From Candidatus Latescibacterota bacterium (GTDB taxonomy: Bacteria > Latescibacterota > UBA2968 > UBA8231), in the NCBI GenBank assembly GCA_965221775.1, contig CBDCSU010000005.1, forward strand, positions 480,001-544,000: 64,000 nt of DNA. The letters are read 5' to 3'. Each line of letters begins with the position of its first letter. The stretch's first letter is position 1. This document shows, in pieces, positions 1 through 64,000 of this stretch. A program made the translations under genes and the position numbers. Under the pieces are notes generated by a model that was not told where the DNA came from, did no database searches, and worked only from the letters and a program-made list of their open reading frames with translations.

Positions 1-713
1 ACCTCGGGCCCCACCTCGCGGTCCTCCGTCCACTCGGTGGCCCGGTTCGAGCGCAGGACCAGGCGGGAGCCCCGGTCGAGCAGGGGCCAGCCGGGGTTCG
101 TGTGGTAGAGGACCATCAGCGGCGACGGGTCGCCGCCGAGGTTCTCGACGCGGTCGTGGATGTGGAAGCGGCGCTCGCCGAGGACCATGGAGATCTCGCG
201 GGTCATCTCCAGGCAGTGGCCGAACATGATGTGCTCGCGCATGCGGCCGCCGATGCGGAGGACGTACTCCTCCCCCTCCCAGCCGCCGCGGGCGTACACC
301 TCCTTGGCCGGGATGTAGGAGAGCCGCCCGTGGAGGCCCAGTTCCTCGTCCTCCTCCTCGGGATCGACCTCGGCGTGGCCGACGAAGGTGAGGCCGCAGG
401 TGGTCAGCAGCCCGAGGAAGGAGCCCCGCATCCAGCCGTCGCCGGCGGGCTCGTAGAAGGCCGGCCCCACGTCCCCCGTCTTCGACCGGAAGCACAGCGA
501 CATCCCCTTGTAGTGGGCGGAGGCGATGTCCAGGGCGCGGCCGGGCAGCACCGACAGACAGAGGCCCGAGGCGTTGAAGACCTCCACCAGCCCGGCGCCG
601 CGCTCGTTGCCCTCCACCAGCTCGGCGCGGCGGACGCCGGCCACCTGGCTCATGTCCCCCACGAGATCCTGCAACTGCCGCCGGCTGTAGCGGCGGCCGA
701 ATAGCCTCGGCAT
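1..713 (-). CDS. DUF4432 / aldose 1-epimerase-like protein (3' end runs off window)
   Basis: Manual translation from ATG at 713: MPRLFGRRYSRRQLQDLVGDMSQVAGVRRAELVEGNERG...VLPGRALDIASAHYKG...GLLTTCGL...LGLHGRLS...LMVLYHTNPGWP, typical DUF4432 motifs. Not in the ORF track because it is open at the window edge. Confidence 0.8.
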   Translation of the reverse strand, partial: MPRLFGRRYSRRQLQDLVGDMSQVAGVRRAELVEGNERGAGLVEVFNASGLCLSVLPGRALDIASAHYKGMSLCFRSKTGDVGPAFYEPAGDGWMRGSFLGLLTTCGLTFVGHAEVDPEEEDEELGLHGRLSYIPAKEVYARGGWEGEEYVLRIGGRMREHIMFGHCLEMTREISMVLGERRFHIHDRVENLGGDPSPLMVLYHTNPGWPLLDRGSRLVLRSNRATEWTEDREVGPE

Positions 714-836
714 GGCTGCCTCCTCTGTGATAGGTCCCGGTCGGGTTCGTCGACCCTCCCTCGAACTCAACCAACGGCTTAGTATACGGGGCCGTTCCCT
801 GCAAGCGCATCACCGTGGGCCACAGGAAACCGACCG

Positions 837-2672
837 ATGACAACGACAAGACTCCTCCCGCGATGGCTGTACGTGATGCGGTGGACCACCGCGAAGTCGC
901 GGGAAGCCTCTCCCGCCCTGTTCGTGGCCCGCGCCGTGTTCTCGGTGATCCATGGGCTGTTCGTCGTCCTGCGCTGCCTTGCCATCTGGTGGGGGGTGGA
1001 CTGGCTCATGGCGGCGATCGAGGATCCGCGGCAGAGCGGACAGATGCTGACTCGTCTGGCGCTGCTGGCGGGGGGCCTGCTGGCGACGGAGGCTGTCGGG
1101 CGGCAGATCGCCTACTGGCTGGGTTCGCGGGCGAGATTCCACCTCGAACTGCTCTTGCGGCGCGAGTTCATCGCCAAGTCCTCGGAACTCGACCTGGTGG
1201 AGATCGAAGCGGCCGGCGAACGGGACCTGCTGAGGAACCGTCACGCCCTCGAGTACACAGCCTGCGGGGTGATGGATTCGATATACAGCTTCATCTTCCT
1301 CGGCGTGCAGGCGGCGGGGCTGGTCGTTCTCTGCACCCTGATCGGCTGGCCGATCTTTGCGGCCGCGGGGGCCCTGCTGGCCGTCCATCTCGTGAAGTGG
1401 CTGACGCGGCCGAAGGAGGATTCGGGGGTTTCGGAACGGAGCCGCTTGTCCTACCTCGAGCACTTGCTCTCAGGCCAGGATCCTGCCAAGGAGATCCGCC
1501 TCTTCGGTCTCGTCCCCTATCTCGGAGGCATGGCCGAGGAGTTGGCCGAACGGTACTACCGCAAGCAGTTGTTCACCGTCGGCGGGGCGGTCAGAAACCT
1601 GGCCTTCTACCTGCCCTTCCTGGCGATCGCCCTCGGTTTCGGCTACTGGCTCGTGGAGCAGGTGACGGCCAGGGAGATCTCCCTCGGGCTGGCCCTCATG
1701 GCCCTTGCCGTGGTCTTCATCGCTCAGAAGGCCGTGTCGGGCCTCTCCGGAATGGTGTGGGCCTGGGAAGACTCGCTGGAAGGCATTCAGGGCTACCAGG
1801 CCTTTCTCGACCTGCAACCGCAGATCCGACCCGAACCGGATCTCCCCGACGTGCCGGCCGATCTCGGCCCGGGGATCGTGTTCGACAACGTCTCCCTGAC
1901 CTATCCGACGAGCGACCAGCCTGCCGTCGAAGGGGTGTCGCTGACCATTCGCCCCGGCGAGCGCATCGCCCTGGTGGGCGAGAACGGCTCCGGCAAGACG
2001 ACCTTCGTCAAGCTGCTGACCCGGCTCTACGATCCGACGGAAGGACGGATTCATCTCGGGGGCCGCGACCTGCGCGAATACAACGTGGAGACGTACCGCC
2101 GGCGCTTCGGCGTCATCTTCCAGGACTACATGCGCTACCACGGGACGGTGGCCGAGAACATCGGCTACGCGCAGTACGACCGGCTCGACGATGCGGACGG
2201 CATCGAGGCCGCGGCTGAGAAGGCCGGTTTGCACGAGTTCATCGAGACCCTGGACGAGGGCTACCAGACCCGTGTCGGCTCCTGGTTCAAGAGAGGCACC
2301 GAGCTGTCCGGCGGGCAGTGGCAGAAGATCGCCCTGGCGCGCGCCTTCTTCCGCCACTCCGACATCCTCGTCCTGGACGAGCCGACCAGCGTCCTCGACG
2401 CCCGCGCCGAGTACGGCATCTTCCGGCGCTTCCTCGAGCTGACCGCCGGCAAGACCACCGTCCTCGTCTCGCACCGCTTCTCGACGGTGCGCATGGCGGA
2501 CACGATCTACGTATTCCAACAGGGACGCATCATCGAGCGCGGCAGCCATGGGGAGCTGATGGCCCAGGACGGGCTCTACGCCGAGCTGTTCAACATGCAG
2601 GCCGAGGGCTTCCTGCTGGATGGCGGCCATCCCCCACCGGTAAGCCACCGCGCCCCGAGGCCGGCATCATGA
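837..2672 (+). CDS. ABC transporter, fused permease/ATP-binding protein
   Basis: N-terminal hydrophobic helices; Walker A GENGSGKT, signature LSGGQWQ, Walker B ILVLDEPT, H-loop SHR. Confidence 0.9.
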   Translation: MTTTRLLPRWLYVMRWTTAKSREASPALFVARAVFSVIHGLFVVLRCLAIWWGVDWLMAAIEDPRQSGQMLTRLALLAGGLLATEAVGRQIAYWLGSRARFHLELLLRREFIAKSSELDLVEIEAAGERDLLRNRHALEYTACGVMDSIYSFIFLGVQAAGLVVLCTLIGWPIFAAAGALLAVHLVKWLTRPKEDSGVSERSRLSYLEHLLSGQDPAKEIRLFGLVPYLGGMAEELAERYYRKQLFTVGGAVRNLAFYLPFLAIALGFGYWLVEQVTAREISLGLALMALAVVFIAQKAVSGLSGMVWAWEDSLEGIQGYQAFLDLQPQIRPEPDLPDVPADLGPGIVFDNVSLTYPTSDQPAVEGVSLTIRPGERIALVGENGSGKTTFVKLLTRLYDPTEGRIHLGGRDLREYNVETYRRRFGVIFQDYMRYHGTVAENIGYAQYDRLDDADGIEAAAEKAGLHEFIETLDEGYQTRVGSWFKRGTELSGGQWQKIALARAFFRHSDILVLDEPTSVLDARAEYGIFRRFLELTAGKTTVLVSHRFSTVRMADTIYVFQQGRIIERGSHGELMAQDGLYAELFNMQAEGFLLDGGHPPPVSHRAPRPAS

Positions 2673-3652
2673 AAGCCGCCCGCCTGCGCGCCGTCCGCCA
2701 CTGGGAGTTCGTCGACGTGGACGAGCCGGTCCCGGGGCCGGGGAAGATGCGCGTGCGCCTGGAGCAGGTCGCCGTCTGCGGCAGCGACCTGCCGGAGTTC
2801 CTCGGCGTCCACCCCGGCTTCCCCAAGGCCGCGGGCGGCACCGGCCACGAGGGGATCGGCCGCGTCGAGTCCTGCCCCTCGGGCGCCTACGCCGAGGGCG
2901 AGCGGGTGCTGCTGTGGGGCTTCGACCGCGGCAACGGCCTGTTCCAGGAAGCCGTCCTCACCCGGGACAACGGGCTGCTGCGGCTGCCTTCGGACGAAGT
3001 ACCCGAACGGATGCTGCTGACCCAGCTCCTGGGCACCGTCATCCGCCCCTTCCGCAAGCTCGGCAACATCATCAACCAGCGCGCGGTGGTCCTCGGCCAG
3101 GGGCCGGCGGGGCTGCTGTTCACGGCGGTGCTGCGCAACCTGGGGGCCCGCGACATCGTCGCCGTGGAGCCTCTCGACTGGCGGCGGGAAATGGCGTCGC
3201 GCATGGGGGCGACCCACACCATCGACCCCACCGCCGTCGATCCGGTGGAGGCCGTGGGCGAGATCACCGGCGGAGCCATGGCCGACTTGGTGGTGGAAGC
3301 CGTGGGCGGCGCCGAAACCTACGGCGCCGCGGCGCTCCTGTGCCGCCGGGGCGGCTCCGTCATCGGCTTCGGCGTGCCCGACAAGCAGGTGCCTGGGGGC
3401 GTCCTCGACCTGCCCGTGCAGGAGATGCAGTGGCGCGAGATCAACCTGGTGATGACGATCAACGCCGGCGATCAGCCGTACGACGACTACGCCAACGCCC
3501 TGACCTGGATCCAGGAGGGGCGCCTCGACCTGTCCGGCCTGGTGAGCCACGTGCTCCCCTTCGCCGAGATCCAGCGCGCCTTCGAGCTGGCCGCCGACAG
3601 GCTGGCGCCGGAACGGCCCGCCAAGATCGTCCTCTCCTTCGAGGCGCCCTGA
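2669..3652 (+). CDS. Zinc-binding (MDR family) alcohol/sugar dehydrogenase
   Basis: ATG at 2669 overlaps the upstream stop (ATGA); CGSD and GHE catalytic zinc motifs; Rossmann GQGPAG; no structural-zinc cysteine lobe. Confidence 0.85.
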   Translation: MKAARLRAVRHWEFVDVDEPVPGPGKMRVRLEQVAVCGSDLPEFLGVHPGFPKAAGGTGHEGIGRVESCPSGAYAEGERVLLWGFDRGNGLFQEAVLTRDNGLLRLPSDEVPERMLLTQLLGTVIRPFRKLGNIINQRAVVLGQGPAGLLFTAVLRNLGARDIVAVEPLDWRREMASRMGATHTIDPTAVDPVEAVGEITGGAMADLVVEAVGGAETYGAAALLCRRGGSVIGFGVPDKQVPGGVLDLPVQEMQWREINLVMTINAGDQPYDDYANALTWIQEGRLDLSGLVSHVLPFAEIQRAFELAADRLAPERPAKIVLSFEAP

Positions 3653-4377
3653 CCCCCCTCCTTCTCAGCGCCACCGCCTTCGAGCAGGACCGGGTGGCGG
3701 GCGGCCTGGACCAGCCGCTGCGGCAGTCGGTGGCTGGCCGCCGGTGGACGCGTGGGGGCCTGGGGGGTCGGACGGTGCAGGTCGTGGAGACCGGCCTCGG
3801 CGCGGTGAACACGGCCCACGCCCTGACCCGCTGTCTGCAGATGGAGCTTCCCCCGTGGGTGCTGCAGTTCGGCGTGGGCGGCGCCTACGAGGGCGCCGGC
3901 CTCGGCCTGGGGGACTTGGCCGTGGCCTCGACGGAGAGCTTCGGCGACCTCGGCGTGGTCACCCCCGCCGGCTGGCGCTCCGTCGAGGAGATCGGCATCC
4001 CCGTGGCCGAGGCCGCCGGCGAGAGCCGCTACAACGAGTACCCCCTTGACGCTGAACTGGGCCGGGCCGCGGCCACGGCCCTGGAGGATCGCATGGAGGC
4101 CCGCGTGGCCCTGGGGCCCTTCGTCACCGTGCAGGCCTGCAGCGGCACGGCGGCCCTCGGCCGCGAGCGCGCCTCCCGGGCGCCCGGGGCCCTGTGCGAG
4201 AGCATGGAGGGGGCGGCGGCGGCCCAGCTCTGCTGGATGTACGGCGTGCCCCTGGTGGAGGTGCGCGCCATCAGCAACCGGGTGGAGGACCGGGACACGG
4301 CCGCCTGGAACCTGCCCCTGGCCAGCCGCCGCGCCCAGGAGGCGGCCCTCATCCTGGTGGAGGCGTTGCCCTCGTGA
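3649..4377 (+). CDS. mqnB: Futalosine hydrolase
   Basis: PNP/MTAN fold motifs GLGAVNTA, GVGGAY, TVQACSGT, ESMEGAAAA, EVRAISNRVEDRD..W; directly upstream of mqnD; start placed at a CTG overlapping the upstream TGA (start uncertain). Confidence 0.85.
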   Translation: MTPLLLSATAFEQDRVAGGLDQPLRQSVAGRRWTRGGLGGRTVQVVETGLGAVNTAHALTRCLQMELPPWVLQFGVGGAYEGAGLGLGDLAVASTESFGDLGVVTPAGWRSVEEIGIPVAEAAGESRYNEYPLDAELGRAAATALEDRMEARVALGPFVTVQACSGTAALGRERASRAPGALCESMEGAAAAQLCWMYGVPLVEVRAISNRVEDRDTAAWNLPLASRRAQEAALILVEALPS

Positions 4378-5204
4378 GCGCTCCCCTCTCCCTCGGCTAC
4401 TCCCCCTGCCCCAACGACACCTTCATCTTCTACGCCCTCGTCCACGGGCGGGTCCCCGGGGCGCCGGCGGTGCAGGAGGTCCTCCTCGACATCGAAACCC
4501 TCAACGGCATGGCCGCCCGCTCCGAGCTGGACGTGGTGAAGGTCTCCTTCCACGCCCTGGGGCACCTCCTCGGCGACTACTGCCTGCTGCGCTCGGGCGG
4601 CGCCCTCGGCCGCGGCTGCGGACCCCTCGTCGTCGCCCGCGAGAGCATCGGGCCCGGCGAGCTGGCCCGCCTGCGGGTGGCCATCCCCGGGAAGCGGACC
4701 ACGGCGGCCCTGCTCCTGCGCCTCTTCGCCCCCGGCCTGGAGCGCACCGTGGAGATGCCCTTCCACCGCATCATGGGCGCCGTGCGCGACGGCGAGGCCG
4801 ACGCCGGGGTCATCATCCACGAGAGCCGCTTCACCTACCCCCGCTACGGGCTGCACCGCGTCCTCGACCTCGGCGAGTGGTGGGAGCAGACCACCGGCCA
4901 TCCCATCCCGCTGGGAGGCATCGCCGCCCGCCGCCGGCTGGGGGCCGCTGAGATCCGCCGCCTCGAGGACGGCCTGCGGCGCAGCGTCGAGTACGCCCAC
5001 GCCCATCCCGAGGAGGTGCGGGGCTACGTGGCCGGCCAGGCCCAGGAGATGGAGCCCGAGGTCATGGAGGCCCACATCGAGCTGTACGTGAACGACCATA
5101 CCCTCGACTACGGCGGCGACGGCCGGGCCGCCATCGAGGATCTGATGGCGCGAGCCGAGAGGGAGGGCATCTTGCCGGCCGGCGGCCCTCCCCTGCTCCT
5201 GTGA
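4374..5204 (+). CDS. mqnD: 1,4-dihydroxy-6-naphthoate synthase
   Basis: GTG start in GTGA overlap; LGYSPCPNDTFIF, ALGRGCGPL, IIHESRFTY, DLGEWW, PIPLGGI, HIELYVN. Confidence 0.93.
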   Translation: MSAPLSLGYSPCPNDTFIFYALVHGRVPGAPAVQEVLLDIETLNGMAARSELDVVKVSFHALGHLLGDYCLLRSGGALGRGCGPLVVARESIGPGELARLRVAIPGKRTTAALLLRLFAPGLERTVEMPFHRIMGAVRDGEADAGVIIHESRFTYPRYGLHRVLDLGEWWEQTTGHPIPLGGIAARRRLGAAEIRRLEDGLRRSVEYAHAHPEEVRGYVAGQAQEMEPEVMEAHIELYVNDHTLDYGGDGRAAIEDLMARAEREGILPAGGPPLLL

Positions 5205-5217
5205 CCCGGGAGGTGTC

Positions 5218-6252
5218 ATGAGACTGCTGCAGTTCCGCGACCCGGCCTCCGACCGGCCCGAGCATCTGGGGCTGGTGGACGGCGACGAGGTGATCGACCT
5301 GAGCGAGGGGGACGGCCCCGGCTCGGTGTACGAGCTCTACTACGGCTGTGGCGGCGACACCGACGGCTTCGGCGCGGCCCTGGAGAGCGCTGCGCGGGCG
5401 GCCTCCGGCCACCGGCGCCTGTCCCTGGCCGGCCTGCTCCAGGGGCGCGGACCCTCGGCCCCCCACCTGCTCAAGCCGGTGAGCGCCCCGGCGGACCGGC
5501 CCCGGGGCCTGCGCGTGTGGCTGGCGGGGGTCACCCACGAGGACAGCGCCAAGCTGCGCGAGATCGAGGCGCAGCAGGCCACGGGCGAGGCGGTGAACGT
5601 GTACGACCAGAAGTACCGCGAGTGCGCCGCCGGAGGCCGGCCGGAGCTGTTCTCCAAGGACGATCCCGCCGCCGTCGTCGGCCACGGCCAGGCCCTGACG
5701 CGGCCGGCGGAGACCGAGCGCCTGGTACCGGAGACGGAGCTGGTCACGGTGTACGGGCTCGACCGCGCCGGCCAGGTGGAGCGGCTCGGATACACCGGCG
5801 GCAACGACGCCACCGACAACGGCATGGAGGCGGCCAACCCCCTCAACCTGCCCCAGGCCAAGAACTGGGCCGGGGGCTGCGCCAGCCTGGGGCCGCTGCT
5901 GGTGACGGCCGACGAGTACGACGACCGCCGGGTCACGGTGAGCTGCGAGATCCTGCGCGCCGGCCGGCGGGTCGGCTTCAAGGAGGGGGACACCGGCCGG
6001 GACCACCTCAACATGCCCGACGGCCTGCTGCACATGGAGCGCACCCTCTTCCGCCGGATGCCCCTGGAGCCGGGGCAGCTGCAGGCCCTCTACTGGGGCA
6101 CGCCGATCGTGTTCTCGGAGGCGGATCTGGCCGACGGGCTGCAGGTGGGAGACGCGGTGCGCATGACCTTCTCCGGCGGGATCGGCACCCTGGAGAACGG
6201 GATCGAGCCCCTGGCGGCGACGGATCAGCTGCGGGGGCTGGAGGGGGGCTGA
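5218..6252 (+). CDS. Fumarylacetoacetate hydrolase family protein (2-keto-3-deoxy sugar-acid dehydratase-like)
   Basis: VWLAGVTH, VYD, RPELFSK, VPETEL, GYTGGND, EAANPLNLPQAK, LGP motifs; GGAGG RBS before ATG. Confidence 0.75.
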   Translation: MRLLQFRDPASDRPEHLGLVDGDEVIDLSEGDGPGSVYELYYGCGGDTDGFGAALESAARAASGHRRLSLAGLLQGRGPSAPHLLKPVSAPADRPRGLRVWLAGVTHEDSAKLREIEAQQATGEAVNVYDQKYRECAAGGRPELFSKDDPAAVVGHGQALTRPAETERLVPETELVTVYGLDRAGQVERLGYTGGNDATDNGMEAANPLNLPQAKNWAGGCASLGPLLVTADEYDDRRVTVSCEILRAGRRVGFKEGDTGRDHLNMPDGLLHMERTLFRRMPLEPGQLQALYWGTPIVFSEADLADGLQVGDAVRMTFSGGIGTLENGIEPLAATDQLRGLEGG

Positions 6253-6375
6253 CCGCCGACGCAGGCCGCTGGTCGAAGGCCGCGGAACGTTTGCTTCCGG
6301 GTACCCGTGGCAGTCTGGTGATTCCCGGCGCGCCGACTATATTCAAATGATCCTACCAGACCCCAGGAGCCCGGT

Positions 6376-6687
6376 ATGAGCGAAGGCGCCGACCCTCCGA
6401 GGCGTGCAGTCCCCGCGCCCGAGGAAATGCCTTGGAGCATCAGCTATCTGCGCGACGACATCAAGGAGTTGCGGGCCGAGGTGGGGGCCCGAGTGGGGGC
6501 CCTGCACAACCGCATCGACGAGACCCACCGCTCCCTGAGCGACCGCATCGACGAGACCAACAAGCGCATCGACGAGACCAACAAGCGCATCGACGAGACC
6601 AACAAGCGCATCGACATCCACTTCCGCTGGATCATGGGCACGCTGGTAACCCTCACCGGCGTCCTCATCGCTGTCATTAAGCTCTGA
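6376..6687 (+). CDS. Small coiled-coil protein with C-terminal transmembrane helix (DUF1640/CCDC90-like)
   Basis: Heptad RIDETNK repeats followed by FRWIMGTLVTLTGVLIAVIKL; AGGAG RBS. Confidence 0.7.
   Translation: MSEGADPPRRAVPAPEEMPWSISYLRDDIKELRAEVGARVGALHNRIDETHRSLSDRIDETNKRIDETNKRIDETNKRIDIHFRWIMGTLVTLTGVLIAVIKL
6544..6615 (+). repeat. 21-bp tandem repeat (cgcatcgacgagaccaacaag) x3 plus partial copy, in frame
   Basis: Exact copies at 6544, 6565, 6586, partial at 6607; degenerate copy at 6511. Confidence 0.95.
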
Positions 6688-6710
6688 AGCCCCCCGGGGC
6701 GGGCAGCTGA

Positions 6711-8096
6711 ATGCCCTTGCCTTCCGCCGGACGACCCAACGTCCTCTGGATCTACGGCGAGGACCTCTCCCCCGACCTGGCCTGTTACGGCACACCCGCC
6801 CTCTCGACTCCCCACATCGACCGCCTCGCCTCCGAGGGCCTCCGCCACACCCACGCCTTCGTCACCGCCCCGGTCTGCTCGGCGAGCCGCTCCGCCCTGA
6901 TCACGGGGACCTGGCAGACCCACTTCGACGCCCACCATCACCGCAGCAACCGCGACCGGCCGCTGCGGGCCGACATCAAGCTCGTCACCGACTGCTTCCG
7001 CGAGGCCGGGTACTTCACCTGCAACAGCCAGGGACCCCCTTTCGACCGGCCGGGCAAGACCGACTTCAACTTCCTGCGGGAACGGCCCTTCGACGGCGTC
7101 GACTGGAGCGAACGAGACGCGGGGCAGCCCTTCTACGCGCAGGTCAACATCACCGACACGCACCGCGTCTTCCAGCCGGACCCGGAGTCCCCCATCCCGC
7201 CGGAGGAGGTGGAGTTGCCGCCGTACTACCCCGACCATCCCCTCACCCGCGGGGACTGGGCCCTCTACCTGGAGAGCATCCAGATCCTGGACCGCAAGGT
7301 GGGGCAGGTCCTGGCGCGCCTCGATGCGGAAGGCCTCGCCGAGGAGACGATCGTCTTCTTCCTGAGCGACCACGGACGCGCCCACCCCCGCTGCAAGCAG
7401 TTCCTCTACGACGGCGGCATCCGCATCCCCCTCATCGTCCGCTGGCCCGGCCGCCTCGAGTCTGGCCTCGTCAGCGACCACCTCGTGAGCGGCGTCGACC
7501 TCGCCCCCACGGCCCTGGCCCTCGCCGGCGTCGAGATCTCCCGCCACATGCAGGGGCAGGTCTTCCTCGGTCCCGGGGCCTTGGACCGGGACGCCGTGTA
7601 CGCCGCCCGGGACCGGTGCGACGGCACCGTCGACCGCATCCGCTGCATCCGCACTCGCCGCCACAAGCTGATCCGCAACTACCACCCCGACCGTCCGTAC
7701 ATGCAGTTCAACGGCTACAAGAAGCTGCAGTACCCGCTCTGGACGCTGATGCCGCTGCTGGCGGCAAGGGGTGAGCTGTCCCCAGAGCAGCAGGCCTTCC
7801 TGGAGCCGACCCGTCCCCGGGAGGAGCTCTACGACCTGGAGGCGGATCCCCACGAGGTGCACAACCTCGCGGGGGATCCTGCCCATGAGAGCGTGAGAAG
7901 GCGGCTTGGGGGACGTCTCGACGCCTGGATCGCGGAGACGGGGGACATGGGCGAGAGGCCGGAGTCTGCGGAAGTGCAGGCTTATTGGGACGAGCACATG
8001 GCCGCGGGTTTCAGGCGGGCCATGGAGGGGCGGGGCCTGTCACCGGAGATCAGCGACGCGGACTACGTGGACTGGTGGGAAGGGCAGTTGCTGTAG
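6711..8096 (+). CDS. Sulfatase (Cys-type, formylglycine-dependent)
   Basis: RPNVLWIYGEDL, APVCSASRSALITG, GKTDFN, SDHG, ARDR, REELYDLEADPHE. Confidence 0.92.
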   Translation: MPLPSAGRPNVLWIYGEDLSPDLACYGTPALSTPHIDRLASEGLRHTHAFVTAPVCSASRSALITGTWQTHFDAHHHRSNRDRPLRADIKLVTDCFREAGYFTCNSQGPPFDRPGKTDFNFLRERPFDGVDWSERDAGQPFYAQVNITDTHRVFQPDPESPIPPEEVELPPYYPDHPLTRGDWALYLESIQILDRKVGQVLARLDAEGLAEETIVFFLSDHGRAHPRCKQFLYDGGIRIPLIVRWPGRLESGLVSDHLVSGVDLAPTALALAGVEISRHMQGQVFLGPGALDRDAVYAARDRCDGTVDRIRCIRTRRHKLIRNYHPDRPYMQFNGYKKLQYPLWTLMPLLAARGELSPEQQAFLEPTRPREELYDLEADPHEVHNLAGDPAHESVRRRLGGRLDAWIAETGDMGERPESAEVQAYWDEHMAAGFRRAMEGRGLSPEISDADYVDWWEGQLL

Positions 8097-8192
8097 GTCG
8101 CCGAGTTGGTCTGCGCTTCGATCACGGCGCATCGCTCCATCAACGCATCGAAGCGCTCGTCTTCGTCCAGCGCCATGCCGCTCCTCAGCCAT
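8097..8192 (-). pseudogene. Remnant of AbiEii-type nucleotidyltransferase toxin (start fused out of frame to its last ~30 codons)
   Basis: ATG-GCT-GAG overlaps the DUF6088 stop; a second frame reads GMALDEDERFDALMERCAVIEAQTN, which resembles AbiEii C-termini as I recall them. Confidence 0.55.
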
Positions 8193-8781
8193 GGGACAGG
8201 CGGGCGCTCAGCGGTTCCGCCAGCCAGATGGGCATGACGGCCCGGGCGGCCCCGAGCTCATCCCGATCCGCATCGGACAGCTGGGGGAGGACCGTTTCGA
8301 GACCGTCCTCTACCTCCCCGGGCCCCAGCCACGCCAAGGCGCGGATGGCGTCTCCCGCCTTGCGGTGCGGGGCCGCCAGTTGCCAGCGCGGGGCGTGGCG
8401 CAGCTCGACGACGAGCGATCCGAATTGCAGCCGCCGATTGGGCCCGGAGGTGAGATAGACCGGGCGCACCGGATTCTGCGTGGTCAGGCCCAGGCAGTTG
8501 GCCGCGGCGCCTCCACACGGCACGATCGGTTCGCCCCACAAGGCCTCCAGCGCGGCGAGCGCTTTGCCGACGCTGGGGGCACGCAGGCCAAAGCGGGTCT
8601 CGACGGGGCGCATGTAGACGCCCTGGCAGATGCGCATGAGGTGGGCTGACCGCGCAAGGCGCGACAAGGCCTGGTCGACGGCCGCCCGATTGCCGAGGTG
8701 CAGCAGTGCAGCCGGACACAGCGGCGCGGCCTCCGGAAGCGTGGCGGCATGCTCCATGATGCGCTGGGGAAGCCCGCGCAT
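8185..8781 (-). CDS. DUF6088 family / AbiEi-like type IV antitoxin
   Basis: LHLGNRAAVDQALSRL, RICQGVY, TRFG, AANCLGLTTQNPVRPVYLTSGPNRRL, AGDAIRALAWLGP; GGAG RBS before ATG 8781. Confidence 0.85.
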   Translation of the reverse strand: MRGLPQRIMEHAATLPEAAPLCPAALLHLGNRAAVDQALSRLARSAHLMRICQGVYMRPVETRFGLRAPSVGKALAALEALWGEPIVPCGGAAANCLGLTTQNPVRPVYLTSGPNRRLQFGSLVVELRHAPRWQLAAPHRKAGDAIRALAWLGPGEVEDGLETVLPQLSDADRDELGAARAVMPIWLAEPLSARLSHG

Positions 8782-8966
8782 GGTCGTGTCTCCGATTGGT
8801 TTTGTCAGAAATCTAATGCCGAAAGTGACGTTGGCAATCCCGGCGCAGCCCGGAGGGGCGGGGCTATCGCCGGAGATCAGCGACGCGGGCCACGCCCGGT
8901 CCATCTGGAGAGTCGTCTACCAGGAATCCAGGAACGCCTTCGGGGCCGGCAATGCGGGCTCCGGTC

Positions 8967-9686
8967 TCAACCCCCTTCGGTTTGGTGCCGCTCAACCAAC
9001 TCGGCCATGCTGCCGAATCGGAAGTCTGGCTCCACCGCCTGCGATGGCGGGAACGTAGCGCCGCCGCCACGGCCTCCCCGCCGGTCGATCCATACCGTGG
9101 CCAGTCCCATCGCCTTGGCCGGCACGTGGTCGTGGAAGAGGCTCTGCGCCACGTGCAGGATGCCCTCCGGGCCGGCGCCGAAGTCGGCTCTCACCCTGGC
9201 CAGCAGGAACTCGAAGTTGGCCGCCGCCGGCTTGTACGAGCCGATCTCCTCGGCGGTGAGCACCGCGTCCCAGGGATCACCGAGGCGGGCGGCGCTGCCG
9301 TGGTAGCTGGCGCGGTCGCAGTTGGTGAGGGTGACCAGCCGGTGGTGGCCCTTCAGCCAGCCCAGCGCCGGGGCCGCGTCCTCGTAGGCGGGCCAGTCGC
9401 CGACGGACCGGCCGAAGCGGCGGCTCTCCGCCTGATCAGTTTCCGCGCCCCATCGCCGGGCCAGGCCGTGGTGAACGGCCGCCAGCAGGTCCGCGTAGAG
9501 CAGGCCGGGGTTCGCCGCCTGGCAGGCCGACTCCTCGCGGGCGAAGGCGGTCAGGGCGTCATCGCGGACCGGCGGATCGGCCAGCCGCGAGCAGAGGGGC
9601 TGCAGCGCCTCCCAGATCCCGGTCTCCCAGTCGATCAGGGTGCCGTAGGTGTCGAAGGTGAGGACGGGGAAATCGCGCAGGCCCAT
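8967..9686 (-). CDS. HAD-superfamily hydrolase (haloacid dehalogenase type II-like)
   Basis: FDTYGTLIDWE, TLTNCD, IGSYKP, LHVAQSLFHDHVPAK. Confidence 0.9.
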   Translation of the reverse strand: MGLRDFPVLTFDTYGTLIDWETGIWEALQPLCSRLADPPVRDDALTAFAREESACQAANPGLLYADLLAAVHHGLARRWGAETDQAESRRFGRSVGDWPAYEDAAPALGWLKGHHRLVTLTNCDRASYHGSAARLGDPWDAVLTAEEIGSYKPAAANFEFLLARVRADFGAGPEGILHVAQSLFHDHVPAKAMGLATVWIDRRGGRGGGATFPPSQAVEPDFRFGSMAELVERHQTEGG

Positions 9687-9695
9687 GGGGTCGCC

Positions 9696-11354
9696 TCAAC
9701 CGGAGCGCTCGCAGGTGCTGCCCGGCGCCAGCCGTTCCTCGCGCCACGGGCTCTCCTCGCCGTCGCCGGGGATTCTCCAGGAGAAGGCCAGCTGCGTCTC
9801 TCCCCCGTTGTGGAAGACCACCATCGTCGAGCGGCGGGTCGTGCCCGACGCGGTCCTGGTGGAGGCCGCCCTGCGCGAGGGGATCGACGCCGAGGACGAG
9901 ATCGCCTCGGCCGCTGACTGCTCCCCGGGAAGGGGGCGCACCAGGGAGAGCAGGGTCGCGGGCGGATGGCTCCTGCCGTCCTCCCGCCGGATCTCCATCA
10001 GCGGCCGGACCTCGCCCTGAATCTCCCGCGTCCCCAGCAGCAGCGGGCCGTAGCACGCCGTGACCGCTCCCTGCCCCCAGTTGCGGCCGTGTCCCGCGGC
10101 CACCGAGCAGACGGCGCCGCCCATGTCCGCGTGTTCCCGTCCGCCGCGCAGCACGCGCCGGGCCATCTGCAACCGCGTCGCGGCGCCGCGCAGGGCCCGC
10201 GCCGCGTGCCCGATCTCCCCCGTCAGCTGCCAAGCCAGGGTCAGGGTGGCCGTGGACGGCTCGCGGACCGGCTTCACCGATCCATCCTCGGACCACTCGC
10301 CCCAGAAGGCCATGTCCGCCCGCTTGCCGACCCCCGGCGCCCGGATGCGCCGCTCCTCGGGAAAGACCAGGGCCAGCCGCTCCGGCGGGCTCTCGGGCAG
10401 AGCTTCCAGCCCCGAGCGGATCTCCGCGTCGAGGCCGGTGTCGGCGAAGGTCCAGCGGTAGTAGCTCAGGGCCGCCGCCGCGGGATCGTTGCAGGGGTCG
10501 TCGAGGCTGGTCACCAGGGGCTCCACGATCCGCCTCGCCGCCTCCCGGAAGACCTCCTCGCCGGACAGCATCCACAGATCGCCCAGGGCGTAGACCGCGC
10601 CCGAGGCCAGCAGGTTCTCGATGCCGGCGAGCGGGTCCCCGGGAAGGTGGTGGGCGCTGGCAGCGATCCCGTGCAGACCTCTCGCGTCGACCTCGGCCTC
10701 GTCGAGCCCCTTGCCGTCGAGGGTCCACAGCAGCGGCATCGGCTCCGGCGCCGCCACCAGGCGCCCGGCCCGCTTGCGGCCATGGCGCAGGGCCCACTCC
10801 AGGTAGCGCTCCGCCCCCGTCACCCGGTGGGCGGCGAGGGCGATGTGGAGGAAGCGGAAGTGCTCGGCCAGCTCGAAGGCCTCGCTGTCGTCGTTGGTCA
10901 CACACCGGGTGCCGATGCGGTAGCCGACGAAGGTGTCCCGCGAGTCGTCGTACCACGGCGGGACCTCGGGCACCCAGTTGCCGATGTGCTCGGCGGCATC
11001 CGCCAGCAGCGAGACCGCCTCGGAATCCCGCGGCTGCAGGCCGATATAGCGCGGCAGGAAGAGCAGGAACGGTTCCGGCCCGTGATGGGCCTCGGCTTCG
11101 GGCTCGTACCCGTGGAGGCACTCGCGCTCCACCCAGCCCTTCAGAGCCGCCTTCAGCGCCTCGAAGTGGCGCAGGACCGCCTCGTCGCCGGTGACCAGGT
11201 AGTGGGGGAACCACGCGAGGGCATAGTTGGCCTCGTCCTCGCCGCCGTCGTTGGGGCCGGGCGGATCGAGGCGCCGGCTCTGACGGAGCCAGGCGTCCAT
11301 CTCGGACCGGAGGGCGGTGTAGGCGCTATAGCTTTGTTGAATCTGATCCTTCAT
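9696..11354 (-). CDS. Hypothetical protein, possibly an (alpha/alpha)6-barrel enzyme
   Basis: 552-aa ORF with coding-like codon use; helical repeats HYLVTGDE / AHRVTGAERYL / LWMLSGEEVF / AWQLTGE; 10 nt upstream of the HAD gene. Confidence 0.65.
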   Translation of the reverse strand: MKDQIQQSYSAYTALRSEMDAWLRQSRRLDPPGPNDGGEDEANYALAWFPHYLVTGDEAVLRHFEALKAALKGWVERECLHGYEPEAEAHHGPEPFLLFLPRYIGLQPRDSEAVSLLADAAEHIGNWVPEVPPWYDDSRDTFVGYRIGTRCVTNDDSEAFELAEHFRFLHIALAAHRVTGAERYLEWALRHGRKRAGRLVAAPEPMPLLWTLDGKGLDEAEVDARGLHGIAASAHHLPGDPLAGIENLLASGAVYALGDLWMLSGEEVFREAARRIVEPLVTSLDDPCNDPAAAALSYYRWTFADTGLDAEIRSGLEALPESPPERLALVFPEERRIRAPGVGKRADMAFWGEWSEDGSVKPVREPSTATLTLAWQLTGEIGHAARALRGAATRLQMARRVLRGGREHADMGGAVCSVAAGHGRNWGQGAVTACYGPLLLGTREIQGEVRPLMEIRREDGRSHPPATLLSLVRPLPGEQSAAEAISSSASIPSRRAASTRTASGTTRRSTMVVFHNGGETQLAFSWRIPGDGEESPWREERLAPGSTCERSG

Positions 11355-11554
11355 CCTGCCAAGGGCTCCCGTAATTGCAGAAAGACCTCAACCCTCGCTT
11401 GCCCTCAAGCTATGTCATGTCTGCCGGAAGCACACCGCGCCGTTCGCGGATCGGCGCGGGAACCCCCTCGCGAATCTGCGGCCGACAGTCGAACGCCATT
11501 CCATTCCGGGCTCACATTTCTTCGGAGGTCGACATCTCTCTTTCGTGCTGGCAT

Positions 11555-12247
11555 ATGAGAGTGGCCGCCTGCCTCTTCCTGCTTCTGCAGGGGTGCTCGG
11601 TCCAGGACGATACGTGGATGGGTCTCGGAGTCGAGCCCGAGAGTCGATGCTCCCCCTACAACCGCACGCCGGACTACCGGCACTCTCCACATCTGGAGCC
11701 CGCCATAGCGGCCAGGATGGGAGGCATCCGGTGCCGCTATACAGGGAGGGTTTACCGCAGCCTTCTACAGACCGACATCGAGCACGTGGTCGCCTTGAGC
11801 GAAGCCCACGACTCGGGCCTGTGCGCGGCGGATGCGGCGACGAAGCGGAGGTTCGCCAACGACCTGTTGAATCTGACGCTCTCCGATCCCGCCGTGAACT
11901 ACCAGAAGGGCGCGAAGGACGCCGGGGAGTGGATGCCGCGGATCGATCCACGCGGGTTTGCGGAAACCGTCATCCAGGTGAAGCGCAAGTATGGACTGAG
12001 CATCGACAGGAGGGAGCGGGCAGCCCTCGAGAGAGCCCTGGACGGCCACTGGGTGGCGCCTCCTGCATCCATGGGAGACCTGGCCGAGTTGCCGGAGGCC
12101 GGCCATCCTCTCGATCTGTGGGACGACAACGGCAACGGGCGGATCACCTGTGCGGAGGCAGAACGCCACGGCACCCCGGTGAAGCGCGGCCATCCGGCGT
12201 ACGTCTACATGAGGGACGGCGACGGCGACGGGTGGGTTTGTGAGTAG
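11555..12247 (+). CDS. Putative lipoprotein: HNH/DUF1524-type nuclease plus Excalibur Ca-binding domain
   Basis: Lipobox LQGC; DIEHVVALSEAHDSG...FANDLLNLTLSDPAVNYQKGAKDAGEW; C-terminal ITCAEA...RGHPAY..MRDGDGDGWVCE. Confidence 0.8.
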   Translation: MRVAACLFLLLQGCSVQDDTWMGLGVEPESRCSPYNRTPDYRHSPHLEPAIAARMGGIRCRYTGRVYRSLLQTDIEHVVALSEAHDSGLCAADAATKRRFANDLLNLTLSDPAVNYQKGAKDAGEWMPRIDPRGFAETVIQVKRKYGLSIDRRERAALERALDGHWVAPPASMGDLAELPEAGHPLDLWDDNGNGRITCAEAERHGTPVKRGHPAYVYMRDGDGDGWVCE

Positions 12248-12271
12248 GGGCGCCACCACATCGCGCGGCTT

Positions 12272-12437
12272 CTACCCCCCGCCCGCACTCGCGGGCAATT
12301 CGGCTCTCCAGCCAGGTGCAGCGAATGAGTAGCTGGGTAGGTCGGCAGCACCAGACCCGTAACCCCGACAAGCGCCAGATCGAACCTCAGCCCTGATGGC
12401 AGGGGCCAGTCCCGCAGCATCGGCTGTGCTCCGATGC
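12272..12437 (-). pseudogene. Degenerate copy of the 3' end of the acyltransferase gene at 16772-18436
   Basis: Reads IGAQPMLRDWPLPSGLRFDLALVGVTGLVL...PRVRAGG versus IGAQFAVRDWPLPSAVKFVLVLVAVTGFLL...PRVRAGG*; contains frameshifts. Confidence 0.75.
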
Positions 12438-12527
12438 CGGGTCGAAGATCTCCGGACCGAGTCCGCAGGATCCCATGGCAAGGCACCGGACATCCTCCGT
12501 CCGATTGGCCTCAAGCGGCGACCGATC

Positions 12528-12592
12528 CAACTAAGATTTTAGTTGACATGCGCCGCGGCGCCGGGTATGTTCTCAACTAAACCCTTAGTTGA
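12528..12592 (+). promoter_or_regulatory. Sigma70 promoter overlapped by two palindromic BlaI operators
   Basis: TTGACA (12543-48), 17 nt, TATGTT (12566-71); CAACTAA-gatt-TTAGTTG (12528-45) and TCAACTAA-accc-TTAGTTGA (12573-92). Confidence 0.85.
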
Positions 12593-12605
12593 TAGGAGCA
12601 GCCGC

Positions 12606-13013
12606 ATGGCTCAAAGAGGGGGACCCGACAAGAGGCTGACCCCGCTCGAGACACTGATCATGAACGTCCTCTGGGACGATTCGCCCGCCGCCGTCCGCCA
12701 AGTTCAGCAGCGGCTCGAGGCGGTCAGGCCCATGGCCTACAACACCGTCCTGACCATGATGCGCATTCTGCGCGAGAAGGGCTTCCTGGTGTCGGAGCGC
12801 GAGGGCCGGTCCGACCTCTACCGACCGGTGGTGACGCGCGAGGACATGGCGCGGCGGTCCCTGGGCGACGTCATGGACTCCTTCTTCTCCGGCTCGGCCG
12901 AGGCGCTGGTCAGCCAGCTGCTGGACGGCCAGTCCCTCACCGAGGAGGAGCTGAGATCGATCCGCGCCGAGCTGGACCGGGCCCTCCAGCGCAGAAGGGG
13001 GAAGCGGCGATGA
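12606..13013 (+). CDS. BlaI/MecI/CopY family transcriptional repressor
   Basis: LTPLETLIMNVLW, VRQVQQRL, AYNTVLTMMRILREKGFL, SFFSGS; AGGAG RBS before ATG 12606. Confidence 0.92.
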   Translation: MAQRGGPDKRLTPLETLIMNVLWDDSPAAVRQVQQRLEAVRPMAYNTVLTMMRILREKGFLVSEREGRSDLYRPVVTREDMARRSLGDVMDSFFSGSAEALVSQLLDGQSLTEEELRSIRAELDRALQRRRGKRR

Positions 13014-14842
13014 GCGCGGCCCTGAACGGGCTGGGCAACCAGCTCTTCGCCTGGCTGGGCCCGCTGAGCATCGAGCTGGTGGGGCTGGCGGTCCTGGTGC
13101 TGGCGGCTTGCCGTCTGGTGAAGTCGCCGGCCCTGCGCCACCTGTTGTGGCTGGCCGTGCTCGTCAAGCCGATCGCCGCCGTTGTGGTCAGCTCCCCCTA
13201 TACGGTATTCGCGCCCCTGGCGGCGTTCGTGCAGCCCGGCTGGGATGCCCTCCCTGCCTGGAGGGTTGAGCACCTGACGCTGACGCCCCTGGCAGCGGCT
13301 CCCGCGGCCTTCGCCACAAGCAGCGTGCCGTTTACCCCTGCCGCCTGGGGAGCGCTCCTGTGGCTCGTGGGCGCGACGTTGCTCATCGGGAGGACCCTGG
13401 CCGGCTTCGGCATCCTCCGGCGACTCCGGCGGCAGGCGCATGTGCAACGAGAGGGTCCGCTCTTCGAGGCTCTGCGGCGGGCGCGCGCGTCCCTCGACTG
13501 TCACCCCGGGGTCGAGGTGGCCACCTCTCCCTCCATCCGCTCGCCCATGGTCCTCGGCATCCTCAGACCGCTCATCGTCGTTCCCGCCGATCTCGTGCAG
13601 AGACTGCGGGGTGACGAGTTGACCCTGGTCCTCATGCACGAACTGGCCCACGTGCGCCGCTGCGACAATCTCACATTGCTGCTGCAGAGACTGGTCACGG
13701 CCGTCCTGTTCTTCCACCCCGCCCTGTGGCTGTGCGGCCGCATGCTGCGGCGCGAAGCCGAGCAGGCCTGCGACGATCTCGTGGTCGGCGTCACCGCCCG
13801 CCCGGAAGCGTATGCGCGCGGCCTCACCTTAGTCGCCGAAGAGGCGGCTCACTCCAACCCACGAACCAGGAGAGTCCCCATGATGAGCACCTTTGCCGCC
13901 ACCGAGTCCCATCTCTCGCGGAGGATCCGCCGGACTCTGCACGGTGGTGCGCGCCGGATGGGAACGCGGGCGCGCGTGCTTGCGGTGGTACTGCTGTTCC
14001 CTCTGGCCGCCGTGACCCTGCCCTCGTACGGCGCTGCAGACAACTGGGTGGCGGCCGAGACGGCTTCGGCTATCGCGGCCGACTCCAGTGCTGCTGCCAC
14101 CGGCCGGGACGAAGTCGTGACGCTCGAGGAACTCACCGACAGAATGGCCAAGGGCATACGAATGGTGGAGGAAACTCACACCGAGGGAGTGCGCCGTCGC
14201 ATTGTGGCGGCGCCCGAGAGCGGGGTGAAGGTGGTGATCCAGGAGCTGGATGTGGCGGGCAGCCGCAAGTCGGACCCAGATGAAGCAGTCGCTCGGGCGA
14301 TCGAGCAGATAGAGGATCTCCAGTCAGAAGCTATCGGGAGAATCGCAGCCCAAGCCAACGAACTGACCGGAGAGGAGTCGTTGCACAGGATCCTTGAAGC
14401 CCTCGATGAGAGTCGTATCATGCGAGAGGCGGTGGCCACCGACCCGGATGAATGGTCGGATGAGTTAAAGGCACAGCTGCTCGCCCTCAAGCCGGACAGT
14501 ACCATCGAGGAGATCGTCGAGTTTGTGCGCGGCGTTCGCAGTGGAACCGTGCTGTATGGGTACTCCGTGCGCGGAGAGGATCGCATGGAACCCGAGGGTG
14601 TCTTCCTCATTATGGTGGATCAGGACGGCAACATGAGGCTGAACGGCAAACCCGTGACCTTCGCGAACCTTGGAGACGAACTGGGGAACCAGAGAAGCAA
14701 GCTGGACACCACCTCCATGATCATCATTCGGAGCGCCGAGGGGGTAGCCCGCGGGCGGATCGTCGAGATCATGGACATCGCACGCCAAGCGGGGCTTGTC
14801 GATCAGGTCCTTGTCGATCAGATCCTTGCCACGGAGCCATAG
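13010..14842 (+). CDS. BlaR1-like M56 metallopeptidase with C-terminal ExbD/TolR-like domain (paralog 1)
   Basis: RHLLWLAVLVK, SPMVLGILRPLIVVP, HELAH, EQACDD; C-terminal IMVDQDGNMRLNGKPV...IIIRS...IVEIMDIARQAGL. Confidence 0.88.
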   Translation: MSAALNGLGNQLFAWLGPLSIELVGLAVLVLAACRLVKSPALRHLLWLAVLVKPIAAVVVSSPYTVFAPLAAFVQPGWDALPAWRVEHLTLTPLAAAPAAFATSSVPFTPAAWGALLWLVGATLLIGRTLAGFGILRRLRRQAHVQREGPLFEALRRARASLDCHPGVEVATSPSIRSPMVLGILRPLIVVPADLVQRLRGDELTLVLMHELAHVRRCDNLTLLLQRLVTAVLFFHPALWLCGRMLRREAEQACDDLVVGVTARPEAYARGLTLVAEEAAHSNPRTRRVPMMSTFAATESHLSRRIRRTLHGGARRMGTRARVLAVVLLFPLAAVTLPSYGAADNWVAAETASAIAADSSAAATGRDEVVTLEELTDRMAKGIRMVEETHTEGVRRRIVAAPESGVKVVIQELDVAGSRKSDPDEAVARAIEQIEDLQSEAIGRIAAQANELTGEESLHRILEALDESRIMREAVATDPDEWSDELKAQLLALKPDSTIEEIVEFVRGVRSGTVLYGYSVRGEDRMEPEGVFLIMVDQDGNMRLNGKPVTFANLGDELGNQRSKLDTTSMIIIRSAEGVARGRIVEIMDIARQAGLVDQVLVDQILATEP

Positions 14843-15688
14843 CCGATAGGCCGCGGCTATAGAGCCGGCCGGAGTTGGGCCGAACCGAAACCGGAAAGTG
14901 GACGAGGAGACGGTGATGAGTTGGACCCTGAACGAACTGGGACATCAGCTCCTCGGCTGGTTGGTTCCGTTGAGCATCGAGCTGGCGGCACTGGCGGTCC
15001 TGGTGCTGGCCGCCGGCCGCCTGCTGCCGATCCGGTCGCCGGCCTTGCGCCACCTCCTGTGGCTGGCCGTGCTCGTCAAGCCGCTCGTCTCCCTGCTGGT
15101 CAACTCGCCCTGCACGGTATACGCGCCGCTGGTGCCCCTGGCAGAGCCCGCCTCCCCCGTCGCGGATCTGCATGTCGAACACTTGGTGGTACAGGCCGCG
15201 GCCTCCCCCCCCATCGCCGAGAGCAGCCCGCGTCTTACGGCAGTCGGCTGGGGCATGGTGCTCTGGCTGGTTGGCGCGGCCCTGCTCACCGGACGGATCC
15301 TGATCGGCCACCGCGTCCTTCGTCGCCTGCGGCAGGAGGCCCATCTGCAGCGGGGCGGTCCGCTCTTCGCGGCCCTGCGGCAGGCGCGCGCGTCCCTCGA
15401 CTGTCACCCCGGGGTCGAGGTGGCCACCTCTCCCTCCATCCGCTCGCCCATGGTCCTCGGCATCCTCAGACCGCTCATCGTCGTTCCCGCCGATCTCGTG
15501 CAGAGACTGCGCGGTGACGAGTTGACCCTGGTCCTCATGCACGAGCTGGCCCACGTGCGCCGCTGCGACAACCTCACATTGCTGCTGCAGAGACTGATCA
15601 CGGCCGTCCTGTTCTTCCACCCAGCCCTGTGGCTGTGCGGCCGCATGTTGCGGCGCGAAGCCGAACAGGCCTGCGACGATCTCGTGGT
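13480..15688 (+). repeat. Near-identical 306-nt M56 core shared by both paralogs (13480-13785 and 15383-15688)
   Basis: Manual alignment gives about 7 mismatches in 306 nt. Confidence 0.9.
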
Positions 15689-16763
15689 ATCCGCCGCCGG
15701 CCGCGCGGAAGCCTATGCGCGGGGACTCACCCTGGTCGCCGAAGGGGCCCACTCAAACCCGCCAGCGAGGAGAGTCCCCATGTCGAGCACCCTTGCCGCC
15801 ACCGAATCCGACCTCTCGCAGAGGATCCGCCGGACGCTGGACGGTGGTGCATCCCGGATGGGCCCGCGGGCGCGTTTGCTGGCGGTGGTACTGCTATCCC
15901 CTCTGGCCGCCGTGACCCTGCCTGCTTACGGCGTTGCCGACAGCGCCACGGACGAAGTGACGGCAGCCGCTGGAGTCGCGTCTGCTTCCGTTTCTGCTGA
16001 CGGAATCCTGGGAGAGGAGGCGGCCGCCGATTCGGAGGAGCAGCGGAGAACGGTGCTTGTGGAACCCGGACCCGACAGCACCACCGAGTGGACCGTGGAG
16101 GCGATGGAACGCCGCATCCGGGAGTCGATCCGGCGCCGCATTCAGGAGGCGACCGATAGCGGTGAACCTGCTCCGGAGCTATGGCTCAGAATCCTCGATA
16201 ACCACAGCATGATCAGGGATATGGCCGAGGCGGGACTCAAGTGCCGGGAATGCGCTCGCATCAAGCGGGGTACGGCTCAAAGGGACCTCCGGAACCTGTT
16301 TCTCGTGGTGTATCGAGACGGCAGCATGAAGCTGAACGAGAAGCCAGTGACCCTCGGAACCCTCGGAGACGAGTTGCAGGCGAGGAGACAACTGGTCGTA
16401 AACAACAGGATGGTCATCCAGCACGACGGACGCGCCCCGGAGGGACAGGTCGTTCAAGTCATGGATGTCATACGCCAGGCAGGGCTGGTATCGCTCGGCT
16501 ATCCGGTCATCGCCACCGAAGAGGGGCACGGGACCTTGCGGGAGGCGCTGGCGACCGATCCGGAGGAATGGACGGAAGAGTTGAAGGACCGGGTTCTCGC
16601 GCTCCAACCTGGCAGTACTATCGAGGAGGTCTCCGACCTGGTGCGGCACCGGAGGAACTGGCTCAACCCGGGAACGACCGATCCTGACAGGTGGTCCGAC
16701 GAACCTTCCAGCACCGTCGACCAGGACTGTCGAGGGTGTCCGCAAGAGACGGCAACAGACTAG
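14916..16763 (+). CDS. BlaR1-like M56 metallopeptidase with ExbD/TolR-like domain (paralog 2)
   Basis: Same M56 motifs (HELAH, EQACDD); VVYRDGSMKLNEKPV...VVQVMDVIRQAGL; GAGGAG RBS. Confidence 0.88.
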   Translation: MSWTLNELGHQLLGWLVPLSIELAALAVLVLAAGRLLPIRSPALRHLLWLAVLVKPLVSLLVNSPCTVYAPLVPLAEPASPVADLHVEHLVVQAAASPPIAESSPRLTAVGWGMVLWLVGAALLTGRILIGHRVLRRLRQEAHLQRGGPLFAALRQARASLDCHPGVEVATSPSIRSPMVLGILRPLIVVPADLVQRLRGDELTLVLMHELAHVRRCDNLTLLLQRLITAVLFFHPALWLCGRMLRREAEQACDDLVVSAAGRAEAYARGLTLVAEGAHSNPPARRVPMSSTLAATESDLSQRIRRTLDGGASRMGPRARLLAVVLLSPLAAVTLPAYGVADSATDEVTAAAGVASASVSADGILGEEAAADSEEQRRTVLVEPGPDSTTEWTVEAMERRIRESIRRRIQEATDSGEPAPELWLRILDNHSMIRDMAEAGLKCRECARIKRGTAQRDLRNLFLVVYRDGSMKLNEKPVTLGTLGDELQARRQLVVNNRMVIQHDGRAPEGQVVQVMDVIRQAGLVSLGYPVIATEEGHGTLREALATDPEEWTEELKDRVLALQPGSTIEEVSDLVRHRRNWLNPGTTDPDRWSDEPSSTVDQDCRGCPQETATD

Positions 16764-16771
16764 GAGCCGCT

Positions 16772-18436
16772 CTACCCCCCCGCCCGCACCCGCGGCCCGT
16801 TCAACAGCCGCCCCAGCCAGGTGTAGCGCACAAGCACCTGGTAGACGACCAGCAGGAAACCGGTAACCGCCACCAGCACGAGGACGAACTTCACCGCCGA
16901 GGGCAGCGGCCAGTCGCGCACGGCGAACTGCGCTCCGATGATCAGCGGCACGTGGGCCAGGTACAACCAGTACGACGAGTCCGACAAGTAGCGGATGATC
17001 CGATTCTCGCGGGCGCATATCCTGCGAAACAGGCCCATGAAGCCGAAGGCCATCATCCAGGGATAGATCGCCTGCAACACCACCGCCTCGGTCCGGGCCG
17101 TCTCCGGCCCGAGAATGCCGTCGCCCAGTCCGAAGGCGCCCGTGGCTGCCCCCAGACCCAGCGGGAAGAGGACCAGGAGTCCCGTCGGGAGCCCCAGCCA
17201 CCACCACTTCCCCACCCGGCCTTCGCGGTCGTCGCAGTCGAAGTAGAGGGCGCCGAAGGCAAAGAACATGGCGTAGTAGAGGAAGACGTGGGGCATGGGC
17301 AGCAGGCCCAGCGAGGTATCCGCCCCGAAACCGGGAATGACCAGTCCCATGAGCGACTGCGGGACCAGGGTCAGGGGGATGAGCCAGAGGAACCGCGCCG
17401 GCGACAGGACCAGCCACTGCGGCGGCTCCGGGCACTTGAGCCAGCCCGTCAGTGCGGTGACGAGGGCGAAGAGAAGCACGAACCAGCAGAGGAACCACAG
17501 GAACCAGAGATGGGAGAAGAGTGGCGCCGAGAAGACGGGAGCCTCCATCGCCTTCACATACCGGAACCCGGGTGACACCTCCTCCGGCCTGGCGGTCTCC
17601 TCGCGATCATCGCCGGAAGCGGATCCTTCGAGCAGTGCGGAGATGTGAAGGCGTCCGGCCTCTACCTGCCCTTCGTCGAACTCGATCTGCAGCAGTCCCG
17701 CCAGGTAGCGGGTGAGGCCCCAGTCCACCTCCAGGGCATCCCGGGGGGTCTCTCCCCTGTGGTTCTTCGCGGCCGGATCCGCCCCGTGCCGAAGCAGCAG
17801 CTCGGCGACTTCGGTCCTTCCCAGGAAGGCGGCCGCGTGCAGCGGCGTTCCGCCGTCCTTGCCGCGGCCATCCACGTCGGCCCCGTTCCCCAGCAGCCCT
17901 TCGGCAACCTCCACCCGGCCGGCCAGGGCCGCCCACACGAGGGGGGTGATTCCGAAGACCGGATCGATCCCCTCCATGTCGGCCCCCTTCGCCAGGTGAC
18001 GCTCCACGGCGGCCGCATCGCCGTCCCTGGCGGCGGTCCAGATGCTGTCCTCGGCGGCGGCCTTCCCGTCCTCGTAGACGGAGGCCATGGCCCAGCCGCT
18101 GACCCAGTTCACCGCGGGAACGATGGTGACAAGCCCGAGCAGGAATGGCAGGAAGACGCGGCGCAGGCGATGGGAGAGGAGCGACCTCAGGCCGCGGCGG
18201 CGCCAGAGCATGGCGGTGAAGAAGCCGCTGAGCAGGAAGAACACGGGCATGCGGAAGCCGTGGATGGCGGCGAACAGCAGGCCGTAGGACTCGCTCTGCC
18301 GGGTATCCTGCACCGGCCAGGGGAAGGGCGCGAAGGAGAGCCCGGCGTGCAGAACGATGCCGAGGAGCATCGCCGCGGCGCGCAGGGCGTCGAGGTCGTG
18401 GCGGCGGGGGTCAGGGGGCGGTGCGGGCGGGGTCAT
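16772..18436 (-). CDS. Acyltransferase family 3 (OpgC/MdoC-like) with internal ankyrin repeats
   Basis: RRHDLDALRAAAMLLGIVLH, IHGFRMPVFFLLSGFF, HLWFLWFL, SDSSYWLYLAH; ankyrin GITPLVWAA, GTPLHAAA, GETP. Confidence 0.88.
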   Translation of the reverse strand: MTPPAPPPDPRRHDLDALRAAAMLLGIVLHAGLSFAPFPWPVQDTRQSESYGLLFAAIHGFRMPVFFLLSGFFTAMLWRRRGLRSLLSHRLRRVFLPFLLGLVTIVPAVNWVSGWAMASVYEDGKAAAEDSIWTAARDGDAAAVERHLAKGADMEGIDPVFGITPLVWAALAGRVEVAEGLLGNGADVDGRGKDGGTPLHAAAFLGRTEVAELLLRHGADPAAKNHRGETPRDALEVDWGLTRYLAGLLQIEFDEGQVEAGRLHISALLEGSASGDDREETARPEEVSPGFRYVKAMEAPVFSAPLFSHLWFLWFLCWFVLLFALVTALTGWLKCPEPPQWLVLSPARFLWLIPLTLVPQSLMGLVIPGFGADTSLGLLPMPHVFLYYAMFFAFGALYFDCDDREGRVGKWWWLGLPTGLLVLFPLGLGAATGAFGLGDGILGPETARTEAVVLQAIYPWMMAFGFMGLFRRICARENRIIRYLSDSSYWLYLAHVPLIIGAQFAVRDWPLPSAVKFVLVLVAVTGFLLVVYQVLVRYTWLGRLLNGPRVRAGG

Positions 18437-18510
18437 CGAGGAACCTTGCAGTCTCCAGTAACGTCCTGTACATCGGGGCCTTGCCGCCCTTTAATCCAGG
18501 AGGACCAGCC

Positions 18511-20064
18511 ATGCATGCAGCAGCCATCCCTGTCGTGAACCGGGCGGTATTGCCGCTGGTGGTACTCCTCGCGGCCGCGGCCACCCCCGGCGGCGCCGCC
18601 GCCACCAGCCACGCTGACACCAGCCACGCCGACACCACCAGCCAGGCGGACACCCCCCCCAGCCACGCGGCCACCCCCGGCCACGCGGACACCGCCGGCT
18701 TCGCGGACACCGGCCAGGGGCCCTTCTCCACCCTCGTCCCCGACGAGGACCCCGACAGCCTCGGCGTGGAACGCGTCGGCGAGATCGTGCTCTTCCTCGC
18801 TCCCCGGGAAGAGGAGGTGCCTTGGGGGACCGACCTCTATCTGGCGGGGGACCACGCGCTGATGGGGGATTTTCGCAGCCGCGTCCATTTCGTCGATATC
18901 TCCGATCCTGCCGACATGCGCAAGGTAGCCGAGGTCCGCACCCCCGGGCCTGCGGTGGACATCAAGATCTCCGGTGATCTGGCGGTGATAGGGGTGCAGG
19001 AGACGAACATCGATATGGATGTGGACTTCGGGTTGCTGATCCTCGACATCTCCGATCCGGCCAATCCCGTCGAGATCTCGCGGCTCGAGGAGCCAGGCTG
19101 GCGAGGCGTCCACAATCTCTTCATCGACCGCGACCGCCTCTATCTGGCTCACATGGACAGCCCGGGCCTGAGCATCGTCGACATATCCGATCCGGCGGCG
19201 CCCGTGGTCTCCGGCTCCTGGCGGCGCGAGAGCGACCTGCTGATCCACGACATCTTCATCCGCGACGGCATCGCCGTCGTCAGCGACTATTTTTTCGGGC
19301 TGATCCTCCTCGACCTCACCGACCCGGACGCACCCGCCCTGTTGGCGGCCCTGCCCTTCCCGGAAGGCATCCACAGCGCCTGGGCCGAGGGGGACTACGT
19401 CTACTGCAACCAGGAGTTCGGCGGCTGGGATCAGCGTCTCCATGTCGTCGATATCGCCGACCCGCGGCAGCCCCGGCTGATCCACTCCTTCGGCATGCAG
19501 CCGCCGCCTCACGGTGAGATCCTCGGCCCGCACAACCCGTGGGTCCGGGACGGGCTGCTGTACTGGGCCTGCTACGACGCGGGGTTGCGGGTCTTCGACC
19601 TGACCGACCCGGCGCGGCCGGTGGAAGCCGGCTACCACACCTATCCGGGCTCCGCCTGGAGCGCCCAGCCCCACGACGACGGCCTGGTCTACGTCGCCGA
19701 CGGCGCGGTGGGCCTCCAGGCCTACCGGATCACCCTCCCGTCGGCGGAGACCGCGGTGGGCCATGAGCGGGTGGATGGCCGGCCTTCTGCCTTCCATCTG
19801 GCGCAGAACTACCCCAATCCCTTCAACCAGTCGACGGTGATCCGCATCGGCCTGGACACCGCGGCCGACATGGAGCTGACCGTGTTCAACATGAGCGGAC
19901 AGCGGGTCGCGACCCTGGCCCGGGGGCCCCATCCGGCGGGAACCCATTCCTTCGTCTGGGATGGACGCGACCACCGCGGGTCGGAGATGGCTTCGGGCGT
20001 CTACGCCTTCCGGCTCCGGGCCGGCGGACGGGAGCAGACCCGCAAGCTGCTGCTCCTGCGCTGA
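18511..20064 (+). CDS. Secreted LVIVD-repeat beta-propeller protein with FlgD/Por-like C-terminal domain
   Basis: Signal peptide; repeated (F/L/I)VDISDPAxP; C-terminal LAQNYPNPFNQST...WDGRD...SGVY...RKLLLLR. Confidence 0.85.
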   Translation: MHAAAIPVVNRAVLPLVVLLAAAATPGGAAATSHADTSHADTTSQADTPPSHAATPGHADTAGFADTGQGPFSTLVPDEDPDSLGVERVGEIVLFLAPREEEVPWGTDLYLAGDHALMGDFRSRVHFVDISDPADMRKVAEVRTPGPAVDIKISGDLAVIGVQETNIDMDVDFGLLILDISDPANPVEISRLEEPGWRGVHNLFIDRDRLYLAHMDSPGLSIVDISDPAAPVVSGSWRRESDLLIHDIFIRDGIAVVSDYFFGLILLDLTDPDAPALLAALPFPEGIHSAWAEGDYVYCNQEFGGWDQRLHVVDIADPRQPRLIHSFGMQPPPHGEILGPHNPWVRDGLLYWACYDAGLRVFDLTDPARPVEAGYHTYPGSAWSAQPHDDGLVYVADGAVGLQAYRITLPSAETAVGHERVDGRPSAFHLAQNYPNPFNQSTVIRIGLDTAADMELTVFNMSGQRVATLARGPHPAGTHSFVWDGRDHRGSEMASGVYAFRLRAGGREQTRKLLLLR

Positions 20065-20093
20065 AGGACCGCCGCTCCCCCGGCCGGCCCTCG

Positions 20094-21263
20094 TCATCCG
20101 GACGGACCGCGGACGCCGGTCCGGGTCTCCTCCACCACCAGGTCGACCACCGCCCGCAGGGCTTCCTCGTGCGAGTCTCCCTCCAGGCGGCGCAGCCGGA
20201 AGTGGTCGATCTGCCGGTCGGCGCCGGCGCCGGTGCGCACCAGGTGCAGGGCGTGGGCCAGCTCGGCCTCGCAGTCGAGAGCCCCGGCCTCCTCGGCCAG
20301 GTCCTCGACGAGGGCGGCGGCGTGCTCCTCGATGTCCATGCGCCCGGCCCCCGAGGTGTTGCCCAGGAAGGCGAGGACGCCGTAGCGCTGCGCCAGCCAG
20401 CAGTTCTCGGCGATCAGCTCCGTGGGCGGCTCCGGCGGCAGGCCGTCCTCCCGGTCCTGGCGCAGCAGGCGCCGCACGAGGCAGGCGTACAGAGCCACGA
20501 CGCTCATGGCGTCGTCGATCGTCTGGCAGACGTCGCACACGCGCAGTTCCACCGTGGGATAGCTCCGGGAGGGGCGGATGTCCCACCACAGCTCGCCGGC
20601 GTCCTCGATGAAGTCCATGCGGCGGTAGTGGGCCACGAGGCGGTCGAACTCGGACCACGAGCCGAGGGGGCCCGGCAGGCCGGTGCGCGGCAGGCTGCCG
20701 AAGATGGTCAGCCGGTAGGACTTGAAGCCGGTCTCGCGGCCGCTGCTGAAGGGCGAGGAGGCGGAGAGGGCGTGGAGCAGCGGCAGGTGGCGCCGCAGGG
20801 CGGTCATGACCCGCACGCGGCTGTCCGGGTCGCCGAATCCGGCGTGGACGTGCATGCCGCCCACGAGCAGCTCGCGGACCGCCTGCTGGTAGGTCATGGC
20901 GAACTGCTCGTAGCGCTGGCCGGCGGTGACGACCTGGCGGTCCCAGGCGGCGAAGGGATGGGTGGAGGCGGCCAGGACCGCGGCGCCGTGGCGCGCCGCC
21001 GCGTCGAGGACCAGGCGGCGGGTCTCGTCGAGGGCGGTGCGGATCTCGGCCACCGACCCGCAGACCCGGGTGGTGGTCTCGATCTGGGAGCGGAGGAACT
21101 CGGCCACCACCTTGTGGGGGCCGCTCTCCTCCTGGCAGGCTTCGAAGATGCCGCGCTCCGGGTCCGGCAGAAGGTCGCGGGTGCGGGGGTCGACGAGGAA
21201 GAACTCCTCCTCGACCCCGAGCTCTATTTCGAGGCTGTCTCCCATGCCGGATTTCGTGGCCAT
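20094..21263 (-). CDS. ybdK: Carboxylate-amine ligase / glutamate--cysteine ligase 2 (YbdK family)
   Basis: LGVEEEFFLVD, EFLRSQIE, AASTHPF, GMHVH, SASSPF, LWWDIRPS, TVELRVCD; start may be 21245. Confidence 0.88.
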   Translation of the reverse strand: MATKSGMGDSLEIELGVEEEFFLVDPRTRDLLPDPERGIFEACQEESGPHKVVAEFLRSQIETTTRVCGSVAEIRTALDETRRLVLDAAARHGAAVLAASTHPFAAWDRQVVTAGQRYEQFAMTYQQAVRELLVGGMHVHAGFGDPDSRVRVMTALRRHLPLLHALSASSPFSSGRETGFKSYRLTIFGSLPRTGLPGPLGSWSEFDRLVAHYRRMDFIEDAGELWWDIRPSRSYPTVELRVCDVCQTIDDAMSVVALYACLVRRLLRQDREDGLPPEPPTELIAENCWLAQRYGVLAFLGNTSGAGRMDIEEHAAALVEDLAEEAGALDCEAELAHALHLVRTGAGADRQIDHFRLRRLEGDSHEEALRAVVDLVVEETRTGVRGPSG

Positions 21264-21381
21264 GCGGGACTAGATGGAGCTTCGATCGCCCGCGGTCAAA
21301 TGGGCCCCGGCGGCGGTTCGGGCCGGGGCGCGCGGGACAGCCGCGGGCCTCCTCCCGGACGATCCTGGATCCTGTCGCCGC

Positions 21382-22368
21382 TCATCCGGCCAGCCCGCGC
21401 AGAAAGCCCACGGAGGCCTCGAACTGCTGCATCTCCCAGGCGGCGCAGAGCCCGGGCGGCTGCCCGCGCTCGTGGGGGGTGCGCCACTCTTCGGCCGCCG
21501 GCCTCGCCGCCCGGTGCAGGTCGCCGAGGGCCTCCACCGCCCCGGGCAGGAACGGGCGCTCGGGCCAGGTCTCCCACCAGTCCGGCTCCAGCAGGCGGAC
21601 GTGCCGCGCCGTGGTGGCCCCCAGCTCGATGCACCCCTGCACCCCGGGAGACTCGGCCTCGAACCAGGCCAGCATCGCCGCCCAGTCGACGAGGCCGTCG
21701 CCGAGGGCGCAGCGGACGAGGCGGTACCCCGACTCGGTGGAGTGGACCCGGTAGTCCTTGAGGTGCACGTGCTTGAGGAAGGGCCGCACGCCGCGGGCGA
21801 AGGCGAGGCAGGTCTCGCCGGCGGCGCAGGCGTTGCCCACGTCCATGGTCACCCCCAGGCGCTCGCTGTCCACTTGCCCGCAGAGCGCCGCCAGCTCCGC
21901 CGAGCACAGGTCCTGGTGGTTCTCGATGCCGATCTCCACGCCGACCCTCTCGGCGTGGGCCGAGGCTCGCTTCAGGGGTTCCACGAGAGCCTCGAGGAAG
22001 GCCTGGCAGCCCTGGCGGCCGAGGGCGCGGCGGTCGCCCTCGAGGAGGCGGGTCAGGGTCGTCCGGACCACCGGCGCCCCCAGCTCGGCGGCCAGGTCGA
22101 GGGTCCGCGTCAGGGGCGAGAGGTCCGCGGCGTAGGCGTCGCTGCCGGTGTCGAGGAAGAGGGCGAGTCCGTCGGCCTCCAGGCGATGGCGCAGGGCCGT
22201 GCGCCCGGCGGGGGAGATGCCGTCGAACCAGTCCGGGGGGCCCTCGACGCCGGCCAGGCCGTGGCCGCCGGCCAGCTCCATCAGCCCCTCCAGGCTCCGC
22301 GGGTCGAGCCCCCGCCCCGCCCGCGGGTGCAGGCCGGAGAAGCTCCATGCGCTCAGGCCGACCTGCAC
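21382..22368 (-). CDS. Sugar phosphate isomerase/epimerase (xylose isomerase-like TIM barrel)
   Basis: GIENHQD, VTMDVGN, HVHLKDY, CALGDGLVD, CIE. Confidence 0.85.
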   Translation of the reverse strand: MQVGLSAWSFSGLHPRAGRGLDPRSLEGLMELAGGHGLAGVEGPPDWFDGISPAGRTALRHRLEADGLALFLDTGSDAYAADLSPLTRTLDLAAELGAPVVRTTLTRLLEGDRRALGRQGCQAFLEALVEPLKRASAHAERVGVEIGIENHQDLCSAELAALCGQVDSERLGVTMDVGNACAAGETCLAFARGVRPFLKHVHLKDYRVHSTESGYRLVRCALGDGLVDWAAMLAWFEAESPGVQGCIELGATTARHVRLLEPDWWETWPERPFLPGAVEALGDLHRAARPAAEEWRTPHERGQPPGLCAAWEMQQFEASVGFLRGLAG

Positions 22369-22381
22369 ACCGCCCCTCCGG

Positions 22382-23641
22382 TCAGCCCAGCTCCTCGGGG
22401 CGCTGCTCCACTTCGACGCCGGTGGCCAGGTCGCGCACCTTCACCAGGCCGCGCGCCCACTCCTCCGGCGCCAGCAGCACCAGCCGCGCGGCGCCGGCCG
22501 CGTCGGCGTGGCGGAAGGCCCACTTCATGCGCCGGTCCTCCAGGACCAGGTCGACGGAGCGACCGGCGCGGCGCAGGCGGGCGGCCACCTCCATGGCCGG
22601 GCCGCGCAGGTCTCCGGCAAAGGCGAAGACCACGTCGTCGACCTGGGCGGGCAGTTCCGGCAGCCGCTCCAGGTCCTTGAGCAGCTCGATGACGACGGCG
22701 TCGCCGAAGCCGAAGCCGCAGGCCGGCACGTCCCGCCCCCCGAAGGCCGACAGCAGCCGGTCGTAGCGGCCGCCGCCGCAGAGGGCGCGCAGCTCCCCCG
22801 CCGCCGCGAAGGCCTCGAAGACGACGCCCGTGTAGTACGCCAGGCCGCGCACCAGGGATGGGTCGAAGCGCAGCCAGCCGTCGTACCCGTAGGCGGCGGC
22901 CAGCTGGAAGAGGCGCTCGAGTTCGTCCAGGCCCCTGGCGTCGCCGCCCAGGCCCCGGGCCTCCTCCAGGGAGCCGCAGGAGGCGAACTCGAGGGCGCGG
23001 TCGACGACGGCGGCCTCGATGCCGAGGCGGTCCAGCTCCTCCTCCACCGCCTCGCGGGGGACCTTCTCCAGCTTGTCCAGGAGCACGCAGACCGGTCCGA
23101 AGAGGTCCTCGCCCACGCCCCCGGCCTCGAGGAGGCCCTGCAGCAGGCGCCGGTTGGAGACGCGCACCTCCACCTCCCCCGCCTCGATCCCGAGATCCTC
23201 GAAGAGGGCCACGGCGGCGGCCAGCAGCTCGGCCTCGGCGGTGACCTCGGCGACGCCGAAGACGTCCATGTTCCACTGGAAGTGCTCGCGCCGGCGGCCC
23301 CGGGTCATGCGCTCGTAGCGCCAGCACTGGGGAACGCTGAACCACTTGATCGGCAGGCCGAGGGCGCCCCCCTTGTGCAGCACCATGCGCGCCAGGGAGG
23401 GCGTCATCTCCGGCCGCAGGGCCAGGTCGCGGCCGGACTTGTCCTGGAAGGCGTAGATCTGGTCGACGATCTCCTCGCCGGCCTTGCGCACGTAGAGGTC
23501 GGCGGACTCGACCACGGGGGCGTCGTACTCCTCGAAGCCAAAGCGCCGCGCCGCCTCGCGGAAGCGGCCGTGGAGCCAGGTGCGCAGGCGCATCTCGGCG
23601 GGGTAGAAGTCGCGGGTGCCGCGCGGTGGCGAGAGGTTCAT
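22382..23641 (-). CDS. hisS: Histidine--tRNA ligase
   Basis: PRGTRDFYP, ALRPEMTPSLAR, WRYERMTRGRRREHFQWNMD, LVRGLAYYTG, GGGRYD. Confidence 0.96.
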   Translation of the reverse strand: MNLSPPRGTRDFYPAEMRLRTWLHGRFREAARRFGFEEYDAPVVESADLYVRKAGEEIVDQIYAFQDKSGRDLALRPEMTPSLARMVLHKGGALGLPIKWFSVPQCWRYERMTRGRRREHFQWNMDVFGVAEVTAEAELLAAAVALFEDLGIEAGEVEVRVSNRRLLQGLLEAGGVGEDLFGPVCVLLDKLEKVPREAVEEELDRLGIEAAVVDRALEFASCGSLEEARGLGGDARGLDELERLFQLAAAYGYDGWLRFDPSLVRGLAYYTGVVFEAFAAAGELRALCGGGRYDRLLSAFGGRDVPACGFGFGDAVVIELLKDLERLPELPAQVDDVVFAFAGDLRGPAMEVAARLRRAGRSVDLVLEDRRMKWAFRHADAAGAARLVLLAPEEWARGLVKVRDLATGVEVEQRPEELG

Positions 23642-23708
23642 GCGGAGAAGGGTCGGAGCCGGACGCGACGGTGGCAAGCGGCGGCCGGGAGAGGCCCCGG
23701 GGGGCCGG

Positions 23709-24260
23709 TCAGGAGAACAGGTCGGAGATCGGCAGCACCCAACCCGGCACGACGTCGCCGCCCTCCAGGGACTCGCCCTCGACGAGGACGCGGATGTCGC
23801 CGCGCGACCGGTAGCAGGTCACCGTACGGGTCCGCGGAAGGACGACGAGGACCAGGCGGCAACCGGCGTCGAGCCAGTCGAAGACCTTCTCCTCCACTTC
23901 GGCGTGGGTGTCGCCGGGGGAGACGACCTCGGCCGCCAGATCCGGCGCCCCCGACCGGAAGCCCTCGATCCGGCCGGTGGCCGAGACCCGCTCGCGGCGC
24001 ACGAAGGCCACGTCCGGAGCCCGGACCGTGTCGGGATCGGTGGCGAGCCGGAATCCGGTCTCGGCGGCGTAGACCCGCCCGAGGCCGTGGGCTCTCACGT
24101 GGGCGAAGAGCAGCCCGCCGAGGGTAGCGGCGATCTCGCCGTGGGCGTCGCCGGCGGGCGTCCTTCTCCTCAGCTCTCCTGCCACGAGCTCGTAGCGGAA
24201 GCCGTCGTCCGGCATCTCCAGGAGCTCGTCGGCGGTGATCGGGCGGTCGAGGGTGGTCAT
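23709..24260 (-). CDS. Uma2 family (DUF820) PD-(D/E)XK endonuclease
   Basis: RYELVAGEL, ETGF, RAPDVAFV, APDLAAEVVSPGD, VVPGWVLPISDLF. Confidence 0.9.
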   Translation of the reverse strand: MTTLDRPITADELLEMPDDGFRYELVAGELRRRTPAGDAHGEIAATLGGLLFAHVRAHGLGRVYAAETGFRLATDPDTVRAPDVAFVRRERVSATGRIEGFRSGAPDLAAEVVSPGDTHAEVEEKVFDWLDAGCRLVLVVLPRTRTVTCYRSRGDIRVLVEGESLEGGDVVPGWVLPISDLFS

Positions 24261-24332
24261 GGGTCCTCTGCTCGGAGAGTCAATATACGACAGGAGCCGG
24301 GAGGGGAATCACCGGATGCCCGGCCGGGGCCG

Positions 24333-25202
24333 TCACGGTCCCGCGCCGCGGTCGACCAACTCGCCGAGGACGACGGCGGCTAGGCCTAAGGCCATCCCCG
24401 GCAGCAGCCGGCGGCTCGGCCTCACCGCGGACGGACTGCCGCGCCAGAGATCGAGGCAGGTCCGCGCCAGGAGCAAGTCGAGGAGGGCCACCGGCGCCAG
24501 GTAGCCCCAGCCGTAGATCCCCAGGAACGCCGGCAGCGGCGCGGCCAGGGCCGTGACGGCGAGGACAGCCGCGGCCACGCGCTCCGCCGCGCGCTTCCCG
24601 CGGAGGCTGGCCAGGGTGCGCGTTCCGTGCCTCCGGTCCCCCTCCAGGTCCTCGGCGCCCTTGAGGATCTCGCGCCCCAGGTGGTAGACCAGGGCGAAGG
24701 CCGCCGGGACCCACCAGCGGCCGCCGCCGCCGGCGGCGACGGCGCCGTACGGGAAGGTGGCCGCCGCCAGCACGCTGACCAGGAGGTTGCCCGGCAGCCC
24801 CAGGCGCTTCCACCACCAGTTGTAGAGGGCCAGCCCCGCGGCGACGGCGAAGGCGATCGCCCCGGGCGCCAGGCCGACGACGAAGGCGGTCCCGAGGCCG
24901 GCGGTCCCGAGGGCCGCGGACAGCACCAGGGCCGCCGCGGGGGAGAGGCGGCCCGAGGGCAGCGGACGGTCCGGGCGGTTGACGCGGTCGGCGGGCAGGT
25001 CGAGCACATCGTTGAGGCCGTTGCCGGCGGCGGCCACGGCGGCGGCGGCCACGGCGGCGGCGGCGACTCCGGCGGTCGCGTGGGGATGGCCCGAGGCGAG
25101 GGCCCCGACCCACACCGAGACCGCGGTGAGAGCGCAGTTCGGGGGCCTCGCGAGGGCGGCGGCGGCCGCGGCCCGGACCCTCGGGCGGGAGAGCGCCCTC
25201 AC
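24333..25202 (-). CDS. UbiA-family prenyltransferase, DGGGP synthase-like
   Basis: LARPPN, GNGLNDVLDLPADRVNRPDRPLPSG, REILKGAEDLEGD..G.RTL; multiple TM helices. Confidence 0.82.
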   Translation of the reverse strand: MRALSRPRVRAAAAAALARPPNCALTAVSVWVGALASGHPHATAGVAAAAVAAAAVAAAGNGLNDVLDLPADRVNRPDRPLPSGRLSPAAALVLSAALGTAGLGTAFVVGLAPGAIAFAVAAGLALYNWWWKRLGLPGNLLVSVLAAATFPYGAVAAGGGGRWWVPAAFALVYHLGREILKGAEDLEGDRRHGTRTLASLRGKRAAERVAAAVLAVTALAAPLPAFLGIYGWGYLAPVALLDLLLARTCLDLWRGSPSAVRPSRRLLPGMALGLAAVVLGELVDRGAGP

Positions 25203-25293
25203 GCCCCGGAGCCCTCCTCCGGCCAGGCCCTGCCGAAGCGGGTGTTTCTTGAGCTAACCCCTTGAAAAAAAAGGCGCTTCTCCAAGATTTCGC

Positions 25294-25323
25294 TTGACAT
25301 GGCCGCCGGGGCCGGAGTATGTT
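25294..25323 (+). promoter_or_regulatory. Sigma70 promoter of the HU/IHF gene
   Basis: TTGACA (25294-99), 18 nt, TATGTT (25318-23); A-tract at 25265-72 upstream. Confidence 0.65.
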
Positions 25324-25417
25324 GTGCAACCACTTTATTACCAATAACTAAGGTCATATTTCGCCACCCGGTCTGCGCTTCCCGATGACAACCCCCCCGC
25401 CCAGGAGTTGCGGCCCC

Positions 25418-25771
25418 TTGTCCACCATCACCAAGAAGGACCTGGCGCTTCTCGTCAGCCAGAACACGGGCTGCAAGAAGAACCTGGCCGCCAAGATGGT
25501 GGACAGCCTTTTCGTCGCCATGCGCGACAGCCTGATCGAGGGCAACCGCATCGAGATTCGGGGGTTCGGCGTCTTCCAGGTCAAGGACACCCGCCCCAAG
25601 CCGGCGGCCCGCAACCCCCGCACGGGCGAGATCATCTACGTCCCCGCCCGCCGCAAGACGCACTTCAAGCCCGGCCGCCTCCTCAAGGAGGCCCTGCACC
25701 GGGCCCGGGACCCCGGCGGGACCTTCGCTCTCCCCCTCCACCTCGACGACGAAGACGACGACGAGCCGTAG
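25418..25771 (+). CDS. HU/IHF family DNA-binding protein
   Basis: ITKKDL, RIEIRGFGVFQVK, ARNPRTGE, HFKPG; likely TTG start after AGGAG (alternative ATG at 25385). Confidence 0.92.
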   Translation: MSTITKKDLALLVSQNTGCKKNLAAKMVDSLFVAMRDSLIEGNRIEIRGFGVFQVKDTRPKPAARNPRTGEIIYVPARRKTHFKPGRLLKEALHRARDPGGTFALPLHLDDEDDDEP

Positions 25772-25783
25772 CGCCGCCGCCCG

Positions 25784-26431
25784 TCACTCCGCCTCCAGGA
25801 TCTCCCGCACCTGCTCGCGCCAGTCGCCGGGCAGGCGCACCGCCCCTTCCACCCGCATCCCCTCCACCAGCGAGCCCAGGATCCGCCGCCGCTCGGCGAA
25901 CTCCGGGACCGTGCGCCGCACGTGCTCGCGGGCCCGGCCGAGGGCGGTCAGGTACTCGGCGAACTCCTGCCCGAAGAACCCCTCCAGGTCCTGGCGCAGG
26001 CGCCGCGACAGGGAGGGGCTGGCGTTGCTGGTGCTGATGCTGATGCGCAGGGGGCCGGCGCCGACGAGGGCGCCCATGCCGAAGTGGGACCGGCTGGCGT
26101 CGTCGTAGGTGTTGACCAGGATGCCGCGCTCCCGGCAGGTGTCCCAGACCTCGTCGCAGAGGGCGCGGTCGCTGCGCACCGTGTTCATCACCAGGAAGAC
26201 CTCGTCGAGGTCGGAGGGCCGGTAGGTCCGCAGGCGCAGCTCCAGCCGGCCGCGGTCGTGCCCGTCGCGCAGCGCCGCCGTCGCCTCGGGGCTGACCACC
26301 CGGAGCCGGGCCCCGGCGTCGACCAGGCGCCCGGACTTGTCCTCGGCCTCGGCGCCGCCGCCGATGACCAGGCACCGGCGGCCGCGCACGTCGAGGCCGA
26401 CCTGGAAGAGCGGGTTGAGGCCGCCGGTCAC
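25784..26431 (-). CDS. Precorrin-2 dehydrogenase/sirohydrochlorin ferrochelatase (SirC/Met8/CysG N-terminal type)
   Basis: RCLVIGGGAEAEDK, LRVVSPE, ILVNTYDD, LRISISTSNASPSLSRRLR. Confidence 0.85.
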   Translation of the reverse strand: MTGGLNPLFQVGLDVRGRRCLVIGGGAEAEDKSGRLVDAGARLRVVSPEATAALRDGHDRGRLELRLRTYRPSDLDEVFLVMNTVRSDRALCDEVWDTCRERGILVNTYDDASRSHFGMGALVGAGPLRISISTSNASPSLSRRLRQDLEGFFGQEFAEYLTALGRAREHVRRTVPEFAERRRILGSLVEGMRVEGAVRLPGDWREQVREILEAE

Positions 26432-26937
26432 CGTCTTGGGGAGATGGTGTGGACCAGGTGGCCGAGCTCCGGCAGGATGAGCTTGTCCATGGCCAGGCGC
26501 ACGGCCGCGGTCGAGCCGGGCAGGGAGATCAGGATCCGCCCCCGGTAGGTGCCGGCCGTGGCCCGGGACATGATCGCCGCCGCTCCGATCTCCTCGTAGG
26601 AGAGGGCGCGGAAGATCTCGCCGAAGCCGGGCAGCCGCTTGTCGAGCATGTTGTCGACGACCTCGAAGGTGTTGTCCCGGGGCGCGATGCCGGTGCCGCC
26701 GTTGAGGATCAGGGCCTGGCAGCCGCCTTTCTCCAGGGCCATCGCCATCTCGCCCTTGATCTGCCGCGCCGTGTCCTTGACGATGGCGTAGTGGACCACC
26801 TTGTGGCCGGCGCCGGTGAGGCGCTCCCGGATGAGCCCTCCGCTCCTGTCGCTGTCGCGGTCGCGGGTATCGCTGACGGTGATCACCGCCACCCCCACCT
26901 CGGTGGGGGCGGCCTCTCTATGCTCGACGTGGCTCAT
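26428..26937 (-). CDS. moaB: Molybdenum cofactor biosynthesis protein MoaB/MogA
   Basis: VITVSDTR..D.SG, NGGTGIAPRD, LPGFGEIFRALS, IMSRATAG, LPGS; ATG in ATGA overlap. Confidence 0.9.
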   Translation of the reverse strand: MSHVEHREAAPTEVGVAVITVSDTRDRDSDRSGGLIRERLTGAGHKVVHYAIVKDTARQIKGEMAMALEKGGCQALILNGGTGIAPRDNTFEVVDNMLDKRLPGFGEIFRALSYEEIGAAAIMSRATAGTYRGRILISLPGSTAAVRLAMDKLILPELGHLVHTISPRR

Positions 26938-27380
26938 GAGGCGCCTTCCCGACCGCCGGCCAGCGAGGCGTAGCTGCGGCCCTCCGGGTCCCCGGAGCCG
27001 GTGGGCAGCCCGAGCTCGGTCCAGCCCTTGGCCAGGCTCTGCCCGGAAGGCGAGCGCCGGCCGCCGAAGCCGCCCTTGACGTTGCTCACGTCGGTGTAGC
27101 CGGCGGCCTCCAGGATTCCGGCGGCGGCGGCGGAACGCTGCCCGCTCAGGCAGCCGAGGAGCAGCCGGGCGTCCCTCGGAAAGCGCGACTCCATGACGGA
27201 TAGGAAGTCGGCGTTGGGCGCCAGGCCCAGGGCCTGGCGGTGCATGACGGGGACGTTGAGGGCGCCGGCGGGGTGGCCCTCCTGGAACTCCGGAACCGAA
27301 CGCACGTCCACGTAGACATGACCGTCGGCGGCGTCGAGGAGGGCCGCGGCCTCCTCGACTGTGACTTCCTTGTGGCTCAT
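26934..27380 (-). CDS. Rhodanese-like domain protein
   Basis: YVDVRSVPEF..GHP.GALNVP, GCLSGQRS, VKGGF; AGGAGG RBS. Confidence 0.88.
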   Translation of the reverse strand: MSHKEVTVEEAAALLDAADGHVYVDVRSVPEFQEGHPAGALNVPVMHRQALGLAPNADFLSVMESRFPRDARLLLGCLSGQRSAAAAGILEAAGYTDVSNVKGGFGGRRSPSGQSLAKGWTELGLPTGSGDPEGRSYASLAGGREGAS

Positions 27381-27453
27381 GGGGGGTGACCTCCTGGAGG
27401 ATGAACTCGGGGGACCCGGGCGGGGATCGCGGGCCAGCGCTGCGACCGTCACC

Positions 27454-27482
27454 TTGACAGAGTCCCCGATGTACGGCAGACT
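27454..27482 (+). promoter_or_regulatory. Candidate sigma70 promoter of the RND operon
   Basis: TTGACA (27454-59), 17 nt, CAGACT (27477-82). Confidence 0.45.
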
Positions 27483-27504
27483 CGCCCTTCCCGATCGCTC
27501 CGTA

Positions 27505-28626
27505 ATGTATTGTTTCCAACAACATAGACAACTTCTGCCGGGCCTCGCGGCGATCCTCTTGGCGGCCCTCGCCGGCTGCGGCCCGATCGGCGGCGCCCAG
27601 GACCCCGAAGAGGGCGCCGAGACCGCCGAGGCCGCCGCCGACTCGGCCCGGGCCGACACCACCGCCGCCGCCGTGCCGGTGCAGACACGCCCCACGGTGC
27701 GCGGCGACATCTCCTCCGCCCTGGTCTTCAGTTCCACCATCGAGACCGAGGACGCCGTCGAGATCCACCCCGAGGTCAGTGGCCGCGTCGAGGAGGTCGC
27801 CGTCGAGGAGGGCGACCAGGTGGCCGCGGGCGACCTGCTGGTCCGCCTCGACGCCGAGCAGGCCGGACTCGAGGACCGCGAGAGCGAGGTGAACCTGCGC
27901 CAGCTCGAGAGCTCCTTCGGCCGCACGGAGGAGATGTTCGGCCGCGGCCTGATCTCGACCCAGGAGTACGAGGACCAGCGGTTCGAGCTAGAGCGCGCCC
28001 GCCTGCGCCGCGAGCGGGCCGGTCTCGCCCTCGCCCACACCGAGATCCGCGCCCCCTTCTCGGGGGTCATCACCTCCCGCCAGGTGCAGACCGGCGCCCG
28101 CGTGTCGCCGGCGGTCAAGCTCTTCGACCTGGTCAAGCTCGACGACATGATCGCCCGCGTGCACGTGCCCGGACGCTACCTGATGCAGGTGAGCGTCGGA
28201 CAGACGGCCGCGGTCTCCAGCGACTTTGTGGATGGCGTCGACTGCCCGGCGTACGTGAAGCGGATCAGCCCGGTCGTCGATCCCCGGTCCGGCACCTTCA
28301 AGGTCACCGTGGGGGTGCAGGACCCCTGGCGGCATCTGCGGCCCGGCATCTTCGTCACCGTGCGCGTCGTCACCGGCACCCACGCGCAGGCGGTGCTCGT
28401 GCCCAAGGAGGCCGTCGTCTACGAGGCCGACGAGCGCTACGTCTTCGTCGTCGAAGGCGGCACGGCGCGGCGCCTGCGCCTCGACGCCGGCTACGAGAAC
28501 GCCGACTTCGTCGAGGCCCTCTCGGGGCTGTCCGCCGACGCCGACGTCATCGTCGTCGGCCAGAAGGGGCTCCGGGACCAGGCCGGCGTCAAGGTCGTCA
28601 ACCCTCCCGCCCCAGCCGCGGGATGA
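27505..28626 (+). CDS. RND efflux periplasmic adaptor (membrane fusion lipoprotein)
   Basis: Lipobox LAGC; VEEGDQVAAGDLLVRLD, IRAPFSGVI, ISPVVDPRSGT, LRPG; start approximate. Confidence 0.9.
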   Translation: MYCFQQHRQLLPGLAAILLAALAGCGPIGGAQDPEEGAETAEAAADSARADTTAAAVPVQTRPTVRGDISSALVFSSTIETEDAVEIHPEVSGRVEEVAVEEGDQVAAGDLLVRLDAEQAGLEDRESEVNLRQLESSFGRTEEMFGRGLISTQEYEDQRFELERARLRRERAGLALAHTEIRAPFSGVITSRQVQTGARVSPAVKLFDLVKLDDMIARVHVPGRYLMQVSVGQTAAVSSDFVDGVDCPAYVKRISPVVDPRSGTFKVTVGVQDPWRHLRPGIFVTVRVVTGTHAQAVLVPKEAVVYEADERYVFVVEGGTARRLRLDAGYENADFVEALSGLSADADVIVVGQKGLRDQAGVKVVNPPAPAAG

Positions 28627-31600
28627 CCGGCGCGAGCCCTCCGGCCGGCGGCCCCCCGGAGGCCTCCGGCGCCGGGGGCGCGTCCTCCCTCTTCGCCGTC
28701 ACCACCCGCCGTCCGGTGGCCATCCTGATGGTGGTCATGGCGGTCTGCGTCTTCGGCTGGGTCTCCTACCAGCGCCTCTCCCTGGAGCTGATGCCCGACG
28801 TCGCCTACCCGGCGCTGACGGTGCGCACCCAGTACCCGGGCAGCGCTCCCGAGGAGGTGGAGAAGCTGGTCTCCCGGCCCCTGGAGCGAGAGCTGGGCAT
28901 CCTCCCGCGCCTGGTGGCCATGCGCTCCATCAGCAAGGCCGGCCAGTCGGACGTGGTCCTCGAGTTCGAGTGGGAGACCGACATGAACGCCGCGGCCGCC
29001 GACATCCGCGAGAAGGTGGACCGCACCTGGCTGCCCGAGGAGGCCGGCAAGCCGCTGCTGCTGCGCTACGATCCCTCCCTGGAGCCGGTCCTGCGCGTCG
29101 GCCTGTCCGGCGGGCGGGGGCTCTACCACCTGCGCGAGCTGGCCGAGGAGGAGGTGCGGCGGGAGCTGGAGTCGATCCCCGGGGTGGCCGCCGTCAAGGT
29201 CCGGGGCGGCCTGGAGCAGGAGATCCACGTGGCCCTGCGGGAGCGGCAGATCGCCCTCCTCGGGCTCGACGCGGCCACCGTCGAGCAGCGGCTGGCCGAG
29301 GCCGACGTCAACCTGCCGGGAGGCCGCCTGCGCGAGGGGGGCACGGAGTACCTGGTTCGCACCCTCAACGAGCTCGACTCGGTGGCCGAGATCGAGGAGC
29401 TGGTCGTGGCCCGCCCCGGCGGCGCCGAGATCCGCCTGCGGGACATCGCCCGGGTGGAGGTCTCACACAAGGACCGGGAGATCCTCACCCGCGTCAACGG
29501 CCGCGAGAGCGTCGATCTCGAGATCCACAAGGAGGCCGGCGCCAACATCGTCGCCGTGGCGCGCACGGTACGGGACCGCCTCCTCGGCACCGAGGAGCAG
29601 CGGGCCTGGGTGGCGTCGCGGGACAGCGCCGCCGCCGCGGCGCCGGAGGCCGATGCCGGGGAGGACGCCGAGGCGCGGCGCCAGGCGGCGGCCGTGCGCA
29701 CCGCCACCGAGCAGCGCATGACCGACTTCGTCGCCCACCGCCTGCCGGCCGGGGTGGGCCTCGACGTGCTGTCGGACCAGTCGGCCTTCATCGAAAGTTC
29801 CATCGACGAGGTCCGCAACAACGTCCTCCTGGGGGGCGCCATCGCCGGCCTCGTGCTGCTCGTCTTCCTGCGCAACGTCGTCCACACCCTCATCGTGGCG
29901 GTCACCATCCCGGTCTCGGTGGTGGCCACCTTCGCGCCCATGCACCTCTTCGGCGTCTCCCTCAACATCATGTCCCTCGGCGGCCTCGCCCTCGGCGTGG
30001 GCATGCTCGTGGACAACTCCATCGTCGTCCTGGAGAGCATCTTCCGCTGCCGCGAGGAGGGCGACGACCCGGTCACCGCCACGGTGCGCGGCACCGCCGC
30101 CGTGAGCAGCGCCGTGTGCGCCTCCACCCTGACCACGGTGGCCGTGTTCTTCCCCATCGTCTTCGTCGAGGGCGTGGCCGGCCAGGTCTTCGGCGACATG
30201 GCGCTGACGGTGGTGTTCTCGCTCCTCGCGTCGCTGGCGGTGGCCCTCTGGTTCATCCCCATGCTGGCCTCGCGCAGCGCCGGCCTGCCGGGGCTGGCCC
30301 CGGAGTCGCCCTTCCTGCGGCTGCCCTCCGGCGAGGGCCTGCGCCGGGCCCTGGGCCCCGGCCTCGCCCTCGGGGAGCGGCTGCGGCAGGGCGCCCTCGT
30401 CCTGCCCCTGCTGCTGCGGGATCTGGCGGCGCGCGCGCTCCTGGCCCTGGCCGCGGTCCTGTGGGCGGTCCTGCAGAGCGCCGTCCTGCTGATCTTCCAG
30501 TTCGTCTGGCCGCTGCTGTGGCTGAGGGCGCGTTGGCGGCCGCGCCTGCCCTCCCACCGCCGCGTGGCCGCGTGGGCGTCGCGGCCGCCGCCGGTGCGCG
30601 GCTTCCCCGACTCGGTCTGGCCCGGCCTGCTCGACAACGGGTCGGCCGCCGCCCTGGGCGCCGACTGGGGCCGCTGGACCGCCTGGGTCCGCGGCCCCGG
30701 CAGCCGGACCGGGTTCGCGGCGCGGGCCCTGAGCGGGGTCCCCGTCATCCTCTGGCTGCTCCTGCGCTTCCTGGTGCACGACCTCCTGTGTCTGGCGCGG
30801 AGCCTGTTGCTGACGGTGCTCCTCCTCGCCGCGGTGCTGGCTTCGGGGGGCCTCGTGCTGGCGGCCCTCGTGCTGTCGCCGGCGGCGCCGGTCCTCGCCC
30901 TGCTGAGGGGCGGCCTGGAGCTGGCCCGGCGGACCTACCCCGGCGTCCTCGGCGGCGCCCTGCGGCGGCGCGCCTTCGTCCTGGGGGGCGCGGCCCTCGC
31001 CTTCTGGGCCTGCTGGACGCAGTTGCTGCCGGCCCTCGGCACGGAGCTGATCCCCCCCGTCCACCAGGGGGAGTTCCGCGTCGACCTGACCCTGCCGGTG
31101 GGCACCCCGCTGGAGCGCACGGCCGCGGCCGCCGCCGAGGTGGAGGCCATCGCCCTCGGGCTGCTGGGGGTGGAGCGCGCCGCCACCCGGGTCGGCTCGG
31201 ACCGCACCGCCGCGGCCACCGCCGACGAGGGCGAGCACACGGCCCGCGTCGCCGTCTACCTGGCGCCGGAGGTGGGGCCGGACGCCGAGGACCGAGTCAT
31301 CGAGGACCTGCGCGGGCGGTTGCGGCGACTCCCGGAGGTGGAGGCGGAGATCTCCTTCCCCTCCCTCTTCAGCCTGCGGACCCCCGTGGAGGTGGAGATC
31401 CGCGGCGAGGACCTGGGGGGGCTGCGCCGCCTGAGCGCCGAGACCGTGAGCGTCCTGTCCGCCCTGCCCGGTCTCGCCGACGTGCGGTCGACGCAGCAGG
31501 CCGGCCACCCGGAGCTGCAGATCCTCTACGACCGCGAGCGGCTGGCCAGCTACGGCCTCGACCTGCGCGCCGTGGCCGAGTTGGTGCGCCACAAGGTGCA

Positions 31601-32456
31601 GGGCCGCGTGGCCACCGGACTGCGCCGCGACGAGCGCACCATCGATGTCCTCGTGCGCCTGCGCGAGGAGGACCGCCTCGGCGTGGAGGAACTGGAGCGG
31701 CTGGTGGTCAACCCCGGGGGCGAGGTGCCGATCCGCCTTGGGTCGGTGGCCGGGATCCGCATCGCCGAGGGCCCGAGCGAGATCCGCCGCATCGACCAGC
31801 AGCGCGCCGCCCTGGTGACGGCCAACGTGGAGGGCCTGGACCTGGGCACGGCGGCCGGGGCGATCCGCTCGGCCCTCGGCGGCGCGGCCTTCCCGCCGGG
31901 CTTCACCTTCCTGGTGAGCGGCCAGAGCACCGAGATGGAGCGCTCCCTCGAGAGCCTGCTCTTCGCCCTCGGACTCGCCGTCTTCCTGGTCTACATCGTC
32001 ATGGCCGGGCAGTTCGAGTCCCTCGTGCACCCCTTCGTCATCCTCTTCACCGTGCCCCTGGCGGCGACCGGCGCCGTCGTCGCCCTCTACCTCATGGAGA
32101 CGCCGCTGAGCGTCGTCGTCTTCATCGGCTTCATCATGCTCGCCGGCATCGTCGTCAACAACGCCATCGTCCTGGTCGACTACATCAACCGCCTGCGGCG
32201 CTCCGGGGTGGCCGCCGGCGAGGCGATCGTGCAGGCCGGGTCCGTGCGCCTGCGGCCGATCCTGATGACCACGTCGACCACCGTCCTCGGCCTGCTGCCC
32301 ATGGCCCTCGGCCTCGGGGACGGCGCCGAGATCCGCTCGCCCATGGCGGTCACCGTCATCGCCGGGCTCATCAGCTCCACCTTCCTCACCCTCGTGGTGA
32401 TCCCCGCCGTCTATTCACTCACCGCCGGCCGCGGCGGGCCGGGAGGGTCCGCGTGA
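28623..32456 (+). CDS. RND efflux permease (AcrB/AcrD/AcrF family), subunit 1
   Basis: RRPVAILM, GMLVDNSIVVLESI, GIVVNNAIVLVD, RLRPILMTT. Confidence 0.92.
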   Translation: MTGASPPAGGPPEASGAGGASSLFAVTTRRPVAILMVVMAVCVFGWVSYQRLSLELMPDVAYPALTVRTQYPGSAPEEVEKLVSRPLERELGILPRLVAMRSISKAGQSDVVLEFEWETDMNAAAADIREKVDRTWLPEEAGKPLLLRYDPSLEPVLRVGLSGGRGLYHLRELAEEEVRRELESIPGVAAVKVRGGLEQEIHVALRERQIALLGLDAATVEQRLAEADVNLPGGRLREGGTEYLVRTLNELDSVAEIEELVVARPGGAEIRLRDIARVEVSHKDREILTRVNGRESVDLEIHKEAGANIVAVARTVRDRLLGTEEQRAWVASRDSAAAAAPEADAGEDAEARRQAAAVRTATEQRMTDFVAHRLPAGVGLDVLSDQSAFIESSIDEVRNNVLLGGAIAGLVLLVFLRNVVHTLIVAVTIPVSVVATFAPMHLFGVSLNIMSLGGLALGVGMLVDNSIVVLESIFRCREEGDDPVTATVRGTAAVSSAVCASTLTTVAVFFPIVFVEGVAGQVFGDMALTVVFSLLASLAVALWFIPMLASRSAGLPGLAPESPFLRLPSGEGLRRALGPGLALGERLRQGALVLPLLLRDLAARALLALAAVLWAVLQSAVLLIFQFVWPLLWLRARWRPRLPSHRRVAAWASRPPPVRGFPDSVWPGLLDNGSAAALGADWGRWTAWVRGPGSRTGFAARALSGVPVILWLLLRFLVHDLLCLARSLLLTVLLLAAVLASGGLVLAALVLSPAAPVLALLRGGLELARRTYPGVLGGALRRRAFVLGGAALAFWACWTQLLPALGTELIPPVHQGEFRVDLTLPVGTPLERTAAAAAEVEAIALGLLGVERAATRVGSDRTAAATADEGEHTARVAVYLAPEVGPDAEDRVIEDLRGRLRRLPEVEAEISFPSLFSLRTPVEVEIRGEDLGGLRRLSAETVSVLSALPGLADVRSTQQAGHPELQILYDRERLASYGLDLRAVAELVRHKVQGRVATGLRRDERTIDVLVRLREEDRLGVEELERLVVNPGGEVPIRLGSVAGIRIAEGPSEIRRIDQQRAALVTANVEGLDLGTAAGAIRSALGGAAFPPGFTFLVSGQSTEMERSLESLLFALGLAVFLVYIVMAGQFESLVHPFVILFTVPLAATGAVVALYLMETPLSVVVFIGFIMLAGIVVNNAIVLVDYINRLRRSGVAAGEAIVQAGSVRLRPILMTTSTTVLGLLPMALGLGDGAEIRSPMAVTVIAGLISSTFLTLVVIPAVYSLTAGRGGPGGSA

Positions 32457-35400
32457 GCGAGCCCCGGGGGTACCTGCTCCCCCGCCTCAGCCTCGACCGG
32501 CCGGTGAGCGTCATCATGGCCGTCGCCGCCCTCCTCGTGGTTGGCGTCGTGGCCTACACCCGCATCCCCCTCGACCTGGTGCCGGGCGGCCTGGAGGGCG
32601 ACCGGCTCTACGTGCGCGCCGGGTACGCCGACGCCAGCCCCGCCGAGGTGGAGCGCGAGGTGACCCGCCCCCTGGAGGAGGCGATCGCCACCGTGCCCCG
32701 CGTCGGCCGCGTGATCAGCGGCGCCGACCGCGGCGGCGCCTGGGCCAACGTGCAGTTCCTGCCGGGCACGGACATGCACGAGGCCTACGCCGACCTGCGC
32801 GACCGCATCGACCGGGCCATGGCGGAGCTGCCCGAGGAGATCGAGCGCGTGCAGGTGCTGCGCTGGAACCAGGACGACTGGCCGGTCATGTGGATCGGCG
32901 CCTCCCTGGAGGGGGAGTTCGCCGACGCCTTCCAGCTCCTCGACGTGCACGTGCGCCCCGCCCTGCAGCGCATCGAGGGCGTGGGCACCGTCGAGGTCCG
33001 GGGCGAGGCGGCGCGTCAGGTGCGCATCGAGCTGGACCAGGGGCGGCTGCGCGGCCACGGCGTGTCGCCGTACGAGGTCGGGCGGCGGCTGGCGAGCCTC
33101 AACTTCGCGCTGCCCGGGGGCCGCGTGATGGAGGGGGGGCGGCGGATCCACGTGCGCTCCCTGGGACGCTTCGAGTCCCTCGACGAGGTCCGGCAGCTCA
33201 TCGTCGACGACGAGCACGGGCTGCGCCTCGGGGACGTGGCCGAGGTCGCCCTCAAGCCGCCGAAGCAGGAGTGGTTCACCCGCATCGACGGGCGCCCCGC
33301 CCTCGGCATCGAGGTGATGAAGGCGTCGGGCGGCAACCTCGTGGAGATCTCCCGGGGCGTGCGCGCCAAGTTGGCGGAACTGCAGCGGCGGCCCCATCTG
33401 GAGGGCGTCGACTTCGAGATCTTCTGGGACCAGGGCGAGCACATCGTCGAGTCGGTGGACAACCTCAAGTCCACCGGTCTGTGGGGCGGCCTCTTCGCCG
33501 GCCTGGTGCTGCTGTTCTTCCTGCGCGCCGTGCGCATGACCCTGATCATCACCCTCGCCATCCCCCTCTCGGTGACGGCCACGGTGGCCACCATCTACTT
33601 CCTGGGCTGGAGCCTCAACCTGATCACCATGATGGGGCTCATGCTCAGCCTCGGCCTGGTGGTGGACAACGCCATCGTCATCGTCGAGAACATCCACCGG
33701 CGGCGGCAGGAGGGCGCCGGGCCCCGGGAGGCGTCGATCCGCGGCGCCGGCGAGGTCGGGCTGGCGGTGACCATGGCCACCCTGACCACGGTGGTCGTCT
33801 TCCTGCCGCTGATCCTGATGAGCGGCGACGAGGAGTTCGCCTTCATCATGCTGCGCCTCGGCGGTCCCGTCGTCGTCGGGCTGCTGGCGTCGCTGGTCAT
33901 CGCCCTGCTCATCGTCCCCCTGGCGGCGCAGCGCATCGGCACCTCGGGAGGCGGCGATCCGCGCATCATCGCCCGGGGCCGCGCCGCCTACGAGCGCGTC
34001 CTCGCCTGGGTCCTCACCCACCGCCTCGACACAACCCTCATCGTCCTCGCCGCCATGGCGAGCATGCAGATCCCCATGCAGGGGCTGGAGCGCACCGACG
34101 GCGGCAGCCGCAGCCGGAAGGACATCTGGCTAGCCCTCCGCATGCCCGAGGGCCAGACCATCGAGGCGGCGGACCGCTTCATCGCCGGCGTCGAGGACAC
34201 CCTGCTGAGCCACCGCGAGAGCTACGGCATCCGCCTCGTCGAGACCTGGTCGAGCAACAGCTTCGGCCGCATCCACCTGATCCTGGAGGAGGACGAGTCC
34301 AACGACTGGTACGCCGTGGCCTGGAACGACCTGCTGGAGTCGGCGGGCCTGCGGCATTCGCCGCACATGGACTACGTCGAGGTCCTGGAGGACATCGAGG
34401 AGCGGCTCCCGATGCCTCCCGGCTTCGAGATGCGCATCAACTGGCGCGACGGCGGCGGCAGCGACAACGCGGTCTCCGTCAACCTCCACGGCCCCGACAC
34501 CGACCGCCTCGTGGAGCTGTCCCGGGAGGTGGAGCGCCGGCTGGAGCGGATCCCCGGCCTGCTCTCGGTGCAGACCGACGTCGACCGCGGCGCCACCGAG
34601 CTGCGGGTGCGCCTCGACCGCGCCCAGGTGCGCCGCTACGGCCTCGATCCGCGGGTGATCTCGGGCAACATCTCCTACGCCCTGCGCGGCCGGGAGCTGA
34701 CCCGGATGCACACCGACGACGGCCGCGAGGTGAGCGTGTTCTTCCAGCTCCGCGAGGCCGACCGCCGCAGCCTCCACCAGCTCCGCAACCTGAGCTTCCG
34801 CGCCCCCGGGGGCAACGAGATCCCCCTGGAGACCCTGGCCCGGCTGGAGGTGGCGCAGGGCCTGGGCGGGATCCGGCGCGAGGACCGGCAGACGGTGCTC
34901 GCCGTGACCGCCACGACGACCGAGGCCGGAGCCGAAAGCCTCTTCGAGCGGGTGGACGAGGCCATGGCCGGCTTCGAGACGCCCCGCGGCTACCGCTGGG
35001 ACAAGGGCGAGCGCTTCCAGCGCCTGCAGCAGCAGGAGGACAGCCGCCTCTTCGCGCTGATCCTGTCCGTGACTTTCGTCTTCCTTCTCATGGGCGTCCT
35101 CTTCGAGTCCTTCGTGCTGCCCCTCTCGGTGATCGTCGCCATCCCCTTCTCCTTCCTCGGCGTGTTCTGGACCCTGTATCTCACCAAGACCCCCTTCGAC
35201 CTGCTCAGCGGCATCGGCACCGTCATCCTCGTGGGCGTGGTCGTCAACAACGCCATCGTCCTCATCGACCTGGCCAACCGCCTGCGCGCCGAGGGCCACG
35301 ATCGCTTCGAGGCCTTGATGGCGGCCGGCCGCCTCCGCTTCCGCCCGATCCTGATGACCACCTTCACCACCATCTGCGGCCTCCTGCCCATGGCCGTGGG

Positions 35401-35581
35401 CAACGCCCGCATGATCGGCATGCCCTACGCGCCCCTGGGGCGCACCATGATGGGCGGCCTGCTGGCGTCGATGGTGCTCACCCTCGTCATCGTGCCCCTG
35501 TGCTACACGTTCTTCGACGACCTGCGGGAACTGCTGCGGAGGGTGGGACGGTCCGCGGTGGCGGCGGCGCGGGAGAGGTGA
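32453..35581 (+). CDS. RND efflux permease (AcrB/AcrD/AcrF family), subunit 2
   Basis: GTG start in GTGA overlap (the track ORF from 28970 over-extends); DRPVSV, GLVVDNAIVIVENI, GVVVNNAIVLID, RFRPILMTT. Confidence 0.92.
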   Translation: MSEPRGYLLPRLSLDRPVSVIMAVAALLVVGVVAYTRIPLDLVPGGLEGDRLYVRAGYADASPAEVEREVTRPLEEAIATVPRVGRVISGADRGGAWANVQFLPGTDMHEAYADLRDRIDRAMAELPEEIERVQVLRWNQDDWPVMWIGASLEGEFADAFQLLDVHVRPALQRIEGVGTVEVRGEAARQVRIELDQGRLRGHGVSPYEVGRRLASLNFALPGGRVMEGGRRIHVRSLGRFESLDEVRQLIVDDEHGLRLGDVAEVALKPPKQEWFTRIDGRPALGIEVMKASGGNLVEISRGVRAKLAELQRRPHLEGVDFEIFWDQGEHIVESVDNLKSTGLWGGLFAGLVLLFFLRAVRMTLIITLAIPLSVTATVATIYFLGWSLNLITMMGLMLSLGLVVDNAIVIVENIHRRRQEGAGPREASIRGAGEVGLAVTMATLTTVVVFLPLILMSGDEEFAFIMLRLGGPVVVGLLASLVIALLIVPLAAQRIGTSGGGDPRIIARGRAAYERVLAWVLTHRLDTTLIVLAAMASMQIPMQGLERTDGGSRSRKDIWLALRMPEGQTIEAADRFIAGVEDTLLSHRESYGIRLVETWSSNSFGRIHLILEEDESNDWYAVAWNDLLESAGLRHSPHMDYVEVLEDIEERLPMPPGFEMRINWRDGGGSDNAVSVNLHGPDTDRLVELSREVERRLERIPGLLSVQTDVDRGATELRVRLDRAQVRRYGLDPRVISGNISYALRGRELTRMHTDDGREVSVFFQLREADRRSLHQLRNLSFRAPGGNEIPLETLARLEVAQGLGGIRREDRQTVLAVTATTTEAGAESLFERVDEAMAGFETPRGYRWDKGERFQRLQQQEDSRLFALILSVTFVFLLMGVLFESFVLPLSVIVAIPFSFLGVFWTLYLTKTPFDLLSGIGTVILVGVVVNNAIVLIDLANRLRAEGHDRFEALMAAGRLRFRPILMTTFTTICGLLPMAVGNARMIGMPYAPLGRTMMGGLLASMVLTLVIVPLCYTFFDDLRELLRRVGRSAVAAARER

Positions 35582-35814
35582 TGCGGGGCAACGGTGTCGA
35601 GCTGACGACGCGGCAGGCGGCGGACCTGTTGCAGGTCTCGCGGACCCACCTGGTGCAGTTGCTCGACGACGGACGCATACCCTGCCGGAAGGTGGGCGCC
35701 CACCGCCGCGTCCGGGCCGAGGATGTACTCACCTACAGGCACGAAACGGAGTCCCGCCGCCGCAAGGCGCTGGACGAGCTCACCGCCCGCGACCAGGAAC
35801 TCGGCCTGCAGTAG
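35578..35814 (+). CDS. Excisionase-family HTH DNA-binding protein (antitoxin-like, probably N-terminally truncated)
   Basis: ELTTRQAADLLQVSRTHLVQLLDDGRIPCRKVGAHRRV...KALDEL....QELGL. Confidence 0.8.
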   Translation: MMRGNGVELTTRQAADLLQVSRTHLVQLLDDGRIPCRKVGAHRRVRAEDVLTYRHETESRRRKALDELTARDQELGLQ

Positions 35815-35849
35815 TCGATGGTCCGGCTGAGGGGCTGGCACCTCACGGC

Positions 35850-35975
35850 CTGGCTGTGCAGCACCCCGACGCCTTCGTCGCCGGCCTGTTCGAGGCGACT
35901 CCGCCGCCGTGCTCGCCGCCGTCCGCGGACACCGGGCGGTGCTCCGCAATCCGCCGCGCCCGGCGACCGATCATA
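35850..35975 (+). pseudogene. Frameshifted C-terminal remnant of a PIN-domain toxin
   Basis: AVQHPDAFVAGLFEA / AVLAAVRGHRAVLRNPP in two frames; resembles the C-terminus of PIN proteins paired with excisionase-HTH genes (from recall). Confidence 0.6.
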
Positions 35976-36011
35976 GGGTTCCAGATGCAGAGGGACCCTC
36001 GATCATCGGCT

Positions 36012-36040
36012 TTGACGCTACCAGACCTCCTCGGTATACT
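36012..36040 (+). promoter_or_regulatory. Sigma70 promoter of clpP
   Basis: TTGACG (36012-17), 17 nt, TATACT (36035-40). Confidence 0.75.
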
Positions 36041-36082
36041 CGCAGGCCCATCGAGCGAATGAGAACCCGGAGAGAGGCAAGA

Positions 36083-36694
36083 ATGGCAGAGACGGAGAAG
36101 GACGAGGGACTGCTGAAGGAGTTCAGCGAGCGCAACATCGAGCACTCGCTGCTAAGAGCCCGCAAGATCTTCCTGTGGTCGCCCGTGGACGACGACTCGG
36201 CCAAGGCGGTGGTGACGAGGCTGCTGTCCCTCGACGCCGAGGACGGCGAGACCGAGATCGTCCTCTACATCAACAGCCCCGGCGGATCGGTCCACGACGG
36301 CCTGGCGATCTACGACGCCATGCAGGCGGTGCGCGCCCCGGTGTCGACGGTCTGCACGGGCCTGGCGGCGAGCATGGGGGCGGTGCTGCTGGCCGGCGGC
36401 GAGAAGGGCCGGCGCTTCACCTGGCCCCACGCGCGTATCATGATCCACCAGCCCCTGCTCCTGGGGACGATCACCGGGCGGGCCACCGACCTGGACATCC
36501 AGGCCCGCGAGATGATCCGCACCCGGGAGGAGATCCACCGCCTCCTCGCCCTGCACACGGGCCAGGAGGAGGAGAAGATCGCCCAGGACACGGACCGCGA
36601 CTTCTACATGTCCCCCCAGGAGGCCCGGGAGTACGGCCTCATCGACGACGTCGTCTCCAGCAGTTCCCTGCCGTCGCCCAACGGAAAGAGCTGA
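36083..36694 (+). CDS. clpP: ATP-dependent Clp protease proteolytic subunit
   Basis: LYINSPGGSV, GLAASMG (catalytic Ser), RIMIHQP, DTDRDFYMS, YGLID. Confidence 0.95.
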   Translation: MAETEKDEGLLKEFSERNIEHSLLRARKIFLWSPVDDDSAKAVVTRLLSLDAEDGETEIVLYINSPGGSVHDGLAIYDAMQAVRAPVSTVCTGLAASMGAVLLAGGEKGRRFTWPHARIMIHQPLLLGTITGRATDLDIQAREMIRTREEIHRLLALHTGQEEEKIAQDTDRDFYMSPQEAREYGLIDDVVSSSSLPSPNGKS

Positions 36695-36772
36695 CGGGGC
36701 CAACTCCCATGCACAGGGGGAACTGAGGCACCTACTGGGAGCTCATGAACTCCAGAAAACGCGAGCCCCACC

Positions 36773-37720
36773 ATGAAGACACAACGCTATCGGCTCCGCA
36801 TTAGCGGCTTGGGAGATGAAGGTCTGATCAAAGCAGGCACTCTCCGGCTTGTTCTCGACGCCCTCCTCACCACGGCTGAGCGAACCACCCGCCTGCTGGC
36901 CACTGGGACGGGTGGTGGCAGGGGGCCGAGGCCTCAGTGGCTGGACTCCACCATGGATTTCACGGTGACTGGGGTAACTGGATTGAAATCCGGATCCACC
37001 ATTCTGGGCGTGGAAGCGCCCCTGCTTGGTGAGACTGCTTACGAGCAATTTTCCCAGGAGGCTTCTTGGACCAAGCAGCCCAGCCTTGAGGAAACAGCGG
37101 TCGATCTGGCCGCTCAATCCATCAACGAGACCCAGGACGACGATCCAGTTGGAGACTACTTCGACAGTTCGGTTCTCGAGGCGATTCTGAAGTTCAGGAA
37201 AGCGGCGAGAGTTGCCGGTGTGTGCTACGAAATGGTCCCTCAGGATACGGCCCATGGACGATTCGTGCTGGAGGACAGTACCTGCGAAGCCATCAAGGAG
37301 CGGTTGAAGGACATGCCGGCTCCAAGATCCTTCATCGTGAGTGGCAGGCTCGAGAAGATCAAACACCGAAATGGCTGCTTCCGCCTTCTGTTAAGCTCGA
37401 AGGCACGGCTCTTTGGCCGCTTGGACACGGCATCATTGGACCTGGATGCCTTGAGTCCTCTATGGGGCAAGCAGGCCACCGTCGAGGGGATGGTGCATTT
37501 CAAGGCCAATGGGGAGCCGCGATTGATCGAGGCTCGCCGGATCAGCTATGGGCTTGAAGGAGATAGCGTGTTCGAGAAGATGCCATCGGGGGAGATCGAG
37601 AAGTCGCAAAATCCGTTTCGGGTCCAACCCAAGCAGTTCGGGGCCTTCGACCCTATTGAGCTTGCGGGCACATGGCCTGGCGATGAACCGGTCGAGGATC
37701 TCCTGGCCCAGCTCGACTGA
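36773..37720 (+). CDS. Hypothetical protein, partner of the downstream PIN nuclease (lower GC)
   Basis: 315-aa ORF with atypical codon use; acidic tail ELAGTWPGDEPVEDLLAQLD; ends 5 nt before the PIN gene. Confidence 0.7.
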   Translation: MKTQRYRLRISGLGDEGLIKAGTLRLVLDALLTTAERTTRLLATGTGGGRGPRPQWLDSTMDFTVTGVTGLKSGSTILGVEAPLLGETAYEQFSQEASWTKQPSLEETAVDLAAQSINETQDDDPVGDYFDSSVLEAILKFRKAARVAGVCYEMVPQDTAHGRFVLEDSTCEAIKERLKDMPAPRSFIVSGRLEKIKHRNGCFRLLLSSKARLFGRLDTASLDLDALSPLWGKQATVEGMVHFKANGEPRLIEARRISYGLEGDSVFEKMPSGEIEKSQNPFRVQPKQFGAFDPIELAGTWPGDEPVEDLLAQLD

Positions 37721-37725
37721 AGGAC

Positions 37726-38193
37726 ATGGTCGTGACACGTTTCCTCTTGGACACGAACCTGTTGCTTGGGTTCACCCGGAAAGCGCCGTGGGCAGTCCAG
37801 GCTCGGGCGGAGTTCAATCTCGGGAACCCGGAGACAATGGTCTTTACCTCCGTTGTCTGCCAAGGTGAGATTCTCGCGCTTGCGGAGAAGAACGGTTGGG
37901 GCAGCAACAGAAGAACCCACCTTGAGCGAATTCTTGCCGAAGTCCCGGCGCTTGACATTGGCGAGCGGACGATGTTGGACGCATATGCCCGGATCGACGC
38001 CTGGACCCACGGCAAGCCCGTGGCTTCTCCACAGAGTGCGCCACCGCCAAAGCCAGCTGTGTCGATGAAACAGAATGATCTGTGGATTGCCGCGGCGGCT
38101 CACGTAAGCCGGGCTGCACTCCTGTCAACAGATACAGACTTCAGGCACTTGGACAGCACGTGGTTCAGATTCATCCATGTAAGCCCTCGCTAG
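37726..38193 (+). CDS. PIN-domain (VapC-like) ribonuclease
   Basis: FLLDTN, VCQGEI, QNDLWIAAAAH, LLSTDTDF. Confidence 0.88.
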   Translation: MVVTRFLLDTNLLLGFTRKAPWAVQARAEFNLGNPETMVFTSVVCQGEILALAEKNGWGSNRRTHLERILAEVPALDIGERTMLDAYARIDAWTHGKPVASPQSAPPPKPAVSMKQNDLWIAAAAHVSRAALLSTDTDFRHLDSTWFRFIHVSPR

Positions 38194-38277
38194 CCCACAT
38201 CGCCGTCCAAAGCTCTACATCTCGCACCGACCGACCATCCGGGCAATCACTCAGCGCAACGCAGGACGCGAACAACT

Positions 38278-39090
38278 CTACGTCTGGCAGCGGGTGCAGT
38301 AGAAGGTGGAGCGGCCGGCGATCGTCCGGTTTCGCAGGGGCCGGTCGCAGACCACGCAACCCTCGCCGGCGCGCCCGTACACGGCCAGCTCCTGCTGGAA
38401 CCGCCCCCCGGCCCCCGAGCCCAGGTAGTCGCTGATCGTCGTGCCGCCCCGCGCCACGGCCCTCTGAAGGACCGTCCGGATCTCCTCCACCAGGCGTTCG
38501 GCGCGCCGGGGGCCGATGCGGCCGGCCGGCGTGGTGGGGCGGATGCGCGCCCCGAAGAGGGCCTCGCAGGCGTAGATGTTGCCGAGGCCGGCCACGACCC
38601 GGCCGTCGAGGAGCAGGCTCTTGATCGGCCGGCTGCGGCCCCTGGCGGCGCGGCGCAGGTAGCCGGCGTCGAAGTCGTCGGAGAGGGGCTCCACGCCGAG
38701 GTGGCGGAGCCAGCGGCTGCGTTCCAGCTGCCGGGGGGTGAGGACCTGGAAGAGGCCGAAGCGCCGAGGATCGGCGAAGACCAGGGGCGGGCCCTCGTCG
38801 AGGTCGAGGACGACATGGTCGTGCAGGCGCCTCCCGCCGCCGCGGAAGACGAGGTTCCCCGACATGCCGAGATGGACGAGGAGCGTGCGCCCGGAGGAGA
38901 GCTCCAGCAACAGGAACTTGGCCCGCCGCCGGGCGCCGGTGAAGCGCTCTCCCGCCAGGGAACGCACCCGCGCCCGGGACAGGGGCTCGCGCAGTGGCAG
39001 GCCGCTGGTCCAGACGCCGGTCACGGTGCGGCCCACGAGGTGGGCGGCCATGGCGCCGCGGACGGTCTCGACTTCGGGCAGCTCGGGCAT
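38278..39090 (-). CDS. mutM: Formamidopyrimidine-DNA glycosylase
   Basis: MPELPEVET, RRAKFLL, HLGMSG, DPRRFG, AGLGNIYACEALF, C-terminal Zn finger CVVC...CTRCQ. Confidence 0.96.
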   Translation of the reverse strand: MPELPEVETVRGAMAAHLVGRTVTGVWTSGLPLREPLSRARVRSLAGERFTGARRRAKFLLLELSSGRTLLVHLGMSGNLVFRGGGRRLHDHVVLDLDEGPPLVFADPRRFGLFQVLTPRQLERSRWLRHLGVEPLSDDFDAGYLRRAARGRSRPIKSLLLDGRVVAGLGNIYACEALFGARIRPTTPAGRIGPRRAERLVEEIRTVLQRAVARGGTTISDYLGSGAGGRFQQELAVYGRAGEGCVVCDRPLRNRTIAGRSTFYCTRCQT

Positions 39091-39195
39091 GGAGGGCTCT
39101 CGGGGGGCATGGTACCCGGCCCCCGGGTGGCGGGCAAGGCGGGGATTCATAGATTCGCCGGCCCCTCACCAGACACCCACGGAGACCAAGCCCAG

Positions 39196-40497
39196 ATGGA
39201 CCTGACACGCCAACCCCCCCGACGCCCCTCCAACACCGGCCTGGCCGGGATCGCCGGCCTGGCGCGCATGGCCGACAAGGCCCGCGGCCACAAGGCCGAG
39301 ACGATCGGCGAGTTCAAGTACGGCGAGGACTCCGGCCTCGACCGCGAGGTCCTCGCCCTCATCGGCGTGAGCGCCGGCGACTTCGCCGAGGCCGCCGATA
39401 GCATGTGGGACCGGGAGCTGGACGACTGGGTGCGCGGCCGCATGACCTGCTCGCAGGAGGAGATCGAGAGCTTCAACCAGGAGCAGACGACGAAGGTGCC
39501 CCAGGACGACCTGCACCGCCGGCTGCTCAAGGAGCGGCTGGCGTTGTACGCCCCCGGAAACACGGACATCACCACCGTCTTCGCCTCCATCGAGCTGGAC
39601 GACTGGGGCGCCTTCCGCGACGAGGACCTGACGGCGCGCCCACCGCGCTCGGGGTACGTGCGTAGCGTCCTGGGCCTGGTGGCCGCGGCGCGCATGGCCG
39701 ACAAGGCGCGGGCCCACCGCGCCGGCCGCATGGGCGACTACCGGTACGGCGACGACTCCTTCTTCGACCGCACCCTCCTGGAGTTCCTCGGCCTCACGGC
39801 GGCCGACTTCGAGGAGGGGGCCTGGCGCAACCCCAACGACACCGAGCTGGGCGAGTGGATCCTGGAGCGCGTCGAGGCGCCCGAGCCGGGGGAGGTCTCG
39901 GCCCTCAACGCCCGCCTCACCCGCCACGGCGAGGCCCACCCGGAGTGGGCGGAGCGCTTCCGCCAGCGCCGCGACGAGATCTGCCCCGAGCGCAAGGAGG
40001 TAACCACCTACTTCGAGCTGCAGGACATCGACGACCAGGCCTGCTTCGGCCTCGTCGACCTGAACCTGCGGCCCCCCCGCAGCCCCTACGACGCGAGCCT
40101 GGGTGGCCTCCTCTGCCTAGCGCGCATGGTCGACAAGGGCCGGGCTTACAACGACGGCCTCCTGGGCGACTACTGGTTCGGCGAGGATTCCGGCCTGGAC
40201 CGCCGGCTGCTGGAGCACCTCGGTCTGTCCCACGAGGAGTTCGCCGCCGGCCTGAAGGAGCACGCCGACGACGAGGCGGTCCTGGCCTGGCTGGGGGACC
40301 GGGTGGGCGGCGAGGAGGAGGTGGCGGGGCTCAACGCGACCCTGCAGGGACTGGCACCCTCATCGGACCGCATGAAGAGCTATCTCACCCGCGCCGTCCG
40401 CGGCCTCGACCCCGGCCGCTGGGACGTGAACAGCTTCCTGGCCCTCACCGAGCTGGACGACGAGATCACCTTCGCCCGCCTGCGCGCCCGGGTCTGA
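39196..40497 (+). CDS. DUF5069-like protein with three tandem domains
   Basis: Three repeats DL..PPR...ARM.DK.R....G.(Y/F)..G.DS..DR..L. Confidence 0.8.
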   Translation: MDLTRQPPRRPSNTGLAGIAGLARMADKARGHKAETIGEFKYGEDSGLDREVLALIGVSAGDFAEAADSMWDRELDDWVRGRMTCSQEEIESFNQEQTTKVPQDDLHRRLLKERLALYAPGNTDITTVFASIELDDWGAFRDEDLTARPPRSGYVRSVLGLVAAARMADKARAHRAGRMGDYRYGDDSFFDRTLLEFLGLTAADFEEGAWRNPNDTELGEWILERVEAPEPGEVSALNARLTRHGEAHPEWAERFRQRRDEICPERKEVTTYFELQDIDDQACFGLVDLNLRPPRSPYDASLGGLLCLARMVDKGRAYNDGLLGDYWFGEDSGLDRRLLEHLGLSHEEFAAGLKEHADDEAVLAWLGDRVGGEEEVAGLNATLQGLAPSSDRMKSYLTRAVRGLDPGRWDVNSFLALTELDDEITFARLRARV

Positions 40498-40502
40498 ATC
40501 AG

Positions 40503-41225
40503 ATGGCGGAGCGGCCTTTCATCGGCATCACCACCTCGCTCTCGGGCCAGGAGGGGGCCAGCCGCCAGGTGCTCGACAGGGCCTACGTGGAGGCCGTGGA
40601 GCGGGCCGGCGGCTGCCCCGTGGTCGTGCCCGTCACAGACTCGCCCGAGAGCCTGCGGCCCCTGGGCCGCATCCTGGACGGTCTGGTGATCACCGGCGGC
40701 CCCGGCATCACCGACGGGCTTGTGGGGAGCCTGCCCGAGGACCTGCCTCCGACGCCACAGCTGCGCACCCTGGCAGATACCCGGGCCTTCGAGGACGTCC
40801 GCGGCCGAGGCCGCCCCGTCCTCGGCGTCTGCTACGGCATGCAGTTCATCAACGCCCGCCTCGGCGGCACGATCTATGCCGACGCCCAGGCCCAGCTCGG
40901 GGCCGGACCCCACTCGACCGGGCGCAACGGCGGCGAGCCCGTGTTCCACGACGTGGAGGTGACGGCCGGCTCCCGCCTGGCGGAGCTCGCGGGCGGCGAG
41001 CGGCGCGTCAACAGCCACCACGTGCAGGCCGTGGAGCAGGTGGGCCGCGGCCTGCGGGTCAACGCCCGCAGCCCCGACGGCCTGATCGAAGGCTTCGAGA
41101 GCGACGACGGCCTCATGGGGGTGCAGTTCCACCCCGAGCAGATGGCGGGCACGGCCTGGGAGAGGCTCTTCGAGGACTTGGTGCGCCGAGCCCGTCAGCC
41201 CGACCGCCAACTCTCGCCGTCCTGA
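40503..41225 (+). CDS. Gamma-glutamyl-gamma-aminobutyrate hydrolase family (peptidase C26)
   Basis: RPFIGIT, LDGLVITGG, PVLGVCYGMQ, VNSHHVQAV, GVQFHPE. Confidence 0.88.
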   Translation: MAERPFIGITTSLSGQEGASRQVLDRAYVEAVERAGGCPVVVPVTDSPESLRPLGRILDGLVITGGPGITDGLVGSLPEDLPPTPQLRTLADTRAFEDVRGRGRPVLGVCYGMQFINARLGGTIYADAQAQLGAGPHSTGRNGGEPVFHDVEVTAGSRLAELAGGERRVNSHHVQAVEQVGRGLRVNARSPDGLIEGFESDDGLMGVQFHPEQMAGTAWERLFEDLVRRARQPDRQLSPS

Positions 41226-41914
41226 CGGCTGTCGACCTGGATCAGCTCGTCCCGCTCCAGGACCCAGGCGCTCAGCTTCCCCCCGTACACGCATCCCGAA
41301 TCCAGGCCCACGGCCCACGGGCGCCCGCCCTCCTCGGAGTCCCGCCGCTTGACCACGAGTCCGCCGGGCGCGTCGTGACCGAAGACGATCACGCGGCCGG
41401 GCGGGGGCTCGATGGCGTCGTGCCACCGCTGGCCGTCGAGGCCGCCCGTGGGAGGCCAGGTGCGGATGGCGAGGAACTCCTCACGCGTGGTTCCGTCGAG
41501 GCCCCGCTCCGGATGGATGCCGGCGTGGACCAGCAGAAAGCCCTCCCCCTCGATCGACAGCGGCGTCCGCTCCAGCCACGGCAGCAGCTCGTCGAGGACG
41601 GGCCGCAGGGCCTCGAAGGTGCGGCGGTGGTCCGGCCGCCCGAAGCGGACCTCGCCGCCGGCGCGGTGATCCCGCATCTGCGCCAGGAGGCGGTCGTCGT
41701 GGTTGCCGAGGACCATCTCCGCGCCGGTGCCGCGCAGGATCTCCCAGACCCGCACCGGGTCCGGGCCGCGGCTGAAGGCGTCCCCGGTGAGCAGGAGGCG
41801 GTGCGAGGACGGGGAGTACCCGACGCGCTGGAGCAGTTCCTCGAGCTCTGCGGCGCAGCCGTGGACGTCGCCTACAAAGAGGGTGTCCCGGCGGGGTTCA
41901 TGGGGGTGTCTCAT
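41195..41914 (-). CDS. Metallophosphoesterase (ApaH/PrpE-like)
   Basis: GDVHGC, GDAFSRGPD, GNHD, VHAG, FGH, LDSGCVYGGKLSA. Confidence 0.88.
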   Translation of the reverse strand: MRHPHEPRRDTLFVGDVHGCAAELEELLQRVGYSPSSHRLLLTGDAFSRGPDPVRVWEILRGTGAEMVLGNHDDRLLAQMRDHRAGGEVRFGRPDHRRTFEALRPVLDELLPWLERTPLSIEGEGFLLVHAGIHPERGLDGTTREEFLAIRTWPPTGGLDGQRWHDAIEPPPGRVIVFGHDAPGGLVVKRRDSEEGGRPWAVGLDSGCVYGGKLSAWVLERDELIQVDSRQDGESWRSG

Positions 41915-41972
41915 TCTCTTTGTTAATGTGGTGAACGGGCCGTACCATGGGAACCACCAAAGGAGGAGCGTC

Positions 41973-42887
41973 ATGCGCACCTGCCTCGCCTCCCTGCTGG
42001 CCCTGGCCGCGTTCCTGACCGCCCCTGGCGCCTACTCCCACGTGGGCGACGAGATCTATCCCTTCTTCGAGTTGCTCGACGAGGACCTGGACCTCATCGA
42101 CCTGACCGACGGCAGCGTCGACGACTGGCTCGAAGTCGTCGGCGAGCCCTCGCTGACGGCCGCCGACTTTTTCTGGGAATACGGCTACGACCCGGCGGAC
42201 GTGGACTTCCGCATCTGGCTCGCCTGGCACCAGGGCACCAGTACCCTCTGGATCGCCATGGATCGCTTCGATGATCTCTACTTCAATCTCTACGACGGGG
42301 ACGAGCCCTGGGACATACGACTCTGGGATTCCAGCATGCGCTTCGGAGTGGACGGCGACCACAGCGGTGGGCCATACAGCGCTTTCGGGGCGTGCAGGGA
42401 CTGCACGGACGAGGAGCTTCTGGAGGACAACCGTCAGGCGCAGGAGTGGATGGTGATCGCCGAGACGCCCAACGGCGAGCCCCTGATTCATCTCGGGGCC
42501 AGCGAGTGGGTGGCCAAGGAACCGTACGCCGCCGCGGGGGGCGGCGTCATCGGCCAGACCCCGGCGACCACGGTCACCGAGGTCAAGGTGACGCCCTTCG
42601 ACGACCTCATCTACAATGACGAGAACGCCTCCCAGACCTCCCAACTCTACCCTGGCAAGACCATCGGGTTCTTCATACTCACCACCGACAATGACGATAC
42701 CCACTACAAGGACGGCCACGGGCGGAAGACCCGGCTCTCCCTGACCGCCGACACGCGTGTGCTGGTCCACGCCGACTTCTTCGTCGACGGCCTGCTGATC
42801 GGCGCCGGAGAGGATCCATCCCTCTACGCCGACCGTTCCGCCGTGGAGCCGTCGTCCTGGGCGCGGATCAAGGCCGCCCTGGAGTAG
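41973..42887 (+). CDS. Secreted acidic hypothetical protein (paralog 1) with C-terminal AVEPSSWARIK motif
   Basis: AGGAGGAG RBS; signal peptide ending AYS|H; similar to 42915-43835. Confidence 0.82.
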   Translation: MRTCLASLLALAAFLTAPGAYSHVGDEIYPFFELLDEDLDLIDLTDGSVDDWLEVVGEPSLTAADFFWEYGYDPADVDFRIWLAWHQGTSTLWIAMDRFDDLYFNLYDGDEPWDIRLWDSSMRFGVDGDHSGGPYSAFGACRDCTDEELLEDNRQAQEWMVIAETPNGEPLIHLGASEWVAKEPYAAAGGGVIGQTPATTVTEVKVTPFDDLIYNDENASQTSQLYPGKTIGFFILTTDNDDTHYKDGHGRKTRLSLTADTRVLVHADFFVDGLLIGAGEDPSLYADRSAVEPSSWARIKAALE

Positions 42888-42914
42888 CCTGTCGACCGGG
42901 CTGCTTGGATCACC

Positions 42915-43835
42915 ATGGTAACCCGCCTCCTCTGCCTGCTGACCCTCGCCGCGATCCTGGCCGCCCCCGCCGCCCACGCCCACGTGGGCGACGAGATCTA
43001 CCCCTTCTTCGAGCTGCTCGACGAGGATCTGGAGCGCATCGACCTGACCGACGGCAGCGTCGAGGACTGGCTCAAGGTCATCGGCGAGCCGTCGCTGACC
43101 GCCAGCGACTTCCTCTGGCTGAACAATCCATACGATCCATCGGAACTGGACTTCCGCATCTGGCTCGCCTGGCACCAGGGCAGCAGTACCCTCTGGATCG
43201 CCATGGAGCGTTTCGATGATCTCTACTACAACCTCTACGACGCCGACAAGCCTTGGGAGATGCAGCTCTGGGACTCCAGCCTCCGCTTCAAGGTCGACGG
43301 CGACCACACCGGCGGGGAGTACAGCTACTTTCTCGGTTGGAACTGCGCGGAGTGCACGCCCGAGCAAGTCCTGGAGGACAACCGTCAGGCGCAGGAGTGG
43401 ATGGCGATCGCCGCGACGCCCGACGGCGAGCATCTGTACCATGTCGGGGCCAGCGAGTGGGTGGCTGCGGAGCCGTACGCCGCAGCGGGCGGCGGCGTCA
43501 TCGGCCAGAGCCCGGCGACCTCGGTCACCGAGCTCAAGGTGACCGCCTTCGACGACCTCATCTACGACGACGAGGACGCCTCCGAAGCCTCGCAGCTCCG
43601 CCCCGGCAAGACCATCGGGTTCTCCATATCCACTTCCGACAATGACGACACCGGATACGACGACGGGTACGGGCGGACAATCGAGCTGTCGCTCTCCGCC
43701 AGCGTGAATGCGATAGTCAACGCCGATCTCCTGGTCGACGGCCTGCTCATCGGCGCCGGGGAGGATCCTTCCCTTTACGACGACGTTTCCGCCGTAGAAC
43801 CCTCCTCCTGGGCGCGCATCAAGGCGAGCTTCTGA
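42915..43835 (+). CDS. Secreted acidic hypothetical protein (paralog 2) with C-terminal AVEPSSWARIK motif
   Basis: Signal peptide ending AHA|H; shares HVGDEIYPFFELLDEDL, DFRIWLAWHQG, VDGDH, DGLLIGAGEDPSLY. Confidence 0.82.
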   Translation: MVTRLLCLLTLAAILAAPAAHAHVGDEIYPFFELLDEDLERIDLTDGSVEDWLKVIGEPSLTASDFLWLNNPYDPSELDFRIWLAWHQGSSTLWIAMERFDDLYYNLYDADKPWEMQLWDSSLRFKVDGDHTGGEYSYFLGWNCAECTPEQVLEDNRQAQEWMAIAATPDGEHLYHVGASEWVAAEPYAAAGGGVIGQSPATSVTELKVTAFDDLIYDDEDASEASQLRPGKTIGFSISTSDNDDTGYDDGYGRTIELSLSASVNAIVNADLLVDGLLIGAGEDPSLYDDVSAVEPSSWARIKASF

Positions 43836-43836
43836 C

Positions 43837-45321
43837 ATGCTCTTCATCGACGATCACCACATCCACTCCTGCCGCGGGGTCCGCCGGCGCTTCCACCGGC
43901 TGGACAAGCACCCGGACAACCCGGTGAAGGTCTTCGCCGATCCGTGGGGCTCGACGCTGGCCAACCACGGCGGCTTCGAGATCGACCCGGCCACGGGCGA
44001 GTTCGTCCTCTGGTACTCCACGCGGCCCCTCGATCCGGAAGGCGTCACCGACGCCCGCTTCATCTGCCAGGCCCGCTCCGGCGACGGGGTCCACTGGGAG
44101 ACGCCGCCCCTGGGGCTGTTCGAGTTCCGGGGCAGCCGCGACAACAACATCTGCGTCGTCAACTACCCGTACTCCGGCGTCTATCCCGGCCCCCACGAAC
44201 TGAGCGGGCCCTGCATCGCCCGCGACCCCCTCGACCCGGACCCGTCGGCGCGCTACAAGATGGCCCTGTGGCGCTACAACCGGGACCACGACCCGGAGAC
44301 GGGGAAGCGGCTCTACGAGTCGAAGGACACGCCGTACCCGACGGGCCTCTACACCAGCGCCTCCCCCGACGGCATCCACTGGCCGGCGCGCGAGCGTCTC
44401 GTGCACACCCACGCCGACGGCTTCGGCGACACCTACACCTGGATGCTGGATTCCCTGCGCGGCGGCTACCGCCTCTTCGGCAAGCGCCTCTACTGGGACA
44501 ACCGCTGGGCCAGCGGCAAGGTGCGCGGCGGCGAGCCCGGCACCTGGGTGCGCCTGCGCCACACCTGCTGGAGCCCCGACTTCGCCTCGTGGTCGCCCCA
44601 CGTGCCGATCCTGCCCATCGACGGGCACGACCGGCCCCGGGACCAGGTCTACATGAACAACGGCTTCGTGTACGACGACATGTACGTCGGCTTCGCGCAG
44701 ATCCTCCACGCCCTCGACGACTGGTCCATGGACCTCGACCTGGCCTGCTCCCGCGACGGCGAGGAGTGGCTGCGGCCCCCCGAGGCGCGGTGCATCATCC
44801 CGCGGGGCGAGGGCACGGCGTGGGACAGCGGCCGCATGGCGATCTTCCCCTCGGCACCGGTGCTGCGCGAGGGGCGGCTCCACTTCTACTACACCTCCGC
44901 CGCCCAGTACCACTCCCCGGCTCCGAAGCGCGAGATGCCGCCCGGCATCGAGAAACCCCCCGGCCTGTGCCTGGCGACGCTGCGCCAGGACGGGTTCGCC
45001 GGGATGCGCGCCGAGGGCGAGGGCGGGCTCATCCGCACGCGGCCCCTGCGCATCGACCATCCCGACCTGCTGGTGAACGTCGACGCCGGCGAAGGCGGAT
45101 CCTGCCGCGTGGGTCTCCTCGACGAGGGCGGCGCCCCCCTGGCCGGGTACGGACCGGACGACATGGAGCCGATCCGCGGAGACCACCTCGCACACCCTCT
45201 GCGCTGGCGCGACCTCGACTCGGCGGCCGGCCTCCACGGCCGCTGGATCACCCTGGAGATCGAGCTGCAGGGCGCCGAGCTGTTCGCCGTCCACAACCGC
45301 AACGCCGCGCCTCGGGGCTGA
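43837..45321 (+). CDS. Five-bladed beta-propeller glycoside hydrolase-like protein
   Basis: LFIDD, KHPDNPV, Asp-box-like SGDGVHW / SPDGIHW / SRDGEEW, WDSG, LATLRQDGF. Confidence 0.75.
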   Translation: MLFIDDHHIHSCRGVRRRFHRLDKHPDNPVKVFADPWGSTLANHGGFEIDPATGEFVLWYSTRPLDPEGVTDARFICQARSGDGVHWETPPLGLFEFRGSRDNNICVVNYPYSGVYPGPHELSGPCIARDPLDPDPSARYKMALWRYNRDHDPETGKRLYESKDTPYPTGLYTSASPDGIHWPARERLVHTHADGFGDTYTWMLDSLRGGYRLFGKRLYWDNRWASGKVRGGEPGTWVRLRHTCWSPDFASWSPHVPILPIDGHDRPRDQVYMNNGFVYDDMYVGFAQILHALDDWSMDLDLACSRDGEEWLRPPEARCIIPRGEGTAWDSGRMAIFPSAPVLREGRLHFYYTSAAQYHSPAPKREMPPGIEKPPGLCLATLRQDGFAGMRAEGEGGLIRTRPLRIDHPDLLVNVDAGEGGSCRVGLLDEGGAPLAGYGPDDMEPIRGDHLAHPLRWRDLDSAAGLHGRWITLEIELQGAELFAVHNRNAAPRG

Positions 45322-45504
45322 GGCCCCGGGGCGAACAGTGCTCCCGGTCCACAACCGCAGCGCAGGGCGCGCAGCCTGAGCCCCGGAAGTCGAGCCGGCC
45401 GCCACAGCCCGCGGCCGGTCGAGTCCGCACCCCTGTCCGCTTCAGACCCACGGCCTTTGCGGGCGGGGGTTCCACCATCCGCCCCATCCCTTAGTTTCCC
45501 ACTC

Positions 45505-47448
45505 ATGCTCTCGGTTTCGAACCTCGCCAAGGTCTACGGCGACCGCACCCTCTTCGCCGATGTCTCCCTCATGCTCAACGCCGGGGAGCGCTACGGCCTC
45601 GTCGGCGCCAACGGTTCCGGCAAGACGACGCTGCTCAACATCCTCGCCGGTGAGTTGGAGCCCAGCGACGGCGAGGTCAGCCTGCCCAAGCGGGCCCGCG
45701 TCGGCGTGCTGCGCCAGGACCAGTTCCTCTACGAGGAGCACTCGATCCTCAACGTGACCCTCATGGGCCACCGCGAGTTGTGGCAGGTCCTGACCGAGAA
45801 GGAGGCCCTGCTGGCGAAGGCCGGGGAGAGCTTCGACGCCGACCGCTTCGCCGAGCTCGAGGCCCGGACCGAGCGCCTCGACGGCTACACCGCCGAGGCC
45901 CGGGCGGCGACCATCCTCGAGGGGCTCGGCCTGCCGGCGCGGGTGCACCACGATCCCCTGTCGACGCTCTCGGGCGGCTTCAGGCTGCGCGTGCTGCTGG
46001 CGCAGGTGCTGGCCGGCGACCCCGACGCCCTGCTCCTGGACGAGCCGACCAACCACCTGGACATCCTCGCCATCCGCTGGCTGGAGACCTGGCTGCGCGA
46101 CTTCCCGGGGATGCTGGTGGTGATCTCCCACGACCACCGGTTCCTCGACAACGTGGCGACCCGCATCCTCGACGTCGACTACGAGACGGTGCAGCTCTAC
46201 ACCGGGGACTACACCGCCTTCCTGAAGGCCAAGGTGGGAGAGCGCGAGCGGCGGGAGAAGGAGATCGCCAAACGCGAGCGCGAGATCGCCCACCACCAGC
46301 AGTTCGTCGAGCGTTTCCGCGCCAAGGCGACGAAGGCGCGCCAGGCGGTGAGCAAGCAGCGGATGATCAACCGGATCGCCGAGGGCATGGAGGAGCTGCC
46401 CGTCAGTTCGCGGCGCTACCCCACCTTCAAGCTCGCCCAGCGGCGCGACAGCGGCCGCCAGGTGCTGACCGTGAAGGGCGTGCAGAAGGCCTTCGACGAC
46501 AACGAGGTCCTCCACGGCGTCGACCTCTCCGTGCAGCGCGGCGACCGGCTGGCGATCATGGGGGCCAACGGCATCGGCAAGTCGACGCTGCTGAAGATCG
46601 TCATGGGCGAGCTGGAGGCCGACGCCGGCACCGTGGAGTGGGGCTACGAGACCCACCCCGGCTACTTCGCCCAGGACCACCGCGAGCGCTTCGAGCCGGA
46701 GATCACCGCCGAGGCCTGGGCCTGGGAGACCTCCCCGGACCAGTCGATCAGCTTCGTGCGCGGCCACCTGGGTCTGGTGCTGTTCTCCGGAGACGACGTG
46801 GAGAAGCGCCTCCACGACCTCTCCGGCGGCGAGGCGACGCGCCTCGTGTTCTGCCGCCTGGCCATGGAGCGGCCCAACGTCCTCGTCCTCGACGAGCCAA
46901 CGAACCACCTCGACCTGGAGTCGATCCACGCCCTCGTCGACGGGCTGCAGTCCTTCGCGGGCACGATCGTCCTCGTCTCCCACGACCGCTGGCTCGTCAG
47001 CCGGCTGGCGACCCGCATCGTCGAGATCCGTGAAGACGAGATCCGCGACTTCCACGGCAGCTACGAGGAGTACGTGAGCTACTGCGGCGACGACCATCTC
47101 GACGCCGACGAGGTGGTCCTGAGGGCGCGCGCCGAGCGCCGGCGCAAGGCGGAAGCCGGCCCCGGCGGCAACGGCCGGCAACGGTCACGCAAGGCGGCCG
47201 GCGAGGGGCGGGGCCAGCGGCAGGCCGAGCGCCGGGAGGAGGAGCTGGCGGGCCTGCTGGAGCGCGTCGAGACGGCCGAGTCCCGCCTCGGCGAGATCGA
47301 CGCCGCCTTCTGCGAGCCCGGCTTCTTCGGCCGCACCCCGGCCGGGGAGGTGCGTCAGCTGCGGGACGAGCGCTCCCGCCTGGAGAGCCGCGTCGCCGAC
47401 CTCACGGCGCGCTGGGAGAAGCTGGCGGGCGAGTCCGAAGCCGGCTGA
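45505..47448 (+). CDS. ABC-F family ATP-binding protein
   Basis: Two ABC domains (GANGSGKT...LSGG...DEPTNHLD; GANGIGKS...LSGGE...DEPTNHLD), no TM segments, C-terminal coiled coil. Confidence 0.92.
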   Translation: MLSVSNLAKVYGDRTLFADVSLMLNAGERYGLVGANGSGKTTLLNILAGELEPSDGEVSLPKRARVGVLRQDQFLYEEHSILNVTLMGHRELWQVLTEKEALLAKAGESFDADRFAELEARTERLDGYTAEARAATILEGLGLPARVHHDPLSTLSGGFRLRVLLAQVLAGDPDALLLDEPTNHLDILAIRWLETWLRDFPGMLVVISHDHRFLDNVATRILDVDYETVQLYTGDYTAFLKAKVGERERREKEIAKREREIAHHQQFVERFRAKATKARQAVSKQRMINRIAEGMEELPVSSRRYPTFKLAQRRDSGRQVLTVKGVQKAFDDNEVLHGVDLSVQRGDRLAIMGANGIGKSTLLKIVMGELEADAGTVEWGYETHPGYFAQDHRERFEPEITAEAWAWETSPDQSISFVRGHLGLVLFSGDDVEKRLHDLSGGEATRLVFCRLAMERPNVLVLDEPTNHLDLESIHALVDGLQSFAGTIVLVSHDRWLVSRLATRIVEIREDEIRDFHGSYEEYVSYCGDDHLDADEVVLRARAERRRKAEAGPGGNGRQRSRKAAGEGRGQRQAERREEELAGLLERVETAESRLGEIDAAFCEPGFFGRTPAGEVRQLRDERSRLESRVADLTARWEKLAGESEAG

Positions 47449-47464
47449 GCGGACCGCTCCGGCG

Positions 47465-49756
47465 CTAAGGCGGCGGCGCGCCGGGTTCCGCAGCGTAGAG
47501 GAAGGGCCGCCGCCAGATCCCGCCCATGTGATGCTCGTTGTGCACCCGCAGGGCCAGGGTGCGGGTGCCGGGTGCGAGCCGGCCGCCGAGGTCCACATCC
47601 CAGTCGAAGCGGTAGTCGTTGTGCCAGTACATGGGGCGCCAGTCCCGGTAGGCGGCCAGGTAGCCGTCGACGTAGAGCCAGGCCTTGCCGAAGAGGCCGG
47701 GAAAGTGGACGCGGAGATCGCGCTCCGCGTCGGCGGCGCTCACCTCGACCTCGGTGCGGTACCAGACGAAGCCGTTGTACTCGCCTCCGCCGGGGCCTTC
47801 CACCCCCTGGGCCTCCATGTAGAGATCGGTGCGCAGCGGCCGCCAGTCCGCCAGGTCCAGCTCCGGCCGGCCCCAGGCCTGGTGCAGGCCGGCGTCGTGG
47901 GGATCGGTGCGGAAGCTCCAGGTCAGGGGAAGCTTCTCCACCATTCGGCCGGCGGGACCGTCGGTCAGGGCGAGAAGCTCCCGGTACTGCTGCACCTCCC
48001 CCGGCCACCAGGCGTCGCCCTTCTCCAGGCGGGTGGTGGTGAAGGTGGGGCTCATGCGGGTCAGGGAGTCGCGCCAGGCCAGGCCGCGCTCGCCGGCGCG
48101 CACGGCGGCGCCGTAGTCGGCCGCGGTCGCGGCTTGATCGACCATCTCCACGTAGGCCCGCAGGACGCCGTACCCGGCCTCGACGAAGCGCACCCGGCGC
48201 AGGTAGAGGTCCTCCGCGGGCCGGCCGGCGACCAGGGCCCCGGCCGACTCGACCAGCGGCGCCAGGCCGCGCACCAGCTCCGGCGTGTAGACCATGGGGG
48301 CGAGCCAGAACTCGTGCTCGTGGGAGAGGGTGCGCTCCCAGGCCTGCTGGATCGCCTCCCAGTAGGCGCGCATGGGGGCGGACGCCGGCCCCCAGAACCC
48401 GGCGTGGAACTCCTCCATCTCGGCCTCCACGTCGGCGTCGGGGTCCCAGTAGAGCAGGCCCCGCAGGTAGAGGTTGAGGAAGGTGGTGGCCAGCGCCCCC
48501 CGGCTCTCGGTGTCGACGCCGAGGATGCCGGCGTCGCGGTAGTGACGGACATCCCGGCGGACGGCCTGCACCGAGGGATTGGGGATGTCGCGCCAGACCA
48601 GCATGCCCTGGTCGTAGTCGTAGATGATGAGGCGGCCCTGCATCGTCTCGGCCCAGCGGTACATGACGTCGCGGTACTCCTGGCGGGGCGGACAGCGGGG
48701 GTCGTCCATGCCGTGGATGGGGCAGACGTCGATCGGCGCCAGGTAGGCCACCAGGGGCTCGGCGGCGGCGATGCGGCGCTGGGGCGGCAGGGTGATGTTG
48801 GAGTAGGCGAGGAAGCCGATGCGCCGGCCCGGGAAGCGGGCGTGGGTCAGCTCGGCGACGCCGTTGTAGAGGGCCATGAAGGGATCGGTGAGGGCCGGGG
48901 ACATGAAGTTCTTGTCCCACAGGCCGGCGGCCAGCGCCGCGTCGGAGGCGCAGGCGAGGTCGTAGAGCCCGTCGTCCATGCCCAGGGAGACGGCCGCGGC
49001 GCCCTCGGAAAAGCGCTCCATCACCTGGTCGGCCACGTGGCGGATGGTGGCCGGGTCGGAGAGGCAGATCGACTGGGCCGAGCCGCCGGCGCCGGGCAGG
49101 TCGTCCACGTAGTGGCCGAGGGCGTGGCCGGCGGGCACCGACAGGTCGTTCATCCGGTTGCGGCGCATGAACTCCTCCCGGCCGCTGTTGTCGCCGATCC
49201 AGGAGAGCCAGTAGCGCCGCACCTCGAAGGGCGGAGCCCAGGCCGCGTCGAGGCGGTCCACGGTGAGCGTCTCCTTTCGGGGGATGCTGGCGCCGAAATC
49301 GGTGGGCAGGTACCAGCGGCAGCCCCAGTGCCGCAGCAGTTCCACCGCGGCGTAGTAGTGGGACTCGTCGTTGCTGCCGGCCAGGTAGACCCGCTCCCCC
49401 CGGCGCAGCGCCACGATGGCGTCCCCGCGCAGGACGGGGTCGGGCTTCTGCAGCGCCGCCAGGCGCGGTCCCAGGGAGAGATCGGCCTCGAGGGCGGCCC
49501 GGCCTACCAGCAGCAGGGGGGTGGGTTCAGCCAGGGCCTGCCGGAGCTGGGCGGGGTCCTCGACGAGGGGCAGCCGCGCCCCGCTCATCTCCTCGATGTA
49601 GCGCACGAGGTCCTCGGCGGCGCGCCGTTCCCACTCCCCCGCCTCGGGGTGCACGCCGACGCGGGCCCGGCCGTTTCCCTCCTCGACCACGACGAGGGGG
49701 TCGGCCGCCAGGGCCGGGGCGAGCCACAGCAGGCACAGGGCCGGTGCGTATCGCAT
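47465..49756 (-). CDS. Secreted DUF4838-like protein with C-terminal galactose-binding-like domain
   Basis: Signal peptide; AAEDLVRYIEEMSGA, GCRWYLP, ICLSDP, FLAYSN...PP; C-terminal WSFRTDP...YNGFVWYRT...GGIWRRP. Confidence 0.72.
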   Translation of the reverse strand: MRYAPALCLLWLAPALAADPLVVVEEGNGRARVGVHPEAGEWERRAAEDLVRYIEEMSGARLPLVEDPAQLRQALAEPTPLLLVGRAALEADLSLGPRLAALQKPDPVLRGDAIVALRRGERVYLAGSNDESHYYAAVELLRHWGCRWYLPTDFGASIPRKETLTVDRLDAAWAPPFEVRRYWLSWIGDNSGREEFMRRNRMNDLSVPAGHALGHYVDDLPGAGGSAQSICLSDPATIRHVADQVMERFSEGAAAVSLGMDDGLYDLACASDAALAAGLWDKNFMSPALTDPFMALYNGVAELTHARFPGRRIGFLAYSNITLPPQRRIAAAEPLVAYLAPIDVCPIHGMDDPRCPPRQEYRDVMYRWAETMQGRLIIYDYDQGMLVWRDIPNPSVQAVRRDVRHYRDAGILGVDTESRGALATTFLNLYLRGLLYWDPDADVEAEMEEFHAGFWGPASAPMRAYWEAIQQAWERTLSHEHEFWLAPMVYTPELVRGLAPLVESAGALVAGRPAEDLYLRRVRFVEAGYGVLRAYVEMVDQAATAADYGAAVRAGERGLAWRDSLTRMSPTFTTTRLEKGDAWWPGEVQQYRELLALTDGPAGRMVEKLPLTWSFRTDPHDAGLHQAWGRPELDLADWRPLRTDLYMEAQGVEGPGGGEYNGFVWYRTEVEVSAADAERDLRVHFPGLFGKAWLYVDGYLAAYRDWRPMYWHNDYRFDWDVDLGGRLAPGTRTLALRVHNEHHMGGIWRRPFLYAAEPGAPPP

Positions 49757-49865
49757 TCCATCTCCTCCTCAAAAGGCCCCCGCCGCGGCGCCGCCCGGCG
49801 TTGATCCTCCGGCGGGCAAGGGCTATCCTAGCGCCGCCCTCTCGCCCCCCTCGACCGCCTTCCCG

Positions 49866-51203
49866 ATGACGCAATCACCGACGCTCACCGCTCCATCGGC
49901 CTGCCACGTCATGGCCAAGCCTTCGGGCTCGGTCTGCAACATCGACTGCTCGTACTGCTTCTACCTCGAGAAAGAGAAGCTCTACCCCGACGCCGGCCGC
50001 AACTGGCGCATGAGCGACGAGGTGATGGAGCTGTACGTGAAGCAGTACATCGAGGCCCAGGACGTGCCGGCCGTGAACTTCGCCTGGCAGGGCGGCGAGC
50101 CGACGCTGCTGGGGGTCGACTTCTTCCGCCGCGCCGTGGAACTGCAGAAGCGCTACGCCGGCGGCAAGGAGGTGACCAACGCCTTCCAGACCAACGGCAT
50201 CCTCCTCGACGACGAGTGGGGCGAGTTCCTGGCGCGCGAGAAATTCCTCGTGGGCCTCTCCATCGACGGGCCGCGGGAGCTCCACGACCGCTACCGCGTC
50301 GACAAGGGGCAGAAGCCGACCTTCGACCGCGTCATCGCCGGCCTGGAGGTGCTCAAGAAACACGGCGCCGAGTTCAACACCCTCACGGTCCTGCAGAACC
50401 ACAACGCCGACCACCCCCTCGAGGTCTACCGCTTCCTCAAGGAGATCGGCTCCGGGTTCATGCAGTTCATCCCCATCGTCGAGCGCCTCACCGGCGACCC
50501 GGACGAGACCGGCCTGGAGCTGGTGGCGCCGGAGTTCGAGGGCCGCGCGGCGGTCACCCGCTGGTCGGTGGGGCCGGCCCAGTACGGCCGCTTCCTGTGC
50601 GCCGTCTTCGACGAGTGGGTGCGCCGCGACGTGGGCCGCTTCTTCGTGCAGATCTTCGACGTCTCCCTCGGCAGCTGGCTGGGGCAGGACGCCTCCCTGT
50701 GCATCTTCGCCGAGACCTGCGGCAACGCCCTCGTCATCGAGCACAACGGCGACCTCTACTCCTGCGACCACTTCGTCTACCCCGAGTACAACCTCGGCAA
50801 CGTGCGCGAGCAGACGATCCGCGACATGGTCGCCAGCCCCGAGCAGCGCCGCTTCGGGCAGGACAAGGCCGACGGCCTGCCGCGCTACTGCCTCGAGTGC
50901 GACTACCGCTTCGCCTGCAACGGCGGCTGCCCCAAGCAGCGCTTCGAGCGCACCCCCCACGGCGAGGGCGGGCTCAACTACCTGTGCCGCGGCTACAAGA
51001 TCTACTTCGGCCACGTCGACCCGTACATGCGGGTCATGGCCGACCTTGTGCGCCGCGGACAGCCGGCGGCGGGAATCATGGAGTGGGTACGTCAGCGGGA
51101 CTCGGCGCGGGCGGCGCCGGCACCGCCGAAGCGCAACGATCCGTGTCCGTGTGGGAGCGGACGCAAGTACAAGCGCTGCTGCGGCAACGCCGCGGCCGCA
51201 TAA
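49866..51203 (+). CDS. Anaerobic sulfatase maturase (radical SAM/SPASM) with SEC-C motif
   Basis: CNIDCSYCFY, FAWQGGEPTL, QTNG, SPASM cysteines, RNDPCPCGSGRKYKRCC. Confidence 0.95.
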   Translation: MTQSPTLTAPSACHVMAKPSGSVCNIDCSYCFYLEKEKLYPDAGRNWRMSDEVMELYVKQYIEAQDVPAVNFAWQGGEPTLLGVDFFRRAVELQKRYAGGKEVTNAFQTNGILLDDEWGEFLAREKFLVGLSIDGPRELHDRYRVDKGQKPTFDRVIAGLEVLKKHGAEFNTLTVLQNHNADHPLEVYRFLKEIGSGFMQFIPIVERLTGDPDETGLELVAPEFEGRAAVTRWSVGPAQYGRFLCAVFDEWVRRDVGRFFVQIFDVSLGSWLGQDASLCIFAETCGNALVIEHNGDLYSCDHFVYPEYNLGNVREQTIRDMVASPEQRRFGQDKADGLPRYCLECDYRFACNGGCPKQRFERTPHGEGGLNYLCRGYKIYFGHVDPYMRVMADLVRRGQPAAGIMEWVRQRDSARAAPAPPKRNDPCPCGSGRKYKRCCGNAAAA

Positions 51204-51219
51204 CCAGGACGGGAGCAGG

Positions 51220-52125
51220 ATGATCGACGTCGAGCTGAAGGCGGACGAGGGCCGGGTCGCGGTGAACGTCGACGGAGGGCTTTTCGTCGAGTACGTGTAC
51301 GGCCACTTCATCTGCCGGCCGTGCTTCTACCCCGTGCTCACGCCCACGGGACAGGCCCTCACGCGGGCCTACCCCTTCGCCGACGTGGAGGGGGAGAACC
51401 AGGACCACTACCACCACCGCAGCATCTACACCGCCCACGGCCTGGTGAACGGCCACAACCTCTGGGACGAGGGCGTCCGCGGCCCCGGCCACGGCTCCAT
51501 GCTGCAGCGGGGGGAGCCGCGGGTGAGCGCCTCCGGGGGCGAGGCCGCCATCGACGGCCTCGTCGACTGGTTCGGGCCGGGCGGTCAGCGCCTGCTGGAG
51601 GAGGAGCGCGGCTTCCGCATCGCCGCCGAGGGGCCGCTGCGCATCCTCGACCAGCGTAGCGTCCTGCGCGCCCGCCACGGCGACGTCACCTTCGGCGACA
51701 CCAAGGAGGGCGGCCTGTTCTCGATCCGCGTGCCCACCTCGATGGACGCCAAGGACCGGGGGCGCATCGAGAACTCGGAGGGAGACGTCTTCGACAGCGG
51801 CCAGGGCGAGGAGACGACCTGGGGAAAGCGCGCCGCCTGGGTCGACTACTCGGGCCCGCTGGCCGACGGCTCCCAGTGGGGCCACACCGTGGCCGACCAC
51901 CGCTCCAACCCCTGGCACCCCACCTACTGGCACGTGCGCGGGTACGGCCTGTTCACGGCCAACCCCTTCGGCCTGCACGACTTCCTGAAGGACGAGAGCG
52001 CCGACGGCAGCTGGACGATCCCCGGCGGCTCCGAGGCGGTCATGCGCTTCCGGCTGATCGTGCACCCGGGGCGGGGGCCCGACGGCCGGGTGATGGAGTT
52101 GGTGGAGGAGTTCCAGGCGGACTGA
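51220..52125 (+). CDS. DUF6807 / PmoA-like family protein
   Basis: FYPV, TRAYP, DHYHHRSI, FGDTKEG, TWGKRAAWVDYSG, HPTYWHVRGYGLFTANPFG. Confidence 0.8.
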   Translation: MIDVELKADEGRVAVNVDGGLFVEYVYGHFICRPCFYPVLTPTGQALTRAYPFADVEGENQDHYHHRSIYTAHGLVNGHNLWDEGVRGPGHGSMLQRGEPRVSASGGEAAIDGLVDWFGPGGQRLLEEERGFRIAAEGPLRILDQRSVLRARHGDVTFGDTKEGGLFSIRVPTSMDAKDRGRIENSEGDVFDSGQGEETTWGKRAAWVDYSGPLADGSQWGHTVADHRSNPWHPTYWHVRGYGLFTANPFGLHDFLKDESADGSWTIPGGSEAVMRFRLIVHPGRGPDGRVMELVEEFQAD

Positions 52126-52140
52126 GCCGCCCGCCTTCCC

Positions 52141-53853
52141 TCAGGTCAGGCCCACCACCTCGCCGTCGGCGTCGAGGTCGAGGTTCATGAAGGCCGGCTT
52201 CGACGGCAGCCCCGGCATGCGGCGGATCTCGCCGCACAGGGGCACCAGGAAGCCGGCTCCCGCCGAGAGCACCACGTCCCGCACCGGCAGCATGAAACCG
52301 GAGGGCACGCCCCGCAGCTCCGGGTCGTGCGACAGCGACAGGTGGGTCTTGGCCATGTTCACCGGCAGCGACCCGAAGCCGAGGTCCTCGTAGCGCTCGA
52401 TGGTGCTCTCCGCCTCCGGAGACAGATCGACTCCGCCGGCGCCGTAGATGAGCGCCGCCACGGTCTCGATCTTGTCGCGCAGGGGCGTCTCCTCGCCGTA
52501 GAGGAAGTCGAAGCTCGACCCCGACCGGCAGACATCGACCACGGCTTGCGCCAGCTCCGCCCCTCCGGCCCCGCCGCGGGCCCAGACGTCGCAGACGGCG
52601 GCCTCCGCGGCCCCCAGGCCGGGGGCGGCCTCCAGGACCCGGTCGACCTCGGCGTCGGTGTCCCCGGAGAAACGGTTGAGGGCGACCACGGCCGGCACCC
52701 CGAACTCGCCCACGATGCGGATGTTGGCCGCCAGGTTGTCCAGCCCTTTCTCCAGCCACGCCAGCTCCTCGTCGGCGCCGGACCGCCGCTTCTCGGGAGC
52801 GCCGCCGTGGGACTTGAGGGCCCGCACCGTGGCCACGACGACGGCGCAGTCCGGCCGCAGACCGGAGTAGCGGCACTTGACGTGGCAGAGCTTCTCGAAG
52901 CCGCAGTCGGCGCCGAAGCCGCTCTCGGTGACGAGGTACCCCTCCCCCATCAGGCCGAGGGCGATCTCGTCGGCGACGATGGAGCTGTTGCCGTGGGCGA
53001 TGTTGGCGAAGGGCCCGGCGTGGACCAGGACCGGCGTGTTCTCCAGGCTCTGCAGCAGGTTGGGCATCAGGGCGTCCTTGAGCAGGACCGCCATCGCCCC
53101 GGCCGCGCCCAGGTCCTCGGCGGTCACCGGCCGCCCGGCGCGGTCGAAGGCGGCGACCACCCGCCCCAGGCGGGCGCGCAGGTCCCCCAGGTCCCTAGCC
53201 AGCGCCAGGATCGCCATCACCTCGGAGGCGGCGGTGATGTCGAAGCCGGTGCGGCGGCGCACCCCCTCGCCGCCCTCGCCGACGACGATCTCGCGCAGGG
53301 CGCGGTCCCCGAGGTCGACGACCCGTTTCCAAGCGACCCGCTCCGGGTCGATGTCGAGCCGCTTCAGGCCGCGGCGGCGCAGGCGCCTGCCGCTCAGCCG
53401 CTCCTCGTGGTAGAGGCGCGAGTCGACCGCCGCGGAGAGCAGGTTGTGGGCCGCGGTGACGGCGTGGATGTCGCCGGTCAGGTGCAGGTTCATCTCGTCC
53501 ATGGGGATGACCTGGGCGCGGCCGCCGCCGGCGGCTCCCCCCTTGATGCCGAAGGTCGGCCCCATGGAAGGCTGGCGGATCGTGGCGATCGAGGTATGGC
53601 CGAGGGCGTTGAGGGCCTGGCTGAGGCCGATGGTCGTCGTCGTCTTGCCCTCGCCGTAGCGGGTGGGGGTCATGGCGGTGACGACGACGTATTTCGCCTG
53701 CCCGCCGCGGTTCCCCCGGTCGGCGGCATCGAGGTGGATCTTGGCCTTGTAGCGGCCGTACAGGTCGATGTCGCCGTCCGACAGCCCCAGCTTCGAGGCG
53801 ATGCCGGCGGCCGGCTCGGGGGTCGCCGCACGGGCGATGTCGAGATCGCTCAC
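52141..53853 (-). CDS. fhs: Formate--tetrahydrofolate ligase
   Basis: GTG start after GGGAGG; TPTRYGEGKTTT, GIKGGAAGGG, HAGPFANIAHG, VATVRALK, MAKTHLSLS, MPGLP. Confidence 0.96.
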   Translation of the reverse strand: MSDLDIARAATPEPAAGIASKLGLSDGDIDLYGRYKAKIHLDAADRGNRGGQAKYVVVTAMTPTRYGEGKTTTTIGLSQALNALGHTSIATIRQPSMGPTFGIKGGAAGGGRAQVIPMDEMNLHLTGDIHAVTAAHNLLSAAVDSRLYHEERLSGRRLRRRGLKRLDIDPERVAWKRVVDLGDRALREIVVGEGGEGVRRRTGFDITAASEVMAILALARDLGDLRARLGRVVAAFDRAGRPVTAEDLGAAGAMAVLLKDALMPNLLQSLENTPVLVHAGPFANIAHGNSSIVADEIALGLMGEGYLVTESGFGADCGFEKLCHVKCRYSGLRPDCAVVVATVRALKSHGGAPEKRRSGADEELAWLEKGLDNLAANIRIVGEFGVPAVVALNRFSGDTDAEVDRVLEAAPGLGAAEAAVCDVWARGGAGGAELAQAVVDVCRSGSSFDFLYGEETPLRDKIETVAALIYGAGGVDLSPEAESTIERYEDLGFGSLPVNMAKTHLSLSHDPELRGVPSGFMLPVRDVVLSAGAGFLVPLCGEIRRMPGLPSKPAFMNLDLDADGEVVGLT

Positions 53854-54015
53854 AATGGCCTCCCTGGCAGGCCCGGCGAATATCGCTCGCCCTCCGGAGG
53901 CCCGGCAAATCGCCCCGGCTCCCGGCGGCTCCGGTGCGCCCGGCGGCCCGCTTCCCTTTCTTACACACGGAATCATTCGCCGAGGTCGGCCCCCTTCACC
54001 CATCGGGATCTGCGC

Positions 54016-55020
54016 ATGAAAGCTACCAGGGACCTCATCATCGGCGCCTTCGCCACGGCCCTCCTGGGCTTCGCCTTCGCCAGGATCGAGTTGGTCGAGG
54101 CGCTCCTGGGCATGGGGCGCTACTACCAGAAAACGGAGTTCGGCCCGGCTCTCGCCGCCGTGCCCGCCCTCGCCTTGGTGGTCCTCTGGTTCGCGGGGCA
54201 GCGCTGGCGGGAGGCCTCGCGGCTGACGCGCGAGCTGAATCGCACCCAGGGCCGCCTGCGCCAGGCGCGGGAGAAGGGCCGCTCCCTGGAGGACCAGCTC
54301 GGCGGGACCAGCCGGATGGCCGCCATGGGCGCCCTCACCGGGGGGCTCGCCCACGAGTTCAACAACGTGCTGCAGCCGATCATCACCCTGGCCCAGCTCA
54401 ACCTCGACCAGAACGATTCGCCGGAGGAGCGCCGAATGCGGGTCCGGCATATCCTGAAGGCCGCCGAGCACGGCACCCAGATCGTCCGGGGCACCCTCGC
54501 CTTTCCCGCCGGCGGCACCCTGGAGACCGAGGAGTTGACCGCGGCCCGGGAGCTGGAGGAGATCGCCGACCAGGCCCGGGAGACCTACCGGGGCCGCCTC
54601 CAGGTGGAGGTCCGCATCGCCGAGGAGGCCGGCACCATCCGCGTCAACCCGAGCGAGTTCAGACAGGTCGTGACCAACCTCCTCAAGAACGCGGCCGAGG
54701 CGATGCGGGAGGGCGCCGTCGTCATCGGCCTCGACGCCGTCGACCTCGACGCCCGGGGCGCCGGCTCCCGCGGTCTGACGGCCGGCCCCTATCTGCGCGT
54801 CACCGTGACCGACGATGGGCCCGGAATGGCCCCCGACGCGGTGGCGAAGGTCTTCGAGCCCTTCTACACCACCAAGGAGGCCGGGAAGGGCACGGGCCTG
54901 GGCCTGGCGGTGGTGGACAGCCTGGTCCGGGGATGGAACGGCAGGATCTCGGTGCAGTCCTCCCCCGGCGAGGGAGCGTCCTTCGAGATCCTGATCCCCA
55001 GATCGGAAGGGGAGGACTGA
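54016..55020 (+). CDS. Membrane sensor histidine kinase
   Basis: Two TM segments; H-box GLAHEFNNVL, N-box NLLKNA, DDGPGM, FEPFYTTK, GTGLGL. Confidence 0.92.
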   Translation: MKATRDLIIGAFATALLGFAFARIELVEALLGMGRYYQKTEFGPALAAVPALALVVLWFAGQRWREASRLTRELNRTQGRLRQAREKGRSLEDQLGGTSRMAAMGALTGGLAHEFNNVLQPIITLAQLNLDQNDSPEERRMRVRHILKAAEHGTQIVRGTLAFPAGGTLETEELTAARELEEIADQARETYRGRLQVEVRIAEEAGTIRVNPSEFRQVVTNLLKNAAEAMREGAVVIGLDAVDLDARGAGSRGLTAGPYLRVTVTDDGPGMAPDAVAKVFEPFYTTKEAGKGTGLGLAVVDSLVRGWNGRISVQSSPGEGASFEILIPRSEGED

Positions 55021-55023
55021 GCC

Positions 55024-55422
55024 ATGGCCAAGGTGCTGATCGCCGAGCACGACGAGAGGGTGCTCGACGCCCTGGCCACGCTGCTGCGGAGCGCCGGCCA
55101 CGAGGTCTTCGAGGCCGGTCGCTGCGAAGACGCCCTGGAGACCGTCGCCTCCGAGAGTCCCGATATCCTCCTCACCGACGTGAACATGCCGGGGATGACC
55201 GGCGTCCAGATGATCAAGAGGCTGCGCAAGAGCCACCCCACCATCGGCATCATCGCCATGTCCGGCGGCGGCATGCACCAGAACCCGGAGCTGGCCACGA
55301 CCCTGGCCAGTATCGCCGGCGCCGACCGGGCGCTGGAAAAGCCCTTCAAGAACGAGATCCTGCTCTCGAACGTGCACTCCCTGCTGGCCACGGCCCGGAG
55401 GCCCCGCGCCGGCCGCAGGTAG
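55024..55422 (+). CDS. Single-domain response regulator (receiver)
   Basis: KVLIAE, LLTDVNMPGMTG, IIAMSG, LEKPF. Confidence 0.9.
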   Translation: MAKVLIAEHDERVLDALATLLRSAGHEVFEAGRCEDALETVASESPDILLTDVNMPGMTGVQMIKRLRKSHPTIGIIAMSGGGMHQNPELATTLASIAGADRALEKPFKNEILLSNVHSLLATARRPRAGRR

Positions 55423-55468
55423 ACGAGACCCGGGCGACCGGGTGGGGCCCATGGGCGGGGAGAGAGTC

Positions 55469-56212
55469 GTGAGTCCATCGGAGAATCAGTACGACGCCAT
55501 CGCCGGGGCCTACCAGGACTCGAAGCGGTTGCCATTTCGCAGATATGTGGAGGCCTACTCCCTGTTCGAGATCCTCGGAGACCTTCGAGGCACGAGAGTC
55601 GTGGACCTGGCCTGCGGCGACGGGTTCTACACTCGCCGGATCAAGAGCGCCGGGGCCCTCGAGGTCATCGGCGTCGATCTCTCGGCGGAGATGGTCAGGC
55701 TCGCCGAAGAGGAGGAGCGCGCCCGCCCCCTCGGGTGCAGGTACCTCCACCGGGATGCGGCGGCGGTGGAGCTGCCCGAACGGGTCGACCTGGTCGTGGC
55801 CGTCTATCTCCTCAACTACGCCAGGACGAGGGAGGAGCTGCTCCGCTTCGTCGAGACGGCTCACGCCTTGCTTCGGCCCGGAGGACGCCTCGTCGGGTTC
55901 AACGACAACGTGCGGAACGTGCCCAGGGGCCGGCTCTCCCTGGCCCGGTACGGGTTGGAGAAGGAGTGCGCCGAATCACCCCGGGAAGGGGACGTGATCC
56001 ACTACAGGATCACCAATGAAGATGGAGAGCGGTTCGAGTTCCGGAACTACTACCTGGAGCCGGAGACCTATGAGCGCTCCTTCCGGGAGGCCGGATTTTC
56101 CGGGTTTCGTTGGGCCGGTCCCTACCTGCACCCCTCTCAGCGCCACGATCCCTTCTGGGAGGACTTCATGTCCAGTCCCCCGGTCATCGGCTTCCGCGCG
56201 GACAGGCCGTGA
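55469..56212 (+). CDS. Class I SAM-dependent methyltransferase
   Basis: VVDLACGDG, GVDLSAEM, YLLNYA, LRPGG; start may be 55451. Confidence 0.88.
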   Translation: MSPSENQYDAIAGAYQDSKRLPFRRYVEAYSLFEILGDLRGTRVVDLACGDGFYTRRIKSAGALEVIGVDLSAEMVRLAEEEERARPLGCRYLHRDAAAVELPERVDLVVAVYLLNYARTREELLRFVETAHALLRPGGRLVGFNDNVRNVPRGRLSLARYGLEKECAESPREGDVIHYRITNEDGERFEFRNYYLEPETYERSFREAGFSGFRWAGPYLHPSQRHDPFWEDFMSSPPVIGFRADRP

Positions 56213-56267
56213 GCGCCGGCCGCCGCGCTGCGGCTCCCACCCGAAAACCTGCAAGAAGGAGGATCCC

Positions 56268-56786
56268 ATGAGACTTCAGATGCCCGGCCTTCACCGCCGT
56301 ACCCGGAGGTTGCCTCTGCTCATTCCCCTGGCCCTGCTCTTCCTGGCCTGCGGCGGCGACGACGCCCCGACCGAGCCGGAGCCCGCCCCGCCGGATGCCG
56401 AGGCGGCCGCCCGGGCGCAGGCGCAGGCGCTCTTCACCAGCCTCGAGCCGGTGGTGGCCAAGGCTCTGGAGCTGATGCTCACCGGGGGCGGCACGATCGA
56501 CGGCGAGCAGGGGACCCTGGCCGTGGCCGGCAGCACGATGACCCTGGAGTCGTTCTCGGCCGACGGCCAGCTCGTCCTCGACGGCGAGCTGGTCCTCGAC
56601 CTTCTCGTCCAGCCCGTCACCTTGAAGGGAGACCTGCAGGCCAGCGGGATCGAGGGCCGGGAAGGTCCGGTGCCCGTCAAGGTGGACGTCACCATCGACA
56701 TTTCCACCGACCCGCGGACCTACGGAGGTACCGTCACCATCGGCGAGGACGTGTACGACCTCGACGAGCTGTTCGCCGAGGAATAG
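56268..56786 (+). CDS. Putative lipoprotein
   Basis: AAGGAGG RBS; lipobox FLAC-GGDD; beta-rich body. Confidence 0.75.
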   Translation: MRLQMPGLHRRTRRLPLLIPLALLFLACGGDDAPTEPEPAPPDAEAAARAQAQALFTSLEPVVAKALELMLTGGGTIDGEQGTLAVAGSTMTLESFSADGQLVLDGELVLDLLVQPVTLKGDLQASGIEGREGPVPVKVDVTIDISTDPRTYGGTVTIGEDVYDLDELFAEE

Positions 56787-57004
56787 GGAAGCTGCCAGGG
56801 GGCGGCCCGGCTCCTCCGAGCCGGCGCCGCCGCCGGAGGGGATGGCGGTGATGTTGCCCTCCATTTCGACCGGGGGTACCTTCACCCGCTCCATACCCCG
56901 GCGGTCGAGCGCACCTCAGGTGACGCCCGTCGACGACCTCCGGACCTCCGGCGACAAGGCCGCCGACCGGCCTCCAGCAGACCGGGGATGAGACCTCCGC
57001 TACC

Positions 57005-60000
57005 GTGCCCCCACCGCTGAACTCCCAGGGCCTTCCCCTACGGCTCGTCGACCACCCCGGGCCCCGGGGGATCTGCCGCGCCCGGCGGAGCCCCGGGGAG
57101 GTCCTGGCCGACGGGGCCCTGGCCTTCGGCTCCCGCCCCTTCTCCGACACCTCCGTCACCGTCCCCGACGACGCCGGTCCCGAGGCGGCGCTGGCGGCCC
57201 GGCTGTGCGAACGGGCGGCGCGCTTGGTCTCCCGGCGCTTCGAGGGCGACACCCACCTGGCCGGGCTGGCCTCGGGTCTGGCCGGCACCGAGTGGCCGCT
57301 GGCCTTGTGCCGGGGCCACGAGCGCCTCCTCGACTTCGACGGCCGGCGCCTGTGGCTGGCGGCCGACGCCATGGCCGCCCTCGGCATCGGACTCGAGGCC
57401 AAGGACGATCTCAGCGCCGAGGTGCCCGAGCGCCTGCGCGGCTTCGAGCTCCTCCTCGCCCTCGGGCTCTTCGCCCAGCTCGACATCGTCCGCGGCGCCT
57501 CCCTGCGCCGGTCCCTGCGCTGGGTCGTCGACCTCTACCGCCGCCTGGGACGGCCGGACCAGGCCGTGCTCCTGGCCCTGCTCGAAGGCTCCGGAGAGCT
57601 CGACGCCGGCAACCTGTTCTCCTCCTTCCTGCGCCGGGGGAGCCGCGAGGAGACCATCGGCCGCGACCGCTGGATCACCTGGCTCCTCGGCCAGGACCGC
57701 CTCGACCTGCCCTACGACCGCCGGGCGGCGGGGGAGATCCTCGACAGCGACGCCGACGTGGACGACAAGCGCCTGCTCCTCTACGGGGTGCTGCGCGACT
57801 ACGACCGCGACCTGGAGGCGGAGAACATCCGCCGCCTCTCCCGCGAGATCCGGACCGCCGGACAGGAGCTGGTCTTCGGCCGCATGAGCCGCGCCTTCCA
57901 CAACCAAGGGGCGCTCTTCGCCGATGCCGTGCGCCTCACCCCGACGCCGGCCTGGAAGCCTCTGGCCGAAGAGGCCTGGGAGGCCGCCGCCGGAGCCGCG
58001 GCGATGCAGTCTCCGGCCCTGGAGCTGCGCCTGCTGCTGGAGGCGGGCCAGCCGGTCTCCCTGATCCAGATGGAGGGCGCCTGCGAACGCTACGAGGAGG
58101 CCTCCCTCGACGCCCAGCGCGACGACCTGATGCGGGGACTGCACCGGGCCCGGGCCTTGGTGGAGGACCACGGCGACGAGCTGGCCGGCCCCCGGCAGAC
58201 GGCCCTCGACGTCGATTCGGTGAGCCGCCTCGTCCGCCGGCGCCTCGGACTCGTGGAGCGCGTGCGCGAGGAGCTGCTGCGCTCCCCCTCCACCAACGCC
58301 GCCTACGTCGTCATCAGCCAGCGCCCCTCCCCCACCGGTTCCCACCTGCTGGTGAAGATCAACGAGTTCGAGGAGCCCTACCTGGGCAAGGCCGACAACC
58401 TGACGAAGCTGGCGCGCCTGGCCGGCGACCGCCTCTACTCCAGCCCCGACTACCGCTGGCTCGAGGTCGCCGACCACTGGATCGAGGCGATCCCCCTGTT
58501 CATCAAGGAGGAGGTCCTGGTCGACGACGACGGCGTCGAGTCGACGCGCACGGTCATCGACATCGACGGCATGGAGGAGTCCTTCCGCGAGGAGATGGCC
58601 GACCACTGGGCCGCGAACCTGCGCGACGTGGCCGACTCGGAGTACGTCTCCGCGGCCCGTTGGCTCCTGTGCCGGGAGGCCGGTCAGGACCGGGACGAGG
58701 CCGCCGCCCTCGACTGGGCGCGCTCCGCCCCCGGCGACCCCTCCGCCGACATCGCCTGCGCCGCGGCCCTCGTATCCCGCCTCGCCGCAGAGAACGCCGG
58801 CGATCTGCGGCGCCGCATCGAGGCCGAGGAGGAGGAGCCCTTCGAGGCCCTGTGGTCCCTGTTGTCGGCCTGGCGCTCCGAGCCCGCCTCGAGTCTCGCC
58901 GGGACCTTGGCCCGGGCCCGTGAAGAGCCGTGGTCCACCCTCGTCGATCCGGAAGCCGAGGTCGGCGAGTCCCGCGCCCGGTCCTTCCGCCGCAGGGCCC
59001 TCGAGCCCCGCCGGCCCCTGCCGGTGCTGCACGTGCTCACCACCCAGTCGGCGGGCATGACCGACGGCTACATCCGCACCTGGCTCGAGGAGTCGATGGC
59101 CCTGCGCAACGTCGCCGCCGCCCGCGGGCTGGAGGCCGAGGTCGACGAGCGGCGGGCGTTCTACCGCCGGCGGCTGAGCGCCCTCGGCGAGCGGGTGGTC
59201 CGCGAGCTGGGCATCTGGGTCGAGGTGGAGGAAGCCGCCGCCGAGGAGGATCTCGACGAAGGCGCCGCCGTGTCGCGCGTCGTCGGCGGCAACCGCTCGG
59301 TCCAGGAGGAGGTCGCCGTCCTCGGCGCTCTCATCGAGCTGGCCGAGGAACGCGGCGGCGAGCGGGAGCCCGGCGACGTGGCCGACCCGGCGGAGGTGGC
59401 CAGGCTCTGCGAGTCGGGTGACCGGGACCTGGTCCGCCAGGCCCTGGAGCGGGTGGCGGCGCGCAACGGCCGCCAGCTCGAGGAGGAGGTCGAGGCCCTG
59501 AGGTCCGCCGAGCCCGCCCTGTCCCGGCAGGACGCCCTGGTGCGGGTCGTGGAGGGCGACGAGGACTACCGCCAGGACCTGGAGAGCTTCACCCGCTTCC
59601 TGGCCCGCCGCCGCCTGGTGGACGACTGGTCCCGCCAGGCGGGCGTCGACGGCGACGACCGGCGGCGCACCTACCTGCGCCGGTTCTCGCGGCTGGCCGG
59701 GACGACGGCCCGCAAGCAGGTGCTGCTGCGCCACGGTCTCGCCCACCTGACCCTCGACCCGGCCTACCGCTGGGCCGCCGCCGGGGGCGACAAGCGCTAC
59801 CACCTGCTCTACACGCCGAGCCGCGTCGACCTCGGGCACCGGGAGCGGGAGTCGGTGGAGACCTGGTCCCAGTGGGTCGGCGGCGCCGACCGCGCCGCGG
59901 CGCGCGCCGGCAGAGAGATCTACGGGCTGATCAACAAGTCCGTGCGCAGCTACGACAGCCTGGCCGAGCCGGAGATCCTCAAGACCGGCGAGAACGCCAG

Positions 60001-63000
60001 CATGGCCTCGCACTTCGCCTTCTCCAACGCCCTGTCGCTGATGGTCTCGGCCAGCGGCCACGGCGACATCGAGGAGATGGGCGACCAGATGAGCCGCCGC
60101 GGCGACCGCGTCATCCATCCGGCGGGCGAGGGCTACGGCGGCTACTGCGTGCCCAAGGACGGCCTCTTCCTCGAGTTCGTCCTCACCCTCGGCCGCGCCG
60201 AGAAGCTGCGCCAGCTCGGCGTTCCCGCCGAGCACCACGACGGGGTGGCCGGCGCCGCGGCAAGGCTCCTCGGCCGCCGCGGCGAGTTCGCCACGCGCTT
60301 CGAGTGGGAGGCCTGGGCCGCCGGCGCCCTGGGCGGCGTCGACGGCCTCGGCGGGCTGTTCGCCGTCCGCGAGGGAGAGGGGGGGCCGGTTCCGGTCTTC
60401 CAGATCACCCGCCTGGCCGAGGTCCTGGAAGGGCTGGGAGAGCCGGAGCTGCACGACGCCGAACGCGCCACCACGGCGCGGGTGGCGCGCTGGGGCGTGC
60501 ACAAGATGGTCGCCGGCGCCGAGCACGTGAACCGCTTCATGCCCTTCTACAAGGTCTGGCTGACCCGGCGGGCCCTGGCCGACGCCGCCCGCCGCCACCC
60601 CGCCGCGGCGGCCGCCCCGGTGGTGGTGCTCACGGCGGAGTACAAGCCCGACACCCAGGACGGGCGGTTCGCCGCCGGCATGCGCAAGTTCGAGATCCTG
60701 TGCGGCACGGCGGACCACCTGCTCTACGCCCTCGACGCGGAGGGCCAGACCCTGGCGGGCCTGCTGTCCGATGGCTTCGACGGCGTCGACCGCCGCGGGC
60801 GCGCGGATCGGGCCGCTGCCGCCCTCGGCCTCGACCCCGGCGATCCGTCGACGCCGGGAACCCTGCGCGAGCTCTTCCCCGAGCCGCCCCGGCCGGCCGA
60901 GATCCGCGTCGTCTCCCCCACCGGCCTCTCGACCCAGGACCTGCTCGGCTACACCAGCGACACCAGCCTGGAGGCGGTCGCCGAGGGAGCCCATCAGGAG
61001 CTGACCGCCGCCGGCTTCAGCGGCGCCGAGATCGAGGCCAGCCTGGCCACCTACGGGCCGCACCTGGAGCGCTGGGCCTCGGCGGCCGACATCGACGCCG
61101 GCCTCCGCGCCGACCTGTCGCGGCGGCTCTCCGGACGGCTGCACGCCCTGGCCCTGCAGGTCCTCGGTCCCGAGCGCTCCTACGAGCACGCCCTGCAGGG
61201 CGCCGACGTCCTCGACACCGGCATTCCGCACGCGGCCCTGCTGCGGCTTCTCGAGGATCCGGCGGCGGTCTGCCGCCTGATGCTGGAGGGCCGCCCCGAC
61301 AGCGCCCTGGTCATCGTCGACGGCGCCTCCGGGGCCCGCCGGCGCGCTCTGAACCGTCTCGACGTCATGCTCTGGTTCGCCGCCGGAGAGCGCTACGGCC
61401 GCGAGCCGGTCTACGCCGGCATCGGCCTGGGGAACCGCACCGTCGAGGGCTGGCGCCAGGCGATGCGCCGGCAACGGCGCCGCGCCCGGCGACTGGGCGA
61501 GGCCCTGCGCGCCTCCGACGCCGGCGCCGCCGCCGCCGAGTACGCGCAGATCCTGGCCGAGGTGCGCCTCGGCCAGGAGGCGGAGCTGCAGCTGGCCGAG
61601 GTCGACAAGCTGCGCCGCTTCCAACGCCTGCGCCGGCGCGACGAACTGGTGGCCCGGTCCCTCGCCCGCCTCGCCGGGGGGTTGCCCCTGGAGGAGCTCG
61701 GCTTCGCCGACTTCCTCGTCCTCGGCGGCGTCTTCCTCCTCGACGGGGCCCCTGCCGAGGAGATCGACGACTGGCGGCGCGGCCTGGGCCTCGGCCCGGG
61801 GGACCCGGACTCCCGGGAGCTGGAGAGCCTGCTCCTGCACCCGGCCCGGCCCCCGGAGCTGGGAGAGTTCCGCGAGGAGAAAGGTCTGGAGAGCTCGAAC
61901 AAGGCGGCCGAGGACCGTCCCGTCGCCGCCCTCGAGGCGCGCAGCCAGTTGCGGGCCCGCATCCTCCGCGCCCGGGCCCTCCACGAGCGGCACCGCGGCG
62001 CCGAGTCCGTCGACGGCCGGCGCGCTTCCTTCGAAGAGGCCCGGGCCGCGGCCTTCGAGGTCCTGGGCGACGGCCGCGGGACCGTCACCGACGCGGCCTT
62101 CGGCGCCTTCATCGCCCACGCCCGCACCGCCCTCTCCGCCCTCGTGACCGGGCAGTACGACGAGGGACAGGCCGACGAGGCCCAGCGCTTCCACGACAAC
62201 CTTGCACAGCTCTTCCTCGGCCACGAGATCGACCCGGAGGACTGGCGCCGGATCGCCGGCGGCTACGAGGACGTGGGCGACTTCGGACGCCTGGCGCAGG
62301 CCGTGGTCGAGCGCGAGGAGGCCGGCGCCGCCGGTCACGGCCTGCGCCAGGTGGCGGCCGGAGCCGAGCTGTTCTACATCCTCCTGGCGGTGGAGACGAC
62401 CCTGCCCTACACCCGGGAAGGGGCTCCCGCCGACCCCGAGGGACTCTGGCGCGCCCTGGCCGACTTCTTCGCCGAGACCGTAGACGACCACTTCTACGAG
62501 TACCGGCCCTGGGTCTACTCCCGGGGGGTCGGTTTCTCCTCGTACTCGGGCGACTCCCTCTACGAGCTGGCCGTCGAGCACCACCAGTGGCTGGGGCGCT
62601 ACCTGCGCCAAGTCGTGACCCGTCACACCGAGCTGGCCGGCCGGACCTCGGAGGACCAGGACCTGCTTCTGGGCCGCCATGAGGGCGATGCCGCCGTCGA
62701 CCCCATCGGCGTCACCGCCGCCTCCGGGCCGGAGCGGCGCTGGCGGGCCTACGGACAGCTGCGCGAGCTCGCCTTCATGCGCAACGACGGCTTCCCCATC
62801 CCCCCCGTGTTCTCCGAGTTCGATCCCGGCCTGATCGACGCCGACCGGCGAGTCAACCACCTGATCGCCCTGCCCGTGGGCCGCACCCACTACTCGCGGG
62901 CCCTGGTCGAGGGGCCGACCCTGTCCCGGGAGCTGACCGCCGCCGGACGGCCCGGGACCAACCTGATCATCAGCCGCGGCGTCGACTTGGTGGACGATCC

Positions 63001-64000
63001 GCAGGCCGGCCGGCCCGTCGTGCAGATCCGTTCCGGCCACCTCTACGTCTCGCGGGAGGAGTACGCGGCGGCCCTTGTCCGCCATCGCGGCCTCGACGCC
63101 GAGGAGGCCCGCGAGCAGGCCGGGCGCGAGGGCACCCCGAAGGGGATCCGGCTGGCCGTGCGCTTCACGCGCCCCCTGACGGCGGCCGTCGTCTACCCCT
63201 TCCACGGGGACCCCCGGTACCACGAGGGACGCCTGGAGGACTGCGGACTGCCCTACTCGGTGCAGTCCCTGTTCCACACCTGGACCACCTACGACAAGGC
63301 GAAGTACCCCGACATCTTCGACGCCGCCTCCGGCGTCGACGTGCCCCACGAGATCGACTGGCTCGCCGCCGACACCCGGCGCGCGCCCTCCGAGAGCGCC
63401 GCCAGGAACTGGATCGAGAACGGCCTGGACGGGTCGGACTACCCGGGGCTGCGGGAGTTCGCCCGCCGCCATCGCCTGGTGATGATCAAGGACGCCGCCG
63501 AGTCCGGGGGCCGGAACGCCCGGGCCTTCGTCCTTCGCCGGCTCGCGGCCGCCGCCGTCGACGAGGCGGAGCTGGAACGCGCCGTCGACTTCGTCCACCA
63601 GATCAGCCTGCGCCACAACGTCGCCATCCAGGAGGTGATCCTGTCCTCGCCGGAGGCCTGGGCCACCGACGACTTCATCGACTCCTTCGTGCGCCGCCAG
63701 GTCGTCGAGTGGGGCTCCGCCGTCGAGCGCCGGCGCCGGCCGCGCTCGCCGATCTACGGATCGCACCGGGTGATCGTCTCATCCGACGATCCGGCCGCCG
63801 ACCTCCCCCTCGAGGAGCGCTGGCACCTGTCCCACTGGATCACCCTCAACAGCAAGCAGCTGATCACCAATGTCGGCCGCGGCGGCAGCCTCGAGCGCTT
63901 CCTCCCCGAGATCGTCCAGCCCGCCTGCCGGCAGGCCCTCTTCGACGGCCTGGCCGCCGCCGCCCGCGGGGTCATGGAGGCCCTGAGCGCCTATGCCGGG
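57005..64000 (+). CDS. Giant (>2330 aa, incomplete) fusion: expanded nucleotide-sugar dehydrogenase-like region plus ATP-grasp ligase domain
   Basis: Frame open from GTG 57005 (previous in-frame stop at 56921) to the window end, with G/C-ending codons; motifs YTPSRVDLG, EPEILKTGEN, GEGYGGYCVPKD, AEYKPDTQDGR, then YDKAKY, IKDAAESGGRN, IQEVI, TNVGRGG. Confidence 0.85.
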   Translation, partial: MPPPLNSQGLPLRLVDHPGPRGICRARRSPGEVLADGALAFGSRPFSDTSVTVPDDAGPEAALAARLCERAARLVSRRFEGDTHLAGLASGLAGTEWPLALCRGHERLLDFDGRRLWLAADAMAALGIGLEAKDDLSAEVPERLRGFELLLALGLFAQLDIVRGASLRRSLRWVVDLYRRLGRPDQAVLLALLEGSGELDAGNLFSSFLRRGSREETIGRDRWITWLLGQDRLDLPYDRRAAGEILDSDADVDDKRLLLYGVLRDYDRDLEAENIRRLSREIRTAGQELVFGRMSRAFHNQGALFADAVRLTPTPAWKPLAEEAWEAAAGAAAMQSPALELRLLLEAGQPVSLIQMEGACERYEEASLDAQRDDLMRGLHRARALVEDHGDELAGPRQTALDVDSVSRLVRRRLGLVERVREELLRSPSTNAAYVVISQRPSPTGSHLLVKINEFEEPYLGKADNLTKLARLAGDRLYSSPDYRWLEVADHWIEAIPLFIKEEVLVDDDGVESTRTVIDIDGMEESFREEMADHWAANLRDVADSEYVSAARWLLCREAGQDRDEAAALDWARSAPGDPSADIACAAALVSRLAAENAGDLRRRIEAEEEEPFEALWSLLSAWRSEPASSLAGTLARAREEPWSTLVDPEAEVGESRARSFRRRALEPRRPLPVLHVLTTQSAGMTDGYIRTWLEESMALRNVAAARGLEAEVDERRAFYRRRLSALGERVVRELGIWVEVEEAAAEEDLDEGAAVSRVVGGNRSVQEEVAVLGALIELAEERGGEREPGDVADPAEVARLCESGDRDLVRQALERVAARNGRQLEEEVEALRSAEPALSRQDALVRVVEGDEDYRQDLESFTRFLARRRLVDDWSRQAGVDGDDRRRTYLRRFSRLAGTTARKQVLLRHGLAHLTLDPAYRWAAAGGDKRYHLLYTPSRVDLGHRERESVETWSQWVGGADRAAARAGREIYGLINKSVRSYDSLAEPEILKTGENASMASHFAFSNALSLMVSASGHGDIEEMGDQMSRRGDRVIHPAGEGYGGYCVPKDGLFLEFVLTLGRAEKLRQLGVPAEHHDGVAGAAARLLGRRGEFATRFEWEAWAAGALGGVDGLGGLFAVREGEGGPVPVFQITRLAEVLEGLGEPELHDAERATTARVARWGVHKMVAGAEHVNRFMPFYKVWLTRRALADAARRHPAAAAAPVVVLTAEYKPDTQDGRFAAGMRKFEILCGTADHLLYALDAEGQTLAGLLSDGFDGVDRRGRADRAAAALGLDPGDPSTPGTLRELFPEPPRPAEIRVVSPTGLSTQDLLGYTSDTSLEAVAEGAHQELTAAGFSGAEIEASLATYGPHLERWASAADIDAGLRADLSRRLSGRLHALALQVLGPERSYEHALQGADVLDTGIPHAALLRLLEDPAAVCRLMLEGRPDSALVIVDGASGARRRALNRLDVMLWFAAGERYGREPVYAGIGLGNRTVEGWRQAMRRQRRRARRLGEALRASDAGAAAAEYAQILAEVRLGQEAELQLAEVDKLRRFQRLRRRDELVARSLARLAGGLPLEELGFADFLVLGGVFLLDGAPAEEIDDWRRGLGLGPGDPDSRELESLLLHPARPPELGEFREEKGLESSNKAAEDRPVAALEARSQLRARILRARALHERHRGAESVDGRRASFEEARAAAFEVLGDGRGTVTDAAFGAFIAHARTALSALVTGQYDEGQADEAQRFHDNLAQLFLGHEIDPEDWRRIAGGYEDVGDFGRLAQAVVEREEAGAAGHGLRQVAAGAELFYILLAVETTLPYTREGAPADPEGLWRALADFFAETVDDHFYEYRPWVYSRGVGFSSYSGDSLYELAVEHHQWLGRYLRQVVTRHTELAGRTSEDQDLLLGRHEGDAAVDPIGVTAASGPERRWRAYGQLRELAFMRNDGFPIPPVFSEFDPGLIDADRRVNHLIALPVGRTHYSRALVEGPTLSRELTAAGRPGTNLIISRGVDLVDDPQAGRPVVQIRSGHLYVSREEYAAALVRHRGLDAEEAREQAGREGTPKGIRLAVRFTRPLTAAVVYPFHGDPRYHEGRLEDCGLPYSVQSLFHTWTTYDKAKYPDIFDAASGVDVPHEIDWLAADTRRAPSESAARNWIENGLDGSDYPGLREFARRHRLVMIKDAAESGGRNARAFVLRRLAAAAVDEAELERAVDFVHQISLRHNVAIQEVILSSPEAWATDDFIDSFVRRQVVEWGSAVERRRRPRSPIYGSHRVIVSSDDPAADLPLEERWHLSHWITLNSKQLITNVGRGGSLERFLPEIVQPACRQALFDGLAAAARGVMEALSAYAG

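Follow-up and report, generated by a model that had tools for sequence, protein, structure and literature searches.

A 2,473-residue protein combining a derived NDP-sugar 6-dehydrogenase with an ATP-grasp ligase, encoded beside a second ATP-grasp ligase and a GHMP kinase

The window analysed here, a stretch of 64,000 nucleotides, ends within a giant forward-strand gene whose product consists, in order, of a 420-residue module, a derived NDP-sugar 6-dehydrogenase, a 400-residue helical module and a D-Ala-D-Ala-ligase-like ATP-grasp (Table 1). The family to which it belongs is rare, unnamed and undescribed in the literature searched, and its architecture, conserved residues, gene linkage and gene fusions are reported below as observed. 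Our preferred reading, to which we give somewhat less than an even chance, is that this soluble protein of 2,473 residues, with its derived dehydrogenase and ATP-grasp, acts together with another ATP-grasp and with a GHMP kinase to make a sugar-acid conjugate.

Table 1. Features of the window and of the giant gene within it.
Feature	Position	Strand	Evidence or remark
Formate-tetrahydrofolate ligase	52141-53850	-	
Histidine kinase, HisKA and HATPase_c at C-terminal end of ORF 52327-55020, start approximate	53900..55020	+	
Stand-alone response-regulator receiver protein	55024..55422	+	PF00072, E 1.6e-22
SAM-dependent methyltransferase	55442..56212	+	
ORF without family	56016..56786	+	Adjoins giant gene in 4/80 loci
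Giant gene, residues 1-2332 of 2473 in window	57005..64000	+	GC3, ORF, P0003 match
Antisense 2,242-codon ORF, no gene	57038..63766	-	Shadow of + gene
N-terminal module, residues 1-420, without known family	57005..58264	+	Alignment A6
Remodelled region at place of dehydrogenase NAD domain, residues 420-925	58262..59779	+	Model m2def22f0431b, motif conservation
NDP-sugar 6-dehydrogenase-like catalytic core, residues 926-1260	59780..60784	+	Pfam, TIGR03026, PDB profiles, Foldseek, hhalign, conservation
Ser939 codon, at place of family-invariant Glu of Pro-Glu motif	59819..59821	+	hhalign register, conservation, translation
Cys1048 codon, counterpart of dehydrogenase catalytic nucleophile	60146..60148	+	hhalign, conservation, translation
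Rest of nucleotide-sugar-binding-like alpha/beta domain, residues 1261-1490, with ~140-residue insertion	60785..61474	+	Model
Mostly helical module, residues 1491-1880, without known family	61475..62644	+	Alignment A7
ATP-grasp ligase module, residues 1881-2332 in window, on to 2473	62645..64000	+	Model, Foldseek, conservation

From 57005 the + strand carries a genuine single gene. It opens at a GTG (an in-frame ATG at 56987, 18 bases upstream, is an alternative start) and runs without a stop for 2,332 codons to the window end, where it is 3'-open, as the initial annotation had described; every motif quoted there was recovered at its position in this frame, with YTPSRVDLG re-translated at 59810-59836 (+) and GEGYGGYCVPKDG at 60125-60163 (+), the latter fixing the Cys1048 codon. 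On the organism's own contig (L006, 1005..8426) the TGA sits 426 bases past the window (window-equivalent 64426), giving 2,473 codons in full. The opposite strand carries an ORF of 2,242 codons in this 72% GC DNA, and ORF length alone is therefore no proof of coding. That ORF was rejected as a high-GC shadow of the + gene, its codon-position GC being unlike coding and its product rich in Gly, Ala, Val and Pro. The + frame was accepted because codon bias and homologues favour it: GC3 is ~0.95 over the whole frame (0.91-0.99 in all 300-base bins from 57101 to the window end), and a public protein of 2,473 aa (P0003) is 99% identical to the product. The antisense ORF does show that long non-coding ORFs arise here, which is the one point in favour of the giant gene being itself an artefact, whether a chance ORF in high-GC DNA or several genes merged by frameshift or misassembly. 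This explanation, to which we attach practically no weight, is refuted by the uniform GC3, by the uninterrupted architecture that recurs in relatives from several phyla and by contigs from independent metagenomes that span parts of the gene and cover its junctions; in four regions cut from 80 loci, moreover, stop codons appeared in the cuts from only three (L014, L017, L039). The internal stop or frameshift that the initial annotation had named as a possible objection was not found in the gene.

A public protein search (E ≤ 0.001) matched at least 124 proteins to the giant protein, most of the 120 listed being about 2,450-2,500 aa long, and 80 loci were retained out of 101 matching stretches in species genomes. 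The fused ATP-grasp domain has 124 representatives among 1.84 billion proteins, and in the 48 that reach at least 1,400 aa it always occurs with other parts of the giant protein or with the two partner genes. The relatives bear the public name 'hypothetical protein'. No description of the architecture was found in the literature searched, which agrees with the initial annotation, whose author knew of none. Carriers include sponge-associated and soil Gemmatimonadota and Latescibacterota, freshwater methanotrophs and Omnitrophota. Such bacteria are widespread in the environment and little studied.

The C-terminal ATP-grasp proposed in the initial annotation is well supported by structure prediction. 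Residues 1880-2473 were modelled (mf2bcdca78c18) with a pLDDT of 93.2 and a pTM of 0.92 as a three-domain D-Ala-D-Ala-ligase-like ATP-grasp fold. Foldseek returned 74 PDB matches at E ≤ 0.001, those listed being ATP-grasp enzymes, with D-Ala-D-Ala ligases at the top (E from 6.9e-8, prob 1.0) and VanA, DcsG, LysX, RimK and glutathione synthetase also present. Conserved residues comprise Lys2162, Ser2167-Gly2168, Arg2170, Gln2209, Arg2255 and Asn2289-x-Gly-Arg-Gly-Gly, with Asp2364 and Glu2412-Pro-Asn2414 past the window. Lys2162, Asp2364, Glu2412 and Asn2414 are invariant in alignment A1; among 44 distant relatives, Lys2162 is kept in 41, Ser2167, Gly2168 and Arg2170 in 43 each, Asn2289 in 42 and Asp2364 in 36 (plus two with Glu), and Glu2412 and Asn2414 are kept in 33 of the 33 aligned. 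We take Lys2162 to be the ATP-phosphate Lys, and Asp2364 and Glu2412-x-Asn2414 to bind Mg2+, from motif position, a low-probability hhalign register and general knowledge of the fold; the predicted ATP/Mg2+ residues of the fused ligase are intact. The domain gave no Pfam or NCBIfam ATP-grasp match at E up to 1, none to the sugar-transfer associated ATP-grasp family (PF14397), a PDB profile E of 0.3 with D-Ala-D-Ala ligases and an hhalign probability of 5% with them. In the light of the Pfam and hhalign results, its substrate class is therefore not readable from sequence.

Two further genes, beyond the view of the initial annotation, follow the giant gene, and both are part of its system. The giant's stop overlaps the start of a second ATP-grasp gene (GTGA; 494 aa), after which comes a GHMP kinase gene. 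The kinase exceeds the cut-offs of PF00288 (29.9 bits against 22.3) and PF08544 (22.4 against 21), and resembles the kinase part of fucokinase (NCBIfam NF009948, model positions 613-972, E 9.6e-36). The partner ATP-grasp matches PF14397 below its cut-off (E 2.4e-5, 24.1 bits against 31.4) and over model positions 7-81 only, and its sole PDB sequence match is the ATP-grasp domain of cyanophycin synthetase (7wac, E 0.009). By tblastn (E ≤ 1e-5), the partner ATP-grasp was found in 49 of the 69 loci with at least 1.5 kb downstream and not in the other 20; the kinase was found in 26 of the 60 with at least 4 kb downstream and not in the other 34. The cultured Methylovulum miyakonense has the same gene order. 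In Omnitrophota the giant, the second ATP-grasp and the GHMP kinase are fused in proteins of 3,000-7,944 aa, the GHMP domain being confirmed by Pfam in six of seven scanned; one fused relative scored 21.2 bits against PF14397 (cut-off 31.4). As an operon the system occurs in methanotrophs and Gemmatimonadota-type sponge symbionts; in Omnitrophota it takes the form of single proteins.

The central claim of the initial annotation, a UDP-glucose/GDP-mannose-dehydrogenase-like core within the same polypeptide, was upheld by several methods. The core comprises the PSRVDLG strand, a helical central domain that carries Lys993 and Asn997, the GGYC1048VPKD1052 loop and the first part of the nucleotide-sugar domain, with EYK1214PDTQD1219GR1221. 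PF00984 matches residues 990-1056 just above its cut-off (E 1.3e-5, 25.6 bits against 25.4), TIGR03026 matches residues 929-1058 (E 1.7e-15) with 56.7 bits, far below its cut-off of 189.8, and PDB profiles matched 3g79 (NDP-N-acetyl-D-galactosaminuronic acid dehydrogenase), 4a7p (UDP-glucose dehydrogenase UgdG) and 4r16 (UDP-ManNAc dehydrogenase), each at about 2e-5. In hhalign, residues about 925-1260 align with columns 138-348 of 407 of canonical dehydrogenases (97.4%, E 1.4e-11). Foldseek of the middle model gave NDP-sugar dehydrogenases throughout among the matches listed (to rank 50), with E-values that are weak because of insertions (best 1.7e-3, TM about 0.3 on target). The hhalign alignment extends through EYKPDTQDGR and only weakly beyond; the remaining C-terminal domain is suggested by the order of strands in the model (IRVV, VLD, VIVD, VYAG), and PF03720, the C-terminal UDP-binding domain, had no match in the giant protein. 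Conservation was counted where sequences aligned, in 120 near and 39 distant relatives. Lys1051, Lys1214 and Arg1221 do not vary in either group; Lys993, Asn997 and Cys1048 are unchanged in every aligned sequence (118-119/120 near, 38/39 distant); at position 1052 all 120 near relatives have Asp, and 38/39 distant ones have either Asp or Glu; Asp1219 is kept in all near and 38/39 distant relatives (158/159 in total); and Tyr1213 is invariant in the relatives aligned. The catalytic roles proposed earlier for Lys993, Asn997 and Cys1048 therefore agree with both register and conservation, and Asp1052 can be added. By sequence, the derived dehydrogenase retains a predicted covalent-catalysis set (Cys1048, Lys993, Asn997, Asp1052) and nucleotide-sugar motif (Lys1214, Asp1219, Arg1221). 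The same genome encodes one ordinary member of the NDP-sugar dehydrogenase family elsewhere.

The assignment of VVISQRPS (as NAD loop), HWIEAIP and HVLTTQSAGMT to a dehydrogenase N-domain found no support. PF03721, the NAD-binding N-domain, had no match at E up to 1; hhalign against the canonical N-domain gave a probability of 0.6% for residues 420-529 and <1% for residues 664-719; and the canonical invariants G6/G8/G11 have no counterpart in the giant protein, GxGxxG being absent. The model of the remodelled region has short beta strands VVI (435-437), HWIEA (491-495) and LHVLTT (674-679) with two long helical insertions between them, and the loop past the first strand reads SQRPSPTGSH instead of GxGxxG. 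Motifs of this region are conserved in distant relatives, and the Rossmann-like region is modelled with low confidence (pLDDT 52-61). Given the lack of an NAD-binding signature and this low pLDDT, redox activity of the core stays putative.

NDP-sugar 6-dehydrogenases have a fixed size and mechanism, in which two NAD+-dependent oxidations proceed via a Cys thioester that is hydrolysed by Glu-activated water. By residue count, we take Glu161 of human UGDH to be the Glu of the family's Pro-Glu motif. Glu161 is reported as the base for thioester hydrolysis, and the E161Q enzyme accumulates the thioester (PMC3265891). In the hhalign register the canonical invariant Pro148-Glu149 corresponds to Pro938-Ser939, and every relative aligned at position 939, 118 near and 37 distant, has Ser there. 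The derived dehydrogenase has neither the Gly-rich NAD loop nor the Glu of the Pro-Glu motif.

Both losses bear on the scheme of the initial annotation, oxidation of an NDP-sugar to the uronate followed by ligation. In its strict form, a true NAD+-dependent four-electron oxidase would free an NDP-uronate, whose carboxylate the fused and then the second ATP-grasp would activate as acyl phosphate and amidate. To oxidise and then amidate is plausible for the giant enzyme, since conservation extends to the catalytic Cys/Lys/Asn/Asp and to the nucleotide-sugar motif, the ATP-grasp is intact, the partner weakly matches the 'sugar-transfer associated' family and separate C. jejuni enzymes are reported to perform the same chemistry (PMC11800397). 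However, the N-domain is not recognisable as that of a dehydrogenase, and all 155 aligned relatives have Ser at the position of the Glu that helps to free the acid from the thioester; we regard the strict form as unlikely. An enzyme that has to protect a thioester could be expected to lose the hydrolytic Glu and keep the oxyanion and thiol machinery, as seen here, and loss of the NAD loop would suit a non-redox role. The dehydrogenase-derived module might accordingly be a covalent acyl-holding station and no NAD-dependent oxidase, with a sugar-acid (or other acyl) thioester on Cys1048 that is loaded or unloaded in concert with the two ATP-grasps and that, because the hydrolytic Glu is Ser, water would not release; we think this improbable. 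In one version, likewise doubtful, the reaction would run in reverse, an ATP-grasp making an acyl phosphate from a carboxylate and Cys1048 capturing it as thioester; the acyl group would then go to an amine or, given NAD(P)H binding, be reduced. The linkage or fusion of two ATP-grasp ligases agrees with this, and aspartate-semialdehyde and glyceraldehyde-3-phosphate dehydrogenases are established cases in which an acyl phosphate is converted to a Cys thioester. Nevertheless, delivery of an acyl phosphate by an ATP-grasp enzyme to a protein thiol is not known to us, the conserved nucleotide-sugar-binding motif points to an NDP-sugar substrate, and the GHMP kinase is left without a role. If true, the acyl-holding reading would amount to a thiotemplate assembly line of a new kind, driven by ATP-grasps and making a sugar-acid/amino-acid conjugate.

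The remaining modules have no known family. The N-terminal module gave no PDB profile match at E up to 10 and no Pfam or NCBIfam match, and the ESM Atlas yielded nothing for residues 1-700; its invariant polar residues include D200, W226, Q230, P236, Y237, D253, N274, G292-R293, R296 and N300-Q301. The helical stretch before the ATP-grasp, which the initial annotation had put at about 600 residues, is present and nearer 400 (about 1490-1880); its conserved motifs include ESSNKA, GGYED.GD.GR and DH.YEYRPW.YSRG, and its profile had no significant PDB match. Upstream of the giant gene, two-component, sigma-54 activator, HDOD or MASE1 genes occur in many loci. In the window, the start of the histidine kinase is approximate because the formate-tetrahydrofolate ligase occupies part of its ORF on the opposite strand; the methyltransferase is not conserved beside the giant gene in other lineages, and an internal lipoprotein-like signal suggests a true start near 56280 for the ORF that follows it. 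Such neighbours, and large helical modules without explanation, would fit a dehydrogenase-like part without catalytic function, which binds a ligand or acts as a scaffold within a large regulatory or structural protein; only the ATP-grasp and kinase activities would then matter. The full catalytic set is nonetheless invariant in relatives down to about 25% identity, as would not be expected of a pseudoenzyme, and we consider this explanation very unlikely.

Under the preferred reading, the GHMP kinase would phosphorylate a sugar, which, probably in the form of a nucleotide sugar, would then enter the dehydrogenase-like site. There its C6 acyl group would sit on Cys1048 in a thioester that water does not simply cleave, and the two ATP-grasp ligases would couple the acyl group, or the carboxyl, to an amine or amino acid or to two of these. 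The product would be an amide-linked sugar-acid conjugate, either a small molecule or a glycan precursor. Against this stand the missing NAD-binding signature, the weak Foldseek E-values of the middle model and the loci in which a partner gene was not found. Moreover, none of the genes conserved beside the giant gene in the loci compared encodes a nucleotidyltransferase, glycosyltransferase or exporter, so that no conserved gene is at hand to turn the kinase product into a nucleotide sugar or to export the product; and direct aminolysis of the thioester, if possible, would leave the fused ATP-grasp without evident need. A fold that has kept its thioester machinery, dropped the NAD loop and hydrolytic Glu and been welded to a ligase may perform chemistry new for it, namely thioester capture or delivery, and its coupling to another ligase and to a sugar kinase, by fusion in some phyla, points to a new metabolite or glycoconjugate. 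With Methylovulum miyakonense HT12 as a cultured carrier, the question is open to direct testing.

The giant protein shares with NDP-sugar 6-dehydrogenases (nearest solved structures 3g79, 4a7p and 4r16) the central domain, the catalytic Lys/Asn, the Cys-x-x-Lys/Asp loop, the preceding strand P-x-R-V-D-x-G and the YK..D.R nucleotide-sugar motif. It differs in that its module spans ~1,080 residues with large helical insertions (about 420-480 in canonical enzymes), has Ser for the invariant Glu, no GxGxxG and no detectable N-domain similarity, and is embedded in a much longer protein. With D-Ala-D-Ala ligase-type ATP-grasps (also VanA, DcsG, LysX, RimK and glutathione synthetase) the fused domain has in common the three-domain fold, the conserved Lys, the Mg2+-binding acid/Asn and the Gly-rich loops, and the H-G ... 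G-L-P-Y ... D-K stretch of D-Ala-D-Ala ligase is in register with it; it is larger (~590 residues), with extra elements and marginal sequence similarity. The GHMP kinase corresponds to the kinase half of the Fkp-type bifunctional fucokinase/fucose-1-phosphate guanylyltransferase (NF009948), but it scores 122.8 bits against a cut-off of 721, lacks the nucleotidyltransferase half and has its own N-terminal extension of ~200 residues without family. Cyanophycin synthetase is likewise a large multi-domain synthetase containing an ATP-grasp; the similarity is very weak, and the giant has no Mur-ligase-like domain and no sign of a polymer product. The closest chemical precedent is the HS:2 glucuronamide pathway of C. 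jejuni, in which the C-terminal domain of Cj1438 is presumably an ATP-grasp. Cj1441, a UDP-glucose dehydrogenase, and this domain are reported to provide sugar C6 oxidation and ATP-dependent amidation of glucuronate, as separate, ordinary-sized enzymes in a capsule locus with glycosyltransferases (PMC11800397). In the giant system, by contrast, one protein unites the modules, the dehydrogenase has been remodelled and conserved glycosyltransferase or export genes are absent nearby, while sugar C6 oxidation and ATP-dependent amide formation on a uronate are what the two systems would have in common.

The long forward-strand frame reported in the initial annotation opens at a GTG at position 57005 and is given in the ORF listing as 2,332 codons within the window, open at its 3′ end. 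In the adjoining DNA (L006, this genome's own locus, which reaches past the window) the frame is closed by a TGA 426 bases beyond the window, giving a protein of 2,473 aa; translation could alternatively begin at an in-frame ATG 18 bases further 5′. The GC content of the window is 66–76% in most 2-kb bins, with a single bin at 62%. Third-position GC in the giant frame is 0.91–0.99 in each 300-base bin from 57101 to the window end, second-position GC is 0.36–0.58, and the translation has a normal and varied composition. Together with the stop codon and a public protein (P0003) of 2,473 aa with 99% identity to the translation, this codon-position signal identifies the frame as a genuine gene. 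All of the motifs previously read in it were found in the translation where they had been placed, two of them after re-translation. The ORF of 2,242 codons on the opposite strand is a high-GC shadow of the giant gene, because its product is rich in Gly, Ala, Val and Pro and its codon-position GC is wrong for coding; an ORF track could mis-call it.

Relatives of the giant protein are named 'hypothetical protein' in public sources. A word-seeded search returned at least 124 proteins at E ≤ 0.001, and among the 120 matches listed most are 2,400–2,540 aa long, with 37–99% identity over their full length. Scanning one genome per species yielded 101 stretches encoding a relative, of which 80 loci were retained; carriers are labelled Gemmatimonadota/Gemmatimonadaceae, Candidatus Latescibacterota, Methylococcaceae (including the cultured Methylovulum miyakonense HT12, and also Methyloglobulus morosus KoM1), Omnitrophota, Planctomycetota, Myxococcales, Desulfovibrionaceae and others. 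Within the window's phylum, the gene was present in 45 of 168 genomes searched (11 of the 52 of high quality) and in 18 of 49 genera, including all nine genomes of the same genus. G004 and G030, two other genomes from this phylum, each hold a pair of copies on different contigs. A tblastn search of plasmids with the family-specific part returned nothing. In-frame stops were seen in the excerpts from three relatives' loci (one each in L014 and L039, two in L017 along with four unknown residues), which errors in sequencing or decay of the copies might explain. Near-identical DNA occurs in sequencing runs labelled as sponge or marine metagenomes from nine studies, where uncovered parts of the operon carry no meaning. 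A run labelled as a metatranscriptome holds contigs ∼90–99% identical to parts of the giant gene and of the second ATP-grasp and kinase genes that follow it, which we do not take as proof of transcription, since the library may contain DNA and the contigs come from a relative.

The proposal that the protein contains a UDP-glucose/GDP-mannose dehydrogenase stood for the central domain and the catalytic residues, and found no support for the NAD-binding N-domain. In Pfam, the only match to this part was the central domain PF00984 at residues 990–1056 (E 1.3e-5; 25.6 bits, just over the cut-off of 25.4), while NCBIfam TIGR03026 matched residues 929–1058 with an E-value of 1.7e-15, far under its cut-off. 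A profile of 48 full-length family members retrieved the NDP-sugar dehydrogenases 3g79, 4a7p and 4r16 from the PDB at ∼2e-5. In profile-profile comparison with a canonical set of 27 NDP-sugar dehydrogenases from genomes of the window's phylum, residues 420–1500 matched with 97.4% probability (E 1.4e-11) across canonical columns 138–348 of 407, a stretch bounded by the Pro-Glu strand and the YKPD..DD.R motif, with the central domain in between. An AlphaFold2 model of the same residues, built on a 60-sequence alignment, reached a pLDDT of 81.2 and a pTM of 0.80. Its Foldseek matches, listed to rank 50, were all NDP-sugar 6-dehydrogenases; the modest best E-value (1.7e-3) and low target TM (∼0.3) are due to large helical insertions. 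Among 120 near and 39 distant relatives, counted where aligned, Lys993, Asn997, Cys1048, Lys1051, Lys1214 and Arg1221 do not change; position 1052 holds Asp throughout the near relatives and either Asp or Glu in the distant ones, and Asp1219 is Asp in all near and 38 of 39 distant relatives. A non-catalytic scaffold, which we consider very improbable, would have to be reconciled with this constancy.

In the canonical enzymes, G6, G8 and G11 (the NAD loop), V83/T85/P86, S119/T120 and P148/E149 are invariant. The giant protein is without a Gly-rich loop and has SQRPSPTGSH after its first predicted strand, of which only Gln-Arg is retained in most distant relatives. Profile comparison of residues 420–529 and 664–719 with the canonical N-domain gave a probability below 1%, and PF03721 found no match in the protein even at E up to 1. 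The model places the short strands VVI, RLY, HWIEA, LHVLTT, YHLLY and QWVGG in Rossmann-sheet order, and an LTT...G.T motif is reminiscent of the canonical STT.PGTT, both at a pLDDT of just 52–61. The active-site loops that are conserved best (residues 441–445, 939–947 and 1034–1050) are among the segments where pLDDT falls under 50; this would fit mobile, ligand-dependent loops. It is unlikely, to our minds, that the module works without redox chemistry, merely holding an acyl group, or runs in reverse; the missing NAD loop and the retained Cys1048 would fit this reading.

The canonical Pro148-Glu149 pair aligns with Pro938-Ser939 of the giant protein, and Ser occupies the second position in all 118 near and all 37 distant relatives aligned there. 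The Glu of this motif is presumably Glu161 of human UGDH, and the residue count from Lys220 agrees. One study of the human enzyme describes Glu161 as the Brønsted base that hydrolyses the Cys276 thioester, which accumulates in the E161Q variant (PMC3265891). By analogy, Cys1048 may form a C6 acyl-thioester that is shielded from water. The simpler scheme of the initial annotation, in which a free uronate is released and then amidated, keeps the Cys active site and the fused ligase and needs hydrolysis at a site with Ser in place of that Glu; we regard it as improbable, though not negligible.

The C-terminal ATP-grasp domain, which had been proposed from motifs, was borne out by structure prediction. 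Pfam and NCBIfam ATP-grasp models did not match it, but the model of residues 1880–2473 (68-sequence alignment; pLDDT 93.2, pTM 0.92) retrieved 74 PDB chains at E ≤ 0.001, and the matches listed are ATP-grasp enzymes: VanA and D-Ala-D-Ala ligases at the top (6.9e-8, probability 1.0), followed by DcsG, LysX, RimK, glutathione synthetase and biotin-carboxylase-type enzymes. A PDB sequence search with the family profile gave a single marginal ATP-grasp match (E 0.3), with FHG...GLPY...DK in register with D-Ala-D-Ala ligase. As hhalign gave just 5% probability against D-Ala-D-Ala ligases of the window's phylum, the fold assignment depends on the structure model. Lys2162, Ser2167, Gly2168, Arg2170, Asn2289, Gly2291, Gly2294, Asp2364, Glu2412 and Asn2414 are conserved into the distant relatives. 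HMMER found the domain in only 124 of 1.84 billion representative proteins; in the 48 of these with at least 1,400 aa it always lies beside other parts of the giant protein or its two partner genes. Shorter matching proteins (47–95% identity, mostly on short contigs) are read as fragments of giants, and no split or stand-alone module was found within the sensitivity of the search. In one genome (G015, contig C11, ∼87000–87791, reverse strand) a partial second D-Ala-D-Ala-ligase-like gene lies ∼5 kb from the giant copy.

Residues 1–420 and 1490–1880 contain conserved polar motifs and have no Pfam or NCBIfam match. Profiles of the two family alignments (A6 for the N-terminal and A7 for the helical module) found no meaningful match among PDB sequences, and the ESM Atlas gave no usable match to residues 1–700. 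As no 19-residue window has a mean hydropathy above 1.6, the giant protein is probably soluble.

Extension of the contig also revealed the genes downstream. The TGA of the giant gene overlaps the GTG start of the next gene (GTGA). The 494-aa product of this second gene shows weak matches to ATP-grasp families: PF02655 (E 2e-5), the sugar-transfer-associated PF14397 (E 2.4e-5, under the cut-off) and, among PDB sequences, cyanophycin synthetase 7wac (E 0.009). Comparison of the fused and partner ATP-grasp proteins showed that they are not close paralogues. A third gene encodes a 596-aa GHMP kinase, which is similar over its C-terminal 380 residues to the kinase half of fucokinase/fucose-1-P guanylyltransferase (E 9.6e-36, well under the equivalog cut-off). 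With tblastn at E ≤ 1e-5, the partner ATP-grasp was found in 49 of 69 loci with at least 1.5 kb downstream (46 directly downstream on the same strand, three upstream on the other) and not in the remaining 20; the kinase was found in 26 of 60 loci with at least 4 kb downstream and not in 34. Methylovulum miyakonense has the same order of three genes, followed by a 'Gate'-domain membrane protein. Distant representatives (among P0173–P0259) include proteins of 3,000–7,944 aa, and local BLAST with the operon parts showed that these keep the module order of the giant protein and continue with the second ATP-grasp and, in several, the GHMP kinase. P0174 (4,185 aa) joins the giant to both partners, the second ATP-grasp and the kinase, and P0175 and P0178 join both ATP-grasp domains and the kinase; Pfam confirmed the GHMP domain in six of seven long fusions scanned. 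The two with organism names are from Omnitrophota. The long fusions are also extended at the N or C terminus, by up to ∼3,500 residues that matched no family in the seven scanned; one has a hexapeptide-repeat segment and one a partial CsrA-like match. Taken with the overlapping stop and start, these fusions argue more strongly than any other finding for a single process in which all three gene products act.

Other neighbours are less constant (see table). The giant gene of this genome is preceded on its own strand by genes for a histidine kinase, a receiver protein, a methyltransferase and a small probable lipoprotein. In relatives, the genes upstream on that strand encode a PAS histidine kinase, an NtrC-type sigma-54 activator and an HDOD protein. 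In Methylovulum a MASE1 protein is encoded upstream on the same strand, and a hybrid kinase and an HD-GYP response regulator further up on the opposite one. Being found in few loci (4 of 80 for the small ORF), neither the methyltransferase nor the small ORF was accepted as a core part. Given its lipoprotein-like signal, the small ORF, which as listed overlaps the methyltransferase gene, probably starts past that gene, near 56280. Two further listed ORFs, overlapping stop-to-stop frames on opposite strands, are far longer than their genes, since only their C-terminal parts match families. The FabI and DUF2064 genes lie 3.3–4.8 kb past the giant's stop, in loci all of the Gemmatimonadota/Latescibacterota type, and were treated as lineage synteny and not as system parts. 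A nucleotidyl-transfer step might conceivably come from the DUF2064 protein, but its gene is on the other strand and absent from methanotroph loci. In the loci examined, the giant gene has no consistent neighbour that encodes a glycosyltransferase, nucleotidyltransferase or exporter, and a scan for sigma-70 promoters and terminators around the operon gave nothing exceeding shuffles.

Features around the giant gene (window positions unless marked L006, the extended locus of this genome)
Feature	Position	Strand	Remark
ABC-F type ATPase	45457-47448	+	near the radical SAM/SPASM gene
DUF4838 protein	47465-49756	-	adjoins the radical SAM/SPASM gene
Radical SAM/SPASM protein	49866-51203	+	C-terminal SEC-C motif
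Long frame	52141-55452	-	real gene only the C-terminal 568 aa, formate-tetrahydrofolate ligase (52141-53850)
Long frame	52327-55020	+	real gene only the C-terminal end, histidine kinase
Small ORF, no family	56016-56786	+	hydrophobic stretch then Cys at about residues 96-117, lipoprotein-signal-like
Antisense ORF, 2,242 codons	57038-63766	-	
FabI-type enoyl-ACP reductase	L006 11684-12550	+	keeps its place downstream in 19/80 loci
DUF2064 (CofC-like nucleotidyltransferase fold)	L006 12547-13236	-	convergent to FabI; keeps its place in 18/80 loci

The giant operon combines a UGDH-type Cys active site that has a nucleotide-sugar motif, no NAD loop and Ser for the Glu of Pro-Glu with two intact-looking ATP-grasp ligases and a sugar-kinase-like GHMP enzyme. 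Our tentative preference, held with a little less than even confidence, is for a pathway running from the kinase through a water-protected Cys1048 thioester to amide linkage by ATP-grasp. A sugar would be phosphorylated and would then enter the dehydrogenase-like site, probably in the form of an NDP-sugar whose synthesis depends on a gene outside the operon. The ATP-grasp ligases would join the acyl or carboxyl group, in amide linkage, to amines or amino acids, one or two in number. In agreement with the initial annotation, whose author knew of no described protein with this architecture, a full-text literature search found no description of a dehydrogenase-like/ATP-grasp giant protein (a Lipocone preprint has the relevant words in unrelated contexts), and outside the PF00984 match the protein is covered by no curated family. 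Every part with an assignable fold is a member of a known superfamily, and the mechanistic twist is unusual and testable. A precedent for the oxidation and amidation chemistry in separate enzymes is provided by Cj1441 and the C-terminal domain of Cj1438 of C. jejuni (PMC11800397).
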